Source: Actinomycetota bacterium
GTDB lineage: Bacteria; Actinomycetota; Geothermincolia; Fen-727; Anoxymicrobiaceae
Direction of reading: 5' to 3'
NCBI GenBank assembly: GCA_043807425.1
Contig: JAZDFZ010000079.1
Location: forward strand, 4,301 to 68,300
Length of the DNA stretch: 64,000 nt
Shown: positions 1-64,000 of the stretch, one piece after another
Numbering within the stretch: position 1 is the first letter of the stretch
Layout: each line of letters begins with the position of its first letter
The notes under the pieces: generated by a model
What the model was told of the DNA's origin: nothing
Seen by the model: only the letters and a program-made list of their open reading frames with translations
The model's database searches: none
Made by a program: the position numbers and the translations under genes

Positions 1-27
1 CTCTCTCGCCTTGCCCGGGACCCCAGG

Positions 28-696
28 GTGACCGTGCGCAGGATGGCCTACCGGGCGCTGGGCCGAGGGGGCAGGAACCTCGCGGCGAACGAGGACCTCT
101 TCCGCGAGGGGGACATCCACTACATCGCCGGTGCCGACGAGGCCGGCCGGGGAGCCCTCGCCGGGCCGCTGGCGGCCGCCGCCGTGGTCTTCGAGCCGGG
201 GTTCGTCATCAAGGGCGTCAAGGACTCCAAGATGCTGACCCCGGATCAGAGGGAGGAGATCTACGAGGTCATAGTGACACGCGCCCGGCGGGTCGCGGTG
301 GTTTTCATCGACTCGGGGACCATCGACTCCTGGGGGCTTCAGCGGGTCAACATAACGGCACTCGAAAACGCCGTCCTCGCGCTGGAGGACGACTGCCATT
401 TTGCCATCTGCGACCACTTCAAGCTCGCTGGCCTGCCCGTTCCGTCATGCGGGATACCGAAGGCCGACGAGATCTTCCACTCGGTGGCCGCAGCGAGCAT
501 AGTGGCGAAGGTGGAGCGTGACAGGGTGATGCGCTCCCTGGACCGACGCTTCCCCTCGTACAACTTCGTGCAGAACAAGGGGTACGCGACCGGGGAGCAC
601 CTCTCGGCGCTGGCATCTTACGGACCGTGCAAGGTGCACAGGCGCTCCTTCTCCGGGGTGTTGCCCGACGACGAGATCCCCCTGTGGGAGATGTGA
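28..696 (+). CDS. rnhB: Ribonuclease HII
   Basis: 222-aa ORF. Carries the catalytic motif GADEAGRGALAGPL near the N-terminus and a C-terminal VAAASIVAKVERD block, both typical of RNase HII. GTG start, exact start uncertain. Confidence 0.9.
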   Translation: MTVRRMAYRALGRGGRNLAANEDLFREGDIHYIAGADEAGRGALAGPLAAAAVVFEPGFVIKGVKDSKMLTPDQREEIYEVIVTRARRVAVVFIDSGTIDSWGLQRVNITALENAVLALEDDCHFAICDHFKLAGLPVPSCGIPKADEIFHSVAAASIVAKVERDRVMRSLDRRFPSYNFVQNKGYATGEHLSALASYGPCKVHRRSFSGVLPDDEIPLWEM

Positions 697-697
697 T

Positions 698-1051
698 TTG
701 GACCGACGGGAGCTTGGCCGCTACGGGGAAGAGGCGGCCTGCGCTCACCTGGAGGACGGCGGCTACACCATAATCGAGCGCAACTGGAGGACCCGAACCG
801 GAGAGCTCGATATCATCGCGGCAAAGGGGGGGACCACCGTGTTCGTGGAGGTCAAGTCGCGCAGCGGCACCGCTTTCGGCGAGCCCGAGGAGGCCGTCAC
901 CCCTCTCAAGGTCAGGCGCATCAGAGCCCTGGCCGCCCAGTACCTCGCCTCGTCCGAGAGGCACGGTGAGGTCCGCTTCGACGTGATCGGCGTGCTGGTG
1001 GACCCGGCCGGCGGCCCGGTAGAGCTGCGGCACCTAGAGCAGGCGTTCTAA
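698..1051 (+). CDS. YraN-family (UPF0102) endonuclease-like protein
   Basis: 117-aa ORF with the family pattern G..GE..A..yL...Gy.I.erNwR...GELDIIA....tvvFVEVK.R. Starts 2 nt after the rnhB stop, as in other actinobacteria. Confidence 0.85.
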   Translation: MDRRELGRYGEEAACAHLEDGGYTIIERNWRTRTGELDIIAAKGGTTVFVEVKSRSGTAFGEPEEAVTPLKVRRIRALAAQYLASSERHGEVRFDVIGVLVDPAGGPVELRHLEQAF

Positions 1052-1063
1052 GGAGCCCACCCG

Positions 1064-2980
1064 GTGAACCGCGCCCCCGGCGACCTGCCAAAAAGGACGA
1101 GGAAGCCCATCTTCCGCGACCCCGAACCGCCAACCACGGTCACGGCAGGTGCGGGCGGGGTCTTCGACAACGAGCGGGGCGACACGGACTACCTGCCCCC
1201 CGTCACCGTCCGTGAGAAGCGCCGTCCGGCCGGCGGACGTTTCCTGGTCGGGCTCCTGGTGATACTGCTCTTCTTCGCCGTGCTCTCGGTTGTGATGACC
1301 AGGCCGGTGCTCACCACAGCCGCGGACCACACCTGCCGGGACCCCTACGACCCGACGTTCCAGGCCTGGACGCTGGACTGGGACCTGCGCGCTCTCGGCT
1401 CCAACCCGCTCGACCTCTTCAACGCGAACATCTTCTTCCCAAATGAGCACACCCTTGCCTTCTCCGACCACCAGGTGGTCAACGCCGTCATCGCCGCCCC
1501 GGCGATCGCGTGGACGAACAACCCCGTTCAAGCACAGAACTACATGGTCATCTTCGCCTTCCTGCTGTGCGCGGTGGGAGCGTTCGCCCTGACCACCCAC
1601 CTGACCGGCAACAGGCTCGCGGGCGTCGTGGCGGGGGTCGCCTTCGCCTTCTCGCCCCCCCGCCTCTCACACGTCGTGCACCTGAACATCCTCAGCGCGG
1701 GCTGGATACCGCTCTGCCTGCTGTTCATGCACCGCTACAGCGAGAAGAAACGGGTCCTGGACGCCGCGCTGGCCGCCCTCTTCTTCACGCTGCAGGTGCT
1801 CACGACCTGGTACTACGGGATGATCCTGGCGGTGGCGCTGCTGGTCTTCCTCGTGGTAAGGCTGCTCTGGAATCACCGGCAGTTCACGCTGAAGTGGACG
1901 GTGATACTCCTGGCGGCCTTCATGGTCGCCGGTGTGTTGATCACCCCCTTCACGATCCCGTACCTGAAGGTCCAGAAGAGCGACCCCCGCTTCGTGCGTA
2001 ACATCGACGAGGTGGACATGTTCAGCGCCGACATCACCGACTTCGTCACGGCGCCGACGGAGAACCTGCTCTGGGGGAAGCTGACGGCGGGGATCCGCGA
2101 GAACACAATGGACCGGGGAGGCCCCACCGAGCGCACGCTGTTCCCGGGGCTCCTGCCGCTGCTGCTCGGGCTCACCGGTGCCGTGCTGCTGTTCGTGCGG
2201 GGCAGGGGCGAGGACCGTTTCTGCGTACGTTACTACGTGACGCTGATGGCCCTCGGCTTCGTGCTCTGCCTGGGGACCTCCATCTACCTGTTCGGGCGCC
2301 GCGTGGGATTCCCAATGCCCTACGAGCTCTTCTACCATCTTTTCCCCGGGTTCAAGGTCATGCGGGTGGCGACCCGCTTCGTCTCGCTCATCGGCCTCTC
2401 GCTGGCGGTCCTCTCGGGCTTCGCGGTGAGGGACATCCTTCTAGCGGTGGGTAAGAAGCGCACCTGGCTGGCGGGGCTGCTGGGGCTGCTGATAGTGACT
2501 CTGCTGGTTTGTGACCTGATGTCGGCCAGCATCCCCATGTTCCCGGTCAAGACCAAGGACGAGTTCGCCCCGGTGTACGGCTGGCTGAAGGAGAGGAGCG
2601 GTGAGGCGCCCACCGTTGAGCTGCCGCTGGCCGACTACCATCCGGACACGTTCAAGTGGGGGTTGCAGTACGAGGAGACGTGGGTGGGCCGCGAGCCGCT
2701 GCGGACCTACTACTCGATTCTGCACTGGAAGAAGCTGTTCAACGGCTACTCCAGCTTCATCCCCACCTCGTACTACGAGGGGGTCTACGCGACCCGCGAC
2801 TTCCCCTCCGAGGAGGCGATCGCCTTCTTCAGGAAAGAGGGAATCGAGTATGTCGTCATCCACACCGCCGAGTACGATCCCCTCAAGCGCCTCCTGGTGC
2901 TGGACTGGATGTCGAAGCGGACCGACGTCCCGCAGGTCGCCGCCTTCGGCCCCGACCACGTGTACCGGCTGACCCGCTGA
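1064..2980 (+). CDS. Polytopic membrane protein, possible GT-C-type glycosyltransferase (function uncertain)
   Basis: 638-aa ORF with more than 10 hydrophobic segments. Has an N-terminal luminal-loop-like motif (DPYDPTFQAWTLDW...LFNANIFFP) and a soluble C-terminal domain. The family assignment comes from pattern memory only. Confidence 0.5.
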   Translation: MNRAPGDLPKRTRKPIFRDPEPPTTVTAGAGGVFDNERGDTDYLPPVTVREKRRPAGGRFLVGLLVILLFFAVLSVVMTRPVLTTAADHTCRDPYDPTFQAWTLDWDLRALGSNPLDLFNANIFFPNEHTLAFSDHQVVNAVIAAPAIAWTNNPVQAQNYMVIFAFLLCAVGAFALTTHLTGNRLAGVVAGVAFAFSPPRLSHVVHLNILSAGWIPLCLLFMHRYSEKKRVLDAALAALFFTLQVLTTWYYGMILAVALLVFLVVRLLWNHRQFTLKWTVILLAAFMVAGVLITPFTIPYLKVQKSDPRFVRNIDEVDMFSADITDFVTAPTENLLWGKLTAGIRENTMDRGGPTERTLFPGLLPLLLGLTGAVLLFVRGRGEDRFCVRYYVTLMALGFVLCLGTSIYLFGRRVGFPMPYELFYHLFPGFKVMRVATRFVSLIGLSLAVLSGFAVRDILLAVGKKRTWLAGLLGLLIVTLLVCDLMSASIPMFPVKTKDEFAPVYGWLKERSGEAPTVELPLADYHPDTFKWGLQYEETWVGREPLRTYYSILHWKKLFNGYSSFIPTSYYEGVYATRDFPSEEAIAFFRKEGIEYVVIHTAEYDPLKRLLVLDWMSKRTDVPQVAAFGPDHVYRLTR

Positions 2981-2992
2981 TACCCGGGGACT

Positions 2993-3265
2993 CTAGCCGT
3001 ACTTGACTACGATTCCCGTACCCGAGTCGGGGAAATCGAAGCTGATGGCGCCGCTCGTACAGACCTGCCAGCAGGCGCCGCACTCCAGGCAGCGCTCGCG
3101 ATAATCAGCGGCCAGGACCGCCCTGCCCTCGCGCACCTTCCAGAGGAAGACCGGGCACACGATCACGCAGTCGGCGCACCCGGTACACTCCCCGGCGTCC
3201 ACCGACATGAAATCCCGGGAGGGCACCACCTTGTGGACCAGCCCCGCGAACTCCTCGGTCTTCAT
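2993..3265 (-). CDS. fixX: FixX-type ferredoxin-like protein
   Basis: 90-aa ORF with CTGCADCVIVCP and CLECGACWQVC cysteine clusters and the C-terminal SFDFPDSGTGIVVKYG end typical of FixX. Overlaps the upstream FixC-like gene by 4 nt. Confidence 0.8.
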   Translation of the reverse strand: MKTEEFAGLVHKVVPSRDFMSVDAGECTGCADCVIVCPVFLWKVREGRAVLAADYRERCLECGACWQVCTSGAISFDFPDSGTGIVVKYG

Positions 3266-4755
3266 CCTCGCTCGACCTCCTCGAGTGTGCTGATACGTTC
3301 CTCGGCGTACGGGGTGAGGAAGTGCTCCGCCAGCAGTGGGCCTGCGTACTCGCCGTAGGCGCTCCTGGGCCGCCGGGCTGCGAACCTGGCCAGTGGCGGC
3401 AGGATGCGCGGGAGGGCCTTCTGCATGAGGCGCACCAGGCCGGGCCGGGCGGGCCGTCGGGGCTGCTCGACCATCCTGGCCGACAGCGGGAGCAGGTCCT
3501 CCTTCAGCTCGCGTGCCAGCTCAGGTAAGTAAGGAAGCAGCAGGCGCGGCAGGTTCCTGGCGCTCGCCGTATGCGATTCGGCGACGTTGAGCAGCCCGAA
3601 AGCGGCGTCGTTGAGCATCGGTATCACCCAGCGCCCGGCCTCGGGATTGAAGCCTATCCCCCTGACGAACCCGTCAATGGCCTCCCCGCCCACGAACTCC
3701 TCGCCGACGGGTGAGTCCCGCCAGGCGCTCTCGTAGCGGCTCAGGAAGCCCCTGGAGACGTCTCCCGAGGACAGCGCTTCGGCGGCCACCTTCCCGGCGA
3801 GCATGCCCGAGTACATGGCGTAGTAGACCCCCTCTGCCTCGAACGGGCAGGCAAATCCCGCCGCGTCTCCCACCAGCAGCACAGAGTCGCCATAGGTCGT
3901 GGCGGGATTGGTTAAAAAGGTCACCATGTGGTTCTGAAACTCGCGGGCGACACCCCTGCACTGCCTTATCTGGCGCCGGACCCCCTCTATCTCGAACATC
4001 CGGTTGAGGTAGTAGTGCGGGCTCTTCTTCCACCAGGACACGTAGTTGCCCAGGCCGACGTGGAACCCTTCGGCCGAGAAGAAGCTGTAGCCGACCGGGA
4101 ACACCGAGGAGTACCAGTAGTGCAGCGCGTTCCCCCCGATCACCTCGTCAATGTCCGCTCGGGCCGCGCCGAAATCTATGTTTATGATCATGGCGACCTC
4201 GGACGGGTCCCACTTCTCCCGGATGCCGGCCGTCCGGGCGACCGTGGAGATGACCCCGTCGGCCCCGATGATGATGTCGCCGGCGATGGTCTCGCCCGAG
4301 TCGGTGCGCACCCCGGTGATCCTCCCCGCGTCGTCCTTCACCACGCAGCTGATTCTGGTCGAGGTCCTGGTCTCCGCCCCGGCGTCGGCCGCCAGGCCGA
4401 ACAGCCAGGGGTCCAACTCGCTGCGGTAGACGTTCACGGTCAGGAACTCGCGGGCCTCGGGGTAGGCCGCCCGCTCTGACGGTGTGAAGCTGAAGGACAG
4501 CTTCTCGACGTTCTCGTCGTCGGAGAGGTGCAGCGTGGCCATGGTCGCAACCCTCTCGTGCGGCAACTTCATCTCTTTCATGAACTCGAAGTCCCGAAAG
4601 CACTTGGGGCTCAAGCCGGTGCCGGAGACGTTCTTCTCCCCGGGTCTCGTACCGCGCTCGAGCACGATGGTCTTCAGCCCCAGCCCCGCCGCGGTCATCG
4701 CGGCGACCGAACCACCGGGCCCCCCTCCGACCACTATGACGTCGTACTTCTCCAT
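3262..4755 (-). CDS. fixC: FAD-dependent oxidoreductase, FixC / geranylgeranyl-reductase family
   Basis: 497-aa ORF with the N-terminal dinucleotide fold YDVIVVGGGPGGSVAA. Paired with fixX. GGAGGA lies upstream of the ATG. Has a C-terminal extension relative to typical FixC. Confidence 0.75.
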   Translation of the reverse strand: MEKYDVIVVGGGPGGSVAAMTAAGLGLKTIVLERGTRPGEKNVSGTGLSPKCFRDFEFMKEMKLPHERVATMATLHLSDDENVEKLSFSFTPSERAAYPEAREFLTVNVYRSELDPWLFGLAADAGAETRTSTRISCVVKDDAGRITGVRTDSGETIAGDIIIGADGVISTVARTAGIREKWDPSEVAMIINIDFGAARADIDEVIGGNALHYWYSSVFPVGYSFFSAEGFHVGLGNYVSWWKKSPHYYLNRMFEIEGVRRQIRQCRGVAREFQNHMVTFLTNPATTYGDSVLLVGDAAGFACPFEAEGVYYAMYSGMLAGKVAAEALSSGDVSRGFLSRYESAWRDSPVGEEFVGGEAIDGFVRGIGFNPEAGRWVIPMLNDAAFGLLNVAESHTASARNLPRLLLPYLPELARELKEDLLPLSARMVEQPRRPARPGLVRLMQKALPRILPPLARFAARRPRSAYGEYAGPLLAEHFLTPYAEERISTLEEVERG

Positions 4756-4901
4756 GTGCGTATCCTCCGTCCCATCGCGCAGACCCCTGGAGTCTATAAC
4801 AATCGTCCGGAATGTCTAGTGCCGGGGTGTGTTAACAGTCCGACTGATCGGTCGAATTGGGATTGCGCGGTCCGACACGACGCCGCAGGCGTCACGCCCG
4901 C

Positions 4902-4930
4902 TTGCCCGTCCAGGCCGGTCCGCATATAAT
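4902..4930 (+). promoter_or_regulatory. Candidate sigma-70-type promoter for the vapBC pair
   Basis: TTGCCC (4902-4907), a 17-nt spacer, then TATAAT (4925-4930). Sits in a lower-GC spacer 42 nt upstream of the antitoxin ORF. Confidence 0.4.
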
Positions 4931-4971
4931 GCTTGTATTGGTAGTACTGGACAGGAAGGGCTCCGGATAGT

Positions 4972-5295
4972 ATGATTCAAATGCGAGTCAAAATGACTCA
5001 TATACCGAATCACCTGGAGGAGACGGTGAAGCAGTACACGATACGGGGACTGCCCCTGGAGATCGAGAAGATGGTCCATGAAGAGGCTCGGAAGACTGGG
5101 CTGAGCGTGAACAAGGCCTTTGTCTCGTTGCTCGACAAGGCACTTTCGCGCGAAGCGCCCGCGGGTGGGCGGAAGGTCCACGACGACCTCGACACGCTCT
5201 TCGGGGTCTGGGATGAAGCCGAGTTCCGGACGTTCGAGCGCGAGCTCGAGTTCCAGAGAAAGGTGGACGAGGAGCTGTGGCAACGAGAGCGGTGA
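4972..5295 (+). CDS. vapB: Ribbon-helix-helix antitoxin (FitA/VapB-like)
   Basis: 107-aa ORF. The segment YTIRGLPLEIEKMVHEEARKTGLSVNKAFVSLLDKAL fits an RHH fold of the FitA type. Its stop overlaps the PIN gene start. The start codon is ambiguous among the ATGs at 4972, 4981 and 4993. Confidence 0.65.
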   Translation: MIQMRVKMTHIPNHLEETVKQYTIRGLPLEIEKMVHEEARKTGLSVNKAFVSLLDKALSREAPAGGRKVHDDLDTLFGVWDEAEFRTFERELEFQRKVDEELWQRER

Positions 5296-5690
5296 TGCTG
5301 GATACCTCCGCGGTCTCCGCGTTCTTCCGTGGCAATCTCGCTGTGAAGGAACGCATGGATACCGCCGACATCCTGGAGCTGAACCCTGTGGTCCTGGGGG
5401 AGCTGCTCGCAGGGTTCATGATGGGGACCGCCGAACGCGTGAACAGGGAGCTGCTCGATCAATTCGTGGCATCTCCGCGGGTCGAGATCGTCCGTATCGA
5501 TGAGGAGACCGGCGAGAGGTACGCCGCGATCTTCGGCTCCCTGCGGAAGGCCGGCACCCCCATACCGACGAACGATATCTGGATTGCAGCATGTGCCATG
5601 CAGCGCGGCTCCGTCCTTCTCACGGCGGATTCGCACTTCCTGAATGTACCGCAGATTCTCACTGAACTGTTTGAAACCCGGCCGCCGTGA
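5295..5690 (+). CDS. vapC: PIN-domain toxin VapC
   Basis: N-terminal MLDTSAV with the first PIN acidic residue. Ends with the C-terminal ...NDIWIAACAMQRGSVLLTADSHF motif. The TGATG overlap with the antitoxin stop is typical; the tracked ORF begins at 5277 (GTG). Confidence 0.8.
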   Translation: MLDTSAVSAFFRGNLAVKERMDTADILELNPVVLGELLAGFMMGTAERVNRELLDQFVASPRVEIVRIDEETGERYAAIFGSLRKAGTPIPTNDIWIAACAMQRGSVLLTADSHFLNVPQILTELFETRPP

Positions 5691-5740
5691 CCGATCGCGC
5701 GTCCCGCGCCGGGACCTCCCCTCGCGCCGTGACCGTTTGC

Positions 5741-5769
5741 TTGTCACTTCCGCTTGATATGCTTATAAT
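5741..5769 (+). promoter_or_regulatory. Candidate sigma-70-type promoter for comM-dprA
   Basis: TTGTCA (5741-5746), a 17-nt spacer, then TATAAT (5764-5769), 45 nt upstream of the comM TTG start. Confidence 0.4.
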
Positions 5770-5813
5770 ATGATTGTACTGCTGGTCCCCTCTCCGCTGA
5801 CGTAGGAGTCTCA

Positions 5814-7355
5814 TTGCTATCGAGGATCTGTACCGCCGCACTGGTGGGCCTGGACGCGCATACAGTCGTGGTGGAGGTCGACATCCCCGGCCGCGGCCTT
5901 CCCGGCATCGACATCGTGGGCCTGCCCGACGCCGGCCTCAAGGAGTCACGCATGCGGGTACGGTCCGCCATCCGCAACTCGTTCTTCGAGTTCCCCAGGA
6001 CCAAGGTCAACGTGAACCTCGCGCCGGCGAACGTGCGCAAGGAGGGTCCGGGCTTCGACCTGCCGCTGGCCCTGGCCATCCTCACCGCGTCCAGGCAGGT
6101 ACCGGGCGTGAACGGGCGGCGATTCCTGGCCGCGGGGGAACTTTCCCTGGACGGGCTGGTCCGCGAGGTGCCGGGCGCGCTCAGCGTGGCGCTCGGGGCA
6201 CGAGAGTCGGGCTTCGACTTCGTACTGTTGCCGAAGGGCAACACCTCGGAGGCCGCACTGGTCCCCGATATCGAGGTGTTCGGGGTCTCCTCGCTCCAGG
6301 AGGCGGCGGCGTTCCTGGCCGGCGAACTCGAGCTCGAGCCCGCCAGGCCGGCGATGGTCGTCCGGCGCGAGGACGAGGCGCTGTGCGAGGATCTCGGCGA
6401 GGTGCGGGGACAGGAGCCCGCCAAGAGGGCGCTGGAGGTCGCGGCCGCCGGGGGCCACAACCTGCTCATGGTCGGCCCGCCCGGGTCGGGCAAGACCATG
6501 CTGGCCAGGAGGATGCCGGGCATACTCCCTCCGCTCTCGCTCGCCGAGGCCCTGGAGGTGACGCGGGTCCACAGCGTGGCCGGCCTCCTCGGAGCAGGAG
6601 GAGTGCTCATCTCCGAGAGGCCGTTCCGGACGCCACACGGCTCGATTAGCCCGGTCGGCCTGTGCGGGGGCGGGGTGCCAATCCCGAGACCGGGGGAGGT
6701 GTCCCTTGCCCATGGCGGAGTCCTCTACCTGGACGAGATGCCGCTCTTTCAACGCCACGCGCTGGAGTCCCTGCGTGGGCCGGTCGAGGACCGCCAGGTC
6801 ACAATAGTGCGCTCGATGGTCTCGGTGACCTACCCCGCCGCGTTCAGCCTGGTGGCGTCGATGAACCCCTGCCCGTGCGGCCACCTGACCGATCCACAGA
6901 AGGAGTGCCGCTGCTCGCCCGGTGACATACAGAGATACCACGCGCGCATCTCCGGCCCGCTGCTCGACCGCATAGACATCCAGGTCGAGGTGCCGCGGCT
7001 GACCCGCCGCCAGCTGCAGGAGAGGGGTGGGGGCGAGAGCTCCGCCGAGGTCCGGCCCAGGGTCGTGGAGGCGCGACGCCTCCAGGAGGCCAGGTACGGC
7101 GGCACGGGGGTCTTCTGCAACGCCGCTCTGAGCAACTCCCTCATCGAGAAGCACTGCGCCCTGTCGCCGGAGGGCGAACGATTCCTGGGGCTCGCGGTCG
7201 AGAAACTCGGGCTGTCGGCACGCTCATACAGCCGGGTACTGAAGGTCGCGCGGACGATCGCCGACCTGTCCGGCGTCGACAGGCTCGAGGTCGAGCACCT
7301 CGCCGAGGCGGTGCAGTACCGGTGCCTGGAGAGGGTGGGGGTGCTCGCGCGTTGA
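5814..7355 (+). CDS. comM: YifB/ComM family Mg-chelatase-like AAA+ ATPase
   Basis: 513-aa ORF with the N-terminal ComM signature (AALVGLDAHTVVVEVDI) and Walker A GPPGSGKT. The C-terminal part matches the family pattern. TTG start with AGGAG 5 nt upstream. Confidence 0.9.
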   Translation: MLSRICTAALVGLDAHTVVVEVDIPGRGLPGIDIVGLPDAGLKESRMRVRSAIRNSFFEFPRTKVNVNLAPANVRKEGPGFDLPLALAILTASRQVPGVNGRRFLAAGELSLDGLVREVPGALSVALGARESGFDFVLLPKGNTSEAALVPDIEVFGVSSLQEAAAFLAGELELEPARPAMVVRREDEALCEDLGEVRGQEPAKRALEVAAAGGHNLLMVGPPGSGKTMLARRMPGILPPLSLAEALEVTRVHSVAGLLGAGGVLISERPFRTPHGSISPVGLCGGGVPIPRPGEVSLAHGGVLYLDEMPLFQRHALESLRGPVEDRQVTIVRSMVSVTYPAAFSLVASMNPCPCGHLTDPQKECRCSPGDIQRYHARISGPLLDRIDIQVEVPRLTRRQLQERGGGESSAEVRPRVVEARRLQEARYGGTGVFCNAALSNSLIEKHCALSPEGERFLGLAVEKLGLSARSYSRVLKVARTIADLSGVDRLEVEHLAEAVQYRCLERVGVLAR

Positions 7356-8485
7356 GCGGGCCGGGCGCCCCCGCGGACCCCAATCCGTTTCTTGTTCCCG
7401 AGAAGTCGGAGCTACTCGCCATGCTCGTGCTCGAGGGCATGACGACGCGCAGGGCCTCGAGCCTGCTGTCGGTCTACGGCTCCCCGGCCCAGGCCTGGCA
7501 TGCCGTGCGTTCGGGTGGGCTGCGCGACCCGGCCCTGCAGGCGTTCTCGTCCGGGTGGGCGTCGGCCGCTCGCGGGGTCGATCCCGGGGGCCTCCTTGCG
7601 TCGCTCGAATCGGGCGGAACGCGGTTCCTCGCTCGTGGCGAGCCCGGCTATCCCACCCTGCTGAGGGCGATAGAGGACCCGCCGCTGGGGCTCTTCTGCA
7701 GGGGAACACCGCCGCCCGGGGACGCGACGCTGGTGGCGGTCGTGGGCGCGCGCAAGGCGTCGCCTTACGGCCTGGAGGTCGCCCGTTGGCTTTCCGCCGA
7801 GCTGGCGCGGGCGGGGGTGGGGATCGTCAGCGGAGCCGCCTACGGCATCGACTCCGCGGCGCACGAGTCCGCCCTGGACGCGGCGGGTTACTCCTGCGCG
7901 GTGCTCGGTTGCGGGATCGACGTGGTGTACCCGCGCTCTCAGGCGGGGCTCTACAGGAGGCTGGAGGCCGCCGGCTGCATCCTGTCGGAGTACCCGCCGG
8001 GAGTCCACCCGGCAAAGGAGCGGTTCCCCGCACGCAACAGGATAATCGCGGGCATGACCCCCGGCGTCGTCGTGGTCGAGGCCTCAGGCTCGAGCGGCGC
8101 GCTGATAACCGCCCGGTTCGCCCTCGACGGCGGCCGCGAGGTGATGGCGGTGCCCGGCCAGGTGCTTTCGGACAACAGCGCCGGCACCAATGCCCTGATA
8201 AGGGAGGGGGCGGTCGCGATCACAAGTCCCGAGGACGTGCTGGAGGGGCTGGGGCTGGACAGGCTCTTCAAGCCGGACAGGACGGCGGGCGAGCACATGG
8301 CCCCTGCGGGTCCCGAGCAGGCAGCCGTCCTCCGCGCGCTGGAGCGAGGCTTCTGCGACGTCGAGGACCTGGTGCGCAGCGTGGGCTTGAGCGCGGGCCG
8401 GACACTCTCGCTGCTGGCCGCCATGGAGGTCGAGGGACTGGTGGTCAGGGGCAGGGGAGGCCGGTACCAGGTTGGGCCGCGTTAG
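7322..8485 (+). CDS. dprA: DNA-processing protein DprA (Smf)
   Basis: Rossmann-like DprA core (VVGARKASPYG...IVSGAAYGIDSAAHESAL...RNRIIAG). The start may instead be the TTG at 7352, which overlaps the comM stop. Confidence 0.9.
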   Translation: MPGEGGGARALSGPGAPADPNPFLVPEKSELLAMLVLEGMTTRRASSLLSVYGSPAQAWHAVRSGGLRDPALQAFSSGWASAARGVDPGGLLASLESGGTRFLARGEPGYPTLLRAIEDPPLGLFCRGTPPPGDATLVAVVGARKASPYGLEVARWLSAELARAGVGIVSGAAYGIDSAAHESALDAAGYSCAVLGCGIDVVYPRSQAGLYRRLEAAGCILSEYPPGVHPAKERFPARNRIIAGMTPGVVVVEASGSSGALITARFALDGGREVMAVPGQVLSDNSAGTNALIREGAVAITSPEDVLEGLGLDRLFKPDRTAGEHMAPAGPEQAAVLRALERGFCDVEDLVRSVGLSAGRTLSLLAAMEVEGLVVRGRGGRYQVGPR

Positions 8486-8765
8486 GCCGGGCCAGCATGC
8501 CACATCGAGACCAACACGCTATGGTTATCGTTCCCCGCAACTACAGACTTGTCCGCGGTTGCCTCGTTCAATCACATTAGTTGACAGTACTATAAGGTAT
8601 TATAATATAATACAACTATACAACAGATAATCCGCCGGGGGAGGTCTAACTCGTTCTCCGCGGCGGTCTGCGGTGGTTCCCATTTCAAGGGAAAGAAACG
8701 GGCGGGTAGTATATCCAGTTAGGTGGGAGTGTCGTGATGGCGCGGGACAGGGGGTGGCTTTCGGC

Positions 8766-9674
8766 GTGAGCCCAGCGGTCGAGTTCGAGCAGTCGAGCGC
8801 AGCGTTTCTCCGGTACCTGGGCGAGGTGCGAAACCTGTCGCCGAACACCATCGCCGCCTACAGGCGCGACCTCGGCCAGTTCGGCGACTACCTTCGGCGC
8901 GCTGGCATAGAGGACCTCGCCTCGATCGACCACCGGGCCCTGCGTGGCTTCCTTGCGAATCAACAGACGCGCGGCTACTCCAGGACCACGGTGGCCAGGC
9001 GCTGCGCGTGCCTCCGGGCTTTCTTCCGTTTCCTGTCGGAGAAGGGCTTCCTTGCCGGAGACCCGGGCACGACCCTCACCTTCCCCGTGAAGGACCGTCC
9101 CCTGCCGCGTTTCCTGTCCGAGGGTGAGACGGACGAGCTCATCGGCCAGGCTTCCCGGGGCGGGGACCTGCCGTTGCGCGACACCGCTATAATAGAGATG
9201 CTCTACGCCACGGGCATGCGGGTGGGCGAGCTATGCAGCCTCGGGCTCGGCGACGTCGAGACAGGGACCGGCAGCGTAAGGGTGGTGGGCAAGGGCGATC
9301 GCGAGCGCGTCGTCCTGGCGGGCCTCCCGGCGATGGATGCCCTGGGCCGGTACCTGTCCGAGGAGCGTCCGGTCCTGGCCCTCTCCTCGAAGAGGCAGAC
9401 GGACGCGGTCTTCCTCGGCAAGCGCGGAGCACCTATCGACCAGCGCCAGGTGAGGCGGATAGTCGAGAGGTACGCTCTGGCCGGCGTCGGGGAAGGTGTC
9501 AGCCCCCACACCCTGAGGCACAGCTTCGCGACCCACCTGCTGGGCCACGGAGCCGACCTGCGCGCGGTCCAGGAGCTACTGGGGCACCGCAACGTGGCCA
9601 CGACGCAGATATATACACACCTGACAAGGTCCGAGATCAGGGAAGCATATGACAAGAGCCATCCCCGTGCCTGA
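8766..9674 (+). CDS. xerC: Tyrosine recombinase XerC/XerD
   Basis: Core-binding N-domain ([23 protein letters not shown]) and catalytic R..HxxR..Y residues ([33 protein letters not shown]). The open frame extends up to 8673; GTG 8766 was chosen by typical N-terminal length. Confidence 0.85.
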
Positions 9675-9683
9675 GCGGGGGTC

Positions 9684-10517
9684 TTGATGGCCGCCAAGGG
9701 CAATAAAGAAAAGACCGGCCAGGCGCGCAAGCAGGCCTCGCCGAAGAAGCCGGACGTCGACACGGTGGCCCTGTGGGCCGAGTACAAGCGCGAGCCTACG
9801 CCTGAGTCCCGGGAGAAGGTCATCCTGCATTACGCTCCACTGGTCCGGTACGTCGCCGGCCGCGTCTCCTCGGGCCTGCCGCCCTCGGTCGAGTTCGGTG
9901 ACCTGGTGAGCTACGGCGTCTTCGGGCTGCTGGACGCCATCGAGAAGTTCGATCCCGAGCGCGGCATCAAGTTCGAGACCTACGCCATCGCCCGCATCAA
10001 GGGCGCCATCATCGACGAGCTGCGCGCCGAGGACTGGGTGCCCCGGTCCATCCGCTTCAAGGCCCGGGAGATCGAGCGCGCCTATGCCGCCCTGGAGAGC
10101 GAGCTGATGCGCATCCCCACGGACGATGAGGTCGCACGCAAGCTGGGGATAACGCTGGACGAGTACCTGGGGCTGCTCTCCAAGATGTCCTTCATCTCGC
10201 TGGTCGCCCTGGACGAGCTCTGGACGGTCTCCGGCGACAAGCCCGACAAGATAAGCCTTGCCGACACCGTCGAGGACGTGAAGGTCAAGGACCCCTCGAA
10301 GAGCTACGAGATCGAGGAGATGAAGGACATCATCGCCGAGGCGATCAACCGCCTGCCGGAGCGCGAGCGCATAGTCGTCACGCTTTACTACTTCGAGGGC
10401 CTGACCATGAGAGAGATAGGCGAGGTCCTGCAGGTCACAGAGTCGCGGGTTTGCCAGATGCACACCAAGGCGATCCTTCGCCTTAGAGGCCGCCTGGGGA
10501 CCACCCTCGGCTTCTAG
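9684..10517 (+). CDS. whiG: RNA polymerase sigma factor, FliA/WhiG (sigma-28) family
   Basis: Sigma-70 region 2 (DLVSYGVFGLLDAIEKFDPERGIKFETYA), region 3 and region 4 (LTMREIGEVLQVTESRVCQMHTKA). Its position between xerC and rpsB matches whiG in other actinobacteria. Confidence 0.85.
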   Translation: MMAAKGNKEKTGQARKQASPKKPDVDTVALWAEYKREPTPESREKVILHYAPLVRYVAGRVSSGLPPSVEFGDLVSYGVFGLLDAIEKFDPERGIKFETYAIARIKGAIIDELRAEDWVPRSIRFKAREIERAYAALESELMRIPTDDEVARKLGITLDEYLGLLSKMSFISLVALDELWTVSGDKPDKISLADTVEDVKVKDPSKSYEIEEMKDIIAEAINRLPERERIVVTLYYFEGLTMREIGEVLQVTESRVCQMHTKAILRLRGRLGTTLGF

Positions 10518-10680
10518 TGCTCCGTCCCATAGGTAGCTTGACGCACCGAGAGTGCTGGGGCGCCGCGCCTGCAAGGCGCGCGACCGAGTCGTACTCACTG
10601 AGTACTCCGAGGGAGCGGAACGCAGCAGGCGTGGATGCAGCGGCGCTCGAATGCCAGGATATTTATGGGACGGAGTACTA
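10515..10680 (+). other. 166-nt element bounded by inverted repeats (candidate structured sRNA or MITE-like repeat)
   Basis: TAGTGCTCCGTCCCATA (10515-10531) pairs with TATGGGACGGAGTACTA (10664-10680), giving 16 Watson-Crick pairs plus one G-U. Internal hairpins lie at 10564-10580 and 10591-10605. The left arm starts inside the whiG stop codon. Confidence 0.35.
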
Positions 10681-10817
10681 GGTGTGCTAGACTTTAACCT
10701 CGCCCCGTTAGCGCGGGGCGAAAATACGCGCCCCGGTGGACTCCGGCGCCGGTGCCCTTACAAGGGTGGCGTCGGGGGATGAAGCCGGGGGAGGATCAAC
10801 CATAGGAGGTTTCGTAG

Positions 10818-11744
10818 ATGGCTGTCGTCACCATGAAGGAGCTCCTGGAAGCGGGAGTTCACTTCGGACACCAGACCCGCCGGTGGAATCCCAAGATGAA
10901 GCCGTTCATCTTCACCGAGCGGAACGATATCTACATCATCGACCTGCAGAAGACCCTGGTCATGATCGGCGCCGCCTACAACGCCATCAGGAACAGGGTG
11001 GCAGCCGGGGGCACGATACTGTTCGTGGGGACGAAGAAGCAGGCCCAGGAGGCGGTGCGCGAGCACGCCGAGAGGTGCGGGATGCCCTACGTCAACAACC
11101 GCTGGCTGGGCGGGACGCTGACCAACTTCACCACCATCCATAGCCGGGTGATGTACCTGGACAACCTCGAGCGGCGCGACATCGACGGCGAGTTCGACGT
11201 CCTGCCCAAGAAGGAGGCGCTGCAGCTGAGGCGCCGCGCCGAGAAGCTGAGGCGCAACCTGGAAGGCATCCGCAACATGCACACCCTGCCGGCGATGGTG
11301 TTCGTCCTGGACACCCGCAAGGAGAAGATCGCGGTGTCCGAAGGCCGGAAGCTCGGCATACCGATAGTGGGGCTGGTCGACACCAACTGCGACCCTGACG
11401 AGGTAGACTTCATCATCCCAGGCAACGACGACGCCATCCGCGCGGCCGAGCTGATCTGCAGGGTGGTGGCTGACGCGGCAATAGACGGGCAGGGGATGAG
11501 GGAGGCCAGGCTCGCCGAGGAGATGGCCGGGGCGGCCGAGCAGGCCAGGGAGCGCCAGCAGGCGGCCCAGGCCAGGATAGGTGTTACGACCCCGGCGTTC
11601 AGCGCCTCACCCGACGACATCGCTGGGCCGACGATGGCCCCGGGTTTCGAGGAGCCGGCGGCCGAGGCGCCCGAGCCCGTGACGGCGCCCGCGACGATTC
11701 CCACGCCGGAGTCGGAGGGAACGGCCCCGGCCAGTCAGGTCTGA
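10818..11744 (+). CDS. rpsB: 30S ribosomal protein S2
   Basis: N-terminus [27 protein letters not shown] is canonical S2. Has an acidic/Ala-Pro-rich C-terminal extension. AGGAGG lies upstream. Confidence 0.97.
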
Positions 11745-11836
11745 GTAGACGTGGAACTCGGGTCGCATTACGTACGGGCAATCTGGAATAGCCTACATTC
11801 ACAGCCAGGATGTGGCACCACGACTGGAGAGAGGAC

Positions 11837-13259
<1,423 letters not shown>

Positions 13260-13262
13260 CAG

Positions 13263-13817
13263 ATGGACTCTATCATGGAGGACGCGGAGTACAGGTTCAT
13301 GAAGGCGGTGGACGTAACCGCCTCCGAGTTCGGCTCGATCAGGACCGGGAGGGCCTCGCCGGTGCTGCTCGAGCGGCTGCAGGTCAACTACTACGGTACG
13401 ATGACGCCGCTCAAGCAGATCTCCACCATCAGCGCGCCCGAGCCCCGGCTGCTGGTCATACAGCCTTACGACCGCACCAGCATCCAGGAGATAGAGAAGG
13501 CGATCACCCAGTCGGACCTCGGCTTCATGCCCTCCGACGACGGCGAGGTCATAAGGGTGCCCGTGCCCCAGCTCACAGAGGAGCGCCGCGTCGAGCTGAC
13601 CAGACTGGTGAAGCACCGCGCCGAGGAAGGCAGGGTGGCCATCCGCAACGTGCGCCGCGAGGCGGTGGAGGCCCTGCGCGGCGAGGAGAAGAAGGGCGAC
13701 GCCACCAAGGATGACCTCCACCGGGGAATGGAAGAGATCCAGAAGCTCACAGACAAGTACATCAGTGAGATAGACGAACTCGCCGAGAAGAAGGCGAAAG
13801 AGCTGATGGAGATATAG
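13263..13817 (+). CDS. frr: Ribosome recycling factor
   Basis: 184-aa ORF with the FGSIRTGRASPVLLERLQVNYYG and RNVRREA motifs. Confidence 0.96.
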   Translation: MDSIMEDAEYRFMKAVDVTASEFGSIRTGRASPVLLERLQVNYYGTMTPLKQISTISAPEPRLLVIQPYDRTSIQEIEKAITQSDLGFMPSDDGEVIRVPVPQLTEERRVELTRLVKHRAEEGRVAIRNVRREAVEALRGEEKKGDATKDDLHRGMEEIQKLTDKYISEIDELAEKKAKELMEI

Positions 13818-13819
13818 GC

Positions 13820-14707
13820 ATGTCCAACCAGGGTTCGGGCCGCTCCACCGCGGAGAGCCTGGTCGAGAGGGTGGCCGGGGCGGTTCTATTCGTGCTCGTC
13901 TTCATAGGCACCCTGCTGTGGGGGTCCCTGCCGTTCACCTTCGGGGTCGCCATCGCCGCGGTGGTCGGCTCGGTCGAGCTGTTCAGCATGTTCGAGACCA
14001 AGGGCCAGGCCACACCGACCGCGGCGCTGATCGGTATAAGCGGCTCCGTCGCATTCGTGGTCCTGGCACACTACAGGCCGATCGAGAGCTTCGGCTACGT
14101 CACGGCGGCGATCATCTTCGCGAGCTTCATGTGGTACATGCTGGTGCTTCGTCACGTGAAGCCGACAAAGGCTGTCGCCCTGACCGTGCTGGCGCCACTG
14201 CTCACGGGTTTCATGCTGTCCCACCTGGTGATGATCCGGGATGCGACCAGCGCGGGCAACTCCAACTATTACAGCGGCTGGTGGATCGTCCTCTACCTGA
14301 TGATCCTCATCTGGCTGTACGACGTGGCGGCCTGGGCGGTGGGGCGCAAGATCGGCCGTACCAAGATGGCGCCCTCCATAAGCCCGAACAAGAGCTGGGA
14401 GGGTACCATCGCGGGGACGGTGGTCGTACTCGGGCTCTCGGTGCTGCTCAGGCTGATCATGAGCGCGATGCTGGGGACTCACATGTTCCCCTGGTTCTCC
14501 TACTGGGTGGCGCTGGCAATCGGCGCGATCGTGTGCGTCCTCGGGCCGCTGGGCGACCTGTCCGAGTCGTTGATGAAGCGCGACTACGGCATCAAGGACA
14601 TGGGCAAGCTCATCCCGGGCCACGGGGGCATCATGGACCGGTTCGACTCGACCATATTCACCGCCCCGGCGGTCTTCTACTTCCTCTACTACTTCGTTCT
14701 CCGGTGA
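13820..14707 (+). CDS. cdsA: Phosphatidate cytidylyltransferase
   Basis: Multi-pass membrane protein with the C-terminal CdsA signature SESLMKRDYGIKDMGKLIPGHGGIMDRFDS. Confidence 0.93.
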   Translation: MSNQGSGRSTAESLVERVAGAVLFVLVFIGTLLWGSLPFTFGVAIAAVVGSVELFSMFETKGQATPTAALIGISGSVAFVVLAHYRPIESFGYVTAAIIFASFMWYMLVLRHVKPTKAVALTVLAPLLTGFMLSHLVMIRDATSAGNSNYYSGWWIVLYLMILIWLYDVAAWAVGRKIGRTKMAPSISPNKSWEGTIAGTVVVLGLSVLLRLIMSAMLGTHMFPWFSYWVALAIGAIVCVLGPLGDLSESLMKRDYGIKDMGKLIPGHGGIMDRFDSTIFTAPAVFYFLYYFVLR

Positions 14708-14708
14708 G

Positions 14709-15881
14709 GTGGCAGGGATCTTGCGCGTAGCCATCCTGGGCTCGACGGGTTCCATAGGGACGCAGGCGATAGAGGTTGCGGGCGCCCTCTCCGACCGCCT
14801 GGAGGTGACGGCGCTCTCCGCTCACCGGAACGGGCCGCTGCTTTCGAATCAGGCCCGGGCGCTGGGAGCGGGGCTGGCCTGCCTCTCCGACCCGGAGGCG
14901 GCCGGGCGGTACGCCGGCCTGTTCGCAGAGGCCGGGGTCGAACTGCTCTCCGGGCCGGAGGGGGTCCTGGAGCTCATCGGGCGGGCGGGGTGCGACCTGG
15001 TCCTCAACGCCATGGTGGGTACGGCTGGGCTGCCCGCCACATTAGCCGTCTGTGAGGCCGGGGGGACCCTGGCGCTCGCCAACAAGGAGAGCCTTGTGGC
15101 CGGCGGGCGCCTGGTGATGGACGCCTCCCGCCGGGCCGGCACCGGGATAATCCCGGTGGACAGCGAACATTCGGCCATCTTCCAGTGTCTAAGGGGAGAG
15201 GAGCCGGCCGGCCTGAGAAGGATAATCCTGACCGCGTCGGGAGGTCCGTTCCACGAGGAGCCGACCGACCTGGCGACGGTCACGGTCGAGCAGACCATGG
15301 CGCACCCGACCTGGCGCATGGGGCGCAAGGTCACCGTCGACTCCGCCACGCTGATGAACAAGGGGCTGGAGGTGCTGGAAGCGCACCACCTGTTCGGGGT
15401 CCCCCTGGACGACATAGAAGTGATCGTTCACAGGCAGAGTATCGTCCACTCGATGGTCGAGATGGCCGACGGCTCGGTGCTGGCGCAGCTCGGGGTGCCG
15501 GACATGCGCATCCCCATCCAGTACGCGCTTACGTTCCCGGAACGCGTGCCGGGGCCCGCGCCGAGGCTGGACCTGGCCGCGGAGGCCGACCTGACCTTCG
15601 GGCCGGTGGACGTGGAGCGGTTTCCCTGCCTGGCGCTGGCTGTCGAGGCCGGGCGCGCGGGCGGGACGGCCCCGGCGGCGATGAACGCGGCCAACGAGGA
15701 AGCCGTCGAGGCGTTCCTCTCTGGGCGCATAGGATTTACTGGGATACCGGGCGTCGTCGCCGCGGTGATGGACGCGCGGGAGAGGCTGGAAGGTGAGAGC
15801 ATCGAAGATGTGTTGAATGCCGACAGGGCGGCCAGGGTGCTCGCCCGCGACGAGATAGCCAGGCGCGAGGAGCCCCGATGA
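14709..15881 (+). CDS. dxr: 1-deoxy-D-xylulose 5-phosphate reductoisomerase
   Basis: Carries ILGSTGSIGTQA (NADPH site), LANKESLV, PVDSEHSAIFQCL and HPTWRMGRKVTVDSATLMNKGLE. Confidence 0.96.
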   Translation: MAGILRVAILGSTGSIGTQAIEVAGALSDRLEVTALSAHRNGPLLSNQARALGAGLACLSDPEAAGRYAGLFAEAGVELLSGPEGVLELIGRAGCDLVLNAMVGTAGLPATLAVCEAGGTLALANKESLVAGGRLVMDASRRAGTGIIPVDSEHSAIFQCLRGEEPAGLRRIILTASGGPFHEEPTDLATVTVEQTMAHPTWRMGRKVTVDSATLMNKGLEVLEAHHLFGVPLDDIEVIVHRQSIVHSMVEMADGSVLAQLGVPDMRIPIQYALTFPERVPGPAPRLDLAAEADLTFGPVDVERFPCLALAVEAGRAGGTAPAAMNAANEEAVEAFLSGRIGFTGIPGVVAAVMDARERLEGESIEDVLNADRAARVLARDEIARREEPR

Positions 15882-16996
15882 TAGTCTTCTGGATATTCGT
15901 GATCGTGCTGGTGATCGCGTTCATGATCATTACGCACGAGATGGGACACTTCTTCGCGGCCAAGGCGGTGGGCATAAAGGCCGAGACCTTCTCCATCGGG
16001 TTCGGGCCGGAGATCGTCGGGTGGACGAGGGGCGGGACGAGGTACGCCATCAAGTGGATCCTCGCCGGCGGCTCGGTGAAGATCCTGGGGATGGACCCCA
16101 ATGAGGAGATAAGCGAGGAGGACCTTCCCTACTCCTATACCCAGGCCGCCTACTGGAAGCGGGCGGTAGTGGTCCTGGCCGGCTCCTTCGTACACATAGT
16201 GATCGCGCTGCTCCTTCTCTACATCTACTTCTGGCCGGTCGGCTACCAGATGCCCACGGGCCGCATCCAGGAGGTGTTGCCGACCTGGGAGGTCAGCCAG
16301 GGTGTAAAGGAGCCCACCCCCGCCGCCGAGGCCGGCCTGGAGAAGGGCGACCTCATAACCAGCGTGGACGGGGTCGAGGTGAAGAACTGGTACGAGCTTC
16401 AGGAGCAGCTCAACAGCCACCCCGGCAAGGTCGTGACCCTGATCATAAGCCGGGATGGCGAGACTGTCACCAAACGGGTGAAGCTGCTCGACGTGGGGGG
16501 CGAGGGCAAGCTCGGGGTCGAAGCCGATCTGAAGGATACCTACACGGTCCGCTCCAACCCGCTGACCGCCATCGGCCAGGCGTTCAAAGCGCTGGGCCTG
16601 GGGACGGTAGCCATCGTGAGGGGCCTGGGGAGCCTGTTCTCGCTCAAGACGTTGAAGATGATATTCGGGGTCACGCCGCGTACCCAGGAGGGGCCCATGA
16701 GCATCGTCGGCGGTGCGCGCCTGGCCTACCAGGCGGCCGGTGCGGGCTCGTCGGTGTTCATTTTCGTGCTGGCGCAGTTGTTCCTGTGGCTCGCGCTCTT
16801 CAACCTGATACCGCTGCCGCCGTTCGACGGCGGTCACCTGCTGGTCATCGTCATCGAGAAGGTGTTCCACAAGGAGATAGACCTCCGCAAGCTCACTCCC
16901 ATCGCGGTGGTGGTGCTCGTACTACTGACGGTGCTTGCCCTGCGACTCATCTTCCTGGACATCTTCAACCCGCTCAAGAACCCGTTCATCCCCTGA
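15878..16996 (+). CDS. rseP: M50-family site-2 protease (RseP/Rip1)
   Basis: HEMGHF zinc motif in the first TM helix, a central PDZ-like segment, and the C-terminal NLIPLPPFDGGH motif. Confidence 0.92.
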   Translation: MIVFWIFVIVLVIAFMIITHEMGHFFAAKAVGIKAETFSIGFGPEIVGWTRGGTRYAIKWILAGGSVKILGMDPNEEISEEDLPYSYTQAAYWKRAVVVLAGSFVHIVIALLLLYIYFWPVGYQMPTGRIQEVLPTWEVSQGVKEPTPAAEAGLEKGDLITSVDGVEVKNWYELQEQLNSHPGKVVTLIISRDGETVTKRVKLLDVGGEGKLGVEADLKDTYTVRSNPLTAIGQAFKALGLGTVAIVRGLGSLFSLKTLKMIFGVTPRTQEGPMSIVGGARLAYQAAGAGSSVFIFVLAQLFLWLALFNLIPLPPFDGGHLLVIVIEKVFHKEIDLRKLTPIAVVVLVLLTVLALRLIFLDIFNPLKNPFIP

Positions 16997-17020
16997 CTCA
17001 GGTGGGTGCCAGGCGGGATT

Positions 17021-17126
17021 GACTAGGATAGGGGTCAGGCACGATTCAATTCACTGGTTGCAGCCATCGGTCCCTCGACCCCGTATACTAGAATATGACT
17101 TGAATCTGACCTGACCCCTGGGGTAG
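17021..17126. repeat. Inverted pair of an approximately 30-nt intergenic repeat (family R2)
   Basis: GACTAGGATAGGGGTCAGGCACGATTCAATTCA (17021-17053) and the reverse-oriented copy GAATATGACTTGAATCTGACCTGACCCCTGGGGTAG (17091-17126). The arms GGGGTCAGGCACGATTCAA and TTGAATCTGACCTGACCCC are near-complementary. A third copy lies at 43745-43782. Confidence 0.7.
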
Positions 17127-17129
17127 TCG

Positions 17130-18197
17130 ATGAGGCGCATCTCGAAGAAGATACGGGTGGGCGGCGTCGCCGTGGGCGGTGATGCGCCCGTGACCGTCCA
17201 GTCCATGACCAACACCGACACCTCCGACGTCGAGGCCACCCTGGCGCAGATACGCGAGCTGGAGGCCGCCGGGTGCGAGCTGGTCAGGGTAGCCGTGCCC
17301 GACGACAGGGCCGCCGACGCCCTGCCGCGCATAATGGAGGGGACGCGCCTCCCGGTCATCGCCGACCTCCACTTCGACTGGCGGCTGGCCTTCTACGTTA
17401 TGGAGCAGGGCGTGCCCGGCATCAGGATCAACCCGGGGACGCTGGGCAAGAGGGAGCGCATCGGCGAGATAGCCGCCGAGGCCGCGCGCAGGGGCATCGC
17501 GGTCCGCATAGGCGTGAACTCCGGGTCGCTGGAGAGGCGCTTCCTGGAGAAGGGAGAGCGCGCGGAGGCCGAGGCGCTCGCGGCGAGCGCCCTGGAGGGC
17601 GCCGAGCTGGTGGCCGGCCACGGGGTCGAGAACATCAAGCTCTCGGTCAAGGCCTCCGACGTCCCGCGCACCATCGAGGCTTACCGCTTCGCCGCCTCGC
17701 GCTGCGACTGGCCGCTACACGTGGGCGTCACGGAGGCGGGCACCCTCTGGTCCGGCACCATCAAGAGCGCGGTCGGCATAGGGGCCCTGCTCTCCGAGGG
17801 TATTGGTGATACCATCAGGGTCTCGCTCACCGCGTCGCCGGTGGAGGAGGTCCGCGTCGGGCGGAAGATCCTTGCCTCGCTGGGCCTGCGCGAGCCGGGC
17901 CCGGAGGTCGTCTCCTGCCCGACATGCGCGCGCACCGAGTACGACGTCATCGCGATGGCCGAGCGCGTCGAGCGTGAGCTCGAAAGCCTTTCCATCCCCA
18001 TCCGGGTGGCGGTCATGGGCTGCACCGTCAATGGGCCGGGCGAGGCCAGGGAGGCCGATATCGGGCTCGCCGGGGGCAGGGACGGAGGGCTCCTTTTCGT
18101 GAAAGGCGAGATGGTCCGCAAGGTGCCGTCCGAGAGCATGCTGGAGGAGCTGTTGAAGGAGATACGGAAGATGGCCTCACGGATAGAGGAGGCTTAG
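17130..18197 (+). CDS. ispG: 4-hydroxy-3-methylbut-2-enyl diphosphate synthase
   Basis: Carries VGGDAPVTVQSMTNT, RVAVP, IPVIADLHFD, the C-terminal CPTCARTE and the GCTVNGPGEA cluster cysteines. Confidence 0.96.
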   Translation: MRRISKKIRVGGVAVGGDAPVTVQSMTNTDTSDVEATLAQIRELEAAGCELVRVAVPDDRAADALPRIMEGTRLPVIADLHFDWRLAFYVMEQGVPGIRINPGTLGKRERIGEIAAEAARRGIAVRIGVNSGSLERRFLEKGERAEAEALAASALEGAELVAGHGVENIKLSVKASDVPRTIEAYRFAASRCDWPLHVGVTEAGTLWSGTIKSAVGIGALLSEGIGDTIRVSLTASPVEEVRVGRKILASLGLREPGPEVVSCPTCARTEYDVIAMAERVERELESLSIPIRVAVMGCTVNGPGEAREADIGLAGGRDGGLLFVKGEMVRKVPSESMLEELLKEIRKMASRIEEA

Positions 18198-18203
18198 GAC
18201 AGC

Positions 18204-19910
18204 TTGAAGTTCACCCACGCAACGGTGCCCACCCTCAAGGAGAAGCCCGCCGAGGCCGAGGTCGCCAGCCACGAGCTGCTGCTCCGCGCCGGGATGATGC
18301 GGCCGGTCGCGGCCGGCATCTACACGCTGCTTCCCCTGGGTACGCTGGCCCTGGCCAGGATAGAGGACATAGTCCGCGACGAGATGAACGCCGCGGGGGC
18401 CTGCGAGCTGATACTGCCGACCCTCCAGCCGTCGGATGCCTGGGAGGAGTCGGGCCGCTGGTCGGCCTACGGCCCGGAGATGATGCGCCTGGCCGACCGT
18501 CAGGGCCGCGACTTCTGCCTGGCTCCCACCGCCGAGGAGGTCATCACCCTGACCGTCGCGCGCATAGCACCGTCGTACCGCGACCTCCCGCTGAACCTGT
18601 ACCAGATACAGACCAAGTTCCGCGACGAGACCAGGCCGCGCTTCGGCCTGCTGCGCGGCCGCGAGTTCCGCATGAAGGACGCCTACAGCTTCCATGCCGA
18701 CGCCGCGGACCTGGACGAGACCTACGCCCGCATGTACGAGGCGTACTCGGCCATGGCCCGCCGCTGCTCGCTGGAGGTCAAGGTGGTAGAGGCGGCTACC
18801 GGGCTCATCGGCGGCGACACCTCGCACGAGTTCATGGTGGTCTCTGGAATAGGTGAGGACGTGCTGGTGTTCTGCGACTCTTGCGACTACGGAGCCAATG
18901 CCGAGCTCGAGTCCCACCGCCCCTCGCGCGCTATCGGAAGCCCGGGGGGCGCGGCCCCCGAGGAGGTCCACACCCCGGGCATGACGACCATAGAGGATGT
19001 CGCCACCTTCATCGGGGTCACCCCCGAGGCGGTGATGAAGTGCGTCATGTACGTGGCGGACGGCGAGGCGGTCGCCGCCTTTATCCCAGGATACCGTGAG
19101 CTCAGCGAGTCCAAGCTGGCCGCCGCGCTCGGGACCGACGACTTCCACCCCCTGCGCGAGGACGAGCGGGAGCTCTTCGGCGAACTCACCACCGGGTTCA
19201 CCGGCCCGGTGGGCCTGCGGGGGGTAAGGGTGCTGTTCGACCGGGAGCTGGCCGGAGGGCGGGGGCTGGTCTGCGGGGCCAACCGCCTCGACTATCATCT
19301 CAGGGGCGTGGATGAGGGCAGGGACTTCGCCGCCGAGCCGCTCGCTGATATCGCGGCGGCCGTCGTGGGAGACCTCTGCCCGCGCTGCGATGGCTCGCTG
19401 GGGATGGCCCGGGGTATCGAGGTAGGGCATATTTTCAAGCTGGGCCTGAAGTACTCCGAGCCGCTCAAGGCCCACTTCACGGATGCCGACGGGGTCTCGC
19501 GGCCGATGATCATGGGTACCTACGGTATCGGCACCTCGCGCATTCTCCAGACGGTGGTCGAGCAGCACCACGACGAAAAGGGGATATGCTGGCCGGCGTC
19601 GGTGGCCCCCCTGCCCGTCGAGCTGATCGTGCTGGACCCGGGGAGCGGGTCGCAGGCGGAGGCGGCGGCGCGCATCACCGGGGGTCTGGCCGAAAGGTCG
19701 GTGCAGGTGCTTACCGACGAGCGGGCCCTGAGCCCCGGTATCAAGTTCAACGACGCCGATTTGGTCGGGCTTCCGGTCCAGGTCGTGCTGGGGAAGAAGC
19801 TCATCGACGGGATGGTAGACCTGAAGATCCGACACACGGGCGAGCGCCGTGACGTGGCCGCCGGGGACGCGGTGGGGGGCGTGATCCGTGCCCTCGAAGA
19901 AGCCCCCTAG
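18204..19910 (+). CDS. proS: Prolyl-tRNA synthetase (bacterial type with INS editing domain)
   Basis: Class II motifs (FRDETRPRFGLLRGREFRMKDAYSF; GTYGIGTSR), a central editing-domain-length insertion and a C-terminal anticodon-binding domain. TTG start. Confidence 0.95.
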   Translation: MKFTHATVPTLKEKPAEAEVASHELLLRAGMMRPVAAGIYTLLPLGTLALARIEDIVRDEMNAAGACELILPTLQPSDAWEESGRWSAYGPEMMRLADRQGRDFCLAPTAEEVITLTVARIAPSYRDLPLNLYQIQTKFRDETRPRFGLLRGREFRMKDAYSFHADAADLDETYARMYEAYSAMARRCSLEVKVVEAATGLIGGDTSHEFMVVSGIGEDVLVFCDSCDYGANAELESHRPSRAIGSPGGAAPEEVHTPGMTTIEDVATFIGVTPEAVMKCVMYVADGEAVAAFIPGYRELSESKLAAALGTDDFHPLREDERELFGELTTGFTGPVGLRGVRVLFDRELAGGRGLVCGANRLDYHLRGVDEGRDFAAEPLADIAAAVVGDLCPRCDGSLGMARGIEVGHIFKLGLKYSEPLKAHFTDADGVSRPMIMGTYGIGTSRILQTVVEQHHDEKGICWPASVAPLPVELIVLDPGSGSQAEAAARITGGLAERSVQVLTDERALSPGIKFNDADLVGLPVQVVLGKKLIDGMVDLKIRHTGERRDVAAGDAVGGVIRALEEAP

Positions 19911-20214
19911 GCGCCCCCGGTGGGGGGCGGGCCTGTTCGATCCCCTGGGCTCCAGCCTTCCGGACGGCTGGGTCGATGTCGCCCGGGCCCCCGACGGGCC
20001 GTCCGCCGGGCTGCTGGAGTCGCTGCTCAGGGAAGCCGGCATCCCCGTGATGTTGTGGAAGCCGGCCGTGTTCCCGTACCTGGGCTCGGGGATCGGCGGG
20101 GTCCGCACCGTGCTGGTGCCCGAGGGGCGCAGGGAAGAGGCCTGCGAGTTGCTGGCGGACCGCTGGGACACGGTCGGCGGGGAGGAAGGCGATGGAGGGA
20201 CCGATGGAGACTGA
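19888..20214 (+). CDS. Small hypothetical protein, DUF2007-like
   Basis: 108-aa ORF overlapping the proS end and the pgsA start. The segment LLESLLREAGIPVML...VLVPEGRREEACELL resembles the DUF2007 fold. Start unresolved. Confidence 0.45.
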   Translation: MPSKKPPRRPRWGAGLFDPLGSSLPDGWVDVARAPDGPSAGLLESLLREAGIPVMLWKPAVFPYLGSGIGGVRTVLVPEGRREEACELLADRWDTVGGEEGDGGTDGD

Positions 20215-20863
20215 GACCCAAACGGGGGCCGCGGCACCAGGGGCCACGGAGGGACCCACCCGCGGGCAGCGCCGCGAGGAGGGTCTCCGCTGGTTCGCCG
20301 ACTTCATATTCCAACCGTTTCTATGGGTCTTCGTCCATGCGCACATCTCGCCGAACCTGATCACGATCCTGGGGATGGCCCTGGCGATCGTCAGCGGCTA
20401 TCTTCTCGCGACGGGGTACGTTCCCCTCGCCGCGGTCTTCTTCACACTGTCGGGAATACTCGACCTGGTCGACGGGTACGTCGCCAAGAAGATGGACATG
20501 GTGTCGGTCTTCGGGTCTTTCCTGGACTCGGTCTCAGACAGGGTCAGCGACGCGGCGATATACACCGGCCTGATGGTCTATTACCTGGAGCGCGCCGAAG
20601 GGGTGTACGTCGGAGTCGCACTGGCCGTCTTCGTGGTCTCGTTCCTGATCAGCTACGTGCGCGCGAGGGCCGAGGCTCTGGACACGACCTGCCGCGCGGG
20701 GCTCATGTCCAGGCCTGTGCGCCTGCTGCTGCTCGTAGCGGGGCTCTTCTTCAACGGGCTGTCGCCCTGGGTGCTCAAGGTGACGCTGTGGATACTGCTG
20801 GTTATGCTCGCCGAGACCCTGGTGTCGAGGCTGGTCGAGGTATGGAGGGCACTGGAGAGATGA
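20192..20863 (+). CDS. pgsA1: CDP-alcohol phosphatidyltransferase (phosphatidylinositol-phosphate synthase-like)
   Basis: Carries the CDP-alcohol PT motif DLVDGYVAKKMDMVSVFGSFLDSVSDRVSD in a 6-TM protein. The acyltransferase and GT4 genes that follow mirror the mycobacterial pgsA1-patA-pimA operon. Confidence 0.85.
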   Translation: MEGPMETETQTGAAAPGATEGPTRGQRREEGLRWFADFIFQPFLWVFVHAHISPNLITILGMALAIVSGYLLATGYVPLAAVFFTLSGILDLVDGYVAKKMDMVSVFGSFLDSVSDRVSDAAIYTGLMVYYLERAEGVYVGVALAVFVVSFLISYVRARAEALDTTCRAGLMSRPVRLLLLVAGLFFNGLSPWVLKVTLWILLVMLAETLVSRLVEVWRALER

Positions 20864-21768
20864 AGATCGGCTACTACATGTTCGTGTTGGCTGACAAGGT
20901 CATAGGGAAGGTGCCGATCGGGATCACCCGGGCGGTCGCCCACGCCGGCGGCACGGCGTACTACTACCTGGTGGGGGGCAAGCGGAGGCTGGTGCGGCGC
21001 AACATGCGCAGGGCCTTGGGGCCGGAGGCTTCCGAGGCCGAGGTCCGGAGGACGGCGCGGAGCGTCTGCCGCTACTACGCCGACTACTGGGTGGATATCT
21101 TCTGGCTGCCCACGAAGTCCCGCGAGTACGTGCTGGAGCGGTTTGGCAAGGTCGGCGAGGAGCCCCTGGAGCGCGCGATCGGGGCGGGCAGAGGCACGCT
21201 CGTCGTCCTTCCTCACTTCGGGTCCTGGGAGGCGGGTGCGGTCTACCTGTCCAGCCTGGGCAAGTTCGCGGCGGTCGCCGAGGTGCTGAAACCCCCCGAG
21301 CTGTTCGACATGTTCTGCAGGCTTCGAAAGGGCGTGGGCATAGATATCTTTCCCTACGACCACAAGCCGGAGACGAGGGACCTCCTTGTGGAGGCGCTGC
21401 GGGAGAACACGATCCTGGCGCTGCTGTGCGACCGTGACCTCAAGGGCAAGGGGATCGAGGTGGAGTTCTTCGGCGAGCGGACGACGCTGCCCCCGGGCCC
21501 GGCCGCCCTGGCCATGCGGAGCGGCTCTCCGATCGTGTGCGTCAACGTCCGCAACGTCGAGGGGGGTTGGGTGGGCCACGCCACCGAGCCCATCTGGGTC
21601 GAGGCCCCGGCCGACGAGGAGGGGAAGCAGGAGGTCGTTGCGCGGACCATGCAGGAGGTCGCCCACCGGCTGGAGGAGCTGATACGCGAGGACCCCGCGC
21701 AGTGGCACATGATGATGCCCGCATGGCCTTCCGACCGAGACGGCTCAGGAGGTCCCGCCAAGGGCTGA
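20860..21768 (+). CDS. Lysophospholipid/lauroyl acyltransferase family protein (PatA-like PIM acyltransferase)
   Basis: ATGA overlap with the pgsA stop. Has the LVVLPHFGSWE (HX4D-type region) and LCDRDL motifs of the HtrB/LpxL-PatA family. The tracked ORF from 20323 overlaps pgsA in another frame. Confidence 0.8.
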   Translation: MKIGYYMFVLADKVIGKVPIGITRAVAHAGGTAYYYLVGGKRRLVRRNMRRALGPEASEAEVRRTARSVCRYYADYWVDIFWLPTKSREYVLERFGKVGEEPLERAIGAGRGTLVVLPHFGSWEAGAVYLSSLGKFAAVAEVLKPPELFDMFCRLRKGVGIDIFPYDHKPETRDLLVEALRENTILALLCDRDLKGKGIEVEFFGERTTLPPGPAALAMRSGSPIVCVNVRNVEGGWVGHATEPIWVEAPADEEGKQEVVARTMQEVAHRLEELIREDPAQWHMMMPAWPSDRDGSGGPAKG

Positions 21769-22806
21769 AATGATTGTCTCGGCGGCGGCCTCGCTGCCCG
21801 CCACCTCCGAGTGGCGCACCGGGAGCAGCACCGGCTCTCCCGCCCCCGCCGCCCTGGCCAGCGCCCCCGTGGCGGCGGGTGAGTTGAACCAGGAAGCCCC
21901 CGTCCCCACTATCGACACGGCTCTCGCCGGCAGCCCCGGCGTCACCGGGAGACCCTCGACCACCTCCGAGAGCGGGACCCGCCGGCCTGGAGCGCGGGCC
22001 GCCGGTCTGAACAGCGCCTTCAGGAGCTCAGGAGGCTTCAGCTCCCGGGCCGAGTCGGTGGCGGGGTGGCCGGCCGGTTCCCGCGCGGGTGGGTCCAGCG
22101 CTACCGCCCGCCCCGCCGACCCTTCGGCCACCGCCTGCAACGCGAGCGCGCCGCCCAGGCCGATTCCCACAACGTCCGCGGGGATGCCCCCGGTCCTGCG
22201 GCCCAGCTCGTCCAGGGCCGCGCGGATGAGATCTTTCATGGCGGGATCCTTCAAGAGCCTGTCACCGCCCGGGCCGCCGTCCGGCTGGACGGCCAGGCAC
22301 GGATGGCCCGCCGCCGCAAGGCGAAAGACCAGCGGGCCGAGATCGGAGACGGGCCGACCGTAATCACCGAGGACCAGGACGGGGCTTCCCCCGCCGTCCC
22401 GGAAGACGGCCGGAGACCTCGTCCCGCCGACGTCCAGGTCGAAGCACTCGCCCACCTCGCCGTCAAAGCGGACCGGGTGGTAGGCGCCCCTGAAGACGAA
22501 CGAGGCCAGGACACCCTGTATCAGCACCGCGATCACCATGCCGGCGATGAGCAGTACCAGCGTCTCGAAGCCCTCCACGTCCGGGGAAGCAAAGTGCCCC
22601 CGCCCGCTGAAGTACCAGGCCGTAGAGCCCGCGAGGATCGCGCATCCCAGCGCGGCGCTCAGGGCCCGGCGGTCCGGGTATCCCGTCAGCGAGAAGCCGG
22701 AGAGCCGCTTCCAGGCGACCACCAGCTGGCAGGCTCCCAGGAAGAGGAGCACGAAGTAGGCCAGCATCCCCCACATGTCTCCCCTGAGGTGTAACAGCCT
22801 GCTCAT
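21745..22806 (-). CDS. Membrane-anchored alpha/beta-hydrolase-fold protein (nucleophile apparently absent)
   Basis: Start set at MSRLLHL (ATG 22806), giving a 4-nt overlap with the PAP2 gene. Four N-terminal TM helices precede a hydrolase-like core. That core reads VVGIGLGGALAL where GxSxG is expected. Confidence 0.55.
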   Translation of the reverse strand: MSRLLHLRGDMWGMLAYFVLLFLGACQLVVAWKRLSGFSLTGYPDRRALSAALGCAILAGSTAWYFSGRGHFASPDVEGFETLVLLIAGMVIAVLIQGVLASFVFRGAYHPVRFDGEVGECFDLDVGGTRSPAVFRDGGGSPVLVLGDYGRPVSDLGPLVFRLAAAGHPCLAVQPDGGPGGDRLLKDPAMKDLIRAALDELGRRTGGIPADVVGIGLGGALALQAVAEGSAGRAVALDPPAREPAGHPATDSARELKPPELLKALFRPAARAPGRRVPLSEVVEGLPVTPGLPARAVSIVGTGASWFNSPAATGALARAAGAGEPVLLPVRHSEVAGSEAAAETIISALGGTS

Positions 22807-23444
22807 CCGCTTTCCCTCTCCGGGCGCGCCGGAGGAGACTCCCAGGCGCACAGCACCCTGTACAGCGCCCTGTTGCAGGCGCGCGAGACCGGCGAGTAGA
22901 GGGGTTCGGCGGCCTTGAGCAGCAGCACGCAGCCCAGTCCCAGGACGGCGCCGGCCATGATGTCGGCCGGGTAGTGGACGCCGGCGGTCACCCGGCACAG
23001 ACCGACCAGGCATGCCAGGGCGAGCATGACGGCGCCCACCCCGCGGCGGTAGAGGAGGGTGGCGAACGCCAGGGTGAATGCCAGGGTCGCGGCGTTGGAT
23101 GGGAACGCCGAATCGGTGTTATGGTAGAACAGCATGCTGACCGGGTTGCTCGAGAAGGGCCGCGGCCTGAAGAACAGCCGGTTCATGACGTACAGGAGCA
23201 CCATCGACAGCACCACCGCGGCCAGCGCGCAGATGACACAGCGGAAGTCGCGTTCGCGCGAGTCGTGGTCGCGGGCGAACAGCACCAGGGAGAGCACAAT
23301 AAGGGTCATGATCACGGGGACGATGTGGTCGTCGGCGCCGGCCTTCACCGCGAGATCGAGCGGGCGCCAGGCACCGGCGGCGGAGTTGAAGAAGTGAAAC
23401 ACCGCCCGGTCGAGCCCGATGAAGAACTGGAAGATCCCGGCCAA
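22803..23444 (-). CDS. PAP2-superfamily membrane phosphatase-like protein (divergent motifs)
   Basis: 213-aa, 6-TM ORF. Motif C3 is retained (CRVTAGVHYPAD). C1 reads NRLFFRPRP (Lys to Asn) and C2 reads FPSNA instead of PSGH. Confidence 0.7.
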   Translation of the reverse strand: MAGIFQFFIGLDRAVFHFFNSAAGAWRPLDLAVKAGADDHIVPVIMTLIVLSLVLFARDHDSRERDFRCVICALAAVVLSMVLLYVMNRLFFRPRPFSSNPVSMLFYHNTDSAFPSNAATLAFTLAFATLLYRRGVGAVMLALACLVGLCRVTAGVHYPADIMAGAVLGLGCVLLLKAAEPLYSPVSRACNRALYRVLCAWESPPARPERESG

Positions 23445-23533
23445 GGTTCCCGCCCCTGTCCGGGGGCCGAAGGCCCCCGCTGCGTGCCGACAATGATAAA
23501 CGATTTATCTCCTGATGGCATGGAGAGGCCCCG

Positions 23534-24640
23534 ATGAGGATCGCAATGGTCTCACCCTACTCCTGGGCGTACCCGGGAGGGGTCAACAATCACGTCGAAG
23601 GCCTGGCGGGCCGGATGCTGGCCCGGGGGCACGAGGTGTGGGTGGTCGCGCCGGACGCGCCGCCCGACCGGCCCGACCCGGGAGGGGGCGTCCGGTTCGT
23701 GGACGCCGGCCGATCGGTGCCCGTCCCCGCCAACGGCTCGGTGGCGCACGTCGCACTGGCCCCTGGCACGAGAGCGAGGGTGAGGCGCGCTCTCGCCGTC
23801 ATGGGACCGGACGTGGTGCACGTCCACGAGCCGATGGTCCCGCTCGTATCCACCGCGGCGGTGACGGCCACCGGCGCGCGGGTGGTGGGGACCTTCCACG
23901 CCGCGGGGGATGGCGGTTCGGCCTTATATGCGCTGGCCGGGCTGACTCGCGGGAGGCTCTTCGAGAGGCTGGACCACCGCATTGCGGTCTCGCCTCCCGC
24001 CCGCGACCTGGCCTCGCACTACTTCCCGGGCGACTACGAGGTGGTACCCAACGGCGTGGACCTGTCACGTTTCACCCCCGGGCTCACCGCCCCGCCGGGT
24101 TTCCCGCCCGGGCCGGTGGTGCTCTTCGTGGGAAGGGACGAGCGGAGAAAGGGCCTGGGAGTCCTGCTCGAGGCGTTCCCGGTCATCCGCCAGTCTGCCC
24201 GGGACTGCGGACTGGTGCTTGCCGGCTCCGGGATAGAAGAAAGGGACGTGGCGCGCCGGCTGCCGCGGGGGCTCGCCGGGGAGGTCTTCGTGGCCGGATA
24301 CGTCCCCAACGAGCAACTGCCCGCCTACTACGCTTCCTCCACGCTATTCTGCGCCCCGGCGCTCGGAGGGGAGAGCTTCGGCGTGGTGCTCATCGAGGCG
24401 ATGGCCACGGGGACTCCGGTGGTCGCCTCCGACATCCCCGGTTACGCCTCTGTGGTTGAGCAGGCGGGTGGGGGAGTGCTGTTCCCGCGTGGCGATTCCG
24501 AAGGCCTGGCCCACGAGGTCGCGGATCTGCTGGTCGATGAGGACAGGCGCCGGGAGCTCTCCAGAAGGGGCATCGAAGGCGTCAAGGCGTTCTCCTGGGA
24601 CCGCCTCGCGCCGCGAATAGAGGAGATCTACCGGGGCTGA
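23534..24640 (+). CDS. pimA: GT4-family glycosyltransferase (PimA-like mannosyltransferase)
   Basis: The N-terminus MRIAMVSPYSWAYPGGVNNHV is very similar to the PimA pattern. Carries the C-terminal GT-B EX7E region (GESFGVVLIEAMATGTPVVASD). Confidence 0.85.
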   Translation: MRIAMVSPYSWAYPGGVNNHVEGLAGRMLARGHEVWVVAPDAPPDRPDPGGGVRFVDAGRSVPVPANGSVAHVALAPGTRARVRRALAVMGPDVVHVHEPMVPLVSTAAVTATGARVVGTFHAAGDGGSALYALAGLTRGRLFERLDHRIAVSPPARDLASHYFPGDYEVVPNGVDLSRFTPGLTAPPGFPPGPVVLFVGRDERRKGLGVLLEAFPVIRQSARDCGLVLAGSGIEERDVARRLPRGLAGEVFVAGYVPNEQLPAYYASSTLFCAPALGGESFGVVLIEAMATGTPVVASDIPGYASVVEQAGGGVLFPRGDSEGLAHEVADLLVDEDRRRELSRRGIEGVKAFSWDRLAPRIEEIYRG

Positions 24641-24649
24641 GGTACTAAC

Positions 24650-26071
24650 TCAGACCGGCGGCTTTATCTCCAGCGGTGCGCCGAAGTTGCCCAGCGTGGC
24701 CTCGACCCGGCAGCGGAAGCCGCCTGTATCCTTCTGATCGAAGCCGGAGGCGTTCGCCGTGAACATGACGGGGTGGTGCTGCGCGTCGAGCAGGACCTCG
24801 ACGTCCGCCCTGGTCACGTCCGTGGTCTCGGCCTCGGGCAACAGGCTGGCGACGAACCCGGTGGCCCCGTGGAACGCCAGCTGCTCGCCCCCGGTACCCC
24901 CCGGCTGTCCGGTCACTACCCTGGCCCCGGAGGTGCTTCCCAGCAGGGAGCCGGGGCTGAAGTCCATGTCGGCGCTCGACTGCTCCCATGCACCGCCCCC
25001 GGAGAGCTCCCAGGTCTTACCTCCGGTTCGTATGTACTCGCGGTAAGGCGGCAGGCCCGGCAGTTCCCCGGCGTAGACGGCGTGGAATGCGCCGTCGCCC
25101 GTTACGTCGACGGCGACCTTCCCGGAGCGCGAGGCTCCGGACGGGGTCGTCACCGCCACCGTGGCGTCCATGTGGTAGGAGACCCCGGCCATCGCGGCCC
25201 GGGCGGCCCCCAGCGCCTTCTGTCCGGCGCCCGCGAAGTAACTCCCCCCCGCGACCACGTACACGAGAGCGACCAGGAGCATCGCACACGCGACGGCGGC
25301 CACCAGGTAGCGGGGGCTGGCGAGCGCCTTCAGGCGGGATAGCACGGCTTCCACATCGACCCCGGGGCGCCGGGCCCTTGTCTGGCGCGGCGCTACCGGC
25401 CTGCCTGCCCCCCGCGGGACGGGCTTCCTGAGTGGCGGTCGCGGGGCCGGCGCGAAGACGTCGGCCGGGCTGGGTCCGGGAGGCGGGAACGGGTTGCCTT
25501 GCGGGGCCGGCGCGGCGAAAGTCGGCTGGACCGGGTCGACCGCGAAGGCGGGCGTGTAGGCGGCCGAGGGATCGAGGCGTGGCGGCAGGCCCTCAGAGCG
25601 ACCCTGCTTTCCTCGAGAGCGCCGTCCGCCCCGCCTGCCTTTCCGGCGTTCGTCGCCGGATCCCGCGGGACGGTCGCCGTAGACGTCGCCCGGCGCCAGC
25701 GCTCCTCCGCCCGTCATGATGGCGAAGGCATCACCCGGGGCGGGGGCCGTATACGCGCCCGAGGTCCCACCGCCTATCTCGTATCCCCCGGAGGCGAACC
25801 CCCTGCCCTGCATGGTGTCGTCCAGGTCAGGCGGGGGCGGGAGGAGGTCGGCCTTGGCGGCCCACTGCGGCGGCTCGTCGAACCCGCTACCGCCGGGGCG
25901 CGTTTCACCGGGCGGAGCAGTCGATCCCTCGGGCTGCGCGGTGTCTGGGGCCGGGTCCGCGCTCGGTGCCTGGACGACGCCCATCAGGAAGCGGCACTTC
26001 ATGCAGTACTCGGCCCTGTCTGGGTTCAGGAACCCGCAGCGGGGGCAGTCCTTCAATCGATCATCCTCCAC
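24650..26071 (-). CDS. Zinc-ribbon / proline-rich / single-TM protein with extracytoplasmic beta-rich domain
   Basis: N-terminal CPRCGF...YCMKCRF zinc ribbon, an approximately 230-aa Pro/Gly/Ala-rich linker, one TM helix (YLVAAVACAMLLVALVYVVAGG) and an approximately 200-aa C-terminal domain. A GTG start at 26071 is assumed; the open frame continues to 26401. Confidence 0.6.
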   Translation of the reverse strand: MEDDRLKDCPRCGFLNPDRAEYCMKCRFLMGVVQAPSADPAPDTAQPEGSTAPPGETRPGGSGFDEPPQWAAKADLLPPPPDLDDTMQGRGFASGGYEIGGGTSGAYTAPAPGDAFAIMTGGGALAPGDVYGDRPAGSGDERRKGRRGGRRSRGKQGRSEGLPPRLDPSAAYTPAFAVDPVQPTFAAPAPQGNPFPPPGPSPADVFAPAPRPPLRKPVPRGAGRPVAPRQTRARRPGVDVEAVLSRLKALASPRYLVAAVACAMLLVALVYVVAGGSYFAGAGQKALGAARAAMAGVSYHMDATVAVTTPSGASRSGKVAVDVTGDGAFHAVYAGELPGLPPYREYIRTGGKTWELSGGGAWEQSSADMDFSPGSLLGSTSGARVVTGQPGGTGGEQLAFHGATGFVASLLPEAETTDVTRADVEVLLDAQHHPVMFTANASGFDQKDTGGFRCRVEATLGNFGAPLEIKPPV

Positions 26072-26198
26072 GTAGCCGGGCGTACAGACGCATGATATCA
26101 GAGGTCGGCGCGGTGGAGGTATGATGTCGCCTCCGTGGCGGCCCGTCCGTACCGTTGGATATACTTGCCTGTGTCGCGTTCGAGATTGGAGGGAAGGC

Positions 26199-27164
26199 AT
26201 GGGCTCACCGTGGGTGGAGCACGAGCAGATGGTCGTGACCGTGCGCTCGCTGTGCGAGACGGTGCGGGACGTGGTACGTCCGCACCTGGGCAGAGCGTCG
26301 GCGAAGGGACACGAGGGCTCCGGAGCCTCGGGCGACATGACCTTCAGCATCGACGAGGTGGCGGAGCGGGCCGTCGAGGGCGTCCTGGGCCAGCTGGACA
26401 ACGTGGCGTACTACTCGGAGGATCGGGGCCTGGTGCTGCCCGCAAACCCGGAGTACCTCCTCATCATCGACCCGATAGACGGCACCCGGCCCGCGGCGGC
26501 GGGGCTCGAGTCGTGCTGCGTCAGCGTGGCGGCGGCCCGGTACGACGGGGGTTCCACCGATGGGTTGACACTCGCCGACGTCTTCCTGGGCGTGGTCGGG
26601 GAGATAAAGAATGATGCCTTCTTCAGCGCTATCGCGGGTGGGGGCGCGCGGCTGGAGACGGGCGGTCGCCTGGTGCAACCGTCGCTGTCGGAGGGCACGG
26701 AGCTGTCGAGGATCTTCTGGACGGCCGGGTACCGGGGGCGGCCCGCCGAACCGCTGACCGCGGTCATGAGCGAGCTGATCGACCTCACCTCGGTCGACGG
26801 AGGCTACTTCGACCTGGGGAGCGCCGCGTTCAACATCACCCGGGTGGTGACCGGCCAGATGGACGCCTACGTGGACGTGGGACAGAGGATGGTGGAGGAG
26901 TCCGAGGGGATGAGGGACCTTTTCCTCCAGGTGGGGCACGGGGCGATATTGAACAACTTCGCCTACGACATAGCCGCCGCGGCCCTGGTGGCGAGCGAGG
27001 CCGGTGCCGCCGTCAGCGACGCCGGGGGGGAGCCCCTGGACCGCTACCCCCTGGTCCCGCGCGAGGGAGGTGGCCAGGTCTCCACGCTGGTCGCGTCGAA
27101 CGAGTCGCTCCACGGGCAGATCCTGGAGTACCTGGACCGTGGGATGGAGAGGCTGGGAGCGTAG
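26199..27164 (+). CDS. Inositol monophosphatase family protein
   Basis: Metal-binding motifs YYSEDRG and LLIIDPIDGTRPAAAG. The ATG at 26199 is preceded by GGAGGGAAGG; the tracked ORF begins at 26121. Confidence 0.85.
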   Translation: MGSPWVEHEQMVVTVRSLCETVRDVVRPHLGRASAKGHEGSGASGDMTFSIDEVAERAVEGVLGQLDNVAYYSEDRGLVLPANPEYLLIIDPIDGTRPAAAGLESCCVSVAAARYDGGSTDGLTLADVFLGVVGEIKNDAFFSAIAGGGARLETGGRLVQPSLSEGTELSRIFWTAGYRGRPAEPLTAVMSELIDLTSVDGGYFDLGSAAFNITRVVTGQMDAYVDVGQRMVEESEGMRDLFLQVGHGAILNNFAYDIAAAALVASEAGAAVSDAGGEPLDRYPLVPREGGGQVSTLVASNESLHGQILEYLDRGMERLGA

Positions 27165-27167
27165 CCG

Positions 27168-27800
27168 ATGGGCGCACTCATCGGGATATTCTTCTCCTCA
27201 CTGGGCATAGGACTCTCCGGCGCCCTGATGCCCGGCCCCATGCTCTCGGTCACCATCGCCGAGGCCTACAAGAAGGGCTTCTGGGCCGGACCCCTCATCG
27301 TGCTGGGGCACGCCATCCCGGAGTTCGTCCTGATGGTGCTTTTCAGCCTGGGCCTGAACAGGTTCATCAAGGACGACACGGTGCAGGGTGTGATCGGCAT
27401 AGTCGGTGGCGTCTTCCTGGCGTTCCTCGCGGTGAAGATATTCGTCGAAGCCCGCAGGGGGATAACCGTCGACCTCACCGCCAGGCAGGAGATCGGTTGG
27501 GGCCCCGTGGTGGCCGGCACCTGGACCAGCATCTCCAACCCGGGATGGATAATCTGGTGGGCGACCATCGGCGCCAAGTACATCCTGCTCTCCCTCGAGT
27601 ACGGCATAGTCGGCCTGGTGTTCTTCTTCGTGGGGCACGAGTTGGCGGACCTGCTGTGGTACTCGCTGGTGAGCTTCCTGGTCTCCCGGGGCAGGGGCCG
27701 CATCAGCGATCGCGTCTACCACGGCCTGCTCTACGGCTGCTCGGTGATGGTGCTCTTCTTCGCCGCCTTCTTCATCTACAACGGCATAAGGTCGCTCTGA
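27168..27800 (+). CDS. LysE/RhtB-family amino-acid exporter
   Basis: 210-aa 6-TM protein with the N-terminal G..GALMPGPML signature of the LysE family. Confidence 0.8.
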   Translation: MGALIGIFFSSLGIGLSGALMPGPMLSVTIAEAYKKGFWAGPLIVLGHAIPEFVLMVLFSLGLNRFIKDDTVQGVIGIVGGVFLAFLAVKIFVEARRGITVDLTARQEIGWGPVVAGTWTSISNPGWIIWWATIGAKYILLSLEYGIVGLVFFFVGHELADLLWYSLVSFLVSRGRGRISDRVYHGLLYGCSVMVLFFAAFFIYNGIRSL

Positions 27801-27802
27801 GT

Positions 27803-27900
27803 GGTGCCAGGCACATAACCCCCTTTCTATAGGCCCCATCCGCAGAGAAGCAGCAGTAGGAGGTTATGCCTCAGGGGTCAAGCGCCTGGCACCATTTTCT
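27803..27900 (+). terminator. Long imperfect hairpin followed by a T-rich tract after the LysE gene
   Basis: GGTGCCAGGC (27803-27812) pairs with GCCTGGCACC (27884-27893). An inner pair CATAACC/GGTTATG lies inside. ATTTTCT follows the hairpin. Confidence 0.4.
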
Positions 27901-27950
27901 GGGGTTGGTATAATACTCGCGACCGGACCCTCGACTAAGGAGGAACTCTG

Positions 27951-28517
27951 ATGGTTTGGGTCATTGTGATCATCGTGGCGGCAGTGGTGCTCCTCGGCGG
28001 GGCAATCGCACTGCTGTATAACGGCCTGGTCCGCAAGCGGAACCAGGTCGAGAACGCCTGGCATCAGATCGATGTCCAGCTGAACCGGCGGGCGGACCTC
28101 ATCCCCAACCTGGTCGAGACCGTCAAAGGCTACGCGGCCCACGAGAAGTCGACCTTCGAGATGGTCACCCAGGCGCGTTCGGCCATAATGAACGCCAAGA
28201 CGGTGGGCGAGAGCGCCCAGGCCGAGGGGATGCTGACCCAGGCCCTGAAGTCCCTCTTCGCGGTGGCCGAGGCGTACCCCGAGCTCAAGGCCAACCAGAA
28301 CTTCCTGGCCCTCCAGGAGGAGCTGGCCGGCACCGAGAACAAGATCGCCTACGCGCGCCAGTTCTACAACGACTCCGTGATGTCCTACGACATCGCCCGC
28401 CAGAGGTTCCCCGCGAACCTGATCGCCGGCATGTTCGGTTTCAAGGAGGAGCGCGAGTACTTCGAGCCGGAGACGCCCGAGGCGCGCGAGGTCCCGAAGG
28501 TCTCCTTCACCCAGTAG
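27951..28517 (+). CDS. lemA: LemA family protein
   Basis: N-terminal TM helix followed by the canonical LemA pattern: [43 protein letters not shown]...FYND. Confidence 0.92.
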
Positions 28518-28577
28518 CCGATTGGCACGGTCGAACAGCGAGAAACCGGACCACCCGGTACCCGGAGGTAGTCTCAG

Positions 28578-29690
28578 TTGTACGAACAGATAGGCTCAAA
28601 CAAGTGGAAGTCCGGCCTCATGATGCTGTTCTTCGTCGCCTTCGTGGTGGCGATAGGCTACGTGATAGGCCTGGCCTGGGGAGGCACCGCGCATCCCGAG
28701 TACGCGTTCATCGGGCTGGGCATCGCGGTCACCATCGCCATGATCATGAGCTTCGTCTCCTACTACAAGAGCGACAAGGTGGCCCTCTCCGTGTCGGGCG
28801 CCAGGCCCATCGAGGACTACCTCAACGACTCCAACTGGAGGGCGCTCGCCCTCCGATACGACAACGCGGTGGAGGGGCTGGCCATCGCCGCCGGGCTTCC
28901 CAAGCCCGCCGTCTACGTGATAGACGACCCCGCGCCCAACGCCTTCGCCACGGGAAGGAACCCCGACCACTCCGCCATCGCGGCGACCACCGGGCTGCTG
29001 ACGATGATGAGCGACGCGGAGCTGCAGGGTGTCGTCGGCCACGAGATGTCGCACATAAAGAACTACGACATCCTGCTGCAGACCATGACCATAGTGCTGG
29101 TGGGCACGGTCATACTCCTCTCCGACATCTTCCTGCGCACGTTCTGGTTCAGCGATTCCGACTCCGACTCGGGAGAGGCCGGGGCGATAATGATGATCAT
29201 CGCTATAGTCCTCGCCATCCTCGCGCCTATCATCGCGCAGCTCATCAAGCTCTACATCAGCCGCAAGCGCGAGTACCTGGCGGACGCCAACGGGGCGCTC
29301 CTGACCAGGTACCCGCCCGGCCTGGCCGGCGCGCTGCGCAAGATCGGCGGCGACGAGAAAGGGCTGCGCCGGGCCAACAAGGCCACCGCCCACATGTACA
29401 TCGCACAGCCCTTCGCCATGAACGCGAAGAGGGGCCGCAGGATGAATGCCATGTTCGACACGCACCCCCCCATCGAGGACCGCATCGCGAAGCTCGACGA
29501 GATGTCCGGCCGTTTCTCCGAGGCCGAGTACGAGGCGGCCAGGTTGGTGCCCGAAGGCGCCGCGGCTCCGCCGGCAACGACATCCGAGTCGGTAGCGCCG
29601 TCCGCGCAGACGGCTCCTCCCGCCCAGCAGTCGGCACCGTTCGCACCCGCGCCTCCCTTGGGCCCGGCCGGCGGCCAGAGCGGGGAGTGA
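28578..29690 (+). CDS. htpX: M48-family zinc metalloprotease (HtpX-like)
   Basis: HEMSHIKNYD (HExxH) sits between TM helices, with the downstream REYLAD glutamate. The LemA-M48 pairing is common. Has an Ala/Pro-rich C-terminal tail. Confidence 0.88.
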   Translation: MYEQIGSNKWKSGLMMLFFVAFVVAIGYVIGLAWGGTAHPEYAFIGLGIAVTIAMIMSFVSYYKSDKVALSVSGARPIEDYLNDSNWRALALRYDNAVEGLAIAAGLPKPAVYVIDDPAPNAFATGRNPDHSAIAATTGLLTMMSDAELQGVVGHEMSHIKNYDILLQTMTIVLVGTVILLSDIFLRTFWFSDSDSDSGEAGAIMMIIAIVLAILAPIIAQLIKLYISRKREYLADANGALLTRYPPGLAGALRKIGGDEKGLRRANKATAHMYIAQPFAMNAKRGRRMNAMFDTHPPIEDRIAKLDEMSGRFSEAEYEAARLVPEGAAAPPATTSESVAPSAQTAPPAQQSAPFAPAPPLGPAGGQSGE

Positions 29691-29745
29691 AAGGACCACA
29701 GACGGCCTCTCAAGGACTGCCCCCGGCCCCGGGGAAGTATTCGTC

Positions 29746-30873
29746 ATGAGAGTAGATCGCTGCACGGTACTCAAGGCACTGGCCCTTGCGGCACTCCTGG
29801 CAGTCGTTCTCTCCCTCTCCGGATGCTCGTGGTTCGGTTCCGGGAAGAAGGCGGAGAAGAAGCCCGCGGCGGCGGCGAAGGTGCCCGCTCTGGTCACCTG
29901 CCCCCTCTGCGGCTCGGCCGTCACGGACACCGGCGCGATCATGCAGAGGCCGTGCGCGGTCAAGGTCGAGAACGACCCGGCGGCCCGCCCCCAGTCGGGC
30001 CTGGACAGGGCGTGCATAGTGTACGAGGAGGTGACCGAGGGGGGCATCACGCGTTTCATGGCTGTCTTTCTCTGCAGGAGCGCCGAAGAGGTCGGCCCGG
30101 TGCGCAGCGCGCGTCCCGCGGACATAGAGCTCGCCTTCCCGTTCAACCCCCTGTTCTGCCACTGCGGGGGAGGGCCGCAGACGCTCTCCCTGCTCGAGCG
30201 GTCCGGCATCTGCGACCTGGACGAGATGGCCTGGACGGGAGCCTACTGGCGCTCCTCGGACAGGCGCGCCCCCCACAACCTCTACAGCGCGACGGCGAGG
30301 CTGCGGCAAGCGGGCAACGGGGCCTACCCCTGGGAGGGAGAGGTGACCTCTCCGCTCTCCTTCCTGGACCAGGCCGGGGTTGAGAAGCTGCTCGACGCCA
30401 GGGTCACTGAGCTGGCCCGGATGCAGGCGGCCGCATCCTCCCCCGGAAAGCGGTCCACGCCGAAGCTGGCGATCATTAACGGCGTGAACGTACCGTATGA
30501 CCCGACCTGTGTGGTGCGCTGGCAGTACGATCCTGCGAGCGGCCGGTTCCTGCGCTTCGTGGCGGGCAAGCCACATACGGACAGGGCGACCGGCGCCCAG
30601 CTCGCGGCCGACACGGTCGTACTGCAGTACGTGACCGAGAGCCCGAGCGGCGTGGTCGACGTGAACGGCGTGGACTCCCCGGACCTGGGAGTGCTGGGCT
30701 TCGGCAGGGCCCAGGTCTTCATGGGCGGGCAGCTCATCGACGCGAACTGGGAGAAGAACACCCGCGAGGAGCACACGCGCTACACGGACAACTACGGCAA
30801 GGTCATCGACCTCAAGCCGGGCAGCATCTGGATCGAGCTCGTCCCGGCCGACCGCCAGGCTACCCTGGACTGA
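29746..30873 (+). CDS. DUF3048-domain lipoprotein
   Basis: Lipobox LSLSGCSW. The segment PCAVKVENDPAARPQSGLDRACIVYEEVTEGGITRFMAVF matches the DUF3048 N-domain pattern. Confidence 0.8.
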   Translation: MRVDRCTVLKALALAALLAVVLSLSGCSWFGSGKKAEKKPAAAAKVPALVTCPLCGSAVTDTGAIMQRPCAVKVENDPAARPQSGLDRACIVYEEVTEGGITRFMAVFLCRSAEEVGPVRSARPADIELAFPFNPLFCHCGGGPQTLSLLERSGICDLDEMAWTGAYWRSSDRRAPHNLYSATARLRQAGNGAYPWEGEVTSPLSFLDQAGVEKLLDARVTELARMQAAASSPGKRSTPKLAIINGVNVPYDPTCVVRWQYDPASGRFLRFVAGKPHTDRATGAQLAADTVVLQYVTESPSGVVDVNGVDSPDLGVLGFGRAQVFMGGQLIDANWEKNTREEHTRYTDNYGKVIDLKPGSIWIELVPADRQATLD

Positions 30874-30874
30874 G

Positions 30875-30893
30875 CCCGGCCTCTCAGGCCGGG
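30875..30893 (+). terminator. GC-rich hairpin immediately after the DUF3048 gene stop
   Basis: CCCGGCC-TCTCA-GGCCGGG, starting 2 nt after the TGA. There is no clear U-tract, so function as a terminator is tentative. Confidence 0.35.
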
Positions 30894-31011
30894 AGTGATC
30901 GGCCGTGCTCACGCGGGGCTGAGAGCCCCACATCAAGGATAAGGCTGATTTGCGGGGCGTGCACCGTAGCGTTATGATGAAATCAATCCCCTACGAGGAG
31001 TGATATAGACC

Positions 31012-31893
31012 GTGGAAAAAGGTACCGACACTGTCAAGAGAGGCCTCGCCGAGATGCTCAAGGGCGGGGTAATAATGGACGTGACGAACGCCGAGCAGGC
31101 CCGGATCGCCGAGGATGCCGGGGCCGTCGCCGTGATGGCGCTGGAGCGGGTTCCCGCCGATATCAGGGCGGCTGGGGGCGTGGCACGCATGGCGGATCCC
31201 GTAGTCATCCAGGCGATCATGGAGTCGGTGACCGTCCCCGTGATGGCCAAGTGCCGTATCGGGCACTTCGTCGAGGCCCAGGTGCTCGAAGCCATGGGTG
31301 TCGACTACGTCGACGAGAGTGAGGTGCTTACCCCGGCCGACGAGGCGTACCACGTGGACAAGTGGAAGTTCGCCGTGCCGTTCGTGTGCGGCGCGATAAA
31401 CCTGGGAGAGGCGTTGCGGCGCATCGGAGAAGGCGCGGCGATGATACGCACCAAGGGCGAGGCCGGCACCGGCAACGTCGTCGAGGCGGTACGGCACATG
31501 CGCACCATCACCTCCGAGGTGGCGCGCCTGACCACGCTGGGCGACGAGGAGTTGATGGGCGCCGCCAAGGAGCTGCGCGCCCCCTACGAGCTGGTCAGGG
31601 AAGTCGCCTCGACGGGCAAGCTCCCAGTGGTCAATTTCTCCGCCGGCGGCATCGCCACGCCCACCGACGCCGCCATGATGATGCAGCTCGGCGCGGACGG
31701 CGTGTTCGTGGGCTCCGGCATCTTCAAGAGCGAGGACCCGGCGGGGCGCGCGCACGCGATAGTCCAGGCGACGACCCACTTCCGCGACGCCGGGCTGATC
31801 GGGGAGGTCTCCCGCGGGATAGGCGAGGCCATGAAGGGCCTGGAGATAGCCGAGATCGGGAAGGAGAACCTCATACAGTACCGTGGATGGTAA
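31012..31893 (+). CDS. pdxS: Pyridoxal 5'-phosphate synthase lyase subunit PdxS
   Basis: [45 protein letters not shown] is almost invariant PdxS sequence. GTG start. Confidence 0.97.
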
Positions 31894-32503
31894 CGGGCTG
31901 ACGGTTGGTGTCCTCGCACTGCAGGGCGCGGTACGCGAGCACCTCCGGATGATCGAGGAGTGCGGGGCCCGGGGGGTCGGCATCAAGCGACCAGCCGGGC
32001 TCGATGACGTAGATGGGCTGATCATACCCGGAGGAGAAAGCACCGCCATTGGAAAACTAATCAGTGAGTACGGCTTCGCCGACCCGATCCGCCGGATGGG
32101 GATGTCCGGTCTTCCGATATTCGGGACGTGCGCGGGGCTCATCCTGCTCTCGCGCGACGTGGTGGGCGCCCACGGGCCCCTTATCGGGCTGGCGGATGTG
32201 ACCGTGGAGCGCAACGCCTTCGGGCGCCAGGTCGATTCCTTCGAGGCCGACCTGGAGGTGTCAGGGATCGAGGACGAGGAGCGCCCCTACCACGCGGTGT
32301 TCATAAGGGCGCCCATAATGGAGGCGGTCGGCGCCGGGGTCACGGTCATGGCGCGCCTCGGCGAGGGGGCCGTGCTGGCGAGGGAAGGAAACCTGCTGCT
32401 GGGGGCGTTCCATCCGGAGCTTACCTCCGACCTCAGGGTGCACAGGTTCTTCCTGGACATGGTCGCGGAAGCCGTGCGGGGCGCGCGGCATGGAGGTCGG
32501 TGA
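31883..32503 (+). CDS. pdxT: Pyridoxal 5'-phosphate synthase glutaminase subunit PdxT
   Basis: [13 protein letters not shown], the GGESTA motif and the GTCAG nucleophile elbow. Overlaps the pdxS end. Confidence 0.95.
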
Positions 32504-33264
32504 TGTCTGGTCATTCCAAGTGGCACTCGATAAAGCACAAGAAGGGCAAGGAGGACGCCAAGCGCGGCCAGCTCTTCAGCAAGCTCTCACAGAAGATCAC
32601 GGTCGCCGCGCGCGAAGGCGGGGGCAACCTGGAAGCCAACCCCACCCTGGCCTCGGCGGTGGAGACGGCCCGCTCCTACAGCATGCCCATGGACAACATC
32701 AAGCGCGCGATCGCCAAGGGCACCGGAGAGCTCGCCGGCGGCCAGCTCGAGCACATGTCGTTCGAGGGGTACGGCGAGGCCGGCGTCGCGCTGCTGGTGG
32801 AGGTCGTCACAGACAACCGCAACCGGGCCGCGAGCGAGGTACGCCGCGCCTTCACCAGGGCCGGGGCGCACCTCGGCGAGACGGGCTCGGTCGCCTGGAT
32901 ATTCGAGAAGAAAGGGGTCTTCCTGGTTCCGCAGGACCCCGCCCACAACGAGGAGGAGCTGCTGGAGATAGCCCTGGAGGCGGGAGCCGACGACCTCGAG
33001 GCCGAGGGCGACTACTGGGAGATCGTCTGCGACGTGGAGCACTTCGGCTCCGTGCGCGACGGCCTCAAGACCGCGGGCGTCGAGATAGAGAACTCCGAGC
33101 TCACCATGTTCCCCAGGAACACGATCCGGCTCGATCGCGATTCGGCCCGCAAGGTGCTCAAGCTCATTGAGGCCCTGGAGGACCTCACCGACGTGACCGA
33201 TGTCTACGCGAACTTCGACATCCCCGACGAGGTGCTCGAAGAGGAGGCGGCCTCGCTCGATTGA
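32503..33264 (+). CDS. yebC: YebC/PmpR-family transcriptional regulator
   Basis: [22 protein letters not shown] is the canonical N-terminus. ATGA-type overlap with the pdxT stop. The tracked ORF from 32128 overlaps pdxT out of frame. Confidence 0.95.
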   Translation: MSGHSKWHSIKHKKGKEDAKRGQLFSKLSQKITVAAREGGGNLEANPTLASAVETARSYSMPMDNIKRAIAKGTGELAGGQLEHMSFEGYGEAGVALLVEVVTDNRNRAASEVRRAFTRAGAHLGETGSVAWIFEKKGVFLVPQDPAHNEEELLEIALEAGADDLEAEGDYWEIVCDVEHFGSVRDGLKTAGVEIENSELTMFPRNTIRLDRDSARKVLKLIEALEDLTDVTDVYANFDIPDEVLEEEAASLD

Positions 33265-33310
33265 AAGTCCATGACGCGCCCAGGACCGCGACGGCGCCGG
33301 AGGCCTCGCC

Positions 33311-33802
33311 ATGAAGGTGCTCGGCATCGACCCGGGTATCAGCAACACGGGATACGGCCTGGTAGAGGAGGCCGCCAGGCGGCTGTCCGCGCTTGCCAGC
33401 GGCACCATCAAGACCGCTCCGTGCGACGAGATGGTGGTACGCCTGGACATCCTGTACCGCGGCGTCGCCGAGGTCGTGGAGCGGCTGGCCCCCGACGCGG
33501 TGGTGCTGGAGGAGCTGTTCTTCAACACCAACCAGAAGTCGGTGATGGCGGTGGGCCAGGCGCGCGGGGTCATCCTGCTCGCCTGCGGGCACGCGGGAGT
33601 CACCGTGGCGGAGTACACTCCTCTCCAGGTGAAGCAGACGGTGACGGGCAACGGCAACGCCAGGAAGGAGCAGGTCCGCTACATGGTCGGCGCGCTGCTC
33701 GGTACGCGCGACCTGCCGTCGTCCCTGCACGAGTGCGACGCCCTGGCCATGGCCATCTGCCACCTCCACTCCAGGCGCATGGCCGGACTCACGGGCGGGT
33801 AA
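33311..33802 (+). CDS. ruvC: Holliday junction resolvase RuvC
   Basis: MKVLGIDPGISNTGYGLVE..., a length of 163 aa and the C-terminal DALAMAICH motif. Confidence 0.95.
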   Translation: MKVLGIDPGISNTGYGLVEEAARRLSALASGTIKTAPCDEMVVRLDILYRGVAEVVERLAPDAVVLEELFFNTNQKSVMAVGQARGVILLACGHAGVTVAEYTPLQVKQTVTGNGNARKEQVRYMVGALLGTRDLPSSLHECDALAMAICHLHSRRMAGLTGG

Positions 33803-33805
33803 GAG

Positions 33806-34393
33806 ATGATCTCCTACATCGAGGGAACGTTGATAGAGAGGGGAGCCGACCACCTGGTGGTCAGCGTCGGCGGCGTGGGATTCGAGGTGAAGGCCCCCGC
33901 CGGGACGGTCGACAAGGCGCCCGAGGTGGGCGGCAAGATCTCCCTGTTCACCCACCTGCACGTGCGTCAGGACGTTCTCGCGCTCTACGGGTTCGAGTCG
34001 CCCCGCGCCCGCGACCTATTCGTCAAGCTGATGTCGGTGAGCGGGTTCGGCTCGCAGAAGGCGCTCTCCGTGCTCTCGATCTTCTCTCCTGACGGTTTCA
34101 TCAAGGTCGTCCAGGCCGGCGACGCGGACGCTCTCACCATCATCCCCGGGGTCGGAAGGAAAGGCGCCGAGCGCCTGATACTGGAGATGAAGGACAAGGT
34201 CGAGCCCGCGGGAGAGGACCTGGCGGGGATCCCCGTGGGAGGCCTGCAGCCGTTCCAGGAGGCGGCCGAGGCGCTGGTGCAGCTCGGGTACTCCAGGAGT
34301 GAGGCCCACGCCGCGCTCAAGGGCTTCCCGTCGCCCGACGAGGGGACCACGGTGGAGGAGATGCTGCAGTGGGCTCTGAAGAGCGCGAGGTAG
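33806..34393 (+). CDS. ruvA: Holliday junction branch migration complex subunit RuvA
   Basis: MISYIEGTL...GVGFEV OB domain and the HhH motifs ([10 protein letters not shown]; [12 protein letters not shown]). Confidence 0.95.
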
Positions 34394-34403
34394 GGGAGGT
34401 GCC

Positions 34404-35429
34404 GTGACCGAGGTCGAAGGGGGACTGACCTCCGGGGCGTTGCTGCCCGAGGAGCGCGTGCTCGACCTCACCCTCAGGCCGAAGACGCTCTCGGAGTTCA
34501 TCGGGCAGGAGAGGTACAAGAAGCAGCTCCGGGTGTTCATCGAGGCCGCCCGACAGCGAGCCGACGTCCTGGACCACGTACTGCTGTCCGGACCGCCGGG
34601 CCTGGGCAAGACCACGCTCGCGAACATCATCGCCAACGAGCTGGGCGTCAGCACGCGACCCACCAGCGGCCCCGCCCTCGAGCGCCAGGCCGACCTGGCG
34701 GCAGTGCTGACCAACCTGGACGTCGGCGACGTCCTCTTCATCGACGAGATACACAGGCTGCCCCGCGTGGTGGAGGAGATACTCTACCCCGCGATGGAGG
34801 ACTTCAAGATAGACATAGTCATAGGAAAGGGGCCCGGCGCGCGCTCGGTCAGGCTGGAGCTGGCGCGCTTCACCCTGATAGGCGCGACGACGAGGGTGGG
34901 CCTCATGTCGGCACCGCTGCTCACACGGTTCGGCGTCATATGCCGGCTCGACTACTACCCGGTGGACGAGATGGAGCTGATAGTGACCAGGGCGGCGGGA
35001 ATGCTCGAGATCGAGTTGGACCTCGAAGGCTGCCACGAGATAGCGCGCCGTTCCCGGGGCACACCCAGGGTCGCCAACCGGTTGCTGAGGCGGGTCAGGG
35101 ACTTCGCGGAGGTGGAGGCCGATCGCGTCATAACCGGCGAGGTGGCCCGCGACGCGATGCGCATGCTCCAGGTGGACGAGGTGGGACTGGACGTGCTGGA
35201 CCAGGCGGTGCTGGCCGCGATCATCGATAAGTTCTCCGGCGGGCCGGTGGGCCTGAAGACCCTGGCCGCCGCTGTCGGGGAGGAGCCCGACACGCTGGAG
35301 GAGGTGTACGAGCCCTACCTCATGCAGATCGGCTTCCTGGAGCGCACCTCCCGCGGGAGGGTCGCCACGCCTGGCGCCTTCAAGCACATGGGACGCGAGC
35401 CTTCCCCCGACGGCGGAAAGCTGTTCTGA
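34404..35429 (+). CDS. ruvB: Holliday junction branch migration DNA helicase RuvB
   Basis: [13 protein letters not shown], Walker [12 protein letters not shown], Walker B FIDEIHRL and the sensor [16 protein letters not shown]. Confidence 0.97.
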
Positions 35430-35431
35430 CG

Positions 35432-35991
35432 ATGAAAATACTGTTGCATACCTGTTGCGCCCCGTGCCTCATCCATCCGCTCGAGGTCCTCACCGGGCGC
35501 GGTTACGAGGTGGTCCCGTTTTTCTACAACCCCAACGTCCACCCCTGGCGCGAGTACCGCGAGCGCTACCTGGCGGTCGCTGCGTTCTGCGAGGAGAGGG
35601 GGCTGCGACTGCGCACCGGCCCCTACGAGATGGAGCGTTTCCTGGCGGAGGTCTCGCCCCTGGAGGCGGGCGCGGTGGGGGAGGGCGAGGTCCGCTGCGA
35701 GCGATGCTTCGCCATGAGGCTGTCCGCCGCGGCGGCCGAGGCGCGCCGCATTGGCGCGGCCGAGTTCACCACGACCCTGCTGGTGAGCCCGCATCAGGAC
35801 CGGCGGCTCATAGGCCGGGCCGGCGAGCACGCCTCGCTCAAGCACGGCGTGCTTTTCCTGTGCGAGGACATGAGCGCGGGTTACGGGGACTCGGTCGAGG
35901 CCTCGCGCGCCGCGGGCATGTACCGTCAGTCGTACTGCGGCTGCGTCTACAGCGAGAAGGAGCGGTACCAGAAAGGCGATCCCCCGCCGCG

Positions 35992-35995
<4 letters not shown>
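35432..35995 (+). CDS. queH: Epoxyqueuosine reductase QueH (DUF208)
   Basis: LLHTCCAPC, NPNVHP, CERCFAMR, TTLLVSPHQ and YRQSYCGCVYS are the QueH cysteine/His signature blocks. Confidence 0.88.
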
Positions 35996-38161
<2,166 letters not shown>

Positions 38162-38162
38162 C

Positions 38163-38181
38163 AAAGGAACGCGCTTCCTTT
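38163..38181 (+). terminator. Intrinsic-terminator-like hairpin after tgt
   Basis: AAAGGAA-CGCGC-TTCCTTT followed by ATCATT. A second 14-bp hairpin with one mismatch lies at 38196-38227 (CCCCGCTCCATCAG-TACG-CTGATGAAGCGGGG). Confidence 0.5.
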
Positions 38182-38277
38182 ATCATTACGTGTGTCCCCG
38201 CTCCATCAGTACGCTGATGAAGCGGGGCACCGAAAGACTGGCAAGGAGCCGGTCTATCTCTTTAAGGAAGGTGTTAC

Positions 38278-38763
38278 ATGGGTTTCGTGTACATGCTGCT
38301 GGCAAACCCGGCGGTTTTCGCCCAGGCCAAGCAGACCACGCAGAAGACGAGCGGTCTCCAGCAGTACGGGATCTTCATCATCATCGGTGTGATGCTGCTG
38401 GTCTTCTACTTCCTGATCATCGTCCCCCAGCGCAAGCGCGCCCGCGAGACGGAGAGCCTCCTGTCCAAGATCCAGGTCGGCGACGAGGTGGTCACCATCG
38501 GCGGTATCCACGGCACGGTAACCGAGCTGATGGAGGACAAGGTCGTCATCGAGGTGGACGAGGGCGTCAGCCTGACGTTCAGCCGCGCCGCCATATCGCG
38601 TAACACGACCGTTCACGAGGAGCCCGCCGAGGAGGAAGAGGCCGAGGCGGAGGAACCCGACGAGGGGACGGAGGAGGAGCCCGCAGGGGATCCCGAGGAG
38701 ACCGATTCCTCCCCTGAGGAGGAGGCCGGGGATCCCGAGGGAGACGAGCAGGGCGACAAGTGA
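38278..38763 (+). CDS. yajC: Preprotein translocase subunit YajC with acidic C-terminal extension
   Basis: TM helix plus the YajC core (PQRKRARE....IQVGDEVVTIGGIHGTV). An approximately 55-aa Glu/Asp/Pro-rich tail follows. Confidence 0.9.
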   Translation: MGFVYMLLANPAVFAQAKQTTQKTSGLQQYGIFIIIGVMLLVFYFLIIVPQRKRARETESLLSKIQVGDEVVTIGGIHGTVTELMEDKVVIEVDEGVSLTFSRAAISRNTTVHEEPAEEEEAEAEEPDEGTEEEPAGDPEETDSSPEEEAGDPEGDEQGDK

Positions 38764-38842
38764 GCCGGAACCCGCTGAGCCGCCCGCGGCGTCTAACAGC
38801 GGGCGGACGCCCTGGATGACCATCTGAGACGGAAAAGGTCCA

Positions 38843-40216
38843 ATGAGCAAGAACACCAAGAACTGGATATCCATCGGAGTGGTGGCGCTGATACTGGTCG
38901 CGCTGTACGCCGCCACCTTCGCCTTCGACTTGAAGCCCCGCCTGGGACTGGACCTGCAGGGAGGGGTGAGCCTCGTCTACGAGGCCGTGGGCAAGACGGT
39001 GGACGCCCAGGTGCTGGCCAAGACCGTGGAGAAGATCAGGAGCCGCGTCGACAGCCTGGGGGTATCCGAGCCGGATATCACCACCCAGGGCTCTCGCAAC
39101 GTCATCGTACAGCTGCCCGGAATAAGCGACCCGGAGCGGGCGAAGGCCCTGGTCGGTCAGACCGCTCAGCTCCAGTTCCGGCTGGTGCAGGAGTCCAAGA
39201 ACGAGGCGGACGCCAAGAAAGACCCCGCCTGGGCCGAGACCACGGGAGAGGCACTCAAGCCTGACGCCGTGGTCGTACTCCCGCTCGGGGAAGGCAAGGA
39301 CAAGGCCTACCTGAAGCTCGGACCGACGCTCCTTACCGGCGACGCCCTTAAGAAGGCCCAGGTCGCCTTCGACAACGACGGTACCCCCAAGGTGGGCTTC
39401 GAGATGAACAGCGAGGGCGCCGGCAAGTTCAAGGACATCACCACCAACAACAAGGATAAGCAGCTCGCCATAGTGCTCGACTACAAGGTCGAGTCGGCGC
39501 CCAACATCAACGAGCCGATCACCGACGGCAGCGGCGAGATAACCGGTAAGTTCACGGACAAGGAGGCCAAGGATCTGGCTATCGTGCTGAACATCGGGGC
39601 CCTGCCCGTCGAGTTGAAGCTGCTGACCGAGCAGGACGTGACCGCGAGCCTCGGAAAGGACTCCCTCGACAAGGCGCTGCTGGCGGGTGTGATCGGGCTG
39701 ATAATAGTCGCGATCTACATGCTGCTCTTCTACCGCGCCCTCGGCCTGGTAACCGTGACGGGCCTGGGGGTCTTCGGCCTCATGATGTACGGTACCATCT
39801 GCGTGCTGGGGGAGTTCTGGAGCCTGACCATCGCCGGGATCGCCGGTATTATCGTCGCCATCGGCATCGCCGCGGACTCGTACGTGGTCTACTTCGAGCG
39901 TCTGAAAGAGGACATCAGCGCCGGGCGCACCATGCGCTCCAGCGCCGACAGCGCGTACAAGTCGGCGTTCAGGACCATCGTGGCTGCCGATACCGTGAGC
40001 TTCGCCGCGGCTGCCATCCTCTACCTGTTCGCGGTGGGCTCGGTCAGGGGCTTCGCCCTGACCCTGGGCATAGCCACCGTGTTCGACGTGTTCATCTCCT
40101 ACTTCTTCACCAGGCCGACCGTCTCCCTGCTCTCCAACCTGAAGGTGTTCAACAAGCCCTGGATAGTCGGCGCGGGATCGACCGTCGAGAGCCCGGCCGG
40201 GGGTGACGCCCGGTGA
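38843..40216 (+). CDS. secD: Protein translocase subunit SecD
   Basis: LGLDLQGGVSLVYE and the periplasmic P1 domain. The C-terminal 6-TM RND-like bundle carries IAADSYVVYFER. Confidence 0.95.
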   Translation: MSKNTKNWISIGVVALILVALYAATFAFDLKPRLGLDLQGGVSLVYEAVGKTVDAQVLAKTVEKIRSRVDSLGVSEPDITTQGSRNVIVQLPGISDPERAKALVGQTAQLQFRLVQESKNEADAKKDPAWAETTGEALKPDAVVVLPLGEGKDKAYLKLGPTLLTGDALKKAQVAFDNDGTPKVGFEMNSEGAGKFKDITTNNKDKQLAIVLDYKVESAPNINEPITDGSGEITGKFTDKEAKDLAIVLNIGALPVELKLLTEQDVTASLGKDSLDKALLAGVIGLIIVAIYMLLFYRALGLVTVTGLGVFGLMMYGTICVLGEFWSLTIAGIAGIIVAIGIAADSYVVYFERLKEDISAGRTMRSSADSAYKSAFRTIVAADTVSFAAAAILYLFAVGSVRGFALTLGIATVFDVFISYFFTRPTVSLLSNLKVFNKPWIVGAGSTVESPAGGDAR

Positions 40217-41490
40217 AGAATATCTTCAGGAAGAGGCCGTACTTCAACATAATAGGCCACAAGTACGTCTGGTTCGCGATCTCGATCGTTATCGTCATCG
40301 TGGCGGCGATCGCGCTCTTCACCAGGGGCCTCGACTGGGGCATCGACTTCACGGGCGGCACCGAGCTGGACGTCCGGATGAAGCCGGGCACCAGTATCGC
40401 CGACGTCCGCTCGGCGATCGGAGAGCTCGGCTACTCGACGGCGCAGATACAGTCGTCCGGGAAGGACACCTTCATCATCAGGGTCCCCAAGCTCGACGAC
40501 GCGAAGAAGAAAGCCCTGGAGGAGGGCCTCAAGGCGGACGGCATGGAGGAGGTGCTGGGCGTCAACGACGTCGGGCCGGGGTGGGGCGCCCAGGTGAGCC
40601 GGCAGGCTGTCATCGCGGTGATAGTGTTCCTGTTCGCCATCCTCATCTATATATCATTCCGGTTCGAGTTCAAGATGGCGATCACCGCCATCATCGAGGT
40701 GTTCCACGACCTCATCATCACGGTGGGGGTCTATGCCCTGGTGGGCTGGGTGGTGACGCCCGCCACGGTCATAGCCGTGCTGACCATCCTCGGTTACTCG
40801 CTGTACGACAGCATCGTCATCTTCGACCGCGTGAAGGAGAACGCCGACCAGCTCACGCGGCAGAGCAAGAAGACCTACTCGCAGATGGTCAACGACTCCA
40901 TCAACCAGGTGCTGGTGCGCTCAATCAACACCTCGCTGACCACCCTGGTCCCAATCGTGTGCATAATGTTCTTCGGCGGTGAGACCTTGAAGAACTTCGC
41001 CTTCGCCCTCTTCGTGGGTGTGCTCTCCGGGACCTACTCGAGCATAATCCTGGGGCCCCCTATCCTGGCCACCTGGAAGGAGACGGAGCCCAAGTACAAG
41101 GCGTTCCGGGAGCGCGCGGAGGTCCGCGAGGGACGCGAGCGCAGGGTCGCGACGCCCCAGGCCCCGAAGGCGAAGCCGGCGACCACGCCTGCTGCGAAGC
41201 CGGCCGGGCCGGCTGCCGCTCAGGCTGGAAAAGCCCGGGCCGCCCGGCCCTCGGCGGGGAAGCCCGCCGGCGCGAAGGCACCCTCGAAACCCGGACCGAA
41301 GCCGAAACCGGCGGCGGAGCCGATCGAGCGGGAGGCGGGGACCGCGGCGGGAGCCGAGCCCGTGGAGCCGGGACCCAAGCCGAAGCCCAGGCCCAAGCCG
41401 GCGGCGGCGAAGGCGCCCACGACCAAGGCACAGGCCAAGTCCCGGACCAAGGGCCCCGGAAGCGGAAAGAAGAAAAAGAAGAAGCGATGA
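40213..41490 (+). CDS. secF: Protein translocase subunit SecF with basic Pro/Ala/Lys-rich C-terminal extension
   Basis: The SecF core (GIDFTGGTELDV ... YSLYDSIVIFDRVKEN) ends near aa 300. An approximately 125-aa PAK-rich tail follows and ends in GKKKKKKR. Overlaps the secD stop and the rel start. Confidence 0.93.
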   Translation: MKNIFRKRPYFNIIGHKYVWFAISIVIVIVAAIALFTRGLDWGIDFTGGTELDVRMKPGTSIADVRSAIGELGYSTAQIQSSGKDTFIIRVPKLDDAKKKALEEGLKADGMEEVLGVNDVGPGWGAQVSRQAVIAVIVFLFAILIYISFRFEFKMAITAIIEVFHDLIITVGVYALVGWVVTPATVIAVLTILGYSLYDSIVIFDRVKENADQLTRQSKKTYSQMVNDSINQVLVRSINTSLTTLVPIVCIMFFGGETLKNFAFALFVGVLSGTYSSIILGPPILATWKETEPKYKAFRERAEVREGRERRVATPQAPKAKPATTPAAKPAGPAAAQAGKARAARPSAGKPAGAKAPSKPGPKPKPAAEPIEREAGTAAGAEPVEPGPKPKPRPKPAAAKAPTTKAQAKSRTKGPGSGKKKKKKR

Positions 41491-43670
41491 CCTCCTCGGA
41501 GAAGCTCTTCGCGCTCACCAGGCGCTCGCTCTCCAAGAACGGCCAGCGACAGGTCGAGAGAGCCTACCGCTTCGCCGAGAGGTCCCACGAGGGGCAGTAC
41601 AGGAAATCGGGAGACCCCTACATCGAGCACCCGGTCGCGGTCGCGACCATCCTCGCCGAGCTGGAACTGGATCCCGATACCCTCTCCGCGGCCCTGCTGC
41701 ACGACGTCATCGAGGACACGTCTCTCACCATCGCCGATATCCGCGCCGAGTTCGGAGATGGAATCGCCGAGGTGATAGACGGGCTGACCAAGCTGGACCG
41801 CTTCAAGTTCGCCTCCGCCGAGGAGCAGCAGGCGGAGAACATCCGCAAGATGCTCATCGCCATGGCCTCCGACGTGCGGGTCATACTCATCAAGCTGGCG
41901 GACCGCCTCCACAACATGGAGACCATCTCCGCCCTGCCGCCGGCCCGCCGCCGCGAGATCGCCTCCGAGACGCTCGAGATCTATGGTCCGCTCGCCCACC
42001 GTTTCGGCATCAGCCAGGTTCGCTGGAGGCTGGAGGACCTCTCCTTCGAGGTGCTCTACCCGAAGCGGTACCAGCAGATCCAGCGCATGGTCGCCGAGCG
42101 CCGGGCCGAGCGCGAGATGTACATGCAGCAGGTGGCCGACCACATAAACAGGGAGCTGCGAAAGAACAGGATAAAGGCGGAGGTGTCCGGACGGGTCAAG
42201 CACTTCTACAGCATCTACGAGAAGATGGTGAACCGGGGTGTCGAGTTCGACGAGATCATGGACCTCTCGGCCGTGCGCGTGATAGTCGAATCGGTCAGGG
42301 ACTGCTACGGGGCGCTCGGGGTCATCCACTCCATGTGGGCTCCGGTGCCGGGGCGGTTCAAGGACTACATCGCCATGCCAAAGCTCAACATGTACCGCTC
42401 GCTGCACACCGTGGTCATCGCCCTGGAGGGCCGCCCGCTGGAGATACAGATCCGCACCGAGGAGATGCATCGCACCGCGGAGTACGGCATCGCCGCGCAC
42501 TGGCTCTACAAGGAGACCAAGAGACCACAGCACGGCGGCCGCACCTGGCTGAAGCAGGTCATGGAGTGGCAGCAGGAGATGAGCGACCCCACCGAGTTCA
42601 TGAAGACGCTGAAGATAGACCTTTTCTCCGACGAGGTCTTCGTCTTCACCCCGAAGGGTAAGGTGGTTTCCATGCCCCGCGGGGCGACGCCCATCGACTT
42701 CGCCTACAGCATCCACACCGAGGTGGGCCACTCCTGCGTGGGGTCCAAGGTCAACGGGAAGATGGTCCCACTCTCCTACCAGCTCCAGAACGGCGACATA
42801 GTCGAGATCATGACCTCCAAGACCTCGACCGGCCCCAGCCAGGACTGGATCAACATCGTGGAGACGCCGCGCGCGCGCAACAAGATACGGCAGTGGTTCA
42901 GCCGGGAACGGCGCGAGGACGAGCGCCACGAGGGCAAGGAGGCCCTGGACCGCGCCATGCGCAAGAGGAACCTGCCGTTCCAGCGCAAGGAAGTCTCGCG
43001 CGTGCTGGCCCAGATCGCTTCGGAGAACAACCTCTCCTCGGTGGAGGACCTCTACCGGTTGATCGGGGCGGGCCACATGTCCCCCAACCAGGTCGCCAAC
43101 AAGGTAGCCCACTACCTGGGCGGTGAGGAGAAGGCGGTGATCGTCCCGGAGGAGGAGGAGGCGGCCAAGCCGCGTGTCCTCGCCGAGGCGGAACAGGCAC
43201 GTCTCGGGCAGCGCATAAAGGTACACGGCCTGGAGCACGCCCTGGTCCAGGTGGCCCACTGCTGTTACCCGGCCCCCGGGGACGAGATCGTGGGGTTTGT
43301 GACCCGGGGTCGGGGCGTATCCGTGCACAGGGTGGACTGCCCGAACATCCAGGGCCTCTCGAAGGAGTCGGACAGGATGCTCACGGTCTCCTGGGCCAGG
43401 CCGGAGCCCGCGGTGAGGGTGGTGGAGATCTGCGTAGAGGCGTGGGACCGCCCCAAGCTGGTGAGGGATATCACGACCGTGCTCGGGGACCAGCACGTCA
43501 ACCTGCTGTCGGCGACGTTCTCCTCCGACGAGGAGCACCTCTCCAAGAGCCGGTTCATCTTCGAGGTGGGATCGACGGACCACCTGGCGCAGATACTCCG
43601 CGAGCTGAAGAAGGTCGGCTCGGTCATAGACGCCTACGACATCCGCGACGAAGCCGAGACCGCCGATTAA
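41487..43670 (+). CDS. rel: Bifunctional (p)ppGpp synthetase/hydrolase Rel
   Basis: HD hydrolase (HPVAVATILAEL...HDVIEDT), synthetase (YIAMPKLNMYRSLHT) and the TGS and ACT C-terminal domains. 727 aa. Confidence 0.96.
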   Translation: MTSSEKLFALTRRSLSKNGQRQVERAYRFAERSHEGQYRKSGDPYIEHPVAVATILAELELDPDTLSAALLHDVIEDTSLTIADIRAEFGDGIAEVIDGLTKLDRFKFASAEEQQAENIRKMLIAMASDVRVILIKLADRLHNMETISALPPARRREIASETLEIYGPLAHRFGISQVRWRLEDLSFEVLYPKRYQQIQRMVAERRAEREMYMQQVADHINRELRKNRIKAEVSGRVKHFYSIYEKMVNRGVEFDEIMDLSAVRVIVESVRDCYGALGVIHSMWAPVPGRFKDYIAMPKLNMYRSLHTVVIALEGRPLEIQIRTEEMHRTAEYGIAAHWLYKETKRPQHGGRTWLKQVMEWQQEMSDPTEFMKTLKIDLFSDEVFVFTPKGKVVSMPRGATPIDFAYSIHTEVGHSCVGSKVNGKMVPLSYQLQNGDIVEIMTSKTSTGPSQDWINIVETPRARNKIRQWFSRERREDERHEGKEALDRAMRKRNLPFQRKEVSRVLAQIASENNLSSVEDLYRLIGAGHMSPNQVANKVAHYLGGEEKAVIVPEEEEAAKPRVLAEAEQARLGQRIKVHGLEHALVQVAHCCYPAPGDEIVGFVTRGRGVSVHRVDCPNIQGLSKESDRMLTVSWARPEPAVRVVEICVEAWDRPKLVRDITTVLGDQHVNLLSATFSSDEEHLSKSRFIFEVGSTDHLAQILRELKKVGSVIDAYDIRDEAETAD

Positions 43671-43674
43671 GAAA

Positions 43675-43707
43675 GAGTGGCGTCAGACGTTTTCATTGCG
43701 TTGTGTC
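43675..43707 (+). repeat. 33-nt repeat family R1, copy A (just after the rel stop)
   Basis: GAGTGGCGTCAGACGTTTTCATTGCGTTGTGTC. A 32/33-identical copy lies at 48102-48134, just after the aspS stop. Confidence 0.75.
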
Positions 43708-43733
43708 GTTGTTCTAATCGACGTACTCCAACT

Positions 43734-43782
43734 GACTAGGATAGGACTAGGATAGGGGTCAGGCACGAGTCAAGTCATATTC
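43734..43782 (+). repeat. Repeat family R2, copy A, with an 11-nt tandem duplication
   Basis: GACTAGGATAG occurs twice (43734-43744 and 43745-43755). It continues as GGGTCAGGCACGAGTCAAGTCATATTC, matching the copies at 17021-17053 and 17091-17126 (reverse orientation). Confidence 0.7.
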
Positions 43783-43798
43783 ATGGGGGTGTGTCACG

Positions 43799-44260
43799 AG
43801 AGCGGTAGTCCAGAGGGTCAGTCGCTGCTCGGTCAGCGTCGATGGCGAAGAGGTCTCTTCGACTGGTGAAGGCCTCCTGGTGCTCCTGGGAGTGGCCGCA
43901 GGCGACACCGAGCGCGAGCTTGAGTGGATGGCCGAAAAGGTCTTGAACCTGCGCATCTTCCCGGACTCCGGGGGCCTGATGAACCTCTCTATCCTGGACA
44001 TCGGTGGCGAGGTGATGGTGGTCAGCCAGTTCACGCTGCTGGCGGACTGCCGCAAGGGTCGCAGGCCTTCTTTCGTGGACGCCGAGGAGCCCGGACGGGC
44101 CGAGGAGATCTACGGGCGCTTCATGGCCCGGCTGGCGGAAGCGGGGGTCCGCGTGGCCGGCGGCGTGTTCGGCGCCATGATGGACGTGGATCTGGTGAAC
44201 TCGGGCCCGGTGACCATTATCCTCGATAGTCCTTTAACGCCAATTCCCGCGTTCGACTAG
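43799..44260 (+). CDS. dtd: D-aminoacyl-tRNA deacylase (start codon unresolved)
   Basis: Translation from 43799 gives [19 protein letters not shown]...[12 protein letters not shown]...NLSILD...[10 protein letters not shown]...GPVTIILD, a full-length Dtd. No in-frame ATG, GTG or TTG exists between the upstream in-frame stop (43754) and GTG 43880. Confidence 0.75.
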
Positions 44261-44328
44261 TATAATCATCACCGTATGATTCGCGAGCGGGGTCAGGAAG
44301 CCCCGGTCTTTCACCAAGGACAACCGAT

Positions 44329-44982
44329 TTGCCCGAACTGATAGTAAAGACGCTCGAGGTCGGGATGCTCGGCACCTCCTGCTACCTGGTCATGGACGGC
44401 TCGCCCGGGCCCGGGTTCATAATCGACCCCGGGGCCGAGGCCCGCGTGATCGTGGAGACGGCGGGCTCGAGCGGGATGGCCTGCCACGGCATTCTCTGCA
44501 CCCACGGTCACATGGACCACGTGGGCGCCGCAGCGAAGGTGGCTCAGGCCCTCGAGGCGCCGGTGTACATCTCCGGGCTGGACAGCGGGGCCCTCACCGG
44601 GCACGGCCACGGTATAGCCGGGCGCCTGACCTCGCTCGCGGTCTCGAAGCCCGGTGGAGTGGAGACGGTCCAGGACGGCGACACGCTGGATTTTGGCTCG
44701 CGCTCCGTTACCGTGCTGGACACCCCCGGCCACACCCCCGGCTCGGTGAGCTTTCTGTGCGAGGACAACATCTTCTGCGGGGACCTGGTCTTCCTGGGCG
44801 GGGTGGGCAGGACCGACCTGCGCGGGGGCTCGTTCGCCGACCTGCTCGACTCGGTGATCCGCCACGTCTTCACCCTGCCCGACGAAGCCGTCATCTACCC
44901 CGGGCACGGGCCGGCTACCACCGTCGGGCGCGAGAGGTCTTCCAACCCGTTCCTGCGCGAGCTGGGGGCGAGAGGGCAATGA
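44329..44982 (+). CDS. MBL-fold metallo-hydrolase (glyoxalase II-like)
   Basis: THGHMDHVG metal motif, and TPGHTPGS plus a D...H downstream. TTG start. Confidence 0.85.
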   Translation: MPELIVKTLEVGMLGTSCYLVMDGSPGPGFIIDPGAEARVIVETAGSSGMACHGILCTHGHMDHVGAAAKVAQALEAPVYISGLDSGALTGHGHGIAGRLTSLAVSKPGGVETVQDGDTLDFGSRSVTVLDTPGHTPGSVSFLCEDNIFCGDLVFLGGVGRTDLRGGSFADLLDSVIRHVFTLPDEAVIYPGHGPATTVGRERSSNPFLRELGARGQ

Positions 44983-46250
44983 CGCGTTACAAGGCTCCCA
45001 GGGGCACCTCCGACCTCGTCTTCCCCGACTCGGAGAAGATGGAGAAGCTCATCGAGGCCGCGTGCGCGCTGATGAGGGAGCGTGGCTACCGGCGGATCGA
45101 TACCCCCATACTCGAGGACACAGAGCTCTTCACGCGCAGCATCGGCGAGGACAGCGACATAGTCACAAAGGAGATGTACACCTTCGAGGACCGGGGCGGC
45201 GAGTCTTTGACCATGCGTCCGGAGGGGACGGCGCCGGTGGTCCGTGCCTACCTGGAGCGAGGGCTGGCATCCCGCGGTCTGCCGGTTAAGGTCTACTACG
45301 TGGGACCGATGTTCCGCAGGGAGAGGCCGCAGGCCGGGCGGTTCAGGCAGTTCACGCAGATAGGCGGGGAGGCGATAGGCAGCGAGGACCCGTTCCTCGA
45401 CGCCGAGATCATCTCGTTCAACCATGTCCTCTTCGCCCGCCTGGGCCTCACCCGATACCGCCTGCTGGTCAACAGCGTGGGATGTCGCGAGTGCCGGCCG
45501 GCCTACGTGGACCGCCTGCGTTCCTTCCTCGAGGCGATGAAGGACGGCCTCTGCGAGCAGTGCGTCAGGCGCACGGAAACGAACCCCCTGCGGGTCTTCG
45601 ACTGCAAGAACGAGAGGTGCCGCGCCACGCTGGAGGGCGCGCCGACGATAGGAGAGCACCTCTGCCCCCGCTGCAGGGAGCACTTCGACGCCGTGCTGGC
45701 CCACCTCGACGGACTGGAGGTGAGGTTCGAGGTGGACGAGCGGATGGTGCGCGGCCTCGACTACTACACCAACACCGCGTTCGAGTTCCAGTTCGAGGGG
45801 CTGGGGGCGCAGAACACCGTGTGCGGCGGGGGACGCTACGACGGCCTTGCCGAGGAGCTGGGCGGGCCCCCGACCCCGGGGGTCGGCTACAGCATGGGCC
45901 TGGAGCGCCTGCTGATGGCCCTGGACGCCGAGGGGCTGGACCCGTTCGAGCCCGAGCGACTGGCCGTGTTCCTGGCGGCCGCCCCGGGTGTGGAGCGCGA
46001 GCCGGTGCTTCGGCTCCTCGAGAGCCTGAGGGCGGAAGGGATCAGCGCGGACACCGACTTCCTGGGCCGCGGCCTCAAGGCCCAGATGAAGCAGGCGGAC
46101 CGGCTCGGCGCGCGCGTAGTGGTGATGATCGGGGAAGAGGAGCTGGCCTCCGGCGAGGTCACCGTGCGGGACCTCGACGCCTCCGAGCAACTGAGGGTGT
46201 CCGCCGAGGGGCTCGTCGAGCGGATACGGGGAATGCTGGCCGGAGGCTGA
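44979..46250 (+). CDS. hisS: Histidyl-tRNA synthetase
   Basis: [13 protein letters not shown], motif 2 ([16 protein letters not shown]), GGGRYDGL and a C-terminal anticodon-binding domain. ATGA overlap with the MBL gene. Confidence 0.96.
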
Positions 46251-46256
46251 GAAACC

Positions 46257-46283
46257 GTGCAAAAGGGTCTGACCCTTTTGCAC
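46257..46283. other. Perfect 13/13 palindrome between hisS and aspS
   Basis: GTGCAAAAGGGTC-T-GACCCTTTTGCAC, 7 nt after the hisS stop, with no U-tract. Shares the GTGCAAAAGGG motif with 48142-48165. Confidence 0.6.
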
Positions 46284-46309
46284 ATAGGGGAGTAGAAAGC
46301 CGGGTGGAG

Positions 46310-48100
46310 ATGGACACGGAGGGGACCCGAAGCGAGCTGGAGGTATCGTTCGCCCTCAAGCGGACCGACTGGTGCGGCGAGATCCGGGCCGGGGACATCG
46401 GCCGCGAGGTCGTCGTGGACGGCTGGGTCGCCAGGAGGCGCGACCATGGTGGCCTGATCTTCATCGACCTGCGGGATACCACCGGGGTGATCCAGGTCGT
46501 CTGCGACCCCAGGGAGAGCAGCGGGTCGCACGCGACGGCGGAGGGGGTCCGGCCCGAGTACGTCCTGGGCGTGAGGGGCAGGGTCCGCGAGCGCCCCGAG
46601 GGCACCGAGAACCCCGATATGCCCACCGGCCGGGTCGAGGTCGTAGTCGAGGAGATCGAGGTGATGAACGCCTCGGAGACGCCGCCGTTCGAGATACGCG
46701 ACGGGATAAACGTGGACGAGAAGGTGCGCCTGCAGTACCGGTTCTGCGACCTGAGGCGCGAGGAGATGATGGCCGGCTTCAAGCTGCGGCACCGGATCGT
46801 CAACGCGACCCACCGTTACCTCGATTCACAGAGGTTCACGGAGGTGGAGACCCCGCAGCTGTGCAAGAGCACGCCGGAGGGCGCGCGCGATTACCTCGTA
46901 CCCTCGCGCGTGCAGCCGGGCAGGTTCTACGCGCTGCCGCAGTCCCCGCAGCTGTTCAAGCAGGTCCTCATGGTCTCGGGTTTCGACCGCTACTACCAGA
47001 TAGCCCGCTGCTTCCGTGACGAGGACCTGCGGGCGGACCGGCAGCCCGAGTTCACCCAGGTCGACCTGGAGATGTCGTTCGTCGATGAGGACGACGTCAT
47101 CGCGGTCATCGACGGGATGCTCTCCGCGGTATTCGAGGCGACGGGGCGCACGCTGGCAACCCCCGTCGAGCGCATGCCGTATGACCGGGCCATGGAGCTG
47201 TACGGCACAGACAGGCCGGACCTTCGCTACGGGCTGCGCATGGGCACGCTCGACGGCGTCTTCGCGGGCACGGAGTTCAAGGTGTTCGCCGAGACGCTGG
47301 CCTCCGGCGGCTGCATCCGGGGCATGCGCGTGGAGGGTGGCTCGTCGATGTCGCGCTCAGCGCTGGACGGCTGGAACAAGGCCGCCCAGCAGGAGGGCGC
47401 GGCCGGGATGATTTGGATGGTGCGCGAGGAAGACGGACTCCGCTCTCCGGTGGCCAAGTACCTGACCGGGCCCGAGCAGGAGGGGCTGGCCCGTAACCTG
47501 GAGCTGGAGACGGGGGACGCGGCGTTCGTGCTGGCGGGCAAGCGCTGGGACTGCGACGAGATACTCTACACGCTGCGCCCCAGGGTAGCCGGATCTCTGG
47601 GCATGGGCTCGGCCGACGAGTTCCGCCTGGTCTGGATAGTGGATTGGCCGCTGCTCGAGTACGACCGGGTCGAGCAGCGCTACAAGGCGCTGCACCATCC
47701 GTTCACCAGTCCCACTGAGGACTCGCTGCCCGGCCTGGAGGACGACCCGCTCTCGGCCAGGGCCCGCGCCTACGACATAGTGATGAACGGCGTCGAGATC
47801 GGGGGCGGTTCGATCCGTATCCACCGCCGGGACGTGCAGGAGCGCATGTTCTCCCTGCTGGGCATCGAGCCCGGGGAGTTCCGCACCCGGTTCGGCTTCC
47901 TGCTGGAGGCGCTGCAGTACGGGGCGCCACCCCACGGAGGCGTCGCGCTCGGGCTGGACCGCCTGGTGATGCTGCTCGCCGGACGGGAGACCATCCGCGA
48001 CGTCATCGCCTTCCCCAAGACGCAGTCGGCCTCCGACCTCATGACCGGCGCGCCCGACGAGGTCTCGCCGGCACAGCTCCGCGAGCTGGGTTTGAAATGA
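46310..48100 (+). CDS. aspS: Aspartyl-tRNA synthetase (bacterial type)
   Basis: OB-fold N-domain ([19 protein letters not shown]), motif 1 and the [16 protein letters not shown] motif 2. Also has the GAD insertion and motif 3 (GGVALGLDR). The tracked ORF from 45482 overlaps hisS out of frame. Confidence 0.96.
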
Positions 48101-48101
48101 T

Positions 48102-48134
48102 GAGTGGCGTCAGACGTTTTCATTGCGTTTTGTC
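48102..48134 (+). repeat. 33-nt repeat family R1, copy B (just after the aspS stop)
   Basis: GAGTGGCGTCAGACGTTTTCATTGCGTTTTGTC. One mismatch relative to 43675-43707. Confidence 0.75.
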
Positions 48135-48143
48135 CTTGGGGGT

Positions 48144-48231
48144 GCAAAAGGGGGGCAAAAGGGGGGTCAAACCAGAAAATTTTCATTTTTTACAATACCA
48201 CGTAAAAAACCAAAAATTAAGGTTTGACCCC
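48144..48231. repeat. 11-nt tandem repeat plus an 11-bp inverted repeat flanking an AT-rich core
   Basis: GCAAAAGGGGG occurs twice (48144-48154 and 48155-48165). GGGGTCAAACC (48163-48173) and GGTTTGACCCC (48221-48231) flank 47 nt of very AT-rich sequence. Confidence 0.7.
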
Positions 48232-48293
48232 AAGTGTTATAGTATGCAACGTATTTTTTTCAAGAGTTGGTCGGTGACCGGAGAGGGGTTCGG

Positions 48294-48641
48294 ATGGGTC
48301 ACGTCGCCGGACTTGTAGCGGCAATCGCCTTCGCCTGCATGGCGGTGTTCACCGCGATCCTGCTGTACCAGCTGGTCAAGACCATGGGTATCCTCAACAT
48401 GTTCCTCAACGACGTGCGCGTGGAGACCATCCCGCTCATGAAGAAGGTCGGTACCACCGTCGACCACGTCAACACGGAGCTCGACCGCGTGGACGGCATC
48501 CTCACGGCGGCCGAATCGATGGCCGAGAAGGCGAACACCGCCACCAAGGTCGTCAGTGAGGTCGTCACCTCCCCGATCGTGAAGATCATCGGTGTGAGTG
48601 CGGGGCTGGGCAAGGCCTACACCAGGTTCAAACGGCGCTGA
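48294..48641 (+). CDS. DUF948-domain membrane-anchored protein
   Basis: N-terminal TM helix, then a coiled-coil-like region (LNMFLNDVRVETIPLMKKVGTTVDHVNTELDRVDGIL) typical of DUF948. The ATG at 48294 is preceded by GGAGAGGGG. Confidence 0.7.
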   Translation: MGHVAGLVAAIAFACMAVFTAILLYQLVKTMGILNMFLNDVRVETIPLMKKVGTTVDHVNTELDRVDGILTAAESMAEKANTATKVVSEVVTSPIVKIIGVSAGLGKAYTRFKRR

Positions 48642-48761
48642 GCCGGGTCAACCAAACGCCTACTCCCCTCCGTACCGGACTGATCGATATCGTCCGCTAT
48701 AATCAGGTCTTGGGTTACAATGTTTCTTTACTCCCGTTGGTAATCCGGAGGAAGCCGGCAA

Positions 48762-51386
<2,625 letters not shown>

Positions 51387-51533
51387 ACGCGACAACGTGA
51401 ACCGAAGACCGTAATCAAGAAGAGCACAGGCAATTGGGGTCGGACACTTGCATGCGCTCGATGACGCTTCCCGACATGTCGACATAGCGCGCGAAATTGT
51501 CCGACGCCACGGTGGACAAGACCAGGACAAACA

Positions 51534-51962
51534 ATGAAAAAGTCGAGGATCATCGGGCTGGACGTGGGTGAGCGGAGGATCGGGGTGGCACTGAGCGACC
51601 CGCTTGGCCACACCGCCCAGCCGCACCTCACCATCGAGAACGACGATCGCGCCATGCGCCGCATCTGCGAGCTGGCCTCGGAGTCGGGCGTCGGGCGCGT
51701 GGTTGTGGGTCTCCCGCTACTCCTCGACGGCCGCGAGGGCGCGCAGGCCGCCAAAGCGCGGGAGTTCGCCTCACGCCTCGGCGAGCACCTGTCCCTGCCC
51801 GTCGAGATGATCGACGAGCGGCTCACCACCCGCCAGGCCACCTCTATCATCTCCAGGAGCGAGGGCGCCGGGAAGAAGGACAGGGGAGCCTCGGACCGGG
51901 TGGCGGCTGCCCTGATCCTCCAGTCGTACATGGATGGCCGCGGGGTGGACACGGATGCCTGA
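51534..51962 (+). CDS. ruvX: Putative pre-16S rRNA nuclease / Holliday junction resolvase-like YqgF
   Basis: IIGLDVGERRIGVALSD and a length of 142 aa. Its position between alaS and mltG is conserved. Confidence 0.92.
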   Translation: MKKSRIIGLDVGERRIGVALSDPLGHTAQPHLTIENDDRAMRRICELASESGVGRVVVGLPLLLDGREGAQAAKAREFASRLGEHLSLPVEMIDERLTTRQATSIISRSEGAGKKDRGASDRVAAALILQSYMDGRGVDTDA

Positions 51963-52842
51963 TACTCACCTCTACGGCAGGAGGTCGGAGCGCAGGCGCG
52001 AGAAGGCCAGGCTCAGGGTGGAGCGCCGGCGCCGGGTGCTGGCGGGGGTCGGCATCGGCCTCGCGGTCCTCGTCGTCGCGGGTCTCGTGGGCGGAATCAT
52101 CATCTTCAGGAAGGTGAAGGCGGACAAAGCCCGCAAGGTCGTAACCTACTCCGTCACCATACCCGAGGGTTTCACCAACGAGCAGACCGCCGAGCGGGTG
52201 GCCGAGGAGACCAAGGGGAGTATCAGCCGGGCCGAGTTCCTGGCCGCGCTGGAGCAGGACTACGACTACCCGTTCCTCGATGGTGCCTACCTCGAGACGG
52301 GGCCGGAGGCCCGCATGCAGGGTTTCCTGTTCCCCAAGACTTACGAGGCGACCAACAAGTCGAGCGCGCGCGCCGTGGTGAACAAGTTGCTACACCAGTA
52401 CGGGGTCGAGACGGGTGACCTGGACTGGAGCCGGGCGTCGAGCCTGGGGCTCACGCCCTACCAGGTCCTGATCGCCGCCTCTCTCATCGAGAAGGAGGCC
52501 AAGCTCGCCGACGACAGGCCGCTCGTCGCATCGGTCATCTACAACAGGCTGGCCGGGAACATGAAGCTCCAGTTCTGCTCGACCGTGGAGTACGCGCTCG
52601 GGGAATGGAAGGAGACGCTCACGGAAGAGGATCTGGAGGTGGACTCACCCTACAATACCTACCAGGTGAGCGGGCTTCCCCCCACCCCGATATGCAACCC
52701 GGGATTCGAGTCGATCCGGGCGGCTCTGTACCCGGCCGCCACCGACTACTTATACTTCATACTGACGGGGCCGGATGGAAAGCACAGCTTCACCGGCGAT
52801 TACCAGCAGTTCCTCCTCTGGAAGAAGCAGCAGGGCGGATAG
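51955..52842 (+). CDS. mltG: Endolytic murein transglycosylase MltG (YceG-like)
   Basis: N-terminal TM anchor and the catalytic region LIAASLIEKEA...VIYNRL...YNTYQVSGLPPTPICNPG. The ATG at 51955 overlaps the ruvX stop; the tracked ORF begins at 51934. Confidence 0.92.
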   Translation: MPDTHLYGRRSERRREKARLRVERRRRVLAGVGIGLAVLVVAGLVGGIIIFRKVKADKARKVVTYSVTIPEGFTNEQTAERVAEETKGSISRAEFLAALEQDYDYPFLDGAYLETGPEARMQGFLFPKTYEATNKSSARAVVNKLLHQYGVETGDLDWSRASSLGLTPYQVLIAASLIEKEAKLADDRPLVASVIYNRLAGNMKLQFCSTVEYALGEWKETLTEEDLEVDSPYNTYQVSGLPPTPICNPGFESIRAALYPAATDYLYFILTGPDGKHSFTGDYQQFLLWKKQQGG

Positions 52843-52854
52843 CGGGAGAGCGGC

Positions 52855-53340
52855 TTGGCCGAGGATAACCTGGGGTACAGGTCACAGCTGATGACCTTGA
52901 TGAGGATAGCCCTCATCCTGGACACGGCGGGAGAGGGCGTGCTGGGCAAGGGCGCACCGGCCATGATGTACCAGGCCGGCCGCGACGCCGGGTGCTCCCA
53001 GGGATGCGCCCCCGGTGAAACGGGCGATATGGAGCAGGCGCTCTCCATGGTCCTGACCGAGGGGGACGAGGTCTGGGAGTTCGAGCGCTGGAGCGATCCC
53101 AGGCAGGACTCCCGCTGGATGGACGGCGGCGACCGCACATCCACCTGGATACTCTTCAGGCGCTGCCCGCTGCTGACCCTCTCGAGGAAGGCGGGCAGCA
53201 TTCCGGGAGGCCTCCTGTGCCAGGCCCTCCACGGCTACATGGCGGGCTCCATGGAGCGGGTGATGGGACGGCGCGTCGACATGAAGGTGGAGCACTGCGG
53301 GCCGAGGGCCTGCAAGGTGCTGGTGGAGCTGAGGACCTGA
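52855..53340 (+). CDS. V4R (4-vinyl reductase-like) domain protein
   Basis: 161-aa ORF with a C-terminal V4R-type pattern: RRCPLL...GGLLCQALHGYMAGSMERVMGRRVDMKVEHCGPRACKVLVEL. The TTG start lies 12 nt after the mltG stop. Its TGA overlaps the ATG of the next gene. Confidence 0.7.
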   Translation: MAEDNLGYRSQLMTLMRIALILDTAGEGVLGKGAPAMMYQAGRDAGCSQGCAPGETGDMEQALSMVLTEGDEVWEFERWSDPRQDSRWMDGGDRTSTWILFRRCPLLTLSRKAGSIPGGLLCQALHGYMAGSMERVMGRRVDMKVEHCGPRACKVLVELRT

Positions 53341-54188
53341 TGTACGTAGCAACGGCCGCGCTGTGCGCGTGCGGGGGGTGCCACTGCTCGCTGATGACGG
53401 TCGGCGAGCCGTTCATCGCCCTACTGGCGGACAACTCCATATCTTACTCGAGCCACTTAGTCGACCGCAGGACCATCGCACCGTCCGACGTGGTCCTGGT
53501 GACGGGCGGCATAAGGAACTCCGAGGAGCTGGAGATCGCCTCGGAGATAGGGCGGACCAGCCGCAAGGTGATAGCGGTGGGTTCCTGCGCGGTCTACGGG
53601 GGCATCCCCGGCGCGGGCGATATCCTCCCGGTCGAGGTCGAGGACGGCTCAGGACTGCCGGTGCTGCTGCCGCGGCTCGAGCCGCTGGACACGGCGATCA
53701 CGGTGGAGCTGTACGTCCCGGGGTGCCCGCCGCCACCCAACCTCATTTTCGAGGCCCTGAAGTCGGTGGTCGAGGGTTACTCGTCCATACGCTTCGACTC
53801 GACGGTCTGCTCGGACTGCCCCCGCCGGGTGCGGCGGGGCCCGGTGCGGCGCTGGACGCTTCACCCCGGGACCGGCGTCCACGGCGCCGACTGCCTTCTC
53901 TCGGGGGGCATGCTGTGCCTCGGCCCGGTGACCCGTGGAGGCTGCCGGGCTTCGTGCCCCGCCAGGGGAGCCGTCTGTGCGGGGTGCCGGGGACCTTCAG
54001 ACGCGGTCCTCTCCTCCCAGTTGCACTCCATGTACGCGGACATGGTCAAGTACGTGGGGTTGACCTGCGGTACGAGGGAGGACAAGGTCGCCAGAGAGAT
54101 GGCGGCCCTGCTGCGCTGGATGTACCTGTTTACCCGGAGGGACCCGGTGACCAGGGCCAGGATCAGGGAGAAGGTCGTCGATGGATAG
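53340..54188 (+). CDS. [NiFe]-hydrogenase small subunit, cytoplasmic group-3 (FrhG/MvhG-like) type
   Basis: No Tat signal. Proximal-cluster cysteines are LCACGGCHCS, VGSCAVYGG and PGCPPPP. The C-terminal 8-Cys region (CSDC...C..GGMLCLGPVTRGGC...CP..G..CAGCRGP) is typical of COG1941. The tracked ORF from 53217 overlaps the V4R gene out of frame. Confidence 0.8.
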   Translation: MYVATAALCACGGCHCSLMTVGEPFIALLADNSISYSSHLVDRRTIAPSDVVLVTGGIRNSEELEIASEIGRTSRKVIAVGSCAVYGGIPGAGDILPVEVEDGSGLPVLLPRLEPLDTAITVELYVPGCPPPPNLIFEALKSVVEGYSSIRFDSTVCSDCPRRVRRGPVRRWTLHPGTGVHGADCLLSGGMLCLGPVTRGGCRASCPARGAVCAGCRGPSDAVLSSQLHSMYADMVKYVGLTCGTREDKVAREMAALLRWMYLFTRRDPVTRARIREKVVDG

Positions 54189-55548
54189 CCCCGAGGAACT
54201 CCAGGAAACCGGCGAGTGGACCGGCCAGAAGGTCCGTATCTACCCCGTGACCCGCATCCAGGGCAGGGCCGACATCGAGGTGTTCTTCACCCCACACCAG
54301 AAGCCACGCGGGGCCCGCTTCAGGGCTCTGGAATACCGCGGATTCGAGGAGATGGTACCCGGGATGCCCGCGTTGCGGGTGCCCTCCGTGCTGTCCCGCC
54401 TGTGCGGTCCGTGCGGACTGACCCACCAGCTGCTCTCCTGCCTCGTGATCGAGCGCGCGCTGGACGTGGAGGTCCCGGAGGCGGCCACATCCTTCCGCGA
54501 GCTGATCTCCTGGTTGTTCCTTGCCCAGAGCCACCTGCTGACCATGGTCTACTCGGTCTTGCCGGATTACGCGCTTCCCATGTCCGATGTGTCGGTGCGT
54601 AACATAGCCGGCATATACTCCGTTGACCGGGAGGGCGTGTCCAGGCTGCTCGCGGCCCTGACGGCGTTCACGCGGGCCATCAGCGCGGTGGCCGGCCTGC
54701 CGGCGCATCCGCCGGTGGTGGTGCCCGGGGGGACTTCCTACCTGCCGGCCGCGGAGGGCTTGCACAGGGTATCCGAGATGCTCGCCGAGGGCAGGGAAGA
54801 CATCGCCGAGACCCTCCGCCTGGTGGAGATGCTGACGAAGCGCAGCTCCAGGATGATCGACCCGGGTCCACCACTGAAGGGCTTCTACGTCACTACCAGC
54901 GCCGGCGGCTTCGCCGACATCAACGGAGACTCCGTGACCATCTCCCCGTTCGATGGCGAAGAGCGACGGGTGGTAGACCCCGACTCCTTCCTCGATATGC
55001 TGGACAAGAGGCCCGTCGACTGGTCCTACCTGGTGCCGGTGGCGATTCTGCAGGGTGAGCCGTGCCTGGTGGGGCCCATGGCGCGGGTCAACCTGGGTTT
55101 CAGCCCGGAGGCGGGATGGGCGTGCGAGGAGCGCGCACGGATCCTGGAGGAGTGGGGCGCGCCCATGGACAGCGAGCTGCTCTTCTTCACGGCGCTGGCC
55201 CTGGAGGTCATCTGGGCCTGGGAGAACGCGTCGCGGCTCCTCGAGGGGGGGACCATCTCCGGGACCGACTCGTGCTCGGTGCCCTCGATGTCGGAGTCGG
55301 GCGCGGTGGCGGTGCTGGAGACGCCCCGGGGCACGGCCCTCCACTGGCTGGCGATGGACAGGGGAGGGGCGGTCGCGGAGTACCGAGTGGTAAGCTCGCT
55401 GCAGCTCAACCAGGCGCTGCTCGACGACCACCTCACCTCGGTGGCGCTCAGCGAGGTCAGCGGCCTGGAGATAAGTGACGCCACTTCCCAGCGGCTGCAG
55501 TTCGCGGTGCGCTCATTCCTGCCGTGTGTCTCCTGTGGGACACACTAG
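54181..55548 (+). CDS. [NiFe]-hydrogenase large subunit-like protein (variant proton-gate residue, no C-terminal extension)
   Basis: L1 motif RLCGPCGLTH (C75, C78), ETPRGTALHW, and L2 motif PCVSCGTH (C449, C452), which ends exactly at the stop codon. The N-terminal motif reads PVTRIQGR where RIEGH is canonical. Overlaps the small-subunit gene by 8 nt. Confidence 0.8.
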   Translation: MDSPEELQETGEWTGQKVRIYPVTRIQGRADIEVFFTPHQKPRGARFRALEYRGFEEMVPGMPALRVPSVLSRLCGPCGLTHQLLSCLVIERALDVEVPEAATSFRELISWLFLAQSHLLTMVYSVLPDYALPMSDVSVRNIAGIYSVDREGVSRLLAALTAFTRAISAVAGLPAHPPVVVPGGTSYLPAAEGLHRVSEMLAEGREDIAETLRLVEMLTKRSSRMIDPGPPLKGFYVTTSAGGFADINGDSVTISPFDGEERRVVDPDSFLDMLDKRPVDWSYLVPVAILQGEPCLVGPMARVNLGFSPEAGWACEERARILEEWGAPMDSELLFFTALALEVIWAWENASRLLEGGTISGTDSCSVPSMSESGAVAVLETPRGTALHWLAMDRGGAVAEYRVVSSLQLNQALLDDHLTSVALSEVSGLEISDATSQRLQFAVRSFLPCVSCGTH

Positions 55549-55560
55549 GAGGACAGGCGG

Positions 55561-55836
55561 ATGCCACACATACCGGACATAAAGGTGATAAAGGAGCGCT
55601 GCGTAGCCTGCGGTGACTGCATCACGCTATGCCCCCAGAGTGGAGAGGACTCTACCTCTCCCGTGCTGGACATGGGAGAGGGGACGGTCTCCGTGCTGAA
55701 CCATGAGGCGTGCATAGCCTGTTACACCTGCGTGGAGTACTGCCGCGCTGCGGCCATCCACATCGTCCAGGAAGTCTCCGGGCACGAGGGGCAGCCTGAC
55801 CTGTACCTGACCCGCCCCGTGAACAGGATAGTCTGA
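55561..55836 (+). CDS. 2x[4Fe-4S] ferredoxin-domain protein
   Basis: 91-aa ORF with CVACGDCITLCP and CIACYTCVEYC motifs. Starts 12 nt after the large-subunit stop. Confidence 0.8.
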   Translation: MPHIPDIKVIKERCVACGDCITLCPQSGEDSTSPVLDMGEGTVSVLNHEACIACYTCVEYCRAAAIHIVQEVSGHEGQPDLYLTRPVNRIV

Positions 55837-55898
55837 TAACGGACGAGTTGGAGATTCCTCATATATTTTTCCGCCGTTTCCGATACTATGTTAAACAA

Positions 55899-56070
55899 GG
55901 GTAAGCCTACGAGCTGTGACTGTAGGTCGAACAAGTTGCCCCGCAGCGTGGTGCGAGCCAACTTGACGTCTAGCAGACTTGGCCGGGTAAGCCTACGAGC
56001 TGTGACTGTAGGTCGAACAAGTTGCCCCGCAGCGTGGTGCGAGCCAACTTGACGTCTAATAGACCTGGCC
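55899..56070 (+). repeat. Tandem duplication of an 86-bp unit (83/86 identical) with hairpin potential
   Basis: Unit 1 is 55899-55984 and unit 2 is 55985-56070, followed by a degenerate start of a third unit (GGGCAAGGG). Lies in the 265-nt spacer between the ferredoxin gene and the first Roadblock gene. Confidence 0.9.
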
Positions 56071-56125
56071 GGGCAAGGGCCCGATCGCGGGGGGGATTCG
56101 ATTGAACGGTTCGCGAGAAGACAGG

Positions 56126-56473
56126 ATGTCGGAGATTCTGCGGGACTTGCGGGCGGACAGTCCCGGCGTCGAGGCCGCCGTACTGGTGAGCTCCGACGCC
56201 ATGCCGCTCGCCTCGGAGCTCGGCGATTCAATGGACGAGGAGCTCCTGAGCGCGATGGCTTCGTCGCTGGTGGCCTCTGGGGAGAGGGTTGCCCGCGACC
56301 TGTCGCGGGGAAGCCTCGACCAGGTCTACCTTCGGGGCGCCGAAGGCGACCTGGTGGTGGTGAGGGTAAACGACGACGCCTTGCTGGCGTGCGTGGTCAA
56401 CAACCAGGCCAGGATGGGAATGACCCTGCTCGAGGTCAATCGCTGTGCCGCGAGGCTATCGGAGATCATTTAG
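56126..56473 (+). CDS. Roadblock/LC7 (MglB/CvnB-like) domain protein 1
   Basis: MSEILRDLRADSPGVEAAVLVSSDAMPLAS...LVVVRVNDDALLACVV fits the Robl_LC7 alpha-beta-alpha pattern. The open frame starts at TTG 56102; ATG 56126 was chosen. Confidence 0.75.
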   Translation: MSEILRDLRADSPGVEAAVLVSSDAMPLASELGDSMDEELLSAMASSLVASGERVARDLSRGSLDQVYLRGAEGDLVVVRVNDDALLACVVNNQARMGMTLLEVNRCAARLSEII

Positions 56474-56642
56474 ACGGCCTCCGGACGCGAGAGGTAGCAG
56501 GAGCGCTGTGATAGAATTAGCGTGTAAAACGGTATACGTGAGTGCCGCTGGCGATGCCTATGCGAGGGTATGACATGGGGATTGTTCGTCGGTGTTCGCG
56601 TATCCGAGCGGTCCCGATCGACGAGGCCGGGAGGTAGCCGGC

Positions 56643-57041
56643 TTGGACGGTTCTCAGCAGAGCGACCTCCACGAGGCGCTGAAGCGCCTCATAGAGAAGT
56701 CCCAGGACATAGACGCCGCGGCGGTTGTGAGTATGGACGGCTTTGTCATGGCCTCGGTCCTGCCCGCCGGGTACGAGGAGGACCGCCTGGGCGCGATGTC
56801 GGCCGCCCTCCTCAGCCTGGGCGAGCGCACGGCGCAGGAGCTGGGCAGGGGAGAGCTCGCGCAGGTCTTCGTGGAAGGGACCAACGGTTACGTCTTCCTT
56901 CTGGCCGCCGGAGAGGACGCCGTACTCAACGCCATCGTGCGGCGTGGAAGCAAGCTCGGGCTGGTCCTCTATGACATTCGCAACGCGGCCAAGGAGATCG
57001 CCGCGATAATCGACGCGAACCTGCAGGTCGAGTACGAGTAG
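56643..57041 (+). CDS. Roadblock/LC7 (MglB/CvnB-like) domain protein 2
   Basis: LHEALKRLIEKSQDIDAAAVVSMDGFVMAS...GYVFLLAAGEDAVLNAIV. TTG 56643 has GGGAGG 8 nt upstream. The tracked ORF starts at GTG 56592. Confidence 0.75.
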   Translation: MDGSQQSDLHEALKRLIEKSQDIDAAAVVSMDGFVMASVLPAGYEEDRLGAMSAALLSLGERTAQELGRGELAQVFVEGTNGYVFLLAAGEDAVLNAIVRRGSKLGLVLYDIRNAAKEIAAIIDANLQVEYE

Positions 57042-57056
57042 TCAGGCAGGAACGGA

Positions 57057-60000
57057 ATGCCACTGAAGGGAAGCCTCAGAGATTTCAGCCTTCCCGACCT
57101 GTTTCAGCTGATTCACTTCGGGAAGAAGAACGGGACCCTCAACATCACCAATGGTGACGTGAAGGGCTACGTGTGCTTCCGTAACGGCAACGTCTTCTTC
57201 GCCACCCATAACTGGAAGCGCCCGCCTCTCGGCCAGCGCCTCGTCGAAGCGGGAATGGTCACCAGCGACCAGATCGAGGAGGCCCTGGACCTGCAGAAGG
57301 GCTCCAGCAAGGGTCAGCGCCTGGGTAACATCCTGGTCGAACTCGGCTACCTGTCCAGGGAATCCCTGGAGGTGTTCGTAGAGGAGCAGATCCGAGATGC
57401 GGTATTCCACCTGCTTCGCTGGACCGAGGGCGACTTCGACTTCGATCCCAACCAGATCTTTCCCGAGGAGGATATCGGCCTCTCCATGAGCACGGAGGAC
57501 CTCATCATGGAGGGGAGCCGGCGCCTGGACGAGTGGTTCCAGATCGAGAAGAAGGTTCCTTCGCTCGACTCCGTATTCCGCATGACGAAGATGCCGGGAA
57601 AGGAAGCCAGTGACATCAACCTGACCAGCGAGGAGTGGCTGGTCCTCTATCACGTCGACAGTGAGAGCACGGTCAGGGACATCATCGAGAAGTCAGGGCA
57701 GAGTGCGCTGGTGACATGCAAGGCGCTGTACGGGCTGGTGACGGCGGGGCTGGTGGAGCTGGTCACCGGAGAAGGGGCGGGGGTCCCGGCTGCGAGCGGT
57801 GCCCTGGAGGACGAGATAGAGAAGCTGGCGGAGTCCGGTGAGCCCGCCCCGGCCGCGCCCCAGGCCGCCTCCCAGGAGACCCGCGGCAGGAAGGCGCGCC
57901 GCAAGGCTCCCGCGCCCATCGAGGAGGAAGCCCCCCCCGCGGAGGTCTTTGAGACCGTCGGTGACTTCTCGGACGAGGACGTCAGCGTAGAGGTCGTCGG
58001 CGCCGGCGAGGAGGATGCCCGGAAGCGGCGCCGCAAGCCGAAACGGCGCGGTAAGAAGGCCGAGCCGGAGCCCGTGGCCGAGGAAACCGAGCCCGTGGCG
58101 GAGGAAGCCGAGCCGCCGGCGGAGACGGAGGAGGAGGCGCGCGAGCCTGCTCCCGTGGTCGAGGCCGGCGAGGAGCCCCCGGCGGAGGAGTCCCCGGCCG
58201 CCGTCGAGGAGGTCCCGGCCGAACCCGAGCCCGAGCCCCCGGAGGCCGCGCCCGAGGAGAAGCCTTCGGCTATCGTCCACGACGACGAGGTTATGCCGCT
58301 GCCCGAGGCAAAGGAGGAGGCACCGGCCCCGGGGCAGAGCCTGGTCGATTACTACAAGTCACTGGCCCTCAAGGATGCCACCGACACGGACCGGCTGGTC
58401 GCTTTCCAGGAGACCGAGGAGAGCATCGTCGCGCAGCAGGGGGCGGTCGACCAGGATCTCGAGCCGGGGTTCGTCTCGACGGTGGAGGAGGAGGTCCCGG
58501 ATTTCGAGGAGCCGGAGGATATCCCGCTGGAGTGGGCCGGCCACCTGGCGCGCATGAGGGGCGGGAAGAAGCTGGAGACCCCGAAGATTCTACAGCCCGC
58601 CGAGGAGGCTGAGCCCGCTGAGACCCCACCGGAGGCGGTCTCCGAGGCCGAGCCGCTCGCCGGGGGGGTCCCGGTCGAGCGGGAGAAGCTGGAGGAGCCT
58701 GTGGTGGCGGAGGAGACCCACCCGGGCGCCATGACCTACGAGCAGGAGCTGGAAGCCGCCGCCGCGGAGGAAGAGCCCCCGGCGGTGCCGCTCGTCGAGG
58801 AGGTCGGCGTGGCCTCGGGAGCCCCGTTGCCCTCCGGCGAGGACATGGAACGGATGCTCCAGGTGGAGCCGCAGCCAAGGGAGGAGATGAGCAGGGAGGA
58901 GCTACTCGCTTTCGACCAGCCCACATACCAGGCCCAGGCGAGGGAGACCGCGCCGGAGGTGGAACCGCTCCTCGAGGGCCCCGAGCCGGCGGTCGAACCG
59001 GTCGGCGCGGCGGAGGGACCCCGCGGCGGCATCCTCGGCCGGGTCCTGAAGTTCACGAAGGGCGCTCCGGCCGAGGACATCGAGGTGGTCCTCGAGCAGG
59101 GCGAGCCGATCGAGGCCTCGGTCGTCTCCGAGGAGCTGTCGGTGGCCGAGGACCTGGGCATAGAGGTCGGCGAGCCTGTTGCGGTGCAGGTGGAGACAGG
59201 CCCGGCCTTCGAGGTGGAGCTCGCCTCCGGCGAGGTGGCCGAGGAGCCCGTGATGGAACCGGTCATCGAGACCGCGGAGCTGATCACCGAGGCCGAGACC
59301 GCGGCAGCGATCGAGCTCGCGGAGCTCGAGAGCGCTGTGGAGGAGGTCGAGGCCGTAGAGAGCGTCATCGAGCCGGGTACGGTCGAGGTCGCGGCGGAAC
59401 CGGAGGAGGTGTTCGTCCTCGAGGAGCCTGAGACCGTGGCGATGATTGACGAGGAGGAGGTCGTTGCGCTCGAGCTCGAGATAGAAGCCACCGCGGTGGA
59501 GGGAGCGCAGGTGATAGCGCTCGACTCGGTCAGGTCGGCGGGCGCCGGTCAGGTGGAGGAGGCGTCGGTTCTCGACGAGATAGTGTTCGAGGAGCCGTCG
59601 GCCGCCGTGGAGGAATTGGCCGAGGCGTGGGAGGTCCCCGAGCTGGAGGAGGGAGCCGCGGTGACCCTCTCCGAGTCGCCCGAGGTCGCCGCCGTGGAGG
59701 CCCCTGCCTTCGAGGATGAGCTGGCGGAGCTCGAGCTCGCCGCGACGGGTGAGGAGGAGCCGCCCGCCGCGATAGCCGAGGAGGAGCCACCGGCGGCGGC
59801 GTTGGCTGTCGAAGCCACCGACGACGCATACGGTGGATTCGAGGACATCGAGATGCTTCGAGAGATCACGTCGTCGAAAACGGCTACGGCACCCCCTCCC
59901 GAAGAGGAGCCCGTCCCGCCCGAGGAGGAGCTTGCCCGGGAGGCCCGGCCGGAGTTCGAGCAAGAGCCTGTCGTGGCGTTCGACGTCGAGGAGGAGGAGG

Positions 60001-60272
60001 AGGAGGGCGGTCTGATGGGCTCGCTGAAGGTCAGCGGCAAGAGGGGCGCCGGGACGAGCCTCATCGACCTGGAGACCTTCGAGCTGGAGCAGGAACTGCT
60101 CGAACTGGCCGGCGGCGTTAAGCAGACTAAGCATCGCCTGCCCGTTACCGAGCGGGACAGCGGGGCCAAGAACAAGAAAGACAAGAAGGGACGCGGCGGC
60201 AAGGGCCGCGGGTCAAAAGAGGTGGACAAAGGGTCGGTTAAGAAGATTATTGACGACATGAAGAAGATGTAG
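57057..60272 (+). CDS. DUF4388 (PATAN-like) domain protein with giant acidic low-complexity region
   Basis: The N-terminus [49 protein letters not shown] is the DUF4388 signature. About 800 aa of Glu/Ala/Pro/Val-rich sequence follows, with basic patches and a Lys-rich C-terminus. Confidence 0.8.
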
Positions 60273-60287
60273 GAGGGGAGGGATTGA

Positions 60288-60830
60288 TTGGCGGAAGTCT
60301 ATAAGATCGTGGTGACAGGGCCGTTCGACTCGGGAAAGACGACGTTCATAGGCTCCATCAGCGAGATCGACGTCGTCTCTACCGAGAGGACGACGAGGGT
60401 CGGCGGAAAGCGGCACAGCACCACGGTTGCGATGGACTTCGGCCGGATAACCCTCCGCGAGGGCCGCGTGCTCTTCCTCTACGGAACCCCCGGCCAGGGC
60501 CGGTTCGACTTCATGTGGGAGATCCTCTCGGAGGGCATGCTCGGGTACGTCCTCCTGCTGGACGGCAGCCGACCCGACACCTTTGAAGAAGGCTTGCGCA
60601 TCCTTGACGCGTTCGAGCGCATCTCCGAGGCGCCCCACGTGGTAGCGCTGACCCGGCCTGAGGTGCCGGGCTCGCTTCGCGCTTCGGGTGCGGCCCGTCG
60701 CGTGCCCGCGCTGGAGGGGCACACGGTACTTGAGTGCGATGCGCGCAGGCTGAAGGACGTGAAGGACGTGCTGCTCGAGCTGCTGGAGGCGGTGCTGGCC
60801 AGGGCTGAGGCCCGGGCGCAGGCGGGCTAG
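60288..60830 (+). CDS. Small Ras-like GTPase of the COG2229/CvnD/MglA-related family
   Basis: P-loop KIVVTGPFDSGKTT, switch-I-like STTVAMDFG and G3 LYGTPGQGRF (Thr in place of the canonical Asp, as in MglA). No NKxD motif is present. TTG start after AGGAGGGGAGGGA. Confidence 0.75.
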   Translation: MAEVYKIVVTGPFDSGKTTFIGSISEIDVVSTERTTRVGGKRHSTTVAMDFGRITLREGRVLFLYGTPGQGRFDFMWEILSEGMLGYVLLLDGSRPDTFEEGLRILDAFERISEAPHVVALTRPEVPGSLRASGAARRVPALEGHTVLECDARRLKDVKDVLLELLEAVLARAEARAQAG

Positions 60831-60856
60831 AGCGCGCCGAAGACGAGGATTGGAAG

Positions 60857-61720
60857 ATGCACATCGATGGTAGCACGCGGCTGGTGGGGTTGATCGGCAA
60901 CCCGGTAGAGCACAGCCTCTCGCCGACCATCCACAACGCGGCGTTCGATTATCTCGGGATCAACTGGTGCTACGTGCCGCTACCCGTCGAGGAAGGCCGC
61001 CTCCTCGAGGCCGTCGAAGGCGTCAAAGCACTGCGCTTCTCCGGCGTGAACGTGACCATGCCCTTCAAGACCGAGGTGCTGGGGCTGCTGGACGAGGTCG
61101 CGATGTTCGCCGAGTCCGTAGGCGCGGTGAACACCATCCTGGTCGACAAGGGGAGGCTCATCGGCTACAACACCGACGGGCGCGGCTTCTACACCGCCCT
61201 GATCCGTGACCTGGACTACCAGGTCAAGGACAAACGGGTGCTGGTGCTCGGCGCCGGAGGCGCGTCGCGGAGCGTCACCGTCTCGCTGGCGCTGGCCGGC
61301 TGTACTTCGATCATGATAGTCAACAGGTCGCCCGAGCGCAGCAGACAGCTCGCCGATATAATCCTGAAGAGCGTGCCCGAGGTCGAGGTCAACTGGTTGT
61401 CGCCGGACGACAACTACGACATCGTGGTCGCGGAGTCGGACATCATCATAAACGCGACGCCACTCACGACCTTCAACGGCGCACTGCGGGTGCCGGTTTC
61501 GCTGCTCAACAAGAACCAGCTGGTCTGCGACCTGAACTACTCGCTGTACCAGCCGCCACTCCTGCAGGAAGCGGAGGCGCGGGGGGCAAGGGTCATGGAC
61601 GGCAAGGGCATGCTGCTCTACCAGGCCGCCGCCGCCTTCGAGATCTGGACAGGCCTGGACGCGCCGGTCGAGGTCATGCGCGTGGCACTGCTGAAGGCCC
61701 TGGAGCAGGCCCACATCTAG
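60857..61720 (+). CDS. aroE: Shikimate dehydrogenase
   Basis: LVGLIGNPVEHSLSPTIHNAAF, NVTMPFK, NTDG and the LGAGGASRSV NADP site. Confidence 0.94.
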   Translation: MHIDGSTRLVGLIGNPVEHSLSPTIHNAAFDYLGINWCYVPLPVEEGRLLEAVEGVKALRFSGVNVTMPFKTEVLGLLDEVAMFAESVGAVNTILVDKGRLIGYNTDGRGFYTALIRDLDYQVKDKRVLVLGAGGASRSVTVSLALAGCTSIMIVNRSPERSRQLADIILKSVPEVEVNWLSPDDNYDIVVAESDIIINATPLTTFNGALRVPVSLLNKNQLVCDLNYSLYQPPLLQEAEARGARVMDGKGMLLYQAAAAFEIWTGLDAPVEVMRVALLKALEQAHI

Positions 61721-61782
61721 TTGGACTTGGAGCATAGTTAGATCGATGTGTCCCGTGGATGGGACCACACGAGGGACGAGGG

Positions 61783-63468
61783 ATGGAACGACCGAGACAG
61801 GACCGCCTGGGAAGGCTCCTTCTGCAGAGTAACCTCATATCCGAGGAACAGCTTACAGAGGCGCTGGACGAGCACGGCTCGTCGGGCAAGTCCCTCGGCC
61901 GCGTACTGATCGACAAGGGGATGATAACCGAGGGCCAGCTGACATCCGTTCTCGCCGAGCAGATCGGCATCCGCTACACGGACCTCTCGACCCACCCCAT
62001 CGACCCGGGCGCGGCGACTCTCATCGACGCCAACCTTGCCAAGCGCTACACGGTGGTCCCAATCGACTTCGAGGACAACAAGCTGGTCGTAGCCATGGCG
62101 GACCCCACCAACGTATTCGCCCTGGACGACCTGCGCATCATGACCGGCATGGAGATCCTCCCGGTGGTGAGCACCAAGGACGACATCAACGCAACCATCG
62201 GCAGGTACCTGCACAGCACCGCCGACATGGAGGGCGCCCTCGACGACCTCCCGATGCTGGAGGAGCTCGAGGAGACGGAGGACGAGCTGGTGGAGGCGGC
62301 TGAAGAGGCCCCCATCGTCAAGTACGTCAACCTGATCATCAACGAGGCTGTCGGAGAGAACGCCAGCAACGTGCACATCGAGCCCGCCGAGAAGGACGTG
62401 CGGATCCGCTACCGGGTCGATGGCGTCCTCCACGAGATAAGGCGCTCTCCCAAGCGAATACACCCGGGCATCGTCTCCAGGGTCAAGATCCTGGCGAACC
62501 TGAACATCGCCGAGAGGCGCGTACCGCAGGACGGCCGCTTCGCCATGGACGCCAACGGCCGGTTGGTCGACATCCGCGTCGCGACGGTCCCCACGATCCA
62601 CGGCGAGAAGATCGTGCTGCGCATCCTGGACCGCATGCAGATCCTGATATCCCTTACCGACCTCGGCATGCTCGAGGGGCCGCTCAAGCTATTCAGCAAT
62701 TCGTTCAAGAAACCGTACGGCACGGTCGTTGTCACGGGACCCACCGGCTCGGGCAAGACCACCACCATGTATGCCGCACTGAGCGAGCTCAACAAGCGCG
62801 AGGTGAACGTTATCACTGTCGAGGACCCGGTGGAGTACCAGGTCAAGGGGCTCAACCAGGTCCACGTCAACACCAAGGTGGGCCTGACCTTCGCGGCGAC
62901 GTTGAGATCCATCCTTCGCTGCGACCCCGACATCGTGATGATCGGCGAGATCCGTGACGCCGAGAGCGCCAAGATGGCCATCGAGTCGGCGCTCACCGGC
63001 CACATGGTCCTCTGCACCCTCCACACAAACGACGCGCCGAGCGCTATAACGCGTATGGTCGAGATGGGGGTCGAGCCGTTCCTCATCGCCTCCGCGGTGG
63101 ACAGCGTGGTCAGCCAACGGCTGGCCCGAAGGCTCTGCACCCGATGCAGGAATGTGGCGGAGTACGACACGGAGTACCTGGAGAAGATCGGGTGCTCCAT
63201 CGAGGAAGGTGAGGAGGTCACGTTCTACAAGGCGGATCCCAAGGGTTGCGCTTTCTGCAACAACACGGGGTTCCGGGGGCGGATCGGCATATACGAGGTC
63301 TTCACCATGGACGAGGAGATAGAGCGCATGCTGGTCAAGCTCGCCACCTCCCGCGAACTGGGGGTGGCCGCCGAGCAGAGGGGGATGGTCCGTCTGAGGC
63401 AGGACGGCTTCACAAAGGTGAAGCAGGGCATCACCTCTATCGAAGAGATCCTGCGTGTTGTAATGTAG
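61783..63468 (+). CDS. pilB: Type IV pilus assembly ATPase PilB (GspE family)
   Basis: N-terminal MshEN/T2SSE_N domain (LGRLLLQSNLISEEQLTEAL), Walker A GPTGSGKTT, Asp box, Walker B IVMIGEIRD, His box and the tetracysteine CxxC...CxxC. The tracked ORF starts at 61759. Confidence 0.92.
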   Translation: MERPRQDRLGRLLLQSNLISEEQLTEALDEHGSSGKSLGRVLIDKGMITEGQLTSVLAEQIGIRYTDLSTHPIDPGAATLIDANLAKRYTVVPIDFEDNKLVVAMADPTNVFALDDLRIMTGMEILPVVSTKDDINATIGRYLHSTADMEGALDDLPMLEELEETEDELVEAAEEAPIVKYVNLIINEAVGENASNVHIEPAEKDVRIRYRVDGVLHEIRRSPKRIHPGIVSRVKILANLNIAERRVPQDGRFAMDANGRLVDIRVATVPTIHGEKIVLRILDRMQILISLTDLGMLEGPLKLFSNSFKKPYGTVVVTGPTGSGKTTTMYAALSELNKREVNVITVEDPVEYQVKGLNQVHVNTKVGLTFAATLRSILRCDPDIVMIGEIRDAESAKMAIESALTGHMVLCTLHTNDAPSAITRMVEMGVEPFLIASAVDSVVSQRLARRLCTRCRNVAEYDTEYLEKIGCSIEEGEEVTFYKADPKGCAFCNNTGFRGRIGIYEVFTMDEEIERMLVKLATSRELGVAAEQRGMVRLRQDGFTKVKQGITSIEEILRVVM

Positions 63469-63508
63469 TGTGGTTCCTTTAAAACCTGGTCCTGCTGGGG
63501 GTGTGATC

Positions 63509-64000
63509 GTGACACAGAGCGGTTTGAAACTGGACATCAACGACCTCCTGGAGGAGGTAATAAAGAGGGGGGCCTCCGACCTGCACATAACGGTCGGTGT
63601 TCCGCCCGTCCTGCGCATCAACGGGGTCCTGCAGCGGATGGACCTGCCCAAGCTCACGAGCAACAACACTCGCGAGATGGTCTACAGCATCCTCACCGCC
63701 CGCCAGCGGGAGACGCTGGAGACCAACCTCGAGTTCGACCTCTCCTACTCGGTCCCCGGTAGCGCCCGCTTCCGGGTCAACGCCTACTTCCAGCGCAACA
63801 GCGTAGGAGCCGCCTTCCGGATCATCCCCTACCGCATCAAGACTATTGAGGAGCTCGGCCTGCCACTTGTCATCAAGGAGTTCGCGCGGCTGCCCCGGGG
63901 CTTCGTGCTGGTCACGGGTCCCACGGGTCAGGGCAAGTCCACGACGCTGGCGGCGATCATGGACCTCATCAACTCGACGCGCGAGGAGCATATCATCACG
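63509..64000 (+). CDS. pilT: Twitching-motility ATPase PilT (5' part, truncated by the window end)
   Basis: My translation from GTG 63509 gives VTQSGLKLDINDLLEEVIKRGASDLHITVGVPPVLRINGVL...ARFRVNAYFQRNSVGAAFRII...VLVTGPTGQGKSTTLAAIMDLIN. This is the canonical PilT N-domain and Walker A. The frame stays open to position 64000. Confidence 0.88.
   Translation, partial: MTQSGLKLDINDLLEEVIKRGASDLHITVGVPPVLRINGVLQRMDLPKLTSNNTREMVYSILTARQRETLETNLEFDLSYSVPGSARFRVNAYFQRNSVGAAFRIIPYRIKTIEELGLPLVIKEFARLPRGFVLVTGPTGQGKSTTLAAIMDLINSTREEHIIT

Follow-up and report, generated by a model that had tools for sequence, protein, structure and literature searches.

A [NiFe]-hydrogenase-like gene set next to a Roadblock/PATAN/GTPase module and type IV pilus motor genes in Ca. 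Geothermincolia: a possible hydrogen or redox sensor

Introduction

[quoted passage not shown] What does a hydrogenase-like protein set do in such a neighborhood? A preliminary description of this DNA proposed that it serves as the sensor of a conservon-like GTPase switch controlling the pilus. The analysis presented here gives about an even chance to a modified form of that proposal, in which a GTPase/PATAN switch on the pilus motor receives its input from an H2/redox sensor of hydrogenase origin. No coupling of a hydrogenase-like set to a small GTPase was described in the literature searched. The locus hints, short of proof, at a novel control of surface movement in which hydrogen or the cellular redox state is the cue.

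Results

Gene block and layout

The window (the whole stretch of DNA analysed, 64,000 nucleotides) contains the following features.

51934-52842, + strand: mltG/YceG
52855-53340, + strand: ORF1, V4R-fold protein, 161 aa, first gene of the quartet (by fold and JGI label)
53340-54188, + strand: [NiFe]-hydrogenase-type small subunit (HydS), 282 aa (Oxidored_q6, 7.5e-25)
54181-55548, + strand: [NiFe]-hydrogenase-like large subunit (HydL), 455 aa (PF00374, 5e-16)
55561-55836, + strand: 2x[4Fe-4S] ferredoxin, 91 aa, last gene of the quartet (Fer4 families)
55899-56077, no strand: tandem repeat (TRF score 330, period 86, 2.1 copies, 95% identity)
56102-56473, + strand: Roadblock/LC7 protein 1, 123 aa (Robl_LC7, 2.8e-18)
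56592-57041, + strand: Roadblock/LC7 protein 2, longest ORF 149 aa (Robl_LC7, 9.5e-17)
57057-60272, + strand: DUF4388/PATAN (PatA_N) scaffold protein, 1071 aa (PF14332, 1.4e-37)
60288-60830, + strand: small Ras-superfamily GTPase of the MglA/CvnD kind, 180 aa (ATP_bind_1, 6e-15; Ras weak)
60857-61720, + strand: aroE, between the GTPase gene and pilB
61759-63468, + strand: pilB (MshEN and T2SSE)
from 63470, + strand: pilT (start only; the window ends at 64000)

As first described, eight tightly packed genes on one strand fill the space between mltG and aroE, the flanking gaps are exactly 12 and 26 nt, and pilB and pilT follow aroE; pilC, pilM and pilO come next in relatives. The block had been taken for a single 8-kb unit but is better divided into two nested modules: a quartet of genes (V4R-fold protein, [NiFe] small subunit, large subunit and ferredoxin) and a Roadblock-Roadblock-PATAN-GTPase module. 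The V4R and HydS genes share 1 nt (TGATG), the HydS and HydL genes share 8 nt, and a pattern scan found no terminator-like site on the + strand within the block. Both modules probably belong to one operon. [quoted passage not shown]

A gap of 265 nt separates the ferredoxin gene from that of Roadblock protein 1 and could be the site of an internal promoter, which weighs against a coupling of the quartet to the GTPase module. The 86-bp tandem repeat reported in this gap is real. It has no further copy elsewhere in the window and no match in Rfam, and its folding z-score is -0.09. A related metagenome-assembled genome (MAG; L014, DNA 92% identical) carries a single copy of the unit, which is absent from the other relatives compared. 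The repeat arose by recent local duplication and is unlikely to be functional in itself.

The Roadblock, PATAN and GTPase genes

Roadblock protein 1 evolves under a dN/dS of 0.018. Roadblock protein 2, whose relatives have 132-142 aa, is the most conserved protein of the block, with 71% identity to the Ca. Solincola-type copy, and its matches in the PDB are 7f8m (9e-20), CvnB5 (3leq, 3e-13) and MglB (0.014). An alternative frame for its gene (56570-56974) encodes no domain and was rejected. The PATAN protein matches NF053729 above the cut-off (8e-16). In its N-terminal PATAN domain, residues 55-113 form an inserted MshEN-type c-di-GMP-binding motif pair that matches PilF (6f8l, 1.8e-10) and MshE (5htl, 4.8e-8), and the remainder consists of a weak wHTH match, an acidic low-complexity stretch of about 800 residues and a basic tail (dN/dS 0.03 in the N-terminal domain and 0.24 in the rest). 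The GTPase has the P-loop GPFDSGKT, the G3 motif TPGQ and a G4 motif TRPE in place of NKxD; the top match of its family profile in the PDB is Thermus thermophilus MglA (3t12, 5e-11).

The V4R-fold protein, small subunit and ferredoxin

The label V4R given earlier to ORF1 stands on its fold and on a COG-type label at JGI, where its homologues are called "predicted hydrocarbon binding protein"; it finds no counterpart in Pfam or NCBIfam, which gave zero matches even at E<=10. All 65 homologues come from one lineage. The AF2 model (pLDDT 88.6) matched best, in Foldseek, the sensor domains of PoxR, MopR and DmpR (3e-5), followed by the V4R protein MJ_1460 and by Bet3/TPC6. Cys104, Cys122, His126, His147 and Cys153 are invariant (22 + 2 species), and dN/dS is 0.04.

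The small subunit is VhuG-like (1e-40, under the equivalog cut-off) and evolves under a dN/dS of 0.07. Its 12 Cys, which suffice for three [4Fe-4S] clusters, are invariant in 22/22 species as well as in the related loci L094 and L095. The start listed for its ORF, at 53217, is an upstream over-extension, and the real start is the ATG at 53340. The ferredoxin keeps its eight cluster Cys in 23-24 of 24 sequences.

The active site of the large subunit

The large subunit is VhuA-like in NCBIfam (7e-42, far under the cut-off), and its best PDB matches are 7t2r, 9sfi, 5odc and 5xf9 (1e-41 to 1e-37); the two alignments printed, to 7t2r and 9sfi, show the Glu-Gly-His motif. In the window's protein the four metal-ligand Cys, His82 and the Arg of the PRG motif are retained, the proton gate has Gln instead of Glu (RIQGR), DPCxxC has Leu instead of its Asp, and the chain ends at His with its C-terminal extension absent. 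Among the 141 nearest other cluster representatives, Glu is found in 124, Arg in 130, Asp in 128 and the extension in 112.

The Glu of the RxEGH gate is replaced in all sequences tabulated for clades A and B (37/37 clade members and 22/22 species loci), and the position varies (Q/M/T/G/R/D) even inside the window's clade. That clade keeps the four Cys (37/37) and His82 without exception, Arg is present in 32/37, and two new invariant acidic residues, Asp31 and Glu33, are close to the lost Glu. The sister clade has Asp for the second L1 Cys at 10/13 loci and Glu for Arg at 13/13, and the outlier P0262 has lost the C-terminal CxxC. A Glu-to-Gln change abolishes activity in D. fructosovorans and strongly reduces it in the group 3d SH (PMC3325256, PMC11023054). 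These sequence features suggest that the quartet has ceased to be a conventional enzyme of H2 turnover. With the four Cys and His82 kept in the window's clade, the Arg mostly so, and Asp31 and Glu33 near the lost Glu, catalysis by an alternative proton route is nevertheless possible.

The large-subunit gene evolves fastest in the block: proteins of Ca. Anoxymicrobiaceae and Ca. Geothermincolaceae are 28% identical, compared to 56-71% for the neighbors. Its dN/dS of 0.10, within the range of 0.04-0.11 that marks purifying selection on the hydrogenase-like genes, indicates that it is not decaying. The proteins fall outside the characterised catalytic clades and form a divergent group-3-like clade of their own, which lacks the gate Glu, the DPCxxC Asp and the C-terminal extension; the preliminary description had named membership in a well-characterised catalytic clade as evidence against its proposal.

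Synteny and distribution

Gene order was scored at 44 distinct loci of the large-subunit family wherever the contig reached far enough. V4R and HydS genes lie upstream at 37/37 loci, and a Roadblock gene (36/36) and the PATAN and GTPase genes (18/18) lie downstream; the hydrogenase-like ORFs are full-length at 44/44. Thus, the two halves, which would have had to be never syntenic for the earlier proposal to fail on this count, are linked from Ca. Anoxymicrobiaceae to Ca. Geothermincolaceae and also in the outliers P0251 and P0262. However, mltG is as strictly linked (upstream at 32/32 loci) and aroE intervenes before pilB. The gene order is frozen throughout the lineage, so that synteny alone is no proof of coupling.

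The quartet was seen only in Ca. Geothermincolia, where all four genes occur together or not at all. The Roadblock-Roadblock-PATAN-GTPase module is found beside pilB/pilT in several actinomycetotal classes, whether or not the rest is there, and three arrangements occur: before aroE (the window and the relatives L012 and L035), after aroE (L013) and with a pilB gene on either side (L039). In these four relatives the quartet is missing, so that it is an optional add-on and the switch does not require it as its sensor. Of 49 Chloroflexota loci with a PATAN-GTPase pair, 32 have a canonical V4R gene at most 1.5 kb away, and no hydrogenase is present. This pairing of sequences suggests an independent link in favor of a sensor role, but the V4R proteins concerned are not orthologues of ORF1, which weighs against the coupling.

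Discussion

The proposed sensor and switch

In the favored model, two Roadblock proteins, the PATAN scaffold with its MshEN insertion and the MglA/CvnD-type GTPase would form an output switch that acts on the adjacent motor PilB/PilT/PilC, probably via the PATAN domain. In Synechocystis, PilB1 and PilC are binding partners of PATAN domains (10.1101/2021.06.11.447907). The quartet would serve as an accessory input, informing the GTPase switch of H2, of the redox state of the ferredoxin pool or of both, and the V4R protein would be the likely adaptor. Ca. Solincola MAGs are described as coming from Wood-Ljungdahl organisms that possess hydrogenases, Rnf and type IV pili (PMC12917137). The acetogen-like anaerobes that carry the quartet could then tune piliation or twitching to electron-donor supply. 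The erosion of Ni ligands in sister lineages, together with retained Fe-S Cys and purifying selection, suggests a sensor. We infer that the GTPase module is in physical contact with the quartet, what the signal is and how it affects pili. Of the original proposal, the sensor role is thus favored, while the quartet proves optional and the conservon is the poorer fit.

Alternative explanations

It is rather doubtful, though worth serious attention, that the quartet works on its own as a redox enzyme of the cytoplasm, sits in a long, evolutionarily frozen housekeeping/pilus operon and has no signaling link to the GTPase. It would then be either a hydrogenase linked to ferredoxin, with an atypical route for protons, or an oxidoreductase of hydrogenase origin that acts on another substrate. 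The invariant ligands of the window's clade, the complete five-cluster electron wire and the strong purifying selection are in keeping with such an enzyme, as are the equally strict linkage of mltG and aroE, which have no plausible functional tie, and the occurrence of the GTPase module without the quartet. However, the gate position is variable within the clade and not merely swapped, and Ni ligands are lost differently in sister lineages that keep the genes and their context, a pattern ill-suited to one conserved chemistry. Furthermore, the quartet was never found apart from Roadblock genes, and a V4R gene again stands beside PATAN-GTPase genes in Chloroflexota.

Alternatively, the signaling link may be real and the signal something other than H2: the redox state of the ferredoxin pool or oxygen sensed via the Fe-S chain, or a small hydrophobic ligand bound by the V4R protein, with the large subunit serving the small subunit only as a structural partner. 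We consider this unlikely. The Fe-S ligands and the Cys/His set of the V4R protein are invariant and Ni ligands are gone in many lineages, and the nearest V4R-fold structures are ligand-binding sensor domains, all of which accords with a different signal. Against it, the clade of the window (Ca. Anoxymicrobiaceae type) keeps the four Cys and mostly the Arg, which suggests that a metal site is still selected for there, and purifying selection acts on the large subunit. That the genes are decaying, functionless relics of a former hydrogenase is hardly credible: the differing active-site surroundings and the fast-evolving large subunit would fit decay, but full-length ORFs at every locus, all 20 Fe-S Cys (12 + 8) invariant across families and, most strongly, the low dN/dS argue against it.

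Comparison with known systems

The proposed sensor and switch share features with several known systems. First, eukaryotic GTPase regulators of the TRAPP/Ragulator type likewise combine V4R/Bet3-fold and Roadblock/longin-type proteins with a small GTPase; the likeness is one of fold composition only (Foldseek matches to Bet3/TPC6). Second, in Ehr complexes and in NuoD/NuoB of complex I, the large subunit has lost its Ni ligands and the small subunit has kept Fe-S clusters in a new role. These are membrane-bound group-4 relatives that serve energy conversion, whereas the pair described here is soluble, group-3-like and placed in a signaling/motility context. Third, sensory [FeFe] hydrogenases (HydS, groups C/D) have an altered proton-transfer chain and active-site environment and are read as sensors (PMC11023054), but they belong to an unrelated family and their output is through PAS or other signaling domains, not a small GTPase.

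The group 2b regulatory hydrogenases (HoxBC-HoxJ of Cupriavidus necator, HupUV-HupT) sense H2 and are likewise heterodimers of a large and a small subunit with three Fe-S clusters. As in the window's protein, the large subunit HoxC has no C-terminal extension. The second coordination sphere is changed in both, and in regulatory hydrogenases such a change accompanies low turnover (PMC5665086). There, however, it is the His of the L1 motif that has become Gln, while in the window's family this His is invariant and the gate Glu is lost; their output is a histidine kinase, of which the block has none; and the nearest relatives of the large subunit are in group 3 (Mvh, HoxH, HydABCSL), not group 2.

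With regard to the switch, the Streptomyces conservon (CvnA-D), also of Actinomycetota, has a similar CvnB-like Roadblock protein (3leq, 3e-13) and a CvnD-like GTPase matching PF03029, but the block has neither the histidine-kinase-like sensor CvnA nor CvnC/DUF742, and it has PATAN and a pilus context instead. A better fit is the described neighborhood in which genes for MglA-family GTPases and MglB homologues lie by PATAN genes (PMC4316618). The MglA/MglB polarity switches that control type IV pili in Myxococcus and Thermus, and PatA-type cyanobacterial regulators, likewise offer a GTPase with a TxxGQ G3 motif, an adjoining Roadblock protein and a PATAN protein, and the position adjoining pilB/pilT is shared with MglA/MglB systems. 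The block differs from them in that the catalytic Arg of MglA aligns with an invariant Thr, G4 is TRxD/E rather than NKxD, two or three distinct Roadblock paralogues are nearer to CvnB than to MglB, and the PATAN protein has a very long acidic tail and no receiver domain. The hydrogenase-like input set is a further difference from the MglA/MglB switch.

Organization of the block and its host

The region between mltG (stop 52842) and aroE (start 60857) is filled by eight same-strand genes at 52855-60830, with flanking gaps of 12 and 26 nt, and pilB and then pilT follow aroE. This layout was found exactly as the preliminary description gave it, and the 86-bp tandem repeat that it reported was likewise real, with 2.1 copies at 95% identity.

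Genes and elements of the block (all genes on the same strand)
First gene: ORF1, 161 aa
From ATG 53340 (true start): [NiFe]-type small subunit (HydS)
Large subunit (HydL), 455 aa
Ferredoxin (Fd), 2x[4Fe-4S]
55899-56077: 86-bp tandem repeat
Two Roadblock/LC7 proteins
DUF4388/PATAN protein, 1071 aa
Small GTPase, 180 aa

ORF1 and HydS overlap by 1 nt (TGATG), and HydS and HydL overlap by 8 nt. The repeat sits in the block's only sizeable gap (265 nt), in which an internal promoter would be expected. No + strand terminator was detected inside the block by consensus scan, and G+C content showed no clear break at its edges. Since the repeat gave no Rfam match and no excess folding energy, is unconserved (it is absent from more distant relatives), and occurs as a single copy in the closest relative (locus L014, about 8929-9019, from a 92%-identical MAG), it was rejected as an RNA or regulatory element and is treated as a recent duplication.

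The window shares about 92% DNA identity with contig JAHJCO010000023.1 of an 'Actinomycetota bacterium' MAG. Its named relatives are Ca. Anoxymicrobium/Anoxymicrobiaceae and Ca. Geothermincola/Solincola, all of the class Ca. Geothermincolia in the NCBI taxonomy. One Ca. Solincola MAG was described, with reference to other members, as carrying the Wood-Ljungdahl pathway, hydrogenases, Hdr, Rnf, and type IV pili (PMC12917137). The remaining window is mostly housekeeping (rnhB, dprA, a xerC-type recombinase, rpsB, frr, dxr, ispG, proS, tgt, yajC, relA, aspS, and alaS), and neither hyp maturation genes nor a second hydrogenase were found within its 64 kb. Three ORFs of 638, 422, and 583 aa with high third-position G+C, at 1064-2980 (+), 21745-23013 (-), and 24650-26401 (-), matched no Pfam family at E<=1e-5. 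The aspS ORF as listed (45482-48100, 872 aa) is about 280 codons too long upstream and overlaps the hisS frame; its tRNA-synthetase domains begin near residue 310, and the relatives are 595-597 aa long.

Two nested modules

The PATAN N-terminal domain was scanned across 185,579 species genomes, with the loci annotated by tblastn and homologue look-ups added. Throughout Ca. Geothermincolia the full order was alaS-ruvX-mltG-[V4R-HydS-HydL-Fd]-[Robl x2-3 - PATAN - GTPase]-aroE-pilB-pilT, in which V4R denotes ORF1 and the first bracket is referred to here as the quartet. Other arrangements were also found. Three loci (L012, L035, and L032) had the order mltG-Robl(-Robl)-PATAN(-GTPase)-aroE-pilB without hydrogenase-like genes, a fourth (L013) had mltG-aroE-Robl-PATAN-GTPase-pilB-pilT, and in Ca. 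Geothermocultor quzhuomuensis of the class Ca. Aquicultoria (L039) Roadblock, PATAN, and GTPase genes lay between two pilB-like genes downstream of aroE. Therefore, the Roadblock/PATAN/GTPase module tracks the pilus motor genes and not mltG or aroE, and the quartet is an optional addition, either complete or entirely missing. The single 8-kb insertion put forward in the preliminary description is rejected in favor of two nested modules, since at this very site L012 and L035 have only the GTPase half.

In a rough neighbor-joining tree of PATAN, GTPase, PilB, and AroE, the quartet-less L035 and L012 fell nearer to the window's clade than to that of Solincola type. This placement suggests either one gain of the quartet followed by at least two losses or two gains, a choice for which the tree is too crude. 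The Solincola/Geothermincola-type loci (L007, L008, L019-L030, L094, and L095) possess three Roadblock paralogues, not two.

Linkage was counted over 44 distinct loci of the large-subunit family, collected by adding an exhaustive profile search, two further context look-ups, and a metagenome scan to the species-genome survey; the metagenome scan was queried with the clade alignment of large subunits (A1), the broad alignment (A5) being too divergent. Wherever the contig reaches, V4R and HydS preceded the large subunit (37/37 loci), as did mltG (32/32), and the family was followed by Roadblock genes (36/36) and by PATAN and GTPase (18/18), so that the two halves of the block are indeed syntenic in other genomes. 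Synteny by itself cannot prove a functional tie between the quartet and the GTPase module, because the gene order here is frozen: mltG is just as constant a neighbor, and aroE lies between the GTPase gene and pilB.

The hydrogenase-like pair

The large subunit matched PF00374 (5e-16) and, across residues 17-455, 7t2r_D (1.6e-41). Its nearest solved structures all belong to group 3, namely HydABCSL (7t2r), the F420-reducing alpha subunit (9sfi), MvhA (5odc), and HoxH (5xf9), with E values of 1e-41 to 1e-37, and the NCBIfam equivalog scores for the hydrogenase pair were far under the cut-offs. Within the window's clade (37 sequences), the ligands C75, C78, C449, and C452 of the RxCGxCxxxH and DPCxxCxxH motifs and the L1 His (His82) were invariant, and the Arg of the PRG motif was retained in 32/37. 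The Glu of the RxEGH proton gate is Gln in the window and was found in 0/37 clade members (Q 25, M 6, T 2, G 2, R 1, D 1) and 0/22 species loci, and the His that follows the gate position is Arg in the clade. At the Asp position of DPCxxC the window has Leu, and the Asp was conserved in 0/37. The C-terminal extension, which in catalytic enzymes is cleaved off by a maturation protease, is absent, as the window protein ends at His455 and the whole clade stops at the final His, a feature that by itself is not disqualifying for a catalytic hydrogenase. Compared to these proteins, the 141 nearest other cluster representatives (among 1.84 billion proteins) kept the Glu in 124 cases, the Arg in 130, the Asp in 128, and the C-terminal extension in 112.

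Substitution of the gate residue has been studied in active enzymes: the D. fructosovorans enzyme loses its activity on exchange of Glu to Gln (PMC3325256), and a group 3d enzyme is much less active with Glu-to-Ala or Glu-to-Gln (PMC11023054). HydSL is probably not a conventional hydrogenase. Membership in a well-characterised catalytic clade with redox partners encoded elsewhere, which the preliminary description had named as counting against a sensory role, was not found; the protein belongs to a divergent group-3-like lineage of its own.

The sister clade of Solincola/Geothermincola type is more strongly altered at the ligands. Its gate position is occupied by Y/S/F/N/H/T/A, the PRG Arg is replaced by Glu in 13/13, and the second L1 Cys is replaced by Asp in 10/13 loci, the two changes occurring together in 10/13 species. 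The outlier P0262, a large-subunit homologue, has lost the C-terminal CxxC in an unchanged genomic context. Another homologue, P0038, was rejected as a family member, being a HoxH-type hydrogenase that is 29% identical and lies in an unrelated context.

In every lineage, including those with a damaged Ni site, all 12 small-subunit Cys (three clusters) and all 8 ferredoxin Cys were invariant, and the Fe-S wire is the constant element. A comparison of the window with its 92%-identical relative gave dN/dS values of 0.04 for V4R, 0.07 for HydS, 0.10 for HydL, and 0.11 for Fd, comparable to that of pilB (0.09). Collectively, the altered active site, the invariant Fe-S cysteines, and the low dN/dS indicate that the pair is under selection, though not for standard H2 turnover. 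The window's own clade may still possess a Ni-Fe site, and there Asp31 and Glu33, both invariant and near the lost gate Glu, leave room for an alternative proton route. Even if no signalling link exists, the large-subunit clade represents a distinct, previously unclassified group-3-like lineage, and automatic labels such as 'hydrogenase' or 'F420-non-reducing hydrogenase' inflate the H2 metabolism inferred for these MAGs.

The V4R-fold protein

ORF1 gave no match in the profile libraries (Pfam and NCBIfam). The name V4R used in the preliminary description holds for the fold and not for the family, as PF02830 gave no match to ORF1 at E<=10 and matched 3/33 of its homologues, with E values of at least 0.016. 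The fold was recognized from an AF2 model (pLDDT 88.6), for which Foldseek returned the XylR_N/V4R sensor domains of PoxR/MopR/DmpR (3e-5 to 1e-3) and, more weakly, the V4R protein MJ_1460 (8e-3) and the TRAPP subunits Bet3/TPC6. Residues C104, C122, H126, H147, and C153 are invariant, which suggests a putative metal or cluster site.

In Chloroflexota, a canonical V4R gene lies within 1.5 kb downstream of the PATAN-GTPase pair in 32/49 loci, and no hydrogenase is present there. No orthology of these V4R proteins to ORF1 was detectable, and the comparison applies at the level of the domain family. The recurrence of V4R with the switch in a second phylum provides the best hint independent of synteny that V4R may act as an adaptor to the GTPase module.

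The Chloroflexota loci (L009-L011 and L036-L093) have the order PATAN (about 280 aa) - GTPase - (Roadblock or alpha/beta-hydrolase) - V4R (PF02830) - hexapeptide nucleotidyl-transferase, and in L009-L011, the only loci listed with called genes, a GGDEF response regulator and multi-GAF proteins come next. No description of this module was found in the literature examined. A contig labelled 'Methanosarcinales archaeon' (L073) carries a Chloroflexota-type PATAN-GTPase pair and is probably mis-binned.

The GTPase switch and the pilus motors

A single-sequence search of the PDB with the GTPase gave no match, and a family profile was required, which found T. thermophilus MglA (3t12, 5e-11) best and Rab/Arf proteins next. 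The protein possesses the features of the MglA family: a Ras-like fold, an invariant P-loop (GPFDSGKT), an invariant G3 TPGQ (TxxGQ), and an adjoining Roadblock partner, with two Roadblock genes upstream. Compared to the canonical NKxD, its G4 motif is TRPE in the window and TRxD/E or ATRI.. across the Geothermincolia relatives (GTPase alignment A3); a further actinobacterial group has NRPD, and the Chloroflexota proteins have the canonical NKQD. A difference in nucleotide specificity is possible. The intrinsic catalytic Arg of MglA in switch I is Arg53 in M. xanthus, and in the profile alignment to 3t12, which is of limited reliability in this loop, the column opposite the catalytic Arg is an invariant Thr. 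Roadblock 2 is nearest to generic Robl_LC7 structures and CvnB5 (3e-13), with MglB weaker (0.014).

The PATAN domain (PF14332, 1.4e-37) spans aa 4-160. Two c-di-GMP-binding motifs of the MshEN type ([12 protein letters not shown]...LQ and [12 protein letters not shown]...EQ) make up its helical insertion at aa 55-113 (window 57219-57395), which scored 57.5 bits against NF053729 (8e-16; cut-off 38). Because this insertion matches the c-di-GMP domains of PilF (6f8l, 1.8e-10) and MshE (5htl, 4.8e-8), and the downstream PilB has an MshEN domain of its own, the PATAN scaffold and PilB may both read c-di-GMP. A C-terminal receiver domain of the PatA type was sought with Response_reg and gave no match. 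The tail of the protein (57807-60272) consists of about 800 aa of acidic Glu/Ala/Pro/Val-rich low complexity with short tandem repeats and then a Lys/Gly-rich basic tail; dN/dS was 0.24 in this part and 0.03 in the N-terminal domain. Total length varies widely among relatives: the Geothermincolia proteins have 990-1437 aa, the L013 protein has 403 aa, and those of Chloroflexota have about 280 aa. In one Solincola/Geothermincola-type locus (L008, 6467-9987) the gene is broken into ORFs of 221 and 893 aa by a frameshift or an assembly error.

In Synechocystis, the PatA-type regulators have as their output the PATAN domain, which binds PilB1 and PilC (10.1101/2021.06.11.447907), and MglA-family genes near PATAN and MglB genes form a known neighborhood (PMC4316618). 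Given these precedents, the Roadblock-to-GTPase half of the block belongs to a kind already known. The GTPase module probably regulates pili.

A possible hydrogenase-derived input

Known H2 sensors signal to histidine kinases, and c-di-GMP enzymes are suspected as targets too. To our knowledge, the inputs of bacterial small GTPase switches are mostly unknown. We give a real signalling link from the quartet to the GTPase switch an even chance on the comparative sequence evidence. In the mechanism proposed for this link, the quartet would report H2 binding and/or the redox state of the ferredoxin pool, the V4R protein would relay this signal to the Roadblock/GTPase pair, and the GTPase state together with c-di-GMP would act via PATAN on PilB/PilC. 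More tentatively, it is possible, if somewhat doubtful, that a hydrogenase became the sensory input of a Ras-like switch, in which V4R, HydS with a degenerate HydL, and Fd act via Roadblock on an MglA/CvnD-type GTPase to determine its nucleotide state or its localisation, and a PATAN/c-di-GMP scaffold directs PilB/PilT.

This last reading, if true, would have several implications. First, twitching in acetogen-like Actinomycetota would be guided by H2 or redox state ('energy taxis' by pili). Second, prokaryotes would have a V4R(Bet3-fold)-Roadblock-GTPase assembly that includes a metallo-sensor. Third, a hydrogenase would signal without a histidine kinase and without a cyclic-nucleotide enzyme. 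With a real link, by whatever route, a bacterial Ras-like switch would for the first time have an input derived from a metallo-enzyme, and non-flagellated anaerobes would have a way to move towards an electron donor. Such a link would also offer a natural series from [NiFe] hydrogenase to non-catalytic Fe-S protein, in which the proton gate was lost first and the Ni ligands next.

No description of this coupling was found in full-text searches of the literature on hydrogenase-Roadblock-GTPase, Geothermincolia, sensory hydrogenases, and hydrogenotaxis, and a GTPase survey mentions neither hydrogenase nor V4R (PMC4316618). As far as comparative evidence goes, the block may be viewed equally well as an MglA/PATAN switch that has a new input or as a sensory-type hydrogenase derivative whose output is new.

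Comparison with known systems

The block shares CvnB-like and CvnD-like proteins with the Streptomyces conservon. However, the conservon also has the histidine-kinase-like CvnA and CvnC (DUF742), neither of which occurs in the block or any relative; the block is therefore not a conservon. The group 2b regulatory hydrogenase (RH) pairs with the histidine kinase HoxJ/HupT, whereas the block and its relatives have no kinase. The Glu-to-Gln change of the large subunit was dropped as an RH-type parallel, because RH replaces the His of its L1 motif by Gln instead (PMC5665086), while the corresponding His82 is kept throughout the clade described here.

Follow-up and report, generated by a model that had tools for sequence, protein, structure and literature searches.

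The hydrogenase-like large-subunit gene described here belongs to a lineage which, judged from sequence comparison, is small, restricted to actinobacteria and group-3-like, and in which three features of [NiFe]-hydrogenases are lost throughout, namely the Glu of the proton gate, the DPCxxC Asp and the maturation tail at the C terminus. The gene lies near the end of the 64-kb stretch of DNA that was analysed (the window), and it is always the third gene of a cassette with the order V4R-like protein, small subunit, large subunit, 2[4Fe-4S] ferredoxin, two to three Roadblock proteins, PATAN protein and Ras-like GTPase (Table 1). Directly downstream of the cassette are aroE and then pilB/pilT/pilC.

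The large-subunit gene is full-length and under purifying selection, and it is not decaying. Its translation is a 455-aa [NiFe]-hydrogenase large-subunit homologue in which residues 22-29 read PVTRIQGR, Cys75 and Cys78 lie within RLCGPCGLTH, and Cys449 and Cys452 lie within LPCVSCGTH. The codon of His455 (CAC, 55543-45) is immediately followed by TAG (55546-48), and there is no C-terminal extension. PF00374 matched with E=5e-16 (59 bits, cut-off 25.8), and the best match among PDB sequences was 7t2r_D (E=1.6e-41). In HMMER alignments to solved structures, PVTRIQGR fell column for column on PVTRIEGH of 7t2r_D, and it was also aligned on PLSRLEGH (9sfi_g), PVTRVEGH (MvhA, 5odc_F) and PLSRVEGH (HoxH, 5xf9_D); thus, this segment and the RxEGH motif are homologous. 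In structural superposition, the AlphaFold2 model (pLDDT 91) matched MvhA, HoxH and HydL with TM 0.88-0.91. The Pfam, PDB and model matches speak against an ORF that arose by chance. These results bear out the preliminary description of this DNA, which had reported the PVTRIQGR segment with its CAG codon, the four Cys ligands (C75, C78, C449 and C452) and the stop right after PCVSCGTH, and had taken the segment as the counterpart of RIEGH without the gate Glu. The dN/dS ratio of the large subunit against the 95%-identical homologue of locus L004 was 0.098, and that of alaS was 0.153. A decaying pseudogene is effectively refuted as an explanation, and so is a Gln produced by an error of sequencing or assembly. 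Three metagenome contigs (L056, L057 and L058) do have a broken large-subunit frame, as a pseudogene would; however, the frame in the window is intact, its model is confident, its dN/dS is as low as stated, and independent assemblies at 95%, 82% and, in many cases, about 50% identity share this Gln.

Table 1. Features of the hydrogenase-like cassette and the adjoining genes in the window
Feature	Position	Strand	Remarks
V4R-like protein (predicted V4R/Bet3 fold)	52855..53340	+	161 aa; first cassette gene; stop overlaps small-subunit ATG by one base
Small-subunit homologue	53340..54188	+	282 aa from ATG 53340; ligands for three [4Fe-4S] clusters
Large subunit	54181..55548	+	455 aa; 8-nt overlap with small-subunit stop; ends at His455
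Gln27 codon CAG	54259..54261	+	at proton-gate Glu position
2[4Fe-4S] ferredoxin	55561..55836	+	91 aa; two CxxCxxCxxxC motifs; Fer4 family matches
Roadblock/LC7 (MglB-type) protein 1	56102..56473	+	PF03259, 2.8e-18; position conserved in all loci
Roadblock/LC7 (MglB-type) protein 2	56592..57041	+	PF03259, 9.5e-17
PATAN (PatA_N/DUF4388) protein	57057..60272	+	1071 aa; PF14332, 1.4e-37
Small Ras/MglA/CvnD-like GTPase	60288..60830	+	180 aa; PF03029, 6e-15; weak Ras and TIGR00231 matches
aroE	60857-61720		between GTPase gene and pilB
pilB (MshEN + T2SSE ATPase) and start of pilT	61759..64000	+	candidate output machinery

The gate site was compared among 39 non-identical relatives with 45-95% identity to the window large subunit (core clade), 11 members of an outer, sister subclade with about 30% identity, and 138 ordinary group-3-like representatives. 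Core relatives have Gln (25), Met (6), Thr (2), Gly (2), Arg, Asp, Pro or Glu (one each) at this site, 24 further metagenome loci have Gln (20), Val, Glu, Gly or Asp (one each), and the sister subclade has Tyr, Phe, His, Ser, Cys, Met or Pro. Glu is thus present in only 1/39 core relatives, as opposed to 124/138 ordinary representatives, the other 14 of which are also without it. Since the residue at the gate site alternates among the relatives, the conserved feature in these alignments is the loss of the gate, and not the gain of Gln. The preliminary description had regarded Gln and Arg (IQGR for IEGH) as a specific substitution and had named alternation among orthologues as evidence against its reading; the Gln part does not stand, whereas the Arg in place of the motif His is kept in 37/39 core relatives. 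New conserved residues of the core clade are Arg29, Asp31 and Glu33 (37-38/39).

As far as can be seen from the alignments, the gate loss is part of a wider syndrome that had escaped the preliminary description and that includes the DPCxxC Asp, the canopy Arg and the bridging Cys. None of the 50 clade members has the DPCxxC Asp (Leu447 in the window protein), whereas 128/138 ordinary representatives have it, and 130/138 have the Arg of PRGxxxH. This canopy Arg (Arg383) is retained in the window protein and in 33/39 core relatives and lost in 6/39; in the outer subclade, it is replaced by Glu in 11/11 members, and the bridging Cys78 is replaced by Asp in 9/11. These outer-subclade changes (Cys to Asp, Arg to Glu, His to Tyr and Asp to Ala) are themselves conserved. 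Within the core clade, C75, C78, H82, C449 and also His388 are invariant, and C452 and H455 are present in 38/39, the exception being the truncated L011/P0040, in which the C-terminal CxxC is lost. None of the clade relatives has the C-terminal tail. However, 26/138 ordinary representatives are also without it, and thus the missing tail is weak evidence for a sensor.

One alternative to the reading that we propose below is a working, ferredoxin-coupled cytoplasmic [NiFe]-hydrogenase, that is, a new minimal group-3 subtype made of the small subunit, the large subunit and the ferredoxin. Protons would then take another route, e.g. through water, Arg29 or the clade-specific Asp31 and Glu33, and the hydrogenase genes would owe their place beside the GTPase and pilus genes to historical accident. 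An alternative proton pathway has reportedly been proposed, and the newly conserved Arg29, Asp31 and Glu33 could belong to one. The invariant ligand Cys, His82 and His388, the PRG Arg of most core relatives and the strong purifying selection also favour an active enzyme, as does the missing gate Glu of the 14 other representatives. However, the gate residue is unconstrained, the canopy Asp is absent in every member, and the canopy Arg is lost in six core members. Furthermore, the cassette is kept by the sister subclade in spite of its replaced bridging Cys and Arg, and by L011 in spite of its lost C-terminal CxxC. Taken together with the gene content described below, we consider an active enzyme of this kind to be on the unlikely side.

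The small subunit matched PF01058 (7.5e-25), and its nearest NCBIfam model was VhuG, with 140 bits against a cut-off of 450. All 12 of its Cys residues at positions 11, 14, 83, 129, 157, 160, 185, 193, 202, 206, 213 and 216 are invariant in 16/16 orthologues, including those of the outer subclade and of L011, whose large subunits lost Ni-Fe ligands; the full three-cluster relay noted in the preliminary description is therefore confirmed. So is the ferredoxin gene that had been reported after the large subunit. Its GGAGG Shine-Dalgarno sequence is located directly after the large-subunit stop, and every related locus has the gene, even L034, in which it had previously been uncalled. A complete relay with a dedicated 2[4Fe-4S] ferredoxin also favours an active enzyme. 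On the other hand, the combination of invariant Fe-S ligands with a Ni-Fe environment that erodes across the clade would also be expected of a pseudo-hydrogenase, which binds no Ni-Fe cofactor and serves, like NuoD, as a scaffold of an Fe-S electron-transfer or redox-sensing module, with electrons coming from ferredoxin and H2 uninvolved. The missing C-terminal tail and the lack of maturation genes nearby are consistent with this explanation, and so is the divergence of the large subunit, which over long distances is faster than that of alaS and Roadblock 2 (50% and 30% identity for the large subunit, 70% and 53% for alaS, and 85% and 70% for Roadblock 2). However, the invariance of the four core Cys, His82 and His388 at 45-95% identity is hard to explain without a bound metal, and the conserved changes of the outer subclade look like a remodelled site rather than an abandoned one. 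We therefore regard a protein without the cofactor as improbable.

The first gene of the cassette, orf161, encodes a protein that is probably V4R-like, as suggested by its predicted fold, the JGI name of its relatives ("predicted hydrocarbon binding protein") and its motif. Its AlphaFold2 model (pLDDT 88.7) gave Foldseek matches with prob 1.0 but TM of only about 0.5 to the phenol-sensor domains of PoxR, MopR and DmpR and to TRAPP Bet3. No Pfam match was obtained even at E<=5, nor any NCBIfam match; a profile of its orthologues gave only noise against PDB sequences, and hhalign of the orf161 family with the V4R proteins of loci L029 and L033 was not significant. C104, C122, H126, H147 and C153 are invariant in 41 sequences, and the dN/dS is 0.04.

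Pfam scans of 65 ORFs in the 64-kb window yielded only housekeeping and cassette genes and no hyp or endopeptidase gene, in agreement with the preliminary description. Two long ORFs on the minus strand, 21745-23013 and 24650-26401, were without a Pfam match. Scans or gene calls covered the flanks of 21 loci, and no gene for Hdr, MvhD, diaphorase, FrhB, Hyp or protease was found alongside; calls and scans of the cassette loci also turned up no histidine kinase gene. By contrast, clostridial enzymes with Ser at the Glu site (RISG[YF]) have a C-terminal tail, and the genes for the HycI protease and HypF/D/E adjoin them. The clostridial case thus bears on the active-enzyme explanation in both directions: a hydrogenase with Ser in place of the Glu is accompanied by a full set of maturation genes, but such genes are missing beside the 21 cassette loci. 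We rejected the RISG[YF] enzymes as distant relatives of the clade, since they look ordinary and have the tail, the protease and the Hyp genes. In a neighbour-joining tree of 187 sequences, the window clade was separate and the clostridial enzymes were its sister group; their sister position is probably due to long-branch attraction, and we do not rely on it.

The same gene order was found in all related genome and metagenome loci examined, wherever the contig extends, even at 28-34% large-subunit identity, and in related loci the cassette is followed by pilB-pilT-pilC(-pilin-pilD-pilM). The co-encoded pair of Roadblock/LC7 proteins, Ras-like GTPase and PATAN protein is, by gene content, that of an MglA/MglB-type switch with a PATAN partner. 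Roadblock 2 is 68-88% identical across the clade (dN/dS 0.017). The PATAN protein has a MshEN-like c-di-GMP-binding motif (NF053729 at residues 57-111, 8e-16) and a long acidic low-complexity region, and relatives of the GTPase with 54-57% identity adjoin PatA_N genes in other lineages. In L032, a more distant genome without the hydrogenase genes, the Roadblock-PatA_N-GTPase unit is located beside pilB/pilT; thus, the GTPase module is tied to the pilus genes. V4R genes accompany PatA_N-GTPase pairs in Anaerolineae-type loci, again without hydrogenase. Within the cassette, the genes show translational coupling or close spacing, and a scan of 52.7-57.2 kb gave no terminator-like site and a single antisense promoter-like match, at chance level. 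However, the ferredoxin gene is separated from the Roadblock genes by 266 nt, and the two parts might be transcribed independently. The cassette is situated within a widely syntenic alaS-ruvX-mltG...aroE block, all of its carriers are from one part of Actinomycetota, and its gene order may simply be inherited.

As a possible explanation, which we put forward tentatively and at somewhat less than an even chance, we propose that the small-GTPase switch at the pilus locus receives its H2 or redox input from a catalytically down-graded hydrogenase module. The V4R-like protein, the two subunits and the ferredoxin would form a cytoplasmic sensing module and not an energy-yielding enzyme. In the window subclade, which retains the four Cys, His82 and the PRG Arg, a Ni-Fe centre can probably still bind and split H2, whereas the missing Glu relay and the disturbed canopy should make it release protons and turn over slowly, like the E-to-Q mutants. 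The partial pressure of H2 or the redox poise of ferredoxin would then be reflected in the redox state of the Fe-S chain and of the ferredoxin, and the MglA-like GTPase would read this state via the V4R and Roadblock proteins, members of regulator families of the GEF/GAP type. The GTPase and the PATAN protein, in turn, may act on PilB/PilT/PilC and bias pilus-based motility or adhesion. It is a bolder and rather doubtful extension of this proposal that a hydrogenase has been turned into the input device of a eukaryote-like GTPase switch that steers type IV pili, providing "hydrogenotaxis" or redox-guided twitching or adhesion in anaerobic actinobacteria of the subsurface and sediments, with the sister subclade (Cys-Asp-Cys-Cys, Arg to Glu) as a retuned sensor. 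In this extension, the sensed H2 or ferredoxin redox poise would determine the nucleotide state of the GTPase by way of the Roadblock and PATAN partners. The preliminary description had suggested a sensor-like or slow enzyme. This reading is still live, and the absent tail is in line with it; the case for sensing, however, comes mainly from gene context beyond the region which that description had covered. Known H2 sensors, HoxC and HupV, retain the gate Glu, and thus loss of the Glu is no hallmark of a sensor. A metabolic enzyme would account just as well for a dedicated ferredoxin, and the clostridial Ser enzymes together with the 14/138 representatives suggest that hydrogenases apparently can do without the Glu.

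Whatever its function, a natural lineage dispenses with the "universal" gate Glu, which lies next to the terminal Cys, and, in addition, with the canopy Asp, under purifying selection. Its variants form a natural series, from Glu to Gln, Met, Gly and others at the gate and then to Cys to Asp and Arg to Glu, which could be used to probe the need for gate and canopy. If the sensory reading is true, this would be the first H2 or redox sensor derived from group 3 and the first link of a hydrogenase to a Roadblock/small-GTPase switch, and surface motility guided by H2 would have a candidate mechanism in uncultured anaerobic Actinomycetota. An active enzyme, in contrast, would be a minimal hydrogenase coupled to ferredoxin, with a proton path of another kind. 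Metagenome pipelines would count such genes as ordinary "group 3", and the capacity for H2 metabolism may be overstated.

Among known systems, the best sequence and fold matches are group 3 large subunits, namely MvhA/VhuA (3c), HoxH (3d) and HydL of HydABCSL from Acetomicrobium mobile (7t2r_D, 5odc_F and 5xf9_D). They share with the window protein the length of about 450 aa, the motifs RxCGxCxxxH, PCxxCxxH and PRGxxxH, and a small subunit with three [4Fe-4S] clusters, although the identity is just 24-26%. Unlike these enzymes, the window protein is without the RxEGH Glu, the DPC Asp and the C-terminal tail, and unlike their loci, the window locus is without MvhD/Hdr, HoxEFU, HydABC and FrhB; the partners are the V4R-like protein and a small ferredoxin instead. 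The VhuA model scored 143 bits (cut-off 800), and the scores of the FrhA, ShyA and HydA models were far under their cut-offs. Membership in group 3c was rejected, as the VhuA and VhuG scores are below cut-off and MvhD/Hdr is absent from the 21 loci. Groups 3a, 3b and 3d do not fit either, since no FrhB, sulfhydrogenase beta/gamma or HoxEFU-type genes adjoin and the model scores are low. Another candidate, the group 2b regulatory hydrogenases, was rejected because the best matches are all group 3 and no HoxJ/HupT-type kinase gene is among those called or scanned in the cassette loci. Sensory hydrogenases have precedents in group 2b and, putatively, group 2c (PMC5037454). HoxBC/HupUV of group 2b and the putative diguanylate-cyclase-linked 2c likewise have no cleavable extension and are set among signalling genes, and low turnover is predicted for them and for the window system alike. 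The latter, however, is of group 3 descent and has neither a histidine kinase nor a GGDEF partner.

The engineered mutants E28Q of E. coli Hyd-1 and E25Q of D. fructosovorans have Gln at the same position as the window protein. E28 has been called the "universal proton gate", E28Q is defective in proton transfer, and the canopy Arg is essential for fast H2 oxidation in Hyd-1 (PMC8020662). In contrast to these mutants, the loss in the window lineage is natural and clade-wide, many residues occur at the site, and the canopy Asp is gone as well. A hydrogenase fold with eroding ligands and a retained Fe-S partner is also seen in NuoD/Nqo4 of complex I, Fpo and Ehr-type proteins, and the NuoD and FpoD models did give weak matches. 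However, these are membrane-bound relatives of group 4, whereas the window protein is a soluble relative of group 3 with the four Cys still present.

On the output side, the MglA/MglB systems, the actinobacterial conservons (CvnA-D) and the PATAN pilus regulators resemble the window, where Roadblock/LC7, PF03029 GTPase and PATAN genes are likewise beside pilB/pilT/pilC. MglA and MglB evolve together as a GTPase and its GAP, and in some cases PATAN proteins are encoded close by (PMC4316618). Binding of PATAN regulators to the motor of type IV pili and a stimulating effect of MglA on pilus formation have been described (10.1101/2021.06.11.447907, PMC7519303). In the literature, we found no prior description of hydrogenase-like genes with Roadblock, PATAN or V4R genes, or in Anoxymicrobium/Geothermincolia, and no such arrangement was found described for the MglA/MglB systems or the conservons. 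Compared with the conservons, the window cassette is without the CvnA-type histidine kinase, CvnC and the receiver domain, and the upstream position of the input is held by the V4R-like, hydrogenase-like and ferredoxin genes.

Translation of the large-subunit homologue agreed with the preliminary description in several respects: PVTRIQGR takes the place of the RIEGH-type motif, all four ligand cysteines are present (C75/C78 in RLCGPCGLTH, C449/C452 in LPCVSCGTH), and the protein stops at its C-terminal His455, which is directly followed by TAG at 55546-55548. The ORF matches PF00374 with 59 bits (cut-off 25.8). The best PDB sequence match in phmmer was 7t2r_D (1.6e-41), the HydL subunit of the bifurcating NiFe hydrogenase of Acetomicrobium mobile, followed by 9sfi_g (a VhuA/FrhA-type chain), MvhA (5odc_F) and HoxH (5xf9_D). 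The refuting condition that PVTRIQGR is not homologous to RIEGH was not borne out, since in every printed phmmer alignment with these four chains its residues pair one to one with P[VL][TS]R[IVL]EGH. The alignments show that PVTRIQGR and the RxEGH motif are homologous and that the substitution at the Glu of this motif, the proton gate, is real. An AlphaFold2 model from 40 input sequences (mean pLDDT 91) gave TM values of 0.88-0.91 against MvhA, HoxH and HydL.

Coordinates of the features discussed
Feature	Positions	Strand	Remarks
FixX-like 4Fe-4S ferredoxin and FixC-like FAD-dependent oxidoreductase	2993-4755	-	90 and 497 aa
Small ORF, then PIN-domain protein	4972-5690	+	
Tyrosine recombinase	8673-9674	+	XerC/D type
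Long ORFs	21745-23013 and 24650-26401	-	422 and 583 aa; high GC3, no Pfam match
orf161 (V4R-like)	52855-53340	+	First cassette gene
Small subunit, real start (ATG)	53340		PF01058; closest NCBIfam model VhuG
Large subunit	54181-55548	+	455 residues
Gln27 codon (CAG)	54259-54261	+	Within residues 22-29
2[4Fe-4S] ferredoxin	55561-55836	+	Pfam scan
PATAN protein	57057-60272		1071 aa; conserved N-terminal region of about 280 aa

Among 5.8 billion protein clusters, 37 family members were found at 45-95% identity, the next drop being to 29%; the named ones are Actinomycetota, Candidatus Anoxymicrobium or Anoxymicrobiaceae. When the family profile was run with HMMER against 1.84 billion 50%-identity representatives, two core and three divergent members (P0040, P0043, P0044) were found, below which ordinary group-3 enzymes form a continuum from 267 bits down; judged from these representatives, the family is small. 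Further scans added 22 loci from GTDB species genomes and 24 from JGI metagenomes. Among the assemblies that carry the family are JAHJCO01 (95% identical locus), GCA_020723485.1, GCA_028718105.1 and GCA_001768645.1. A tree of 187 sequences contained two nested groups without intruders, a 40-member core clade and a 46-member clade that joins this core to an outer subclade (28-34% identity), but this tree is neighbour-joining only and crude, and its sister-group placement is not relied on.

Key residues (window numbering) in 39 non-identical core sequences, 11 outer-subclade sequences and 138 ordinary group-3-like representatives
Position	Core	Outer	Ordinary
27 (gate Glu)	Q25, M6, T2, G2, R, D, P, E	Y, F, H, S, C, M, P	Glu 124/138
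29 (His of RxEGH)	Arg 37, His 2	Variable	His 91/138
383 (Arg of PRG)	Arg 33/39	Glu 11/11	Arg 130/138
447 (Asp of DPCxxC)	N, S, I, T, L, C, G, never Asp	Ala 9, Asn 1, Ser 1	Asp 128/138
C75, C78, C449, His82, His388	39/39	Cys78 to Asp in 9/11 (RICGxDSLFHQ); His388 to Tyr in 10/11	
C452	38/39 (exception L011/P0040)		
C-terminal tail	None	None	Present 112/138

A specific Glu-to-Gln adaptation does not hold, because position 27 varies within the core clade; variation among orthologues at this site was one of the refuting conditions named in the preliminary description. As for conservation of the two substitutions among orthologues, Arg29 is conserved (37/39) and Gln27 is not (25/39). In 24 further metagenome loci, position 27 was Q20, V, E, G and D. 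Since the gate residue varies and Asp447 is never present in the clade, what is conserved is that both the gate and the canopy Asp are missing, and not that Gln is present. In each ligand pair, the second Cys is a bridging ligand. A remark on C579 agrees with this assignment (PMC8020662). In the same study, E28 was called 'a universal proton gate' and E28Q 'proton transfer-defective', and the canopy Arg was essential for fast H2 oxidation (PMC8020662).

The outer subclade (loci L015, L016, L026-L028, L030 and L031; cluster representatives P0043, P0044, P0066 and P0077) has its own signature: RICGxDSLFHQ, PEG for PRG, Tyr for His388, APC for DPC and Gly at position 51. Such a signature suggests remodelling of the metal site and not random decay. 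The 40% identical L011:10001-11311 (= P0040) ends ...VRALNSCMV without the C-terminal CxxCxxH and has Ala for the PRG Arg; it nevertheless has the whole cassette, and its small subunit retains all 12 Cys. In the metagenome contigs L056:8226-9559, L057:9703-11036 and L058:137-1485, the large-subunit frame is broken after 141, 141 and 213 residues, respectively, with similarity going on downstream, which could reflect a frameshift, a pseudogene or an assembly error.

Outside the clade, Glu is absent in 14 of the 138 (about 10%) group-3-like representatives (KVFGH x4, RIVGH x3, RVGGH, RVTGL, RICGR); they include P0105, P0110, P0135, P0141, P0149, P0154, P0163, P0168, P0175 and P0187. These keep the DPCxxC Asp, mostly the PRG Arg, and in most cases a C-terminal tail, which is short. 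In sequence space, the 'universal' gate is not universal. Large subunits of Clostridia and other Bacillota (L017-L025) have P[VI]TRISG[YF], with Ser at the gate position, together with a C-terminal tail, a PF00374 match of 337 bits and a small subunit with an SSU_C domain; a HycI-type protease and HypF/HypD/HypE adjoin (e.g. L024:10007-11416, neighbours 8679-16958). This is a natural enzyme that lacks Glu and looks otherwise fully equipped. One reading of our protein is a working ferredoxin-coupled hydrogenase that uses a different proton route; the complete Hyp and protease sets of the Ser-containing clostridial enzymes and the invariance of the Cys, His82 and His388 speak for it, and we regard it as rather doubtful.

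The small subunit has 12 Cys in a three-[4Fe-4S]-cluster pattern, and all 12 are invariant in 16/16 orthologues, including the outer subclade and L011; both this full three-cluster relay and the ferredoxin gene that follows had been recognized earlier. In the outer subclade and L011, the large subunits lack some Ni-Fe ligands, yet the Cys of the partner small subunits are kept. The erosion pattern of the Ni-Fe site would suit an Fe-S redox module without the Ni-Fe cofactor, a reading that we consider improbable. Against L004, a 95% identical locus, dN/dS was 0.098 for the large subunit, 0.070 for the small subunit, 0.041 for orf161, 0.106 for the ferredoxin, 0.017-0.018 for the Roadblock genes, 0.153 for alaS and 0.090 for aroE. 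The large-subunit gene is under purifying selection and is not decaying; that it is an artefact or a pseudogene is hardly conceivable. Over long distances it diverges faster than its neighbours, its identity falling from 50% to about 30%, that of alaS from 70% to 53% and that of Roadblock 2 from 85% to 70%.

The gene order was identical in all loci that extend far enough (the window, 15 genome loci, five outer-clade loci and metagenome contigs): alaS-ruvX-mltG, orf161-small subunit-large subunit-ferredoxin, Roadblock (two genes in the core clade, three in the outer)-PatA_N/DUF4388 protein-Ras-like GTPase, and aroE-pilB-pilT-pilC. No clade member was found outside the cassette. Pilin, prepilin peptidase and pilM/O genes come after pilC in longer loci. 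In the window, the orf161 stop and the small-subunit ATG overlap by one base, the subunit genes overlap by 8 nt, and the ferredoxin gene lies 12 nt past the large subunit, behind GGAGG; a gap of 266 nt (55837-56101) follows it, and from Roadblock 2 on to pilB, neighbouring genes lie 15-40 nt apart. No terminator-like site was found from 52.7 to 57.2 kb. Inheritance alone could have preserved the cassette order, because the cassette sits in a widely syntenic housekeeping block and its carriers are all related. No Hdr, MvhD, diaphorase, FrhB, Hyp or protease genes were found alongside in 21 loci with scanned or gene-called flanks.

The orf161 protein had no match in Pfam and NCBIfam, and its sequence profile was not significant against true V4R proteins. 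None of its 115 database relatives is named outside Actinomycetota; many were named 'predicted hydrocarbon binding protein' by JGI. Foldseek (probability 1.0, TM about 0.5) matched its AlphaFold2 model (pLDDT 88.7) to the phenol-sensor domains of PoxR, MopR and DmpR, which contain V4R, and to subunits of the TRAPP Bet3 family; C104, C122, H126, H147 and C153 are invariant. We call it V4R-like on predicted fold, with a modest TM, and motif.

Relatives of the GTPase that are 54-57% identical occur in other lineages. The Anaerolineae-type loci L029:5235-10586 and L033:8192-14502 encode PatA_N, GTPase (54-55% identical to ours), an alpha/beta hydrolase, V4R (PF02830) and a hexapeptide transferase, with no hydrogenase at either. 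A REC-GGDEF gene lies 60-1150 bp past the transferase (in L033 with a Shikimate_DH-domain gene between), and large GAF/PAS proteins are next, one with histidine-kinase domains in L029. These are V4R/PATAN/GTPase/c-di-GMP signalling neighbourhoods without hydrogenase, and V4R thus accompanies PatA_N-GTPase pairs independently of hydrogenase. In a more distant genome (alaS 45% identical), L032:7114-12719 has the order alaS-ruvX-mltG-aroE-Roadblock (228 aa)-PatA_N (403 aa)-GTPase-(107 aa)-pilB-pilT, without V4R, hydrogenase-like or ferredoxin genes. This order implies that the GTPase module belongs with the pilus genes; L032 may be the ancestral form of that linkage, and the V4R, subunit and ferredoxin genes look like a clade-specific addition. 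In the clade, the hydrogenase-like genes lie between the V4R gene on one side and those for Roadblock, PATAN and GTPase on the other. MglA and MglB form GTPase/GAP pairs that co-evolve and in some cases are encoded close to PATAN proteins (PMC4316618). Binding of PATAN regulators to the motor of type IV pili and stimulation of pilus formation by MglA have been described (10.1101/2021.06.11.447907, PMC7519303). The N-terminal region of the PATAN protein in the window has PATAN with, at residues 57-111, an MshEN-like c-di-GMP-binding motif, and it also gave a weak wHTH match of MarR-like type; the remainder is about 750 aa of Glu/Pro/Ala/Val-rich low complexity with a Lys-rich C-terminus. From gene order in related genomes, the link of the hydrogenase-like genes to the GTPase module is circumstantial.

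A Pfam scan of 65 ORFs in the 64-kb window identified housekeeping genes (RNase HII, rpsB/tsf/pyrH/frr, dxr, ispG, proS, ruvCAB, queA/tgt, secDF, relA, hisS, aspS, alaS) and no Hyp protein or hydrogenase endopeptidase, in accord with the preliminary description. Nearly all window genes other than the FixX/FixC-like pair lie on the plus strand. The small ORF and PIN-domain gene look like a toxin-antitoxin pair. The two long ORFs fall where no plus-strand gene was identified; they may be unknown genes or, in DNA of 66% G+C, spurious frames.

Our results show a distinct, small actinobacterial lineage of group-3-like large subunits that has neither gate nor canopy Asp nor maturation tail and is fixed beside pilus genes in a V4R/ferredoxin/Roadblock/PATAN/GTPase cassette, with its Fe-S partner intact. 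We tentatively suggest that the large subunit may be a low-turnover sensor of H2 or redox state, which would feed a GTPase switch that in turn would control type IV pili. No description of the clade or cassette was found in the searchable literature, and a prior description is still possible. Membership in groups 3a-3d is excluded by the missing partner genes and by scores far below the equivalog cut-offs; groups 2b and 2c (PMC5037454) are excluded by the group 3 affiliation and the lack of a kinase or GGDEF partner. In its working, the nearest known system would be the regulatory hydrogenase, given the missing tail, the signalling context and the predicted slow chemistry of our protein. The nearest evolutionary analogy is the NuoD-type descent from hydrogenases, whereas the present lineage is soluble and of group-3 background.
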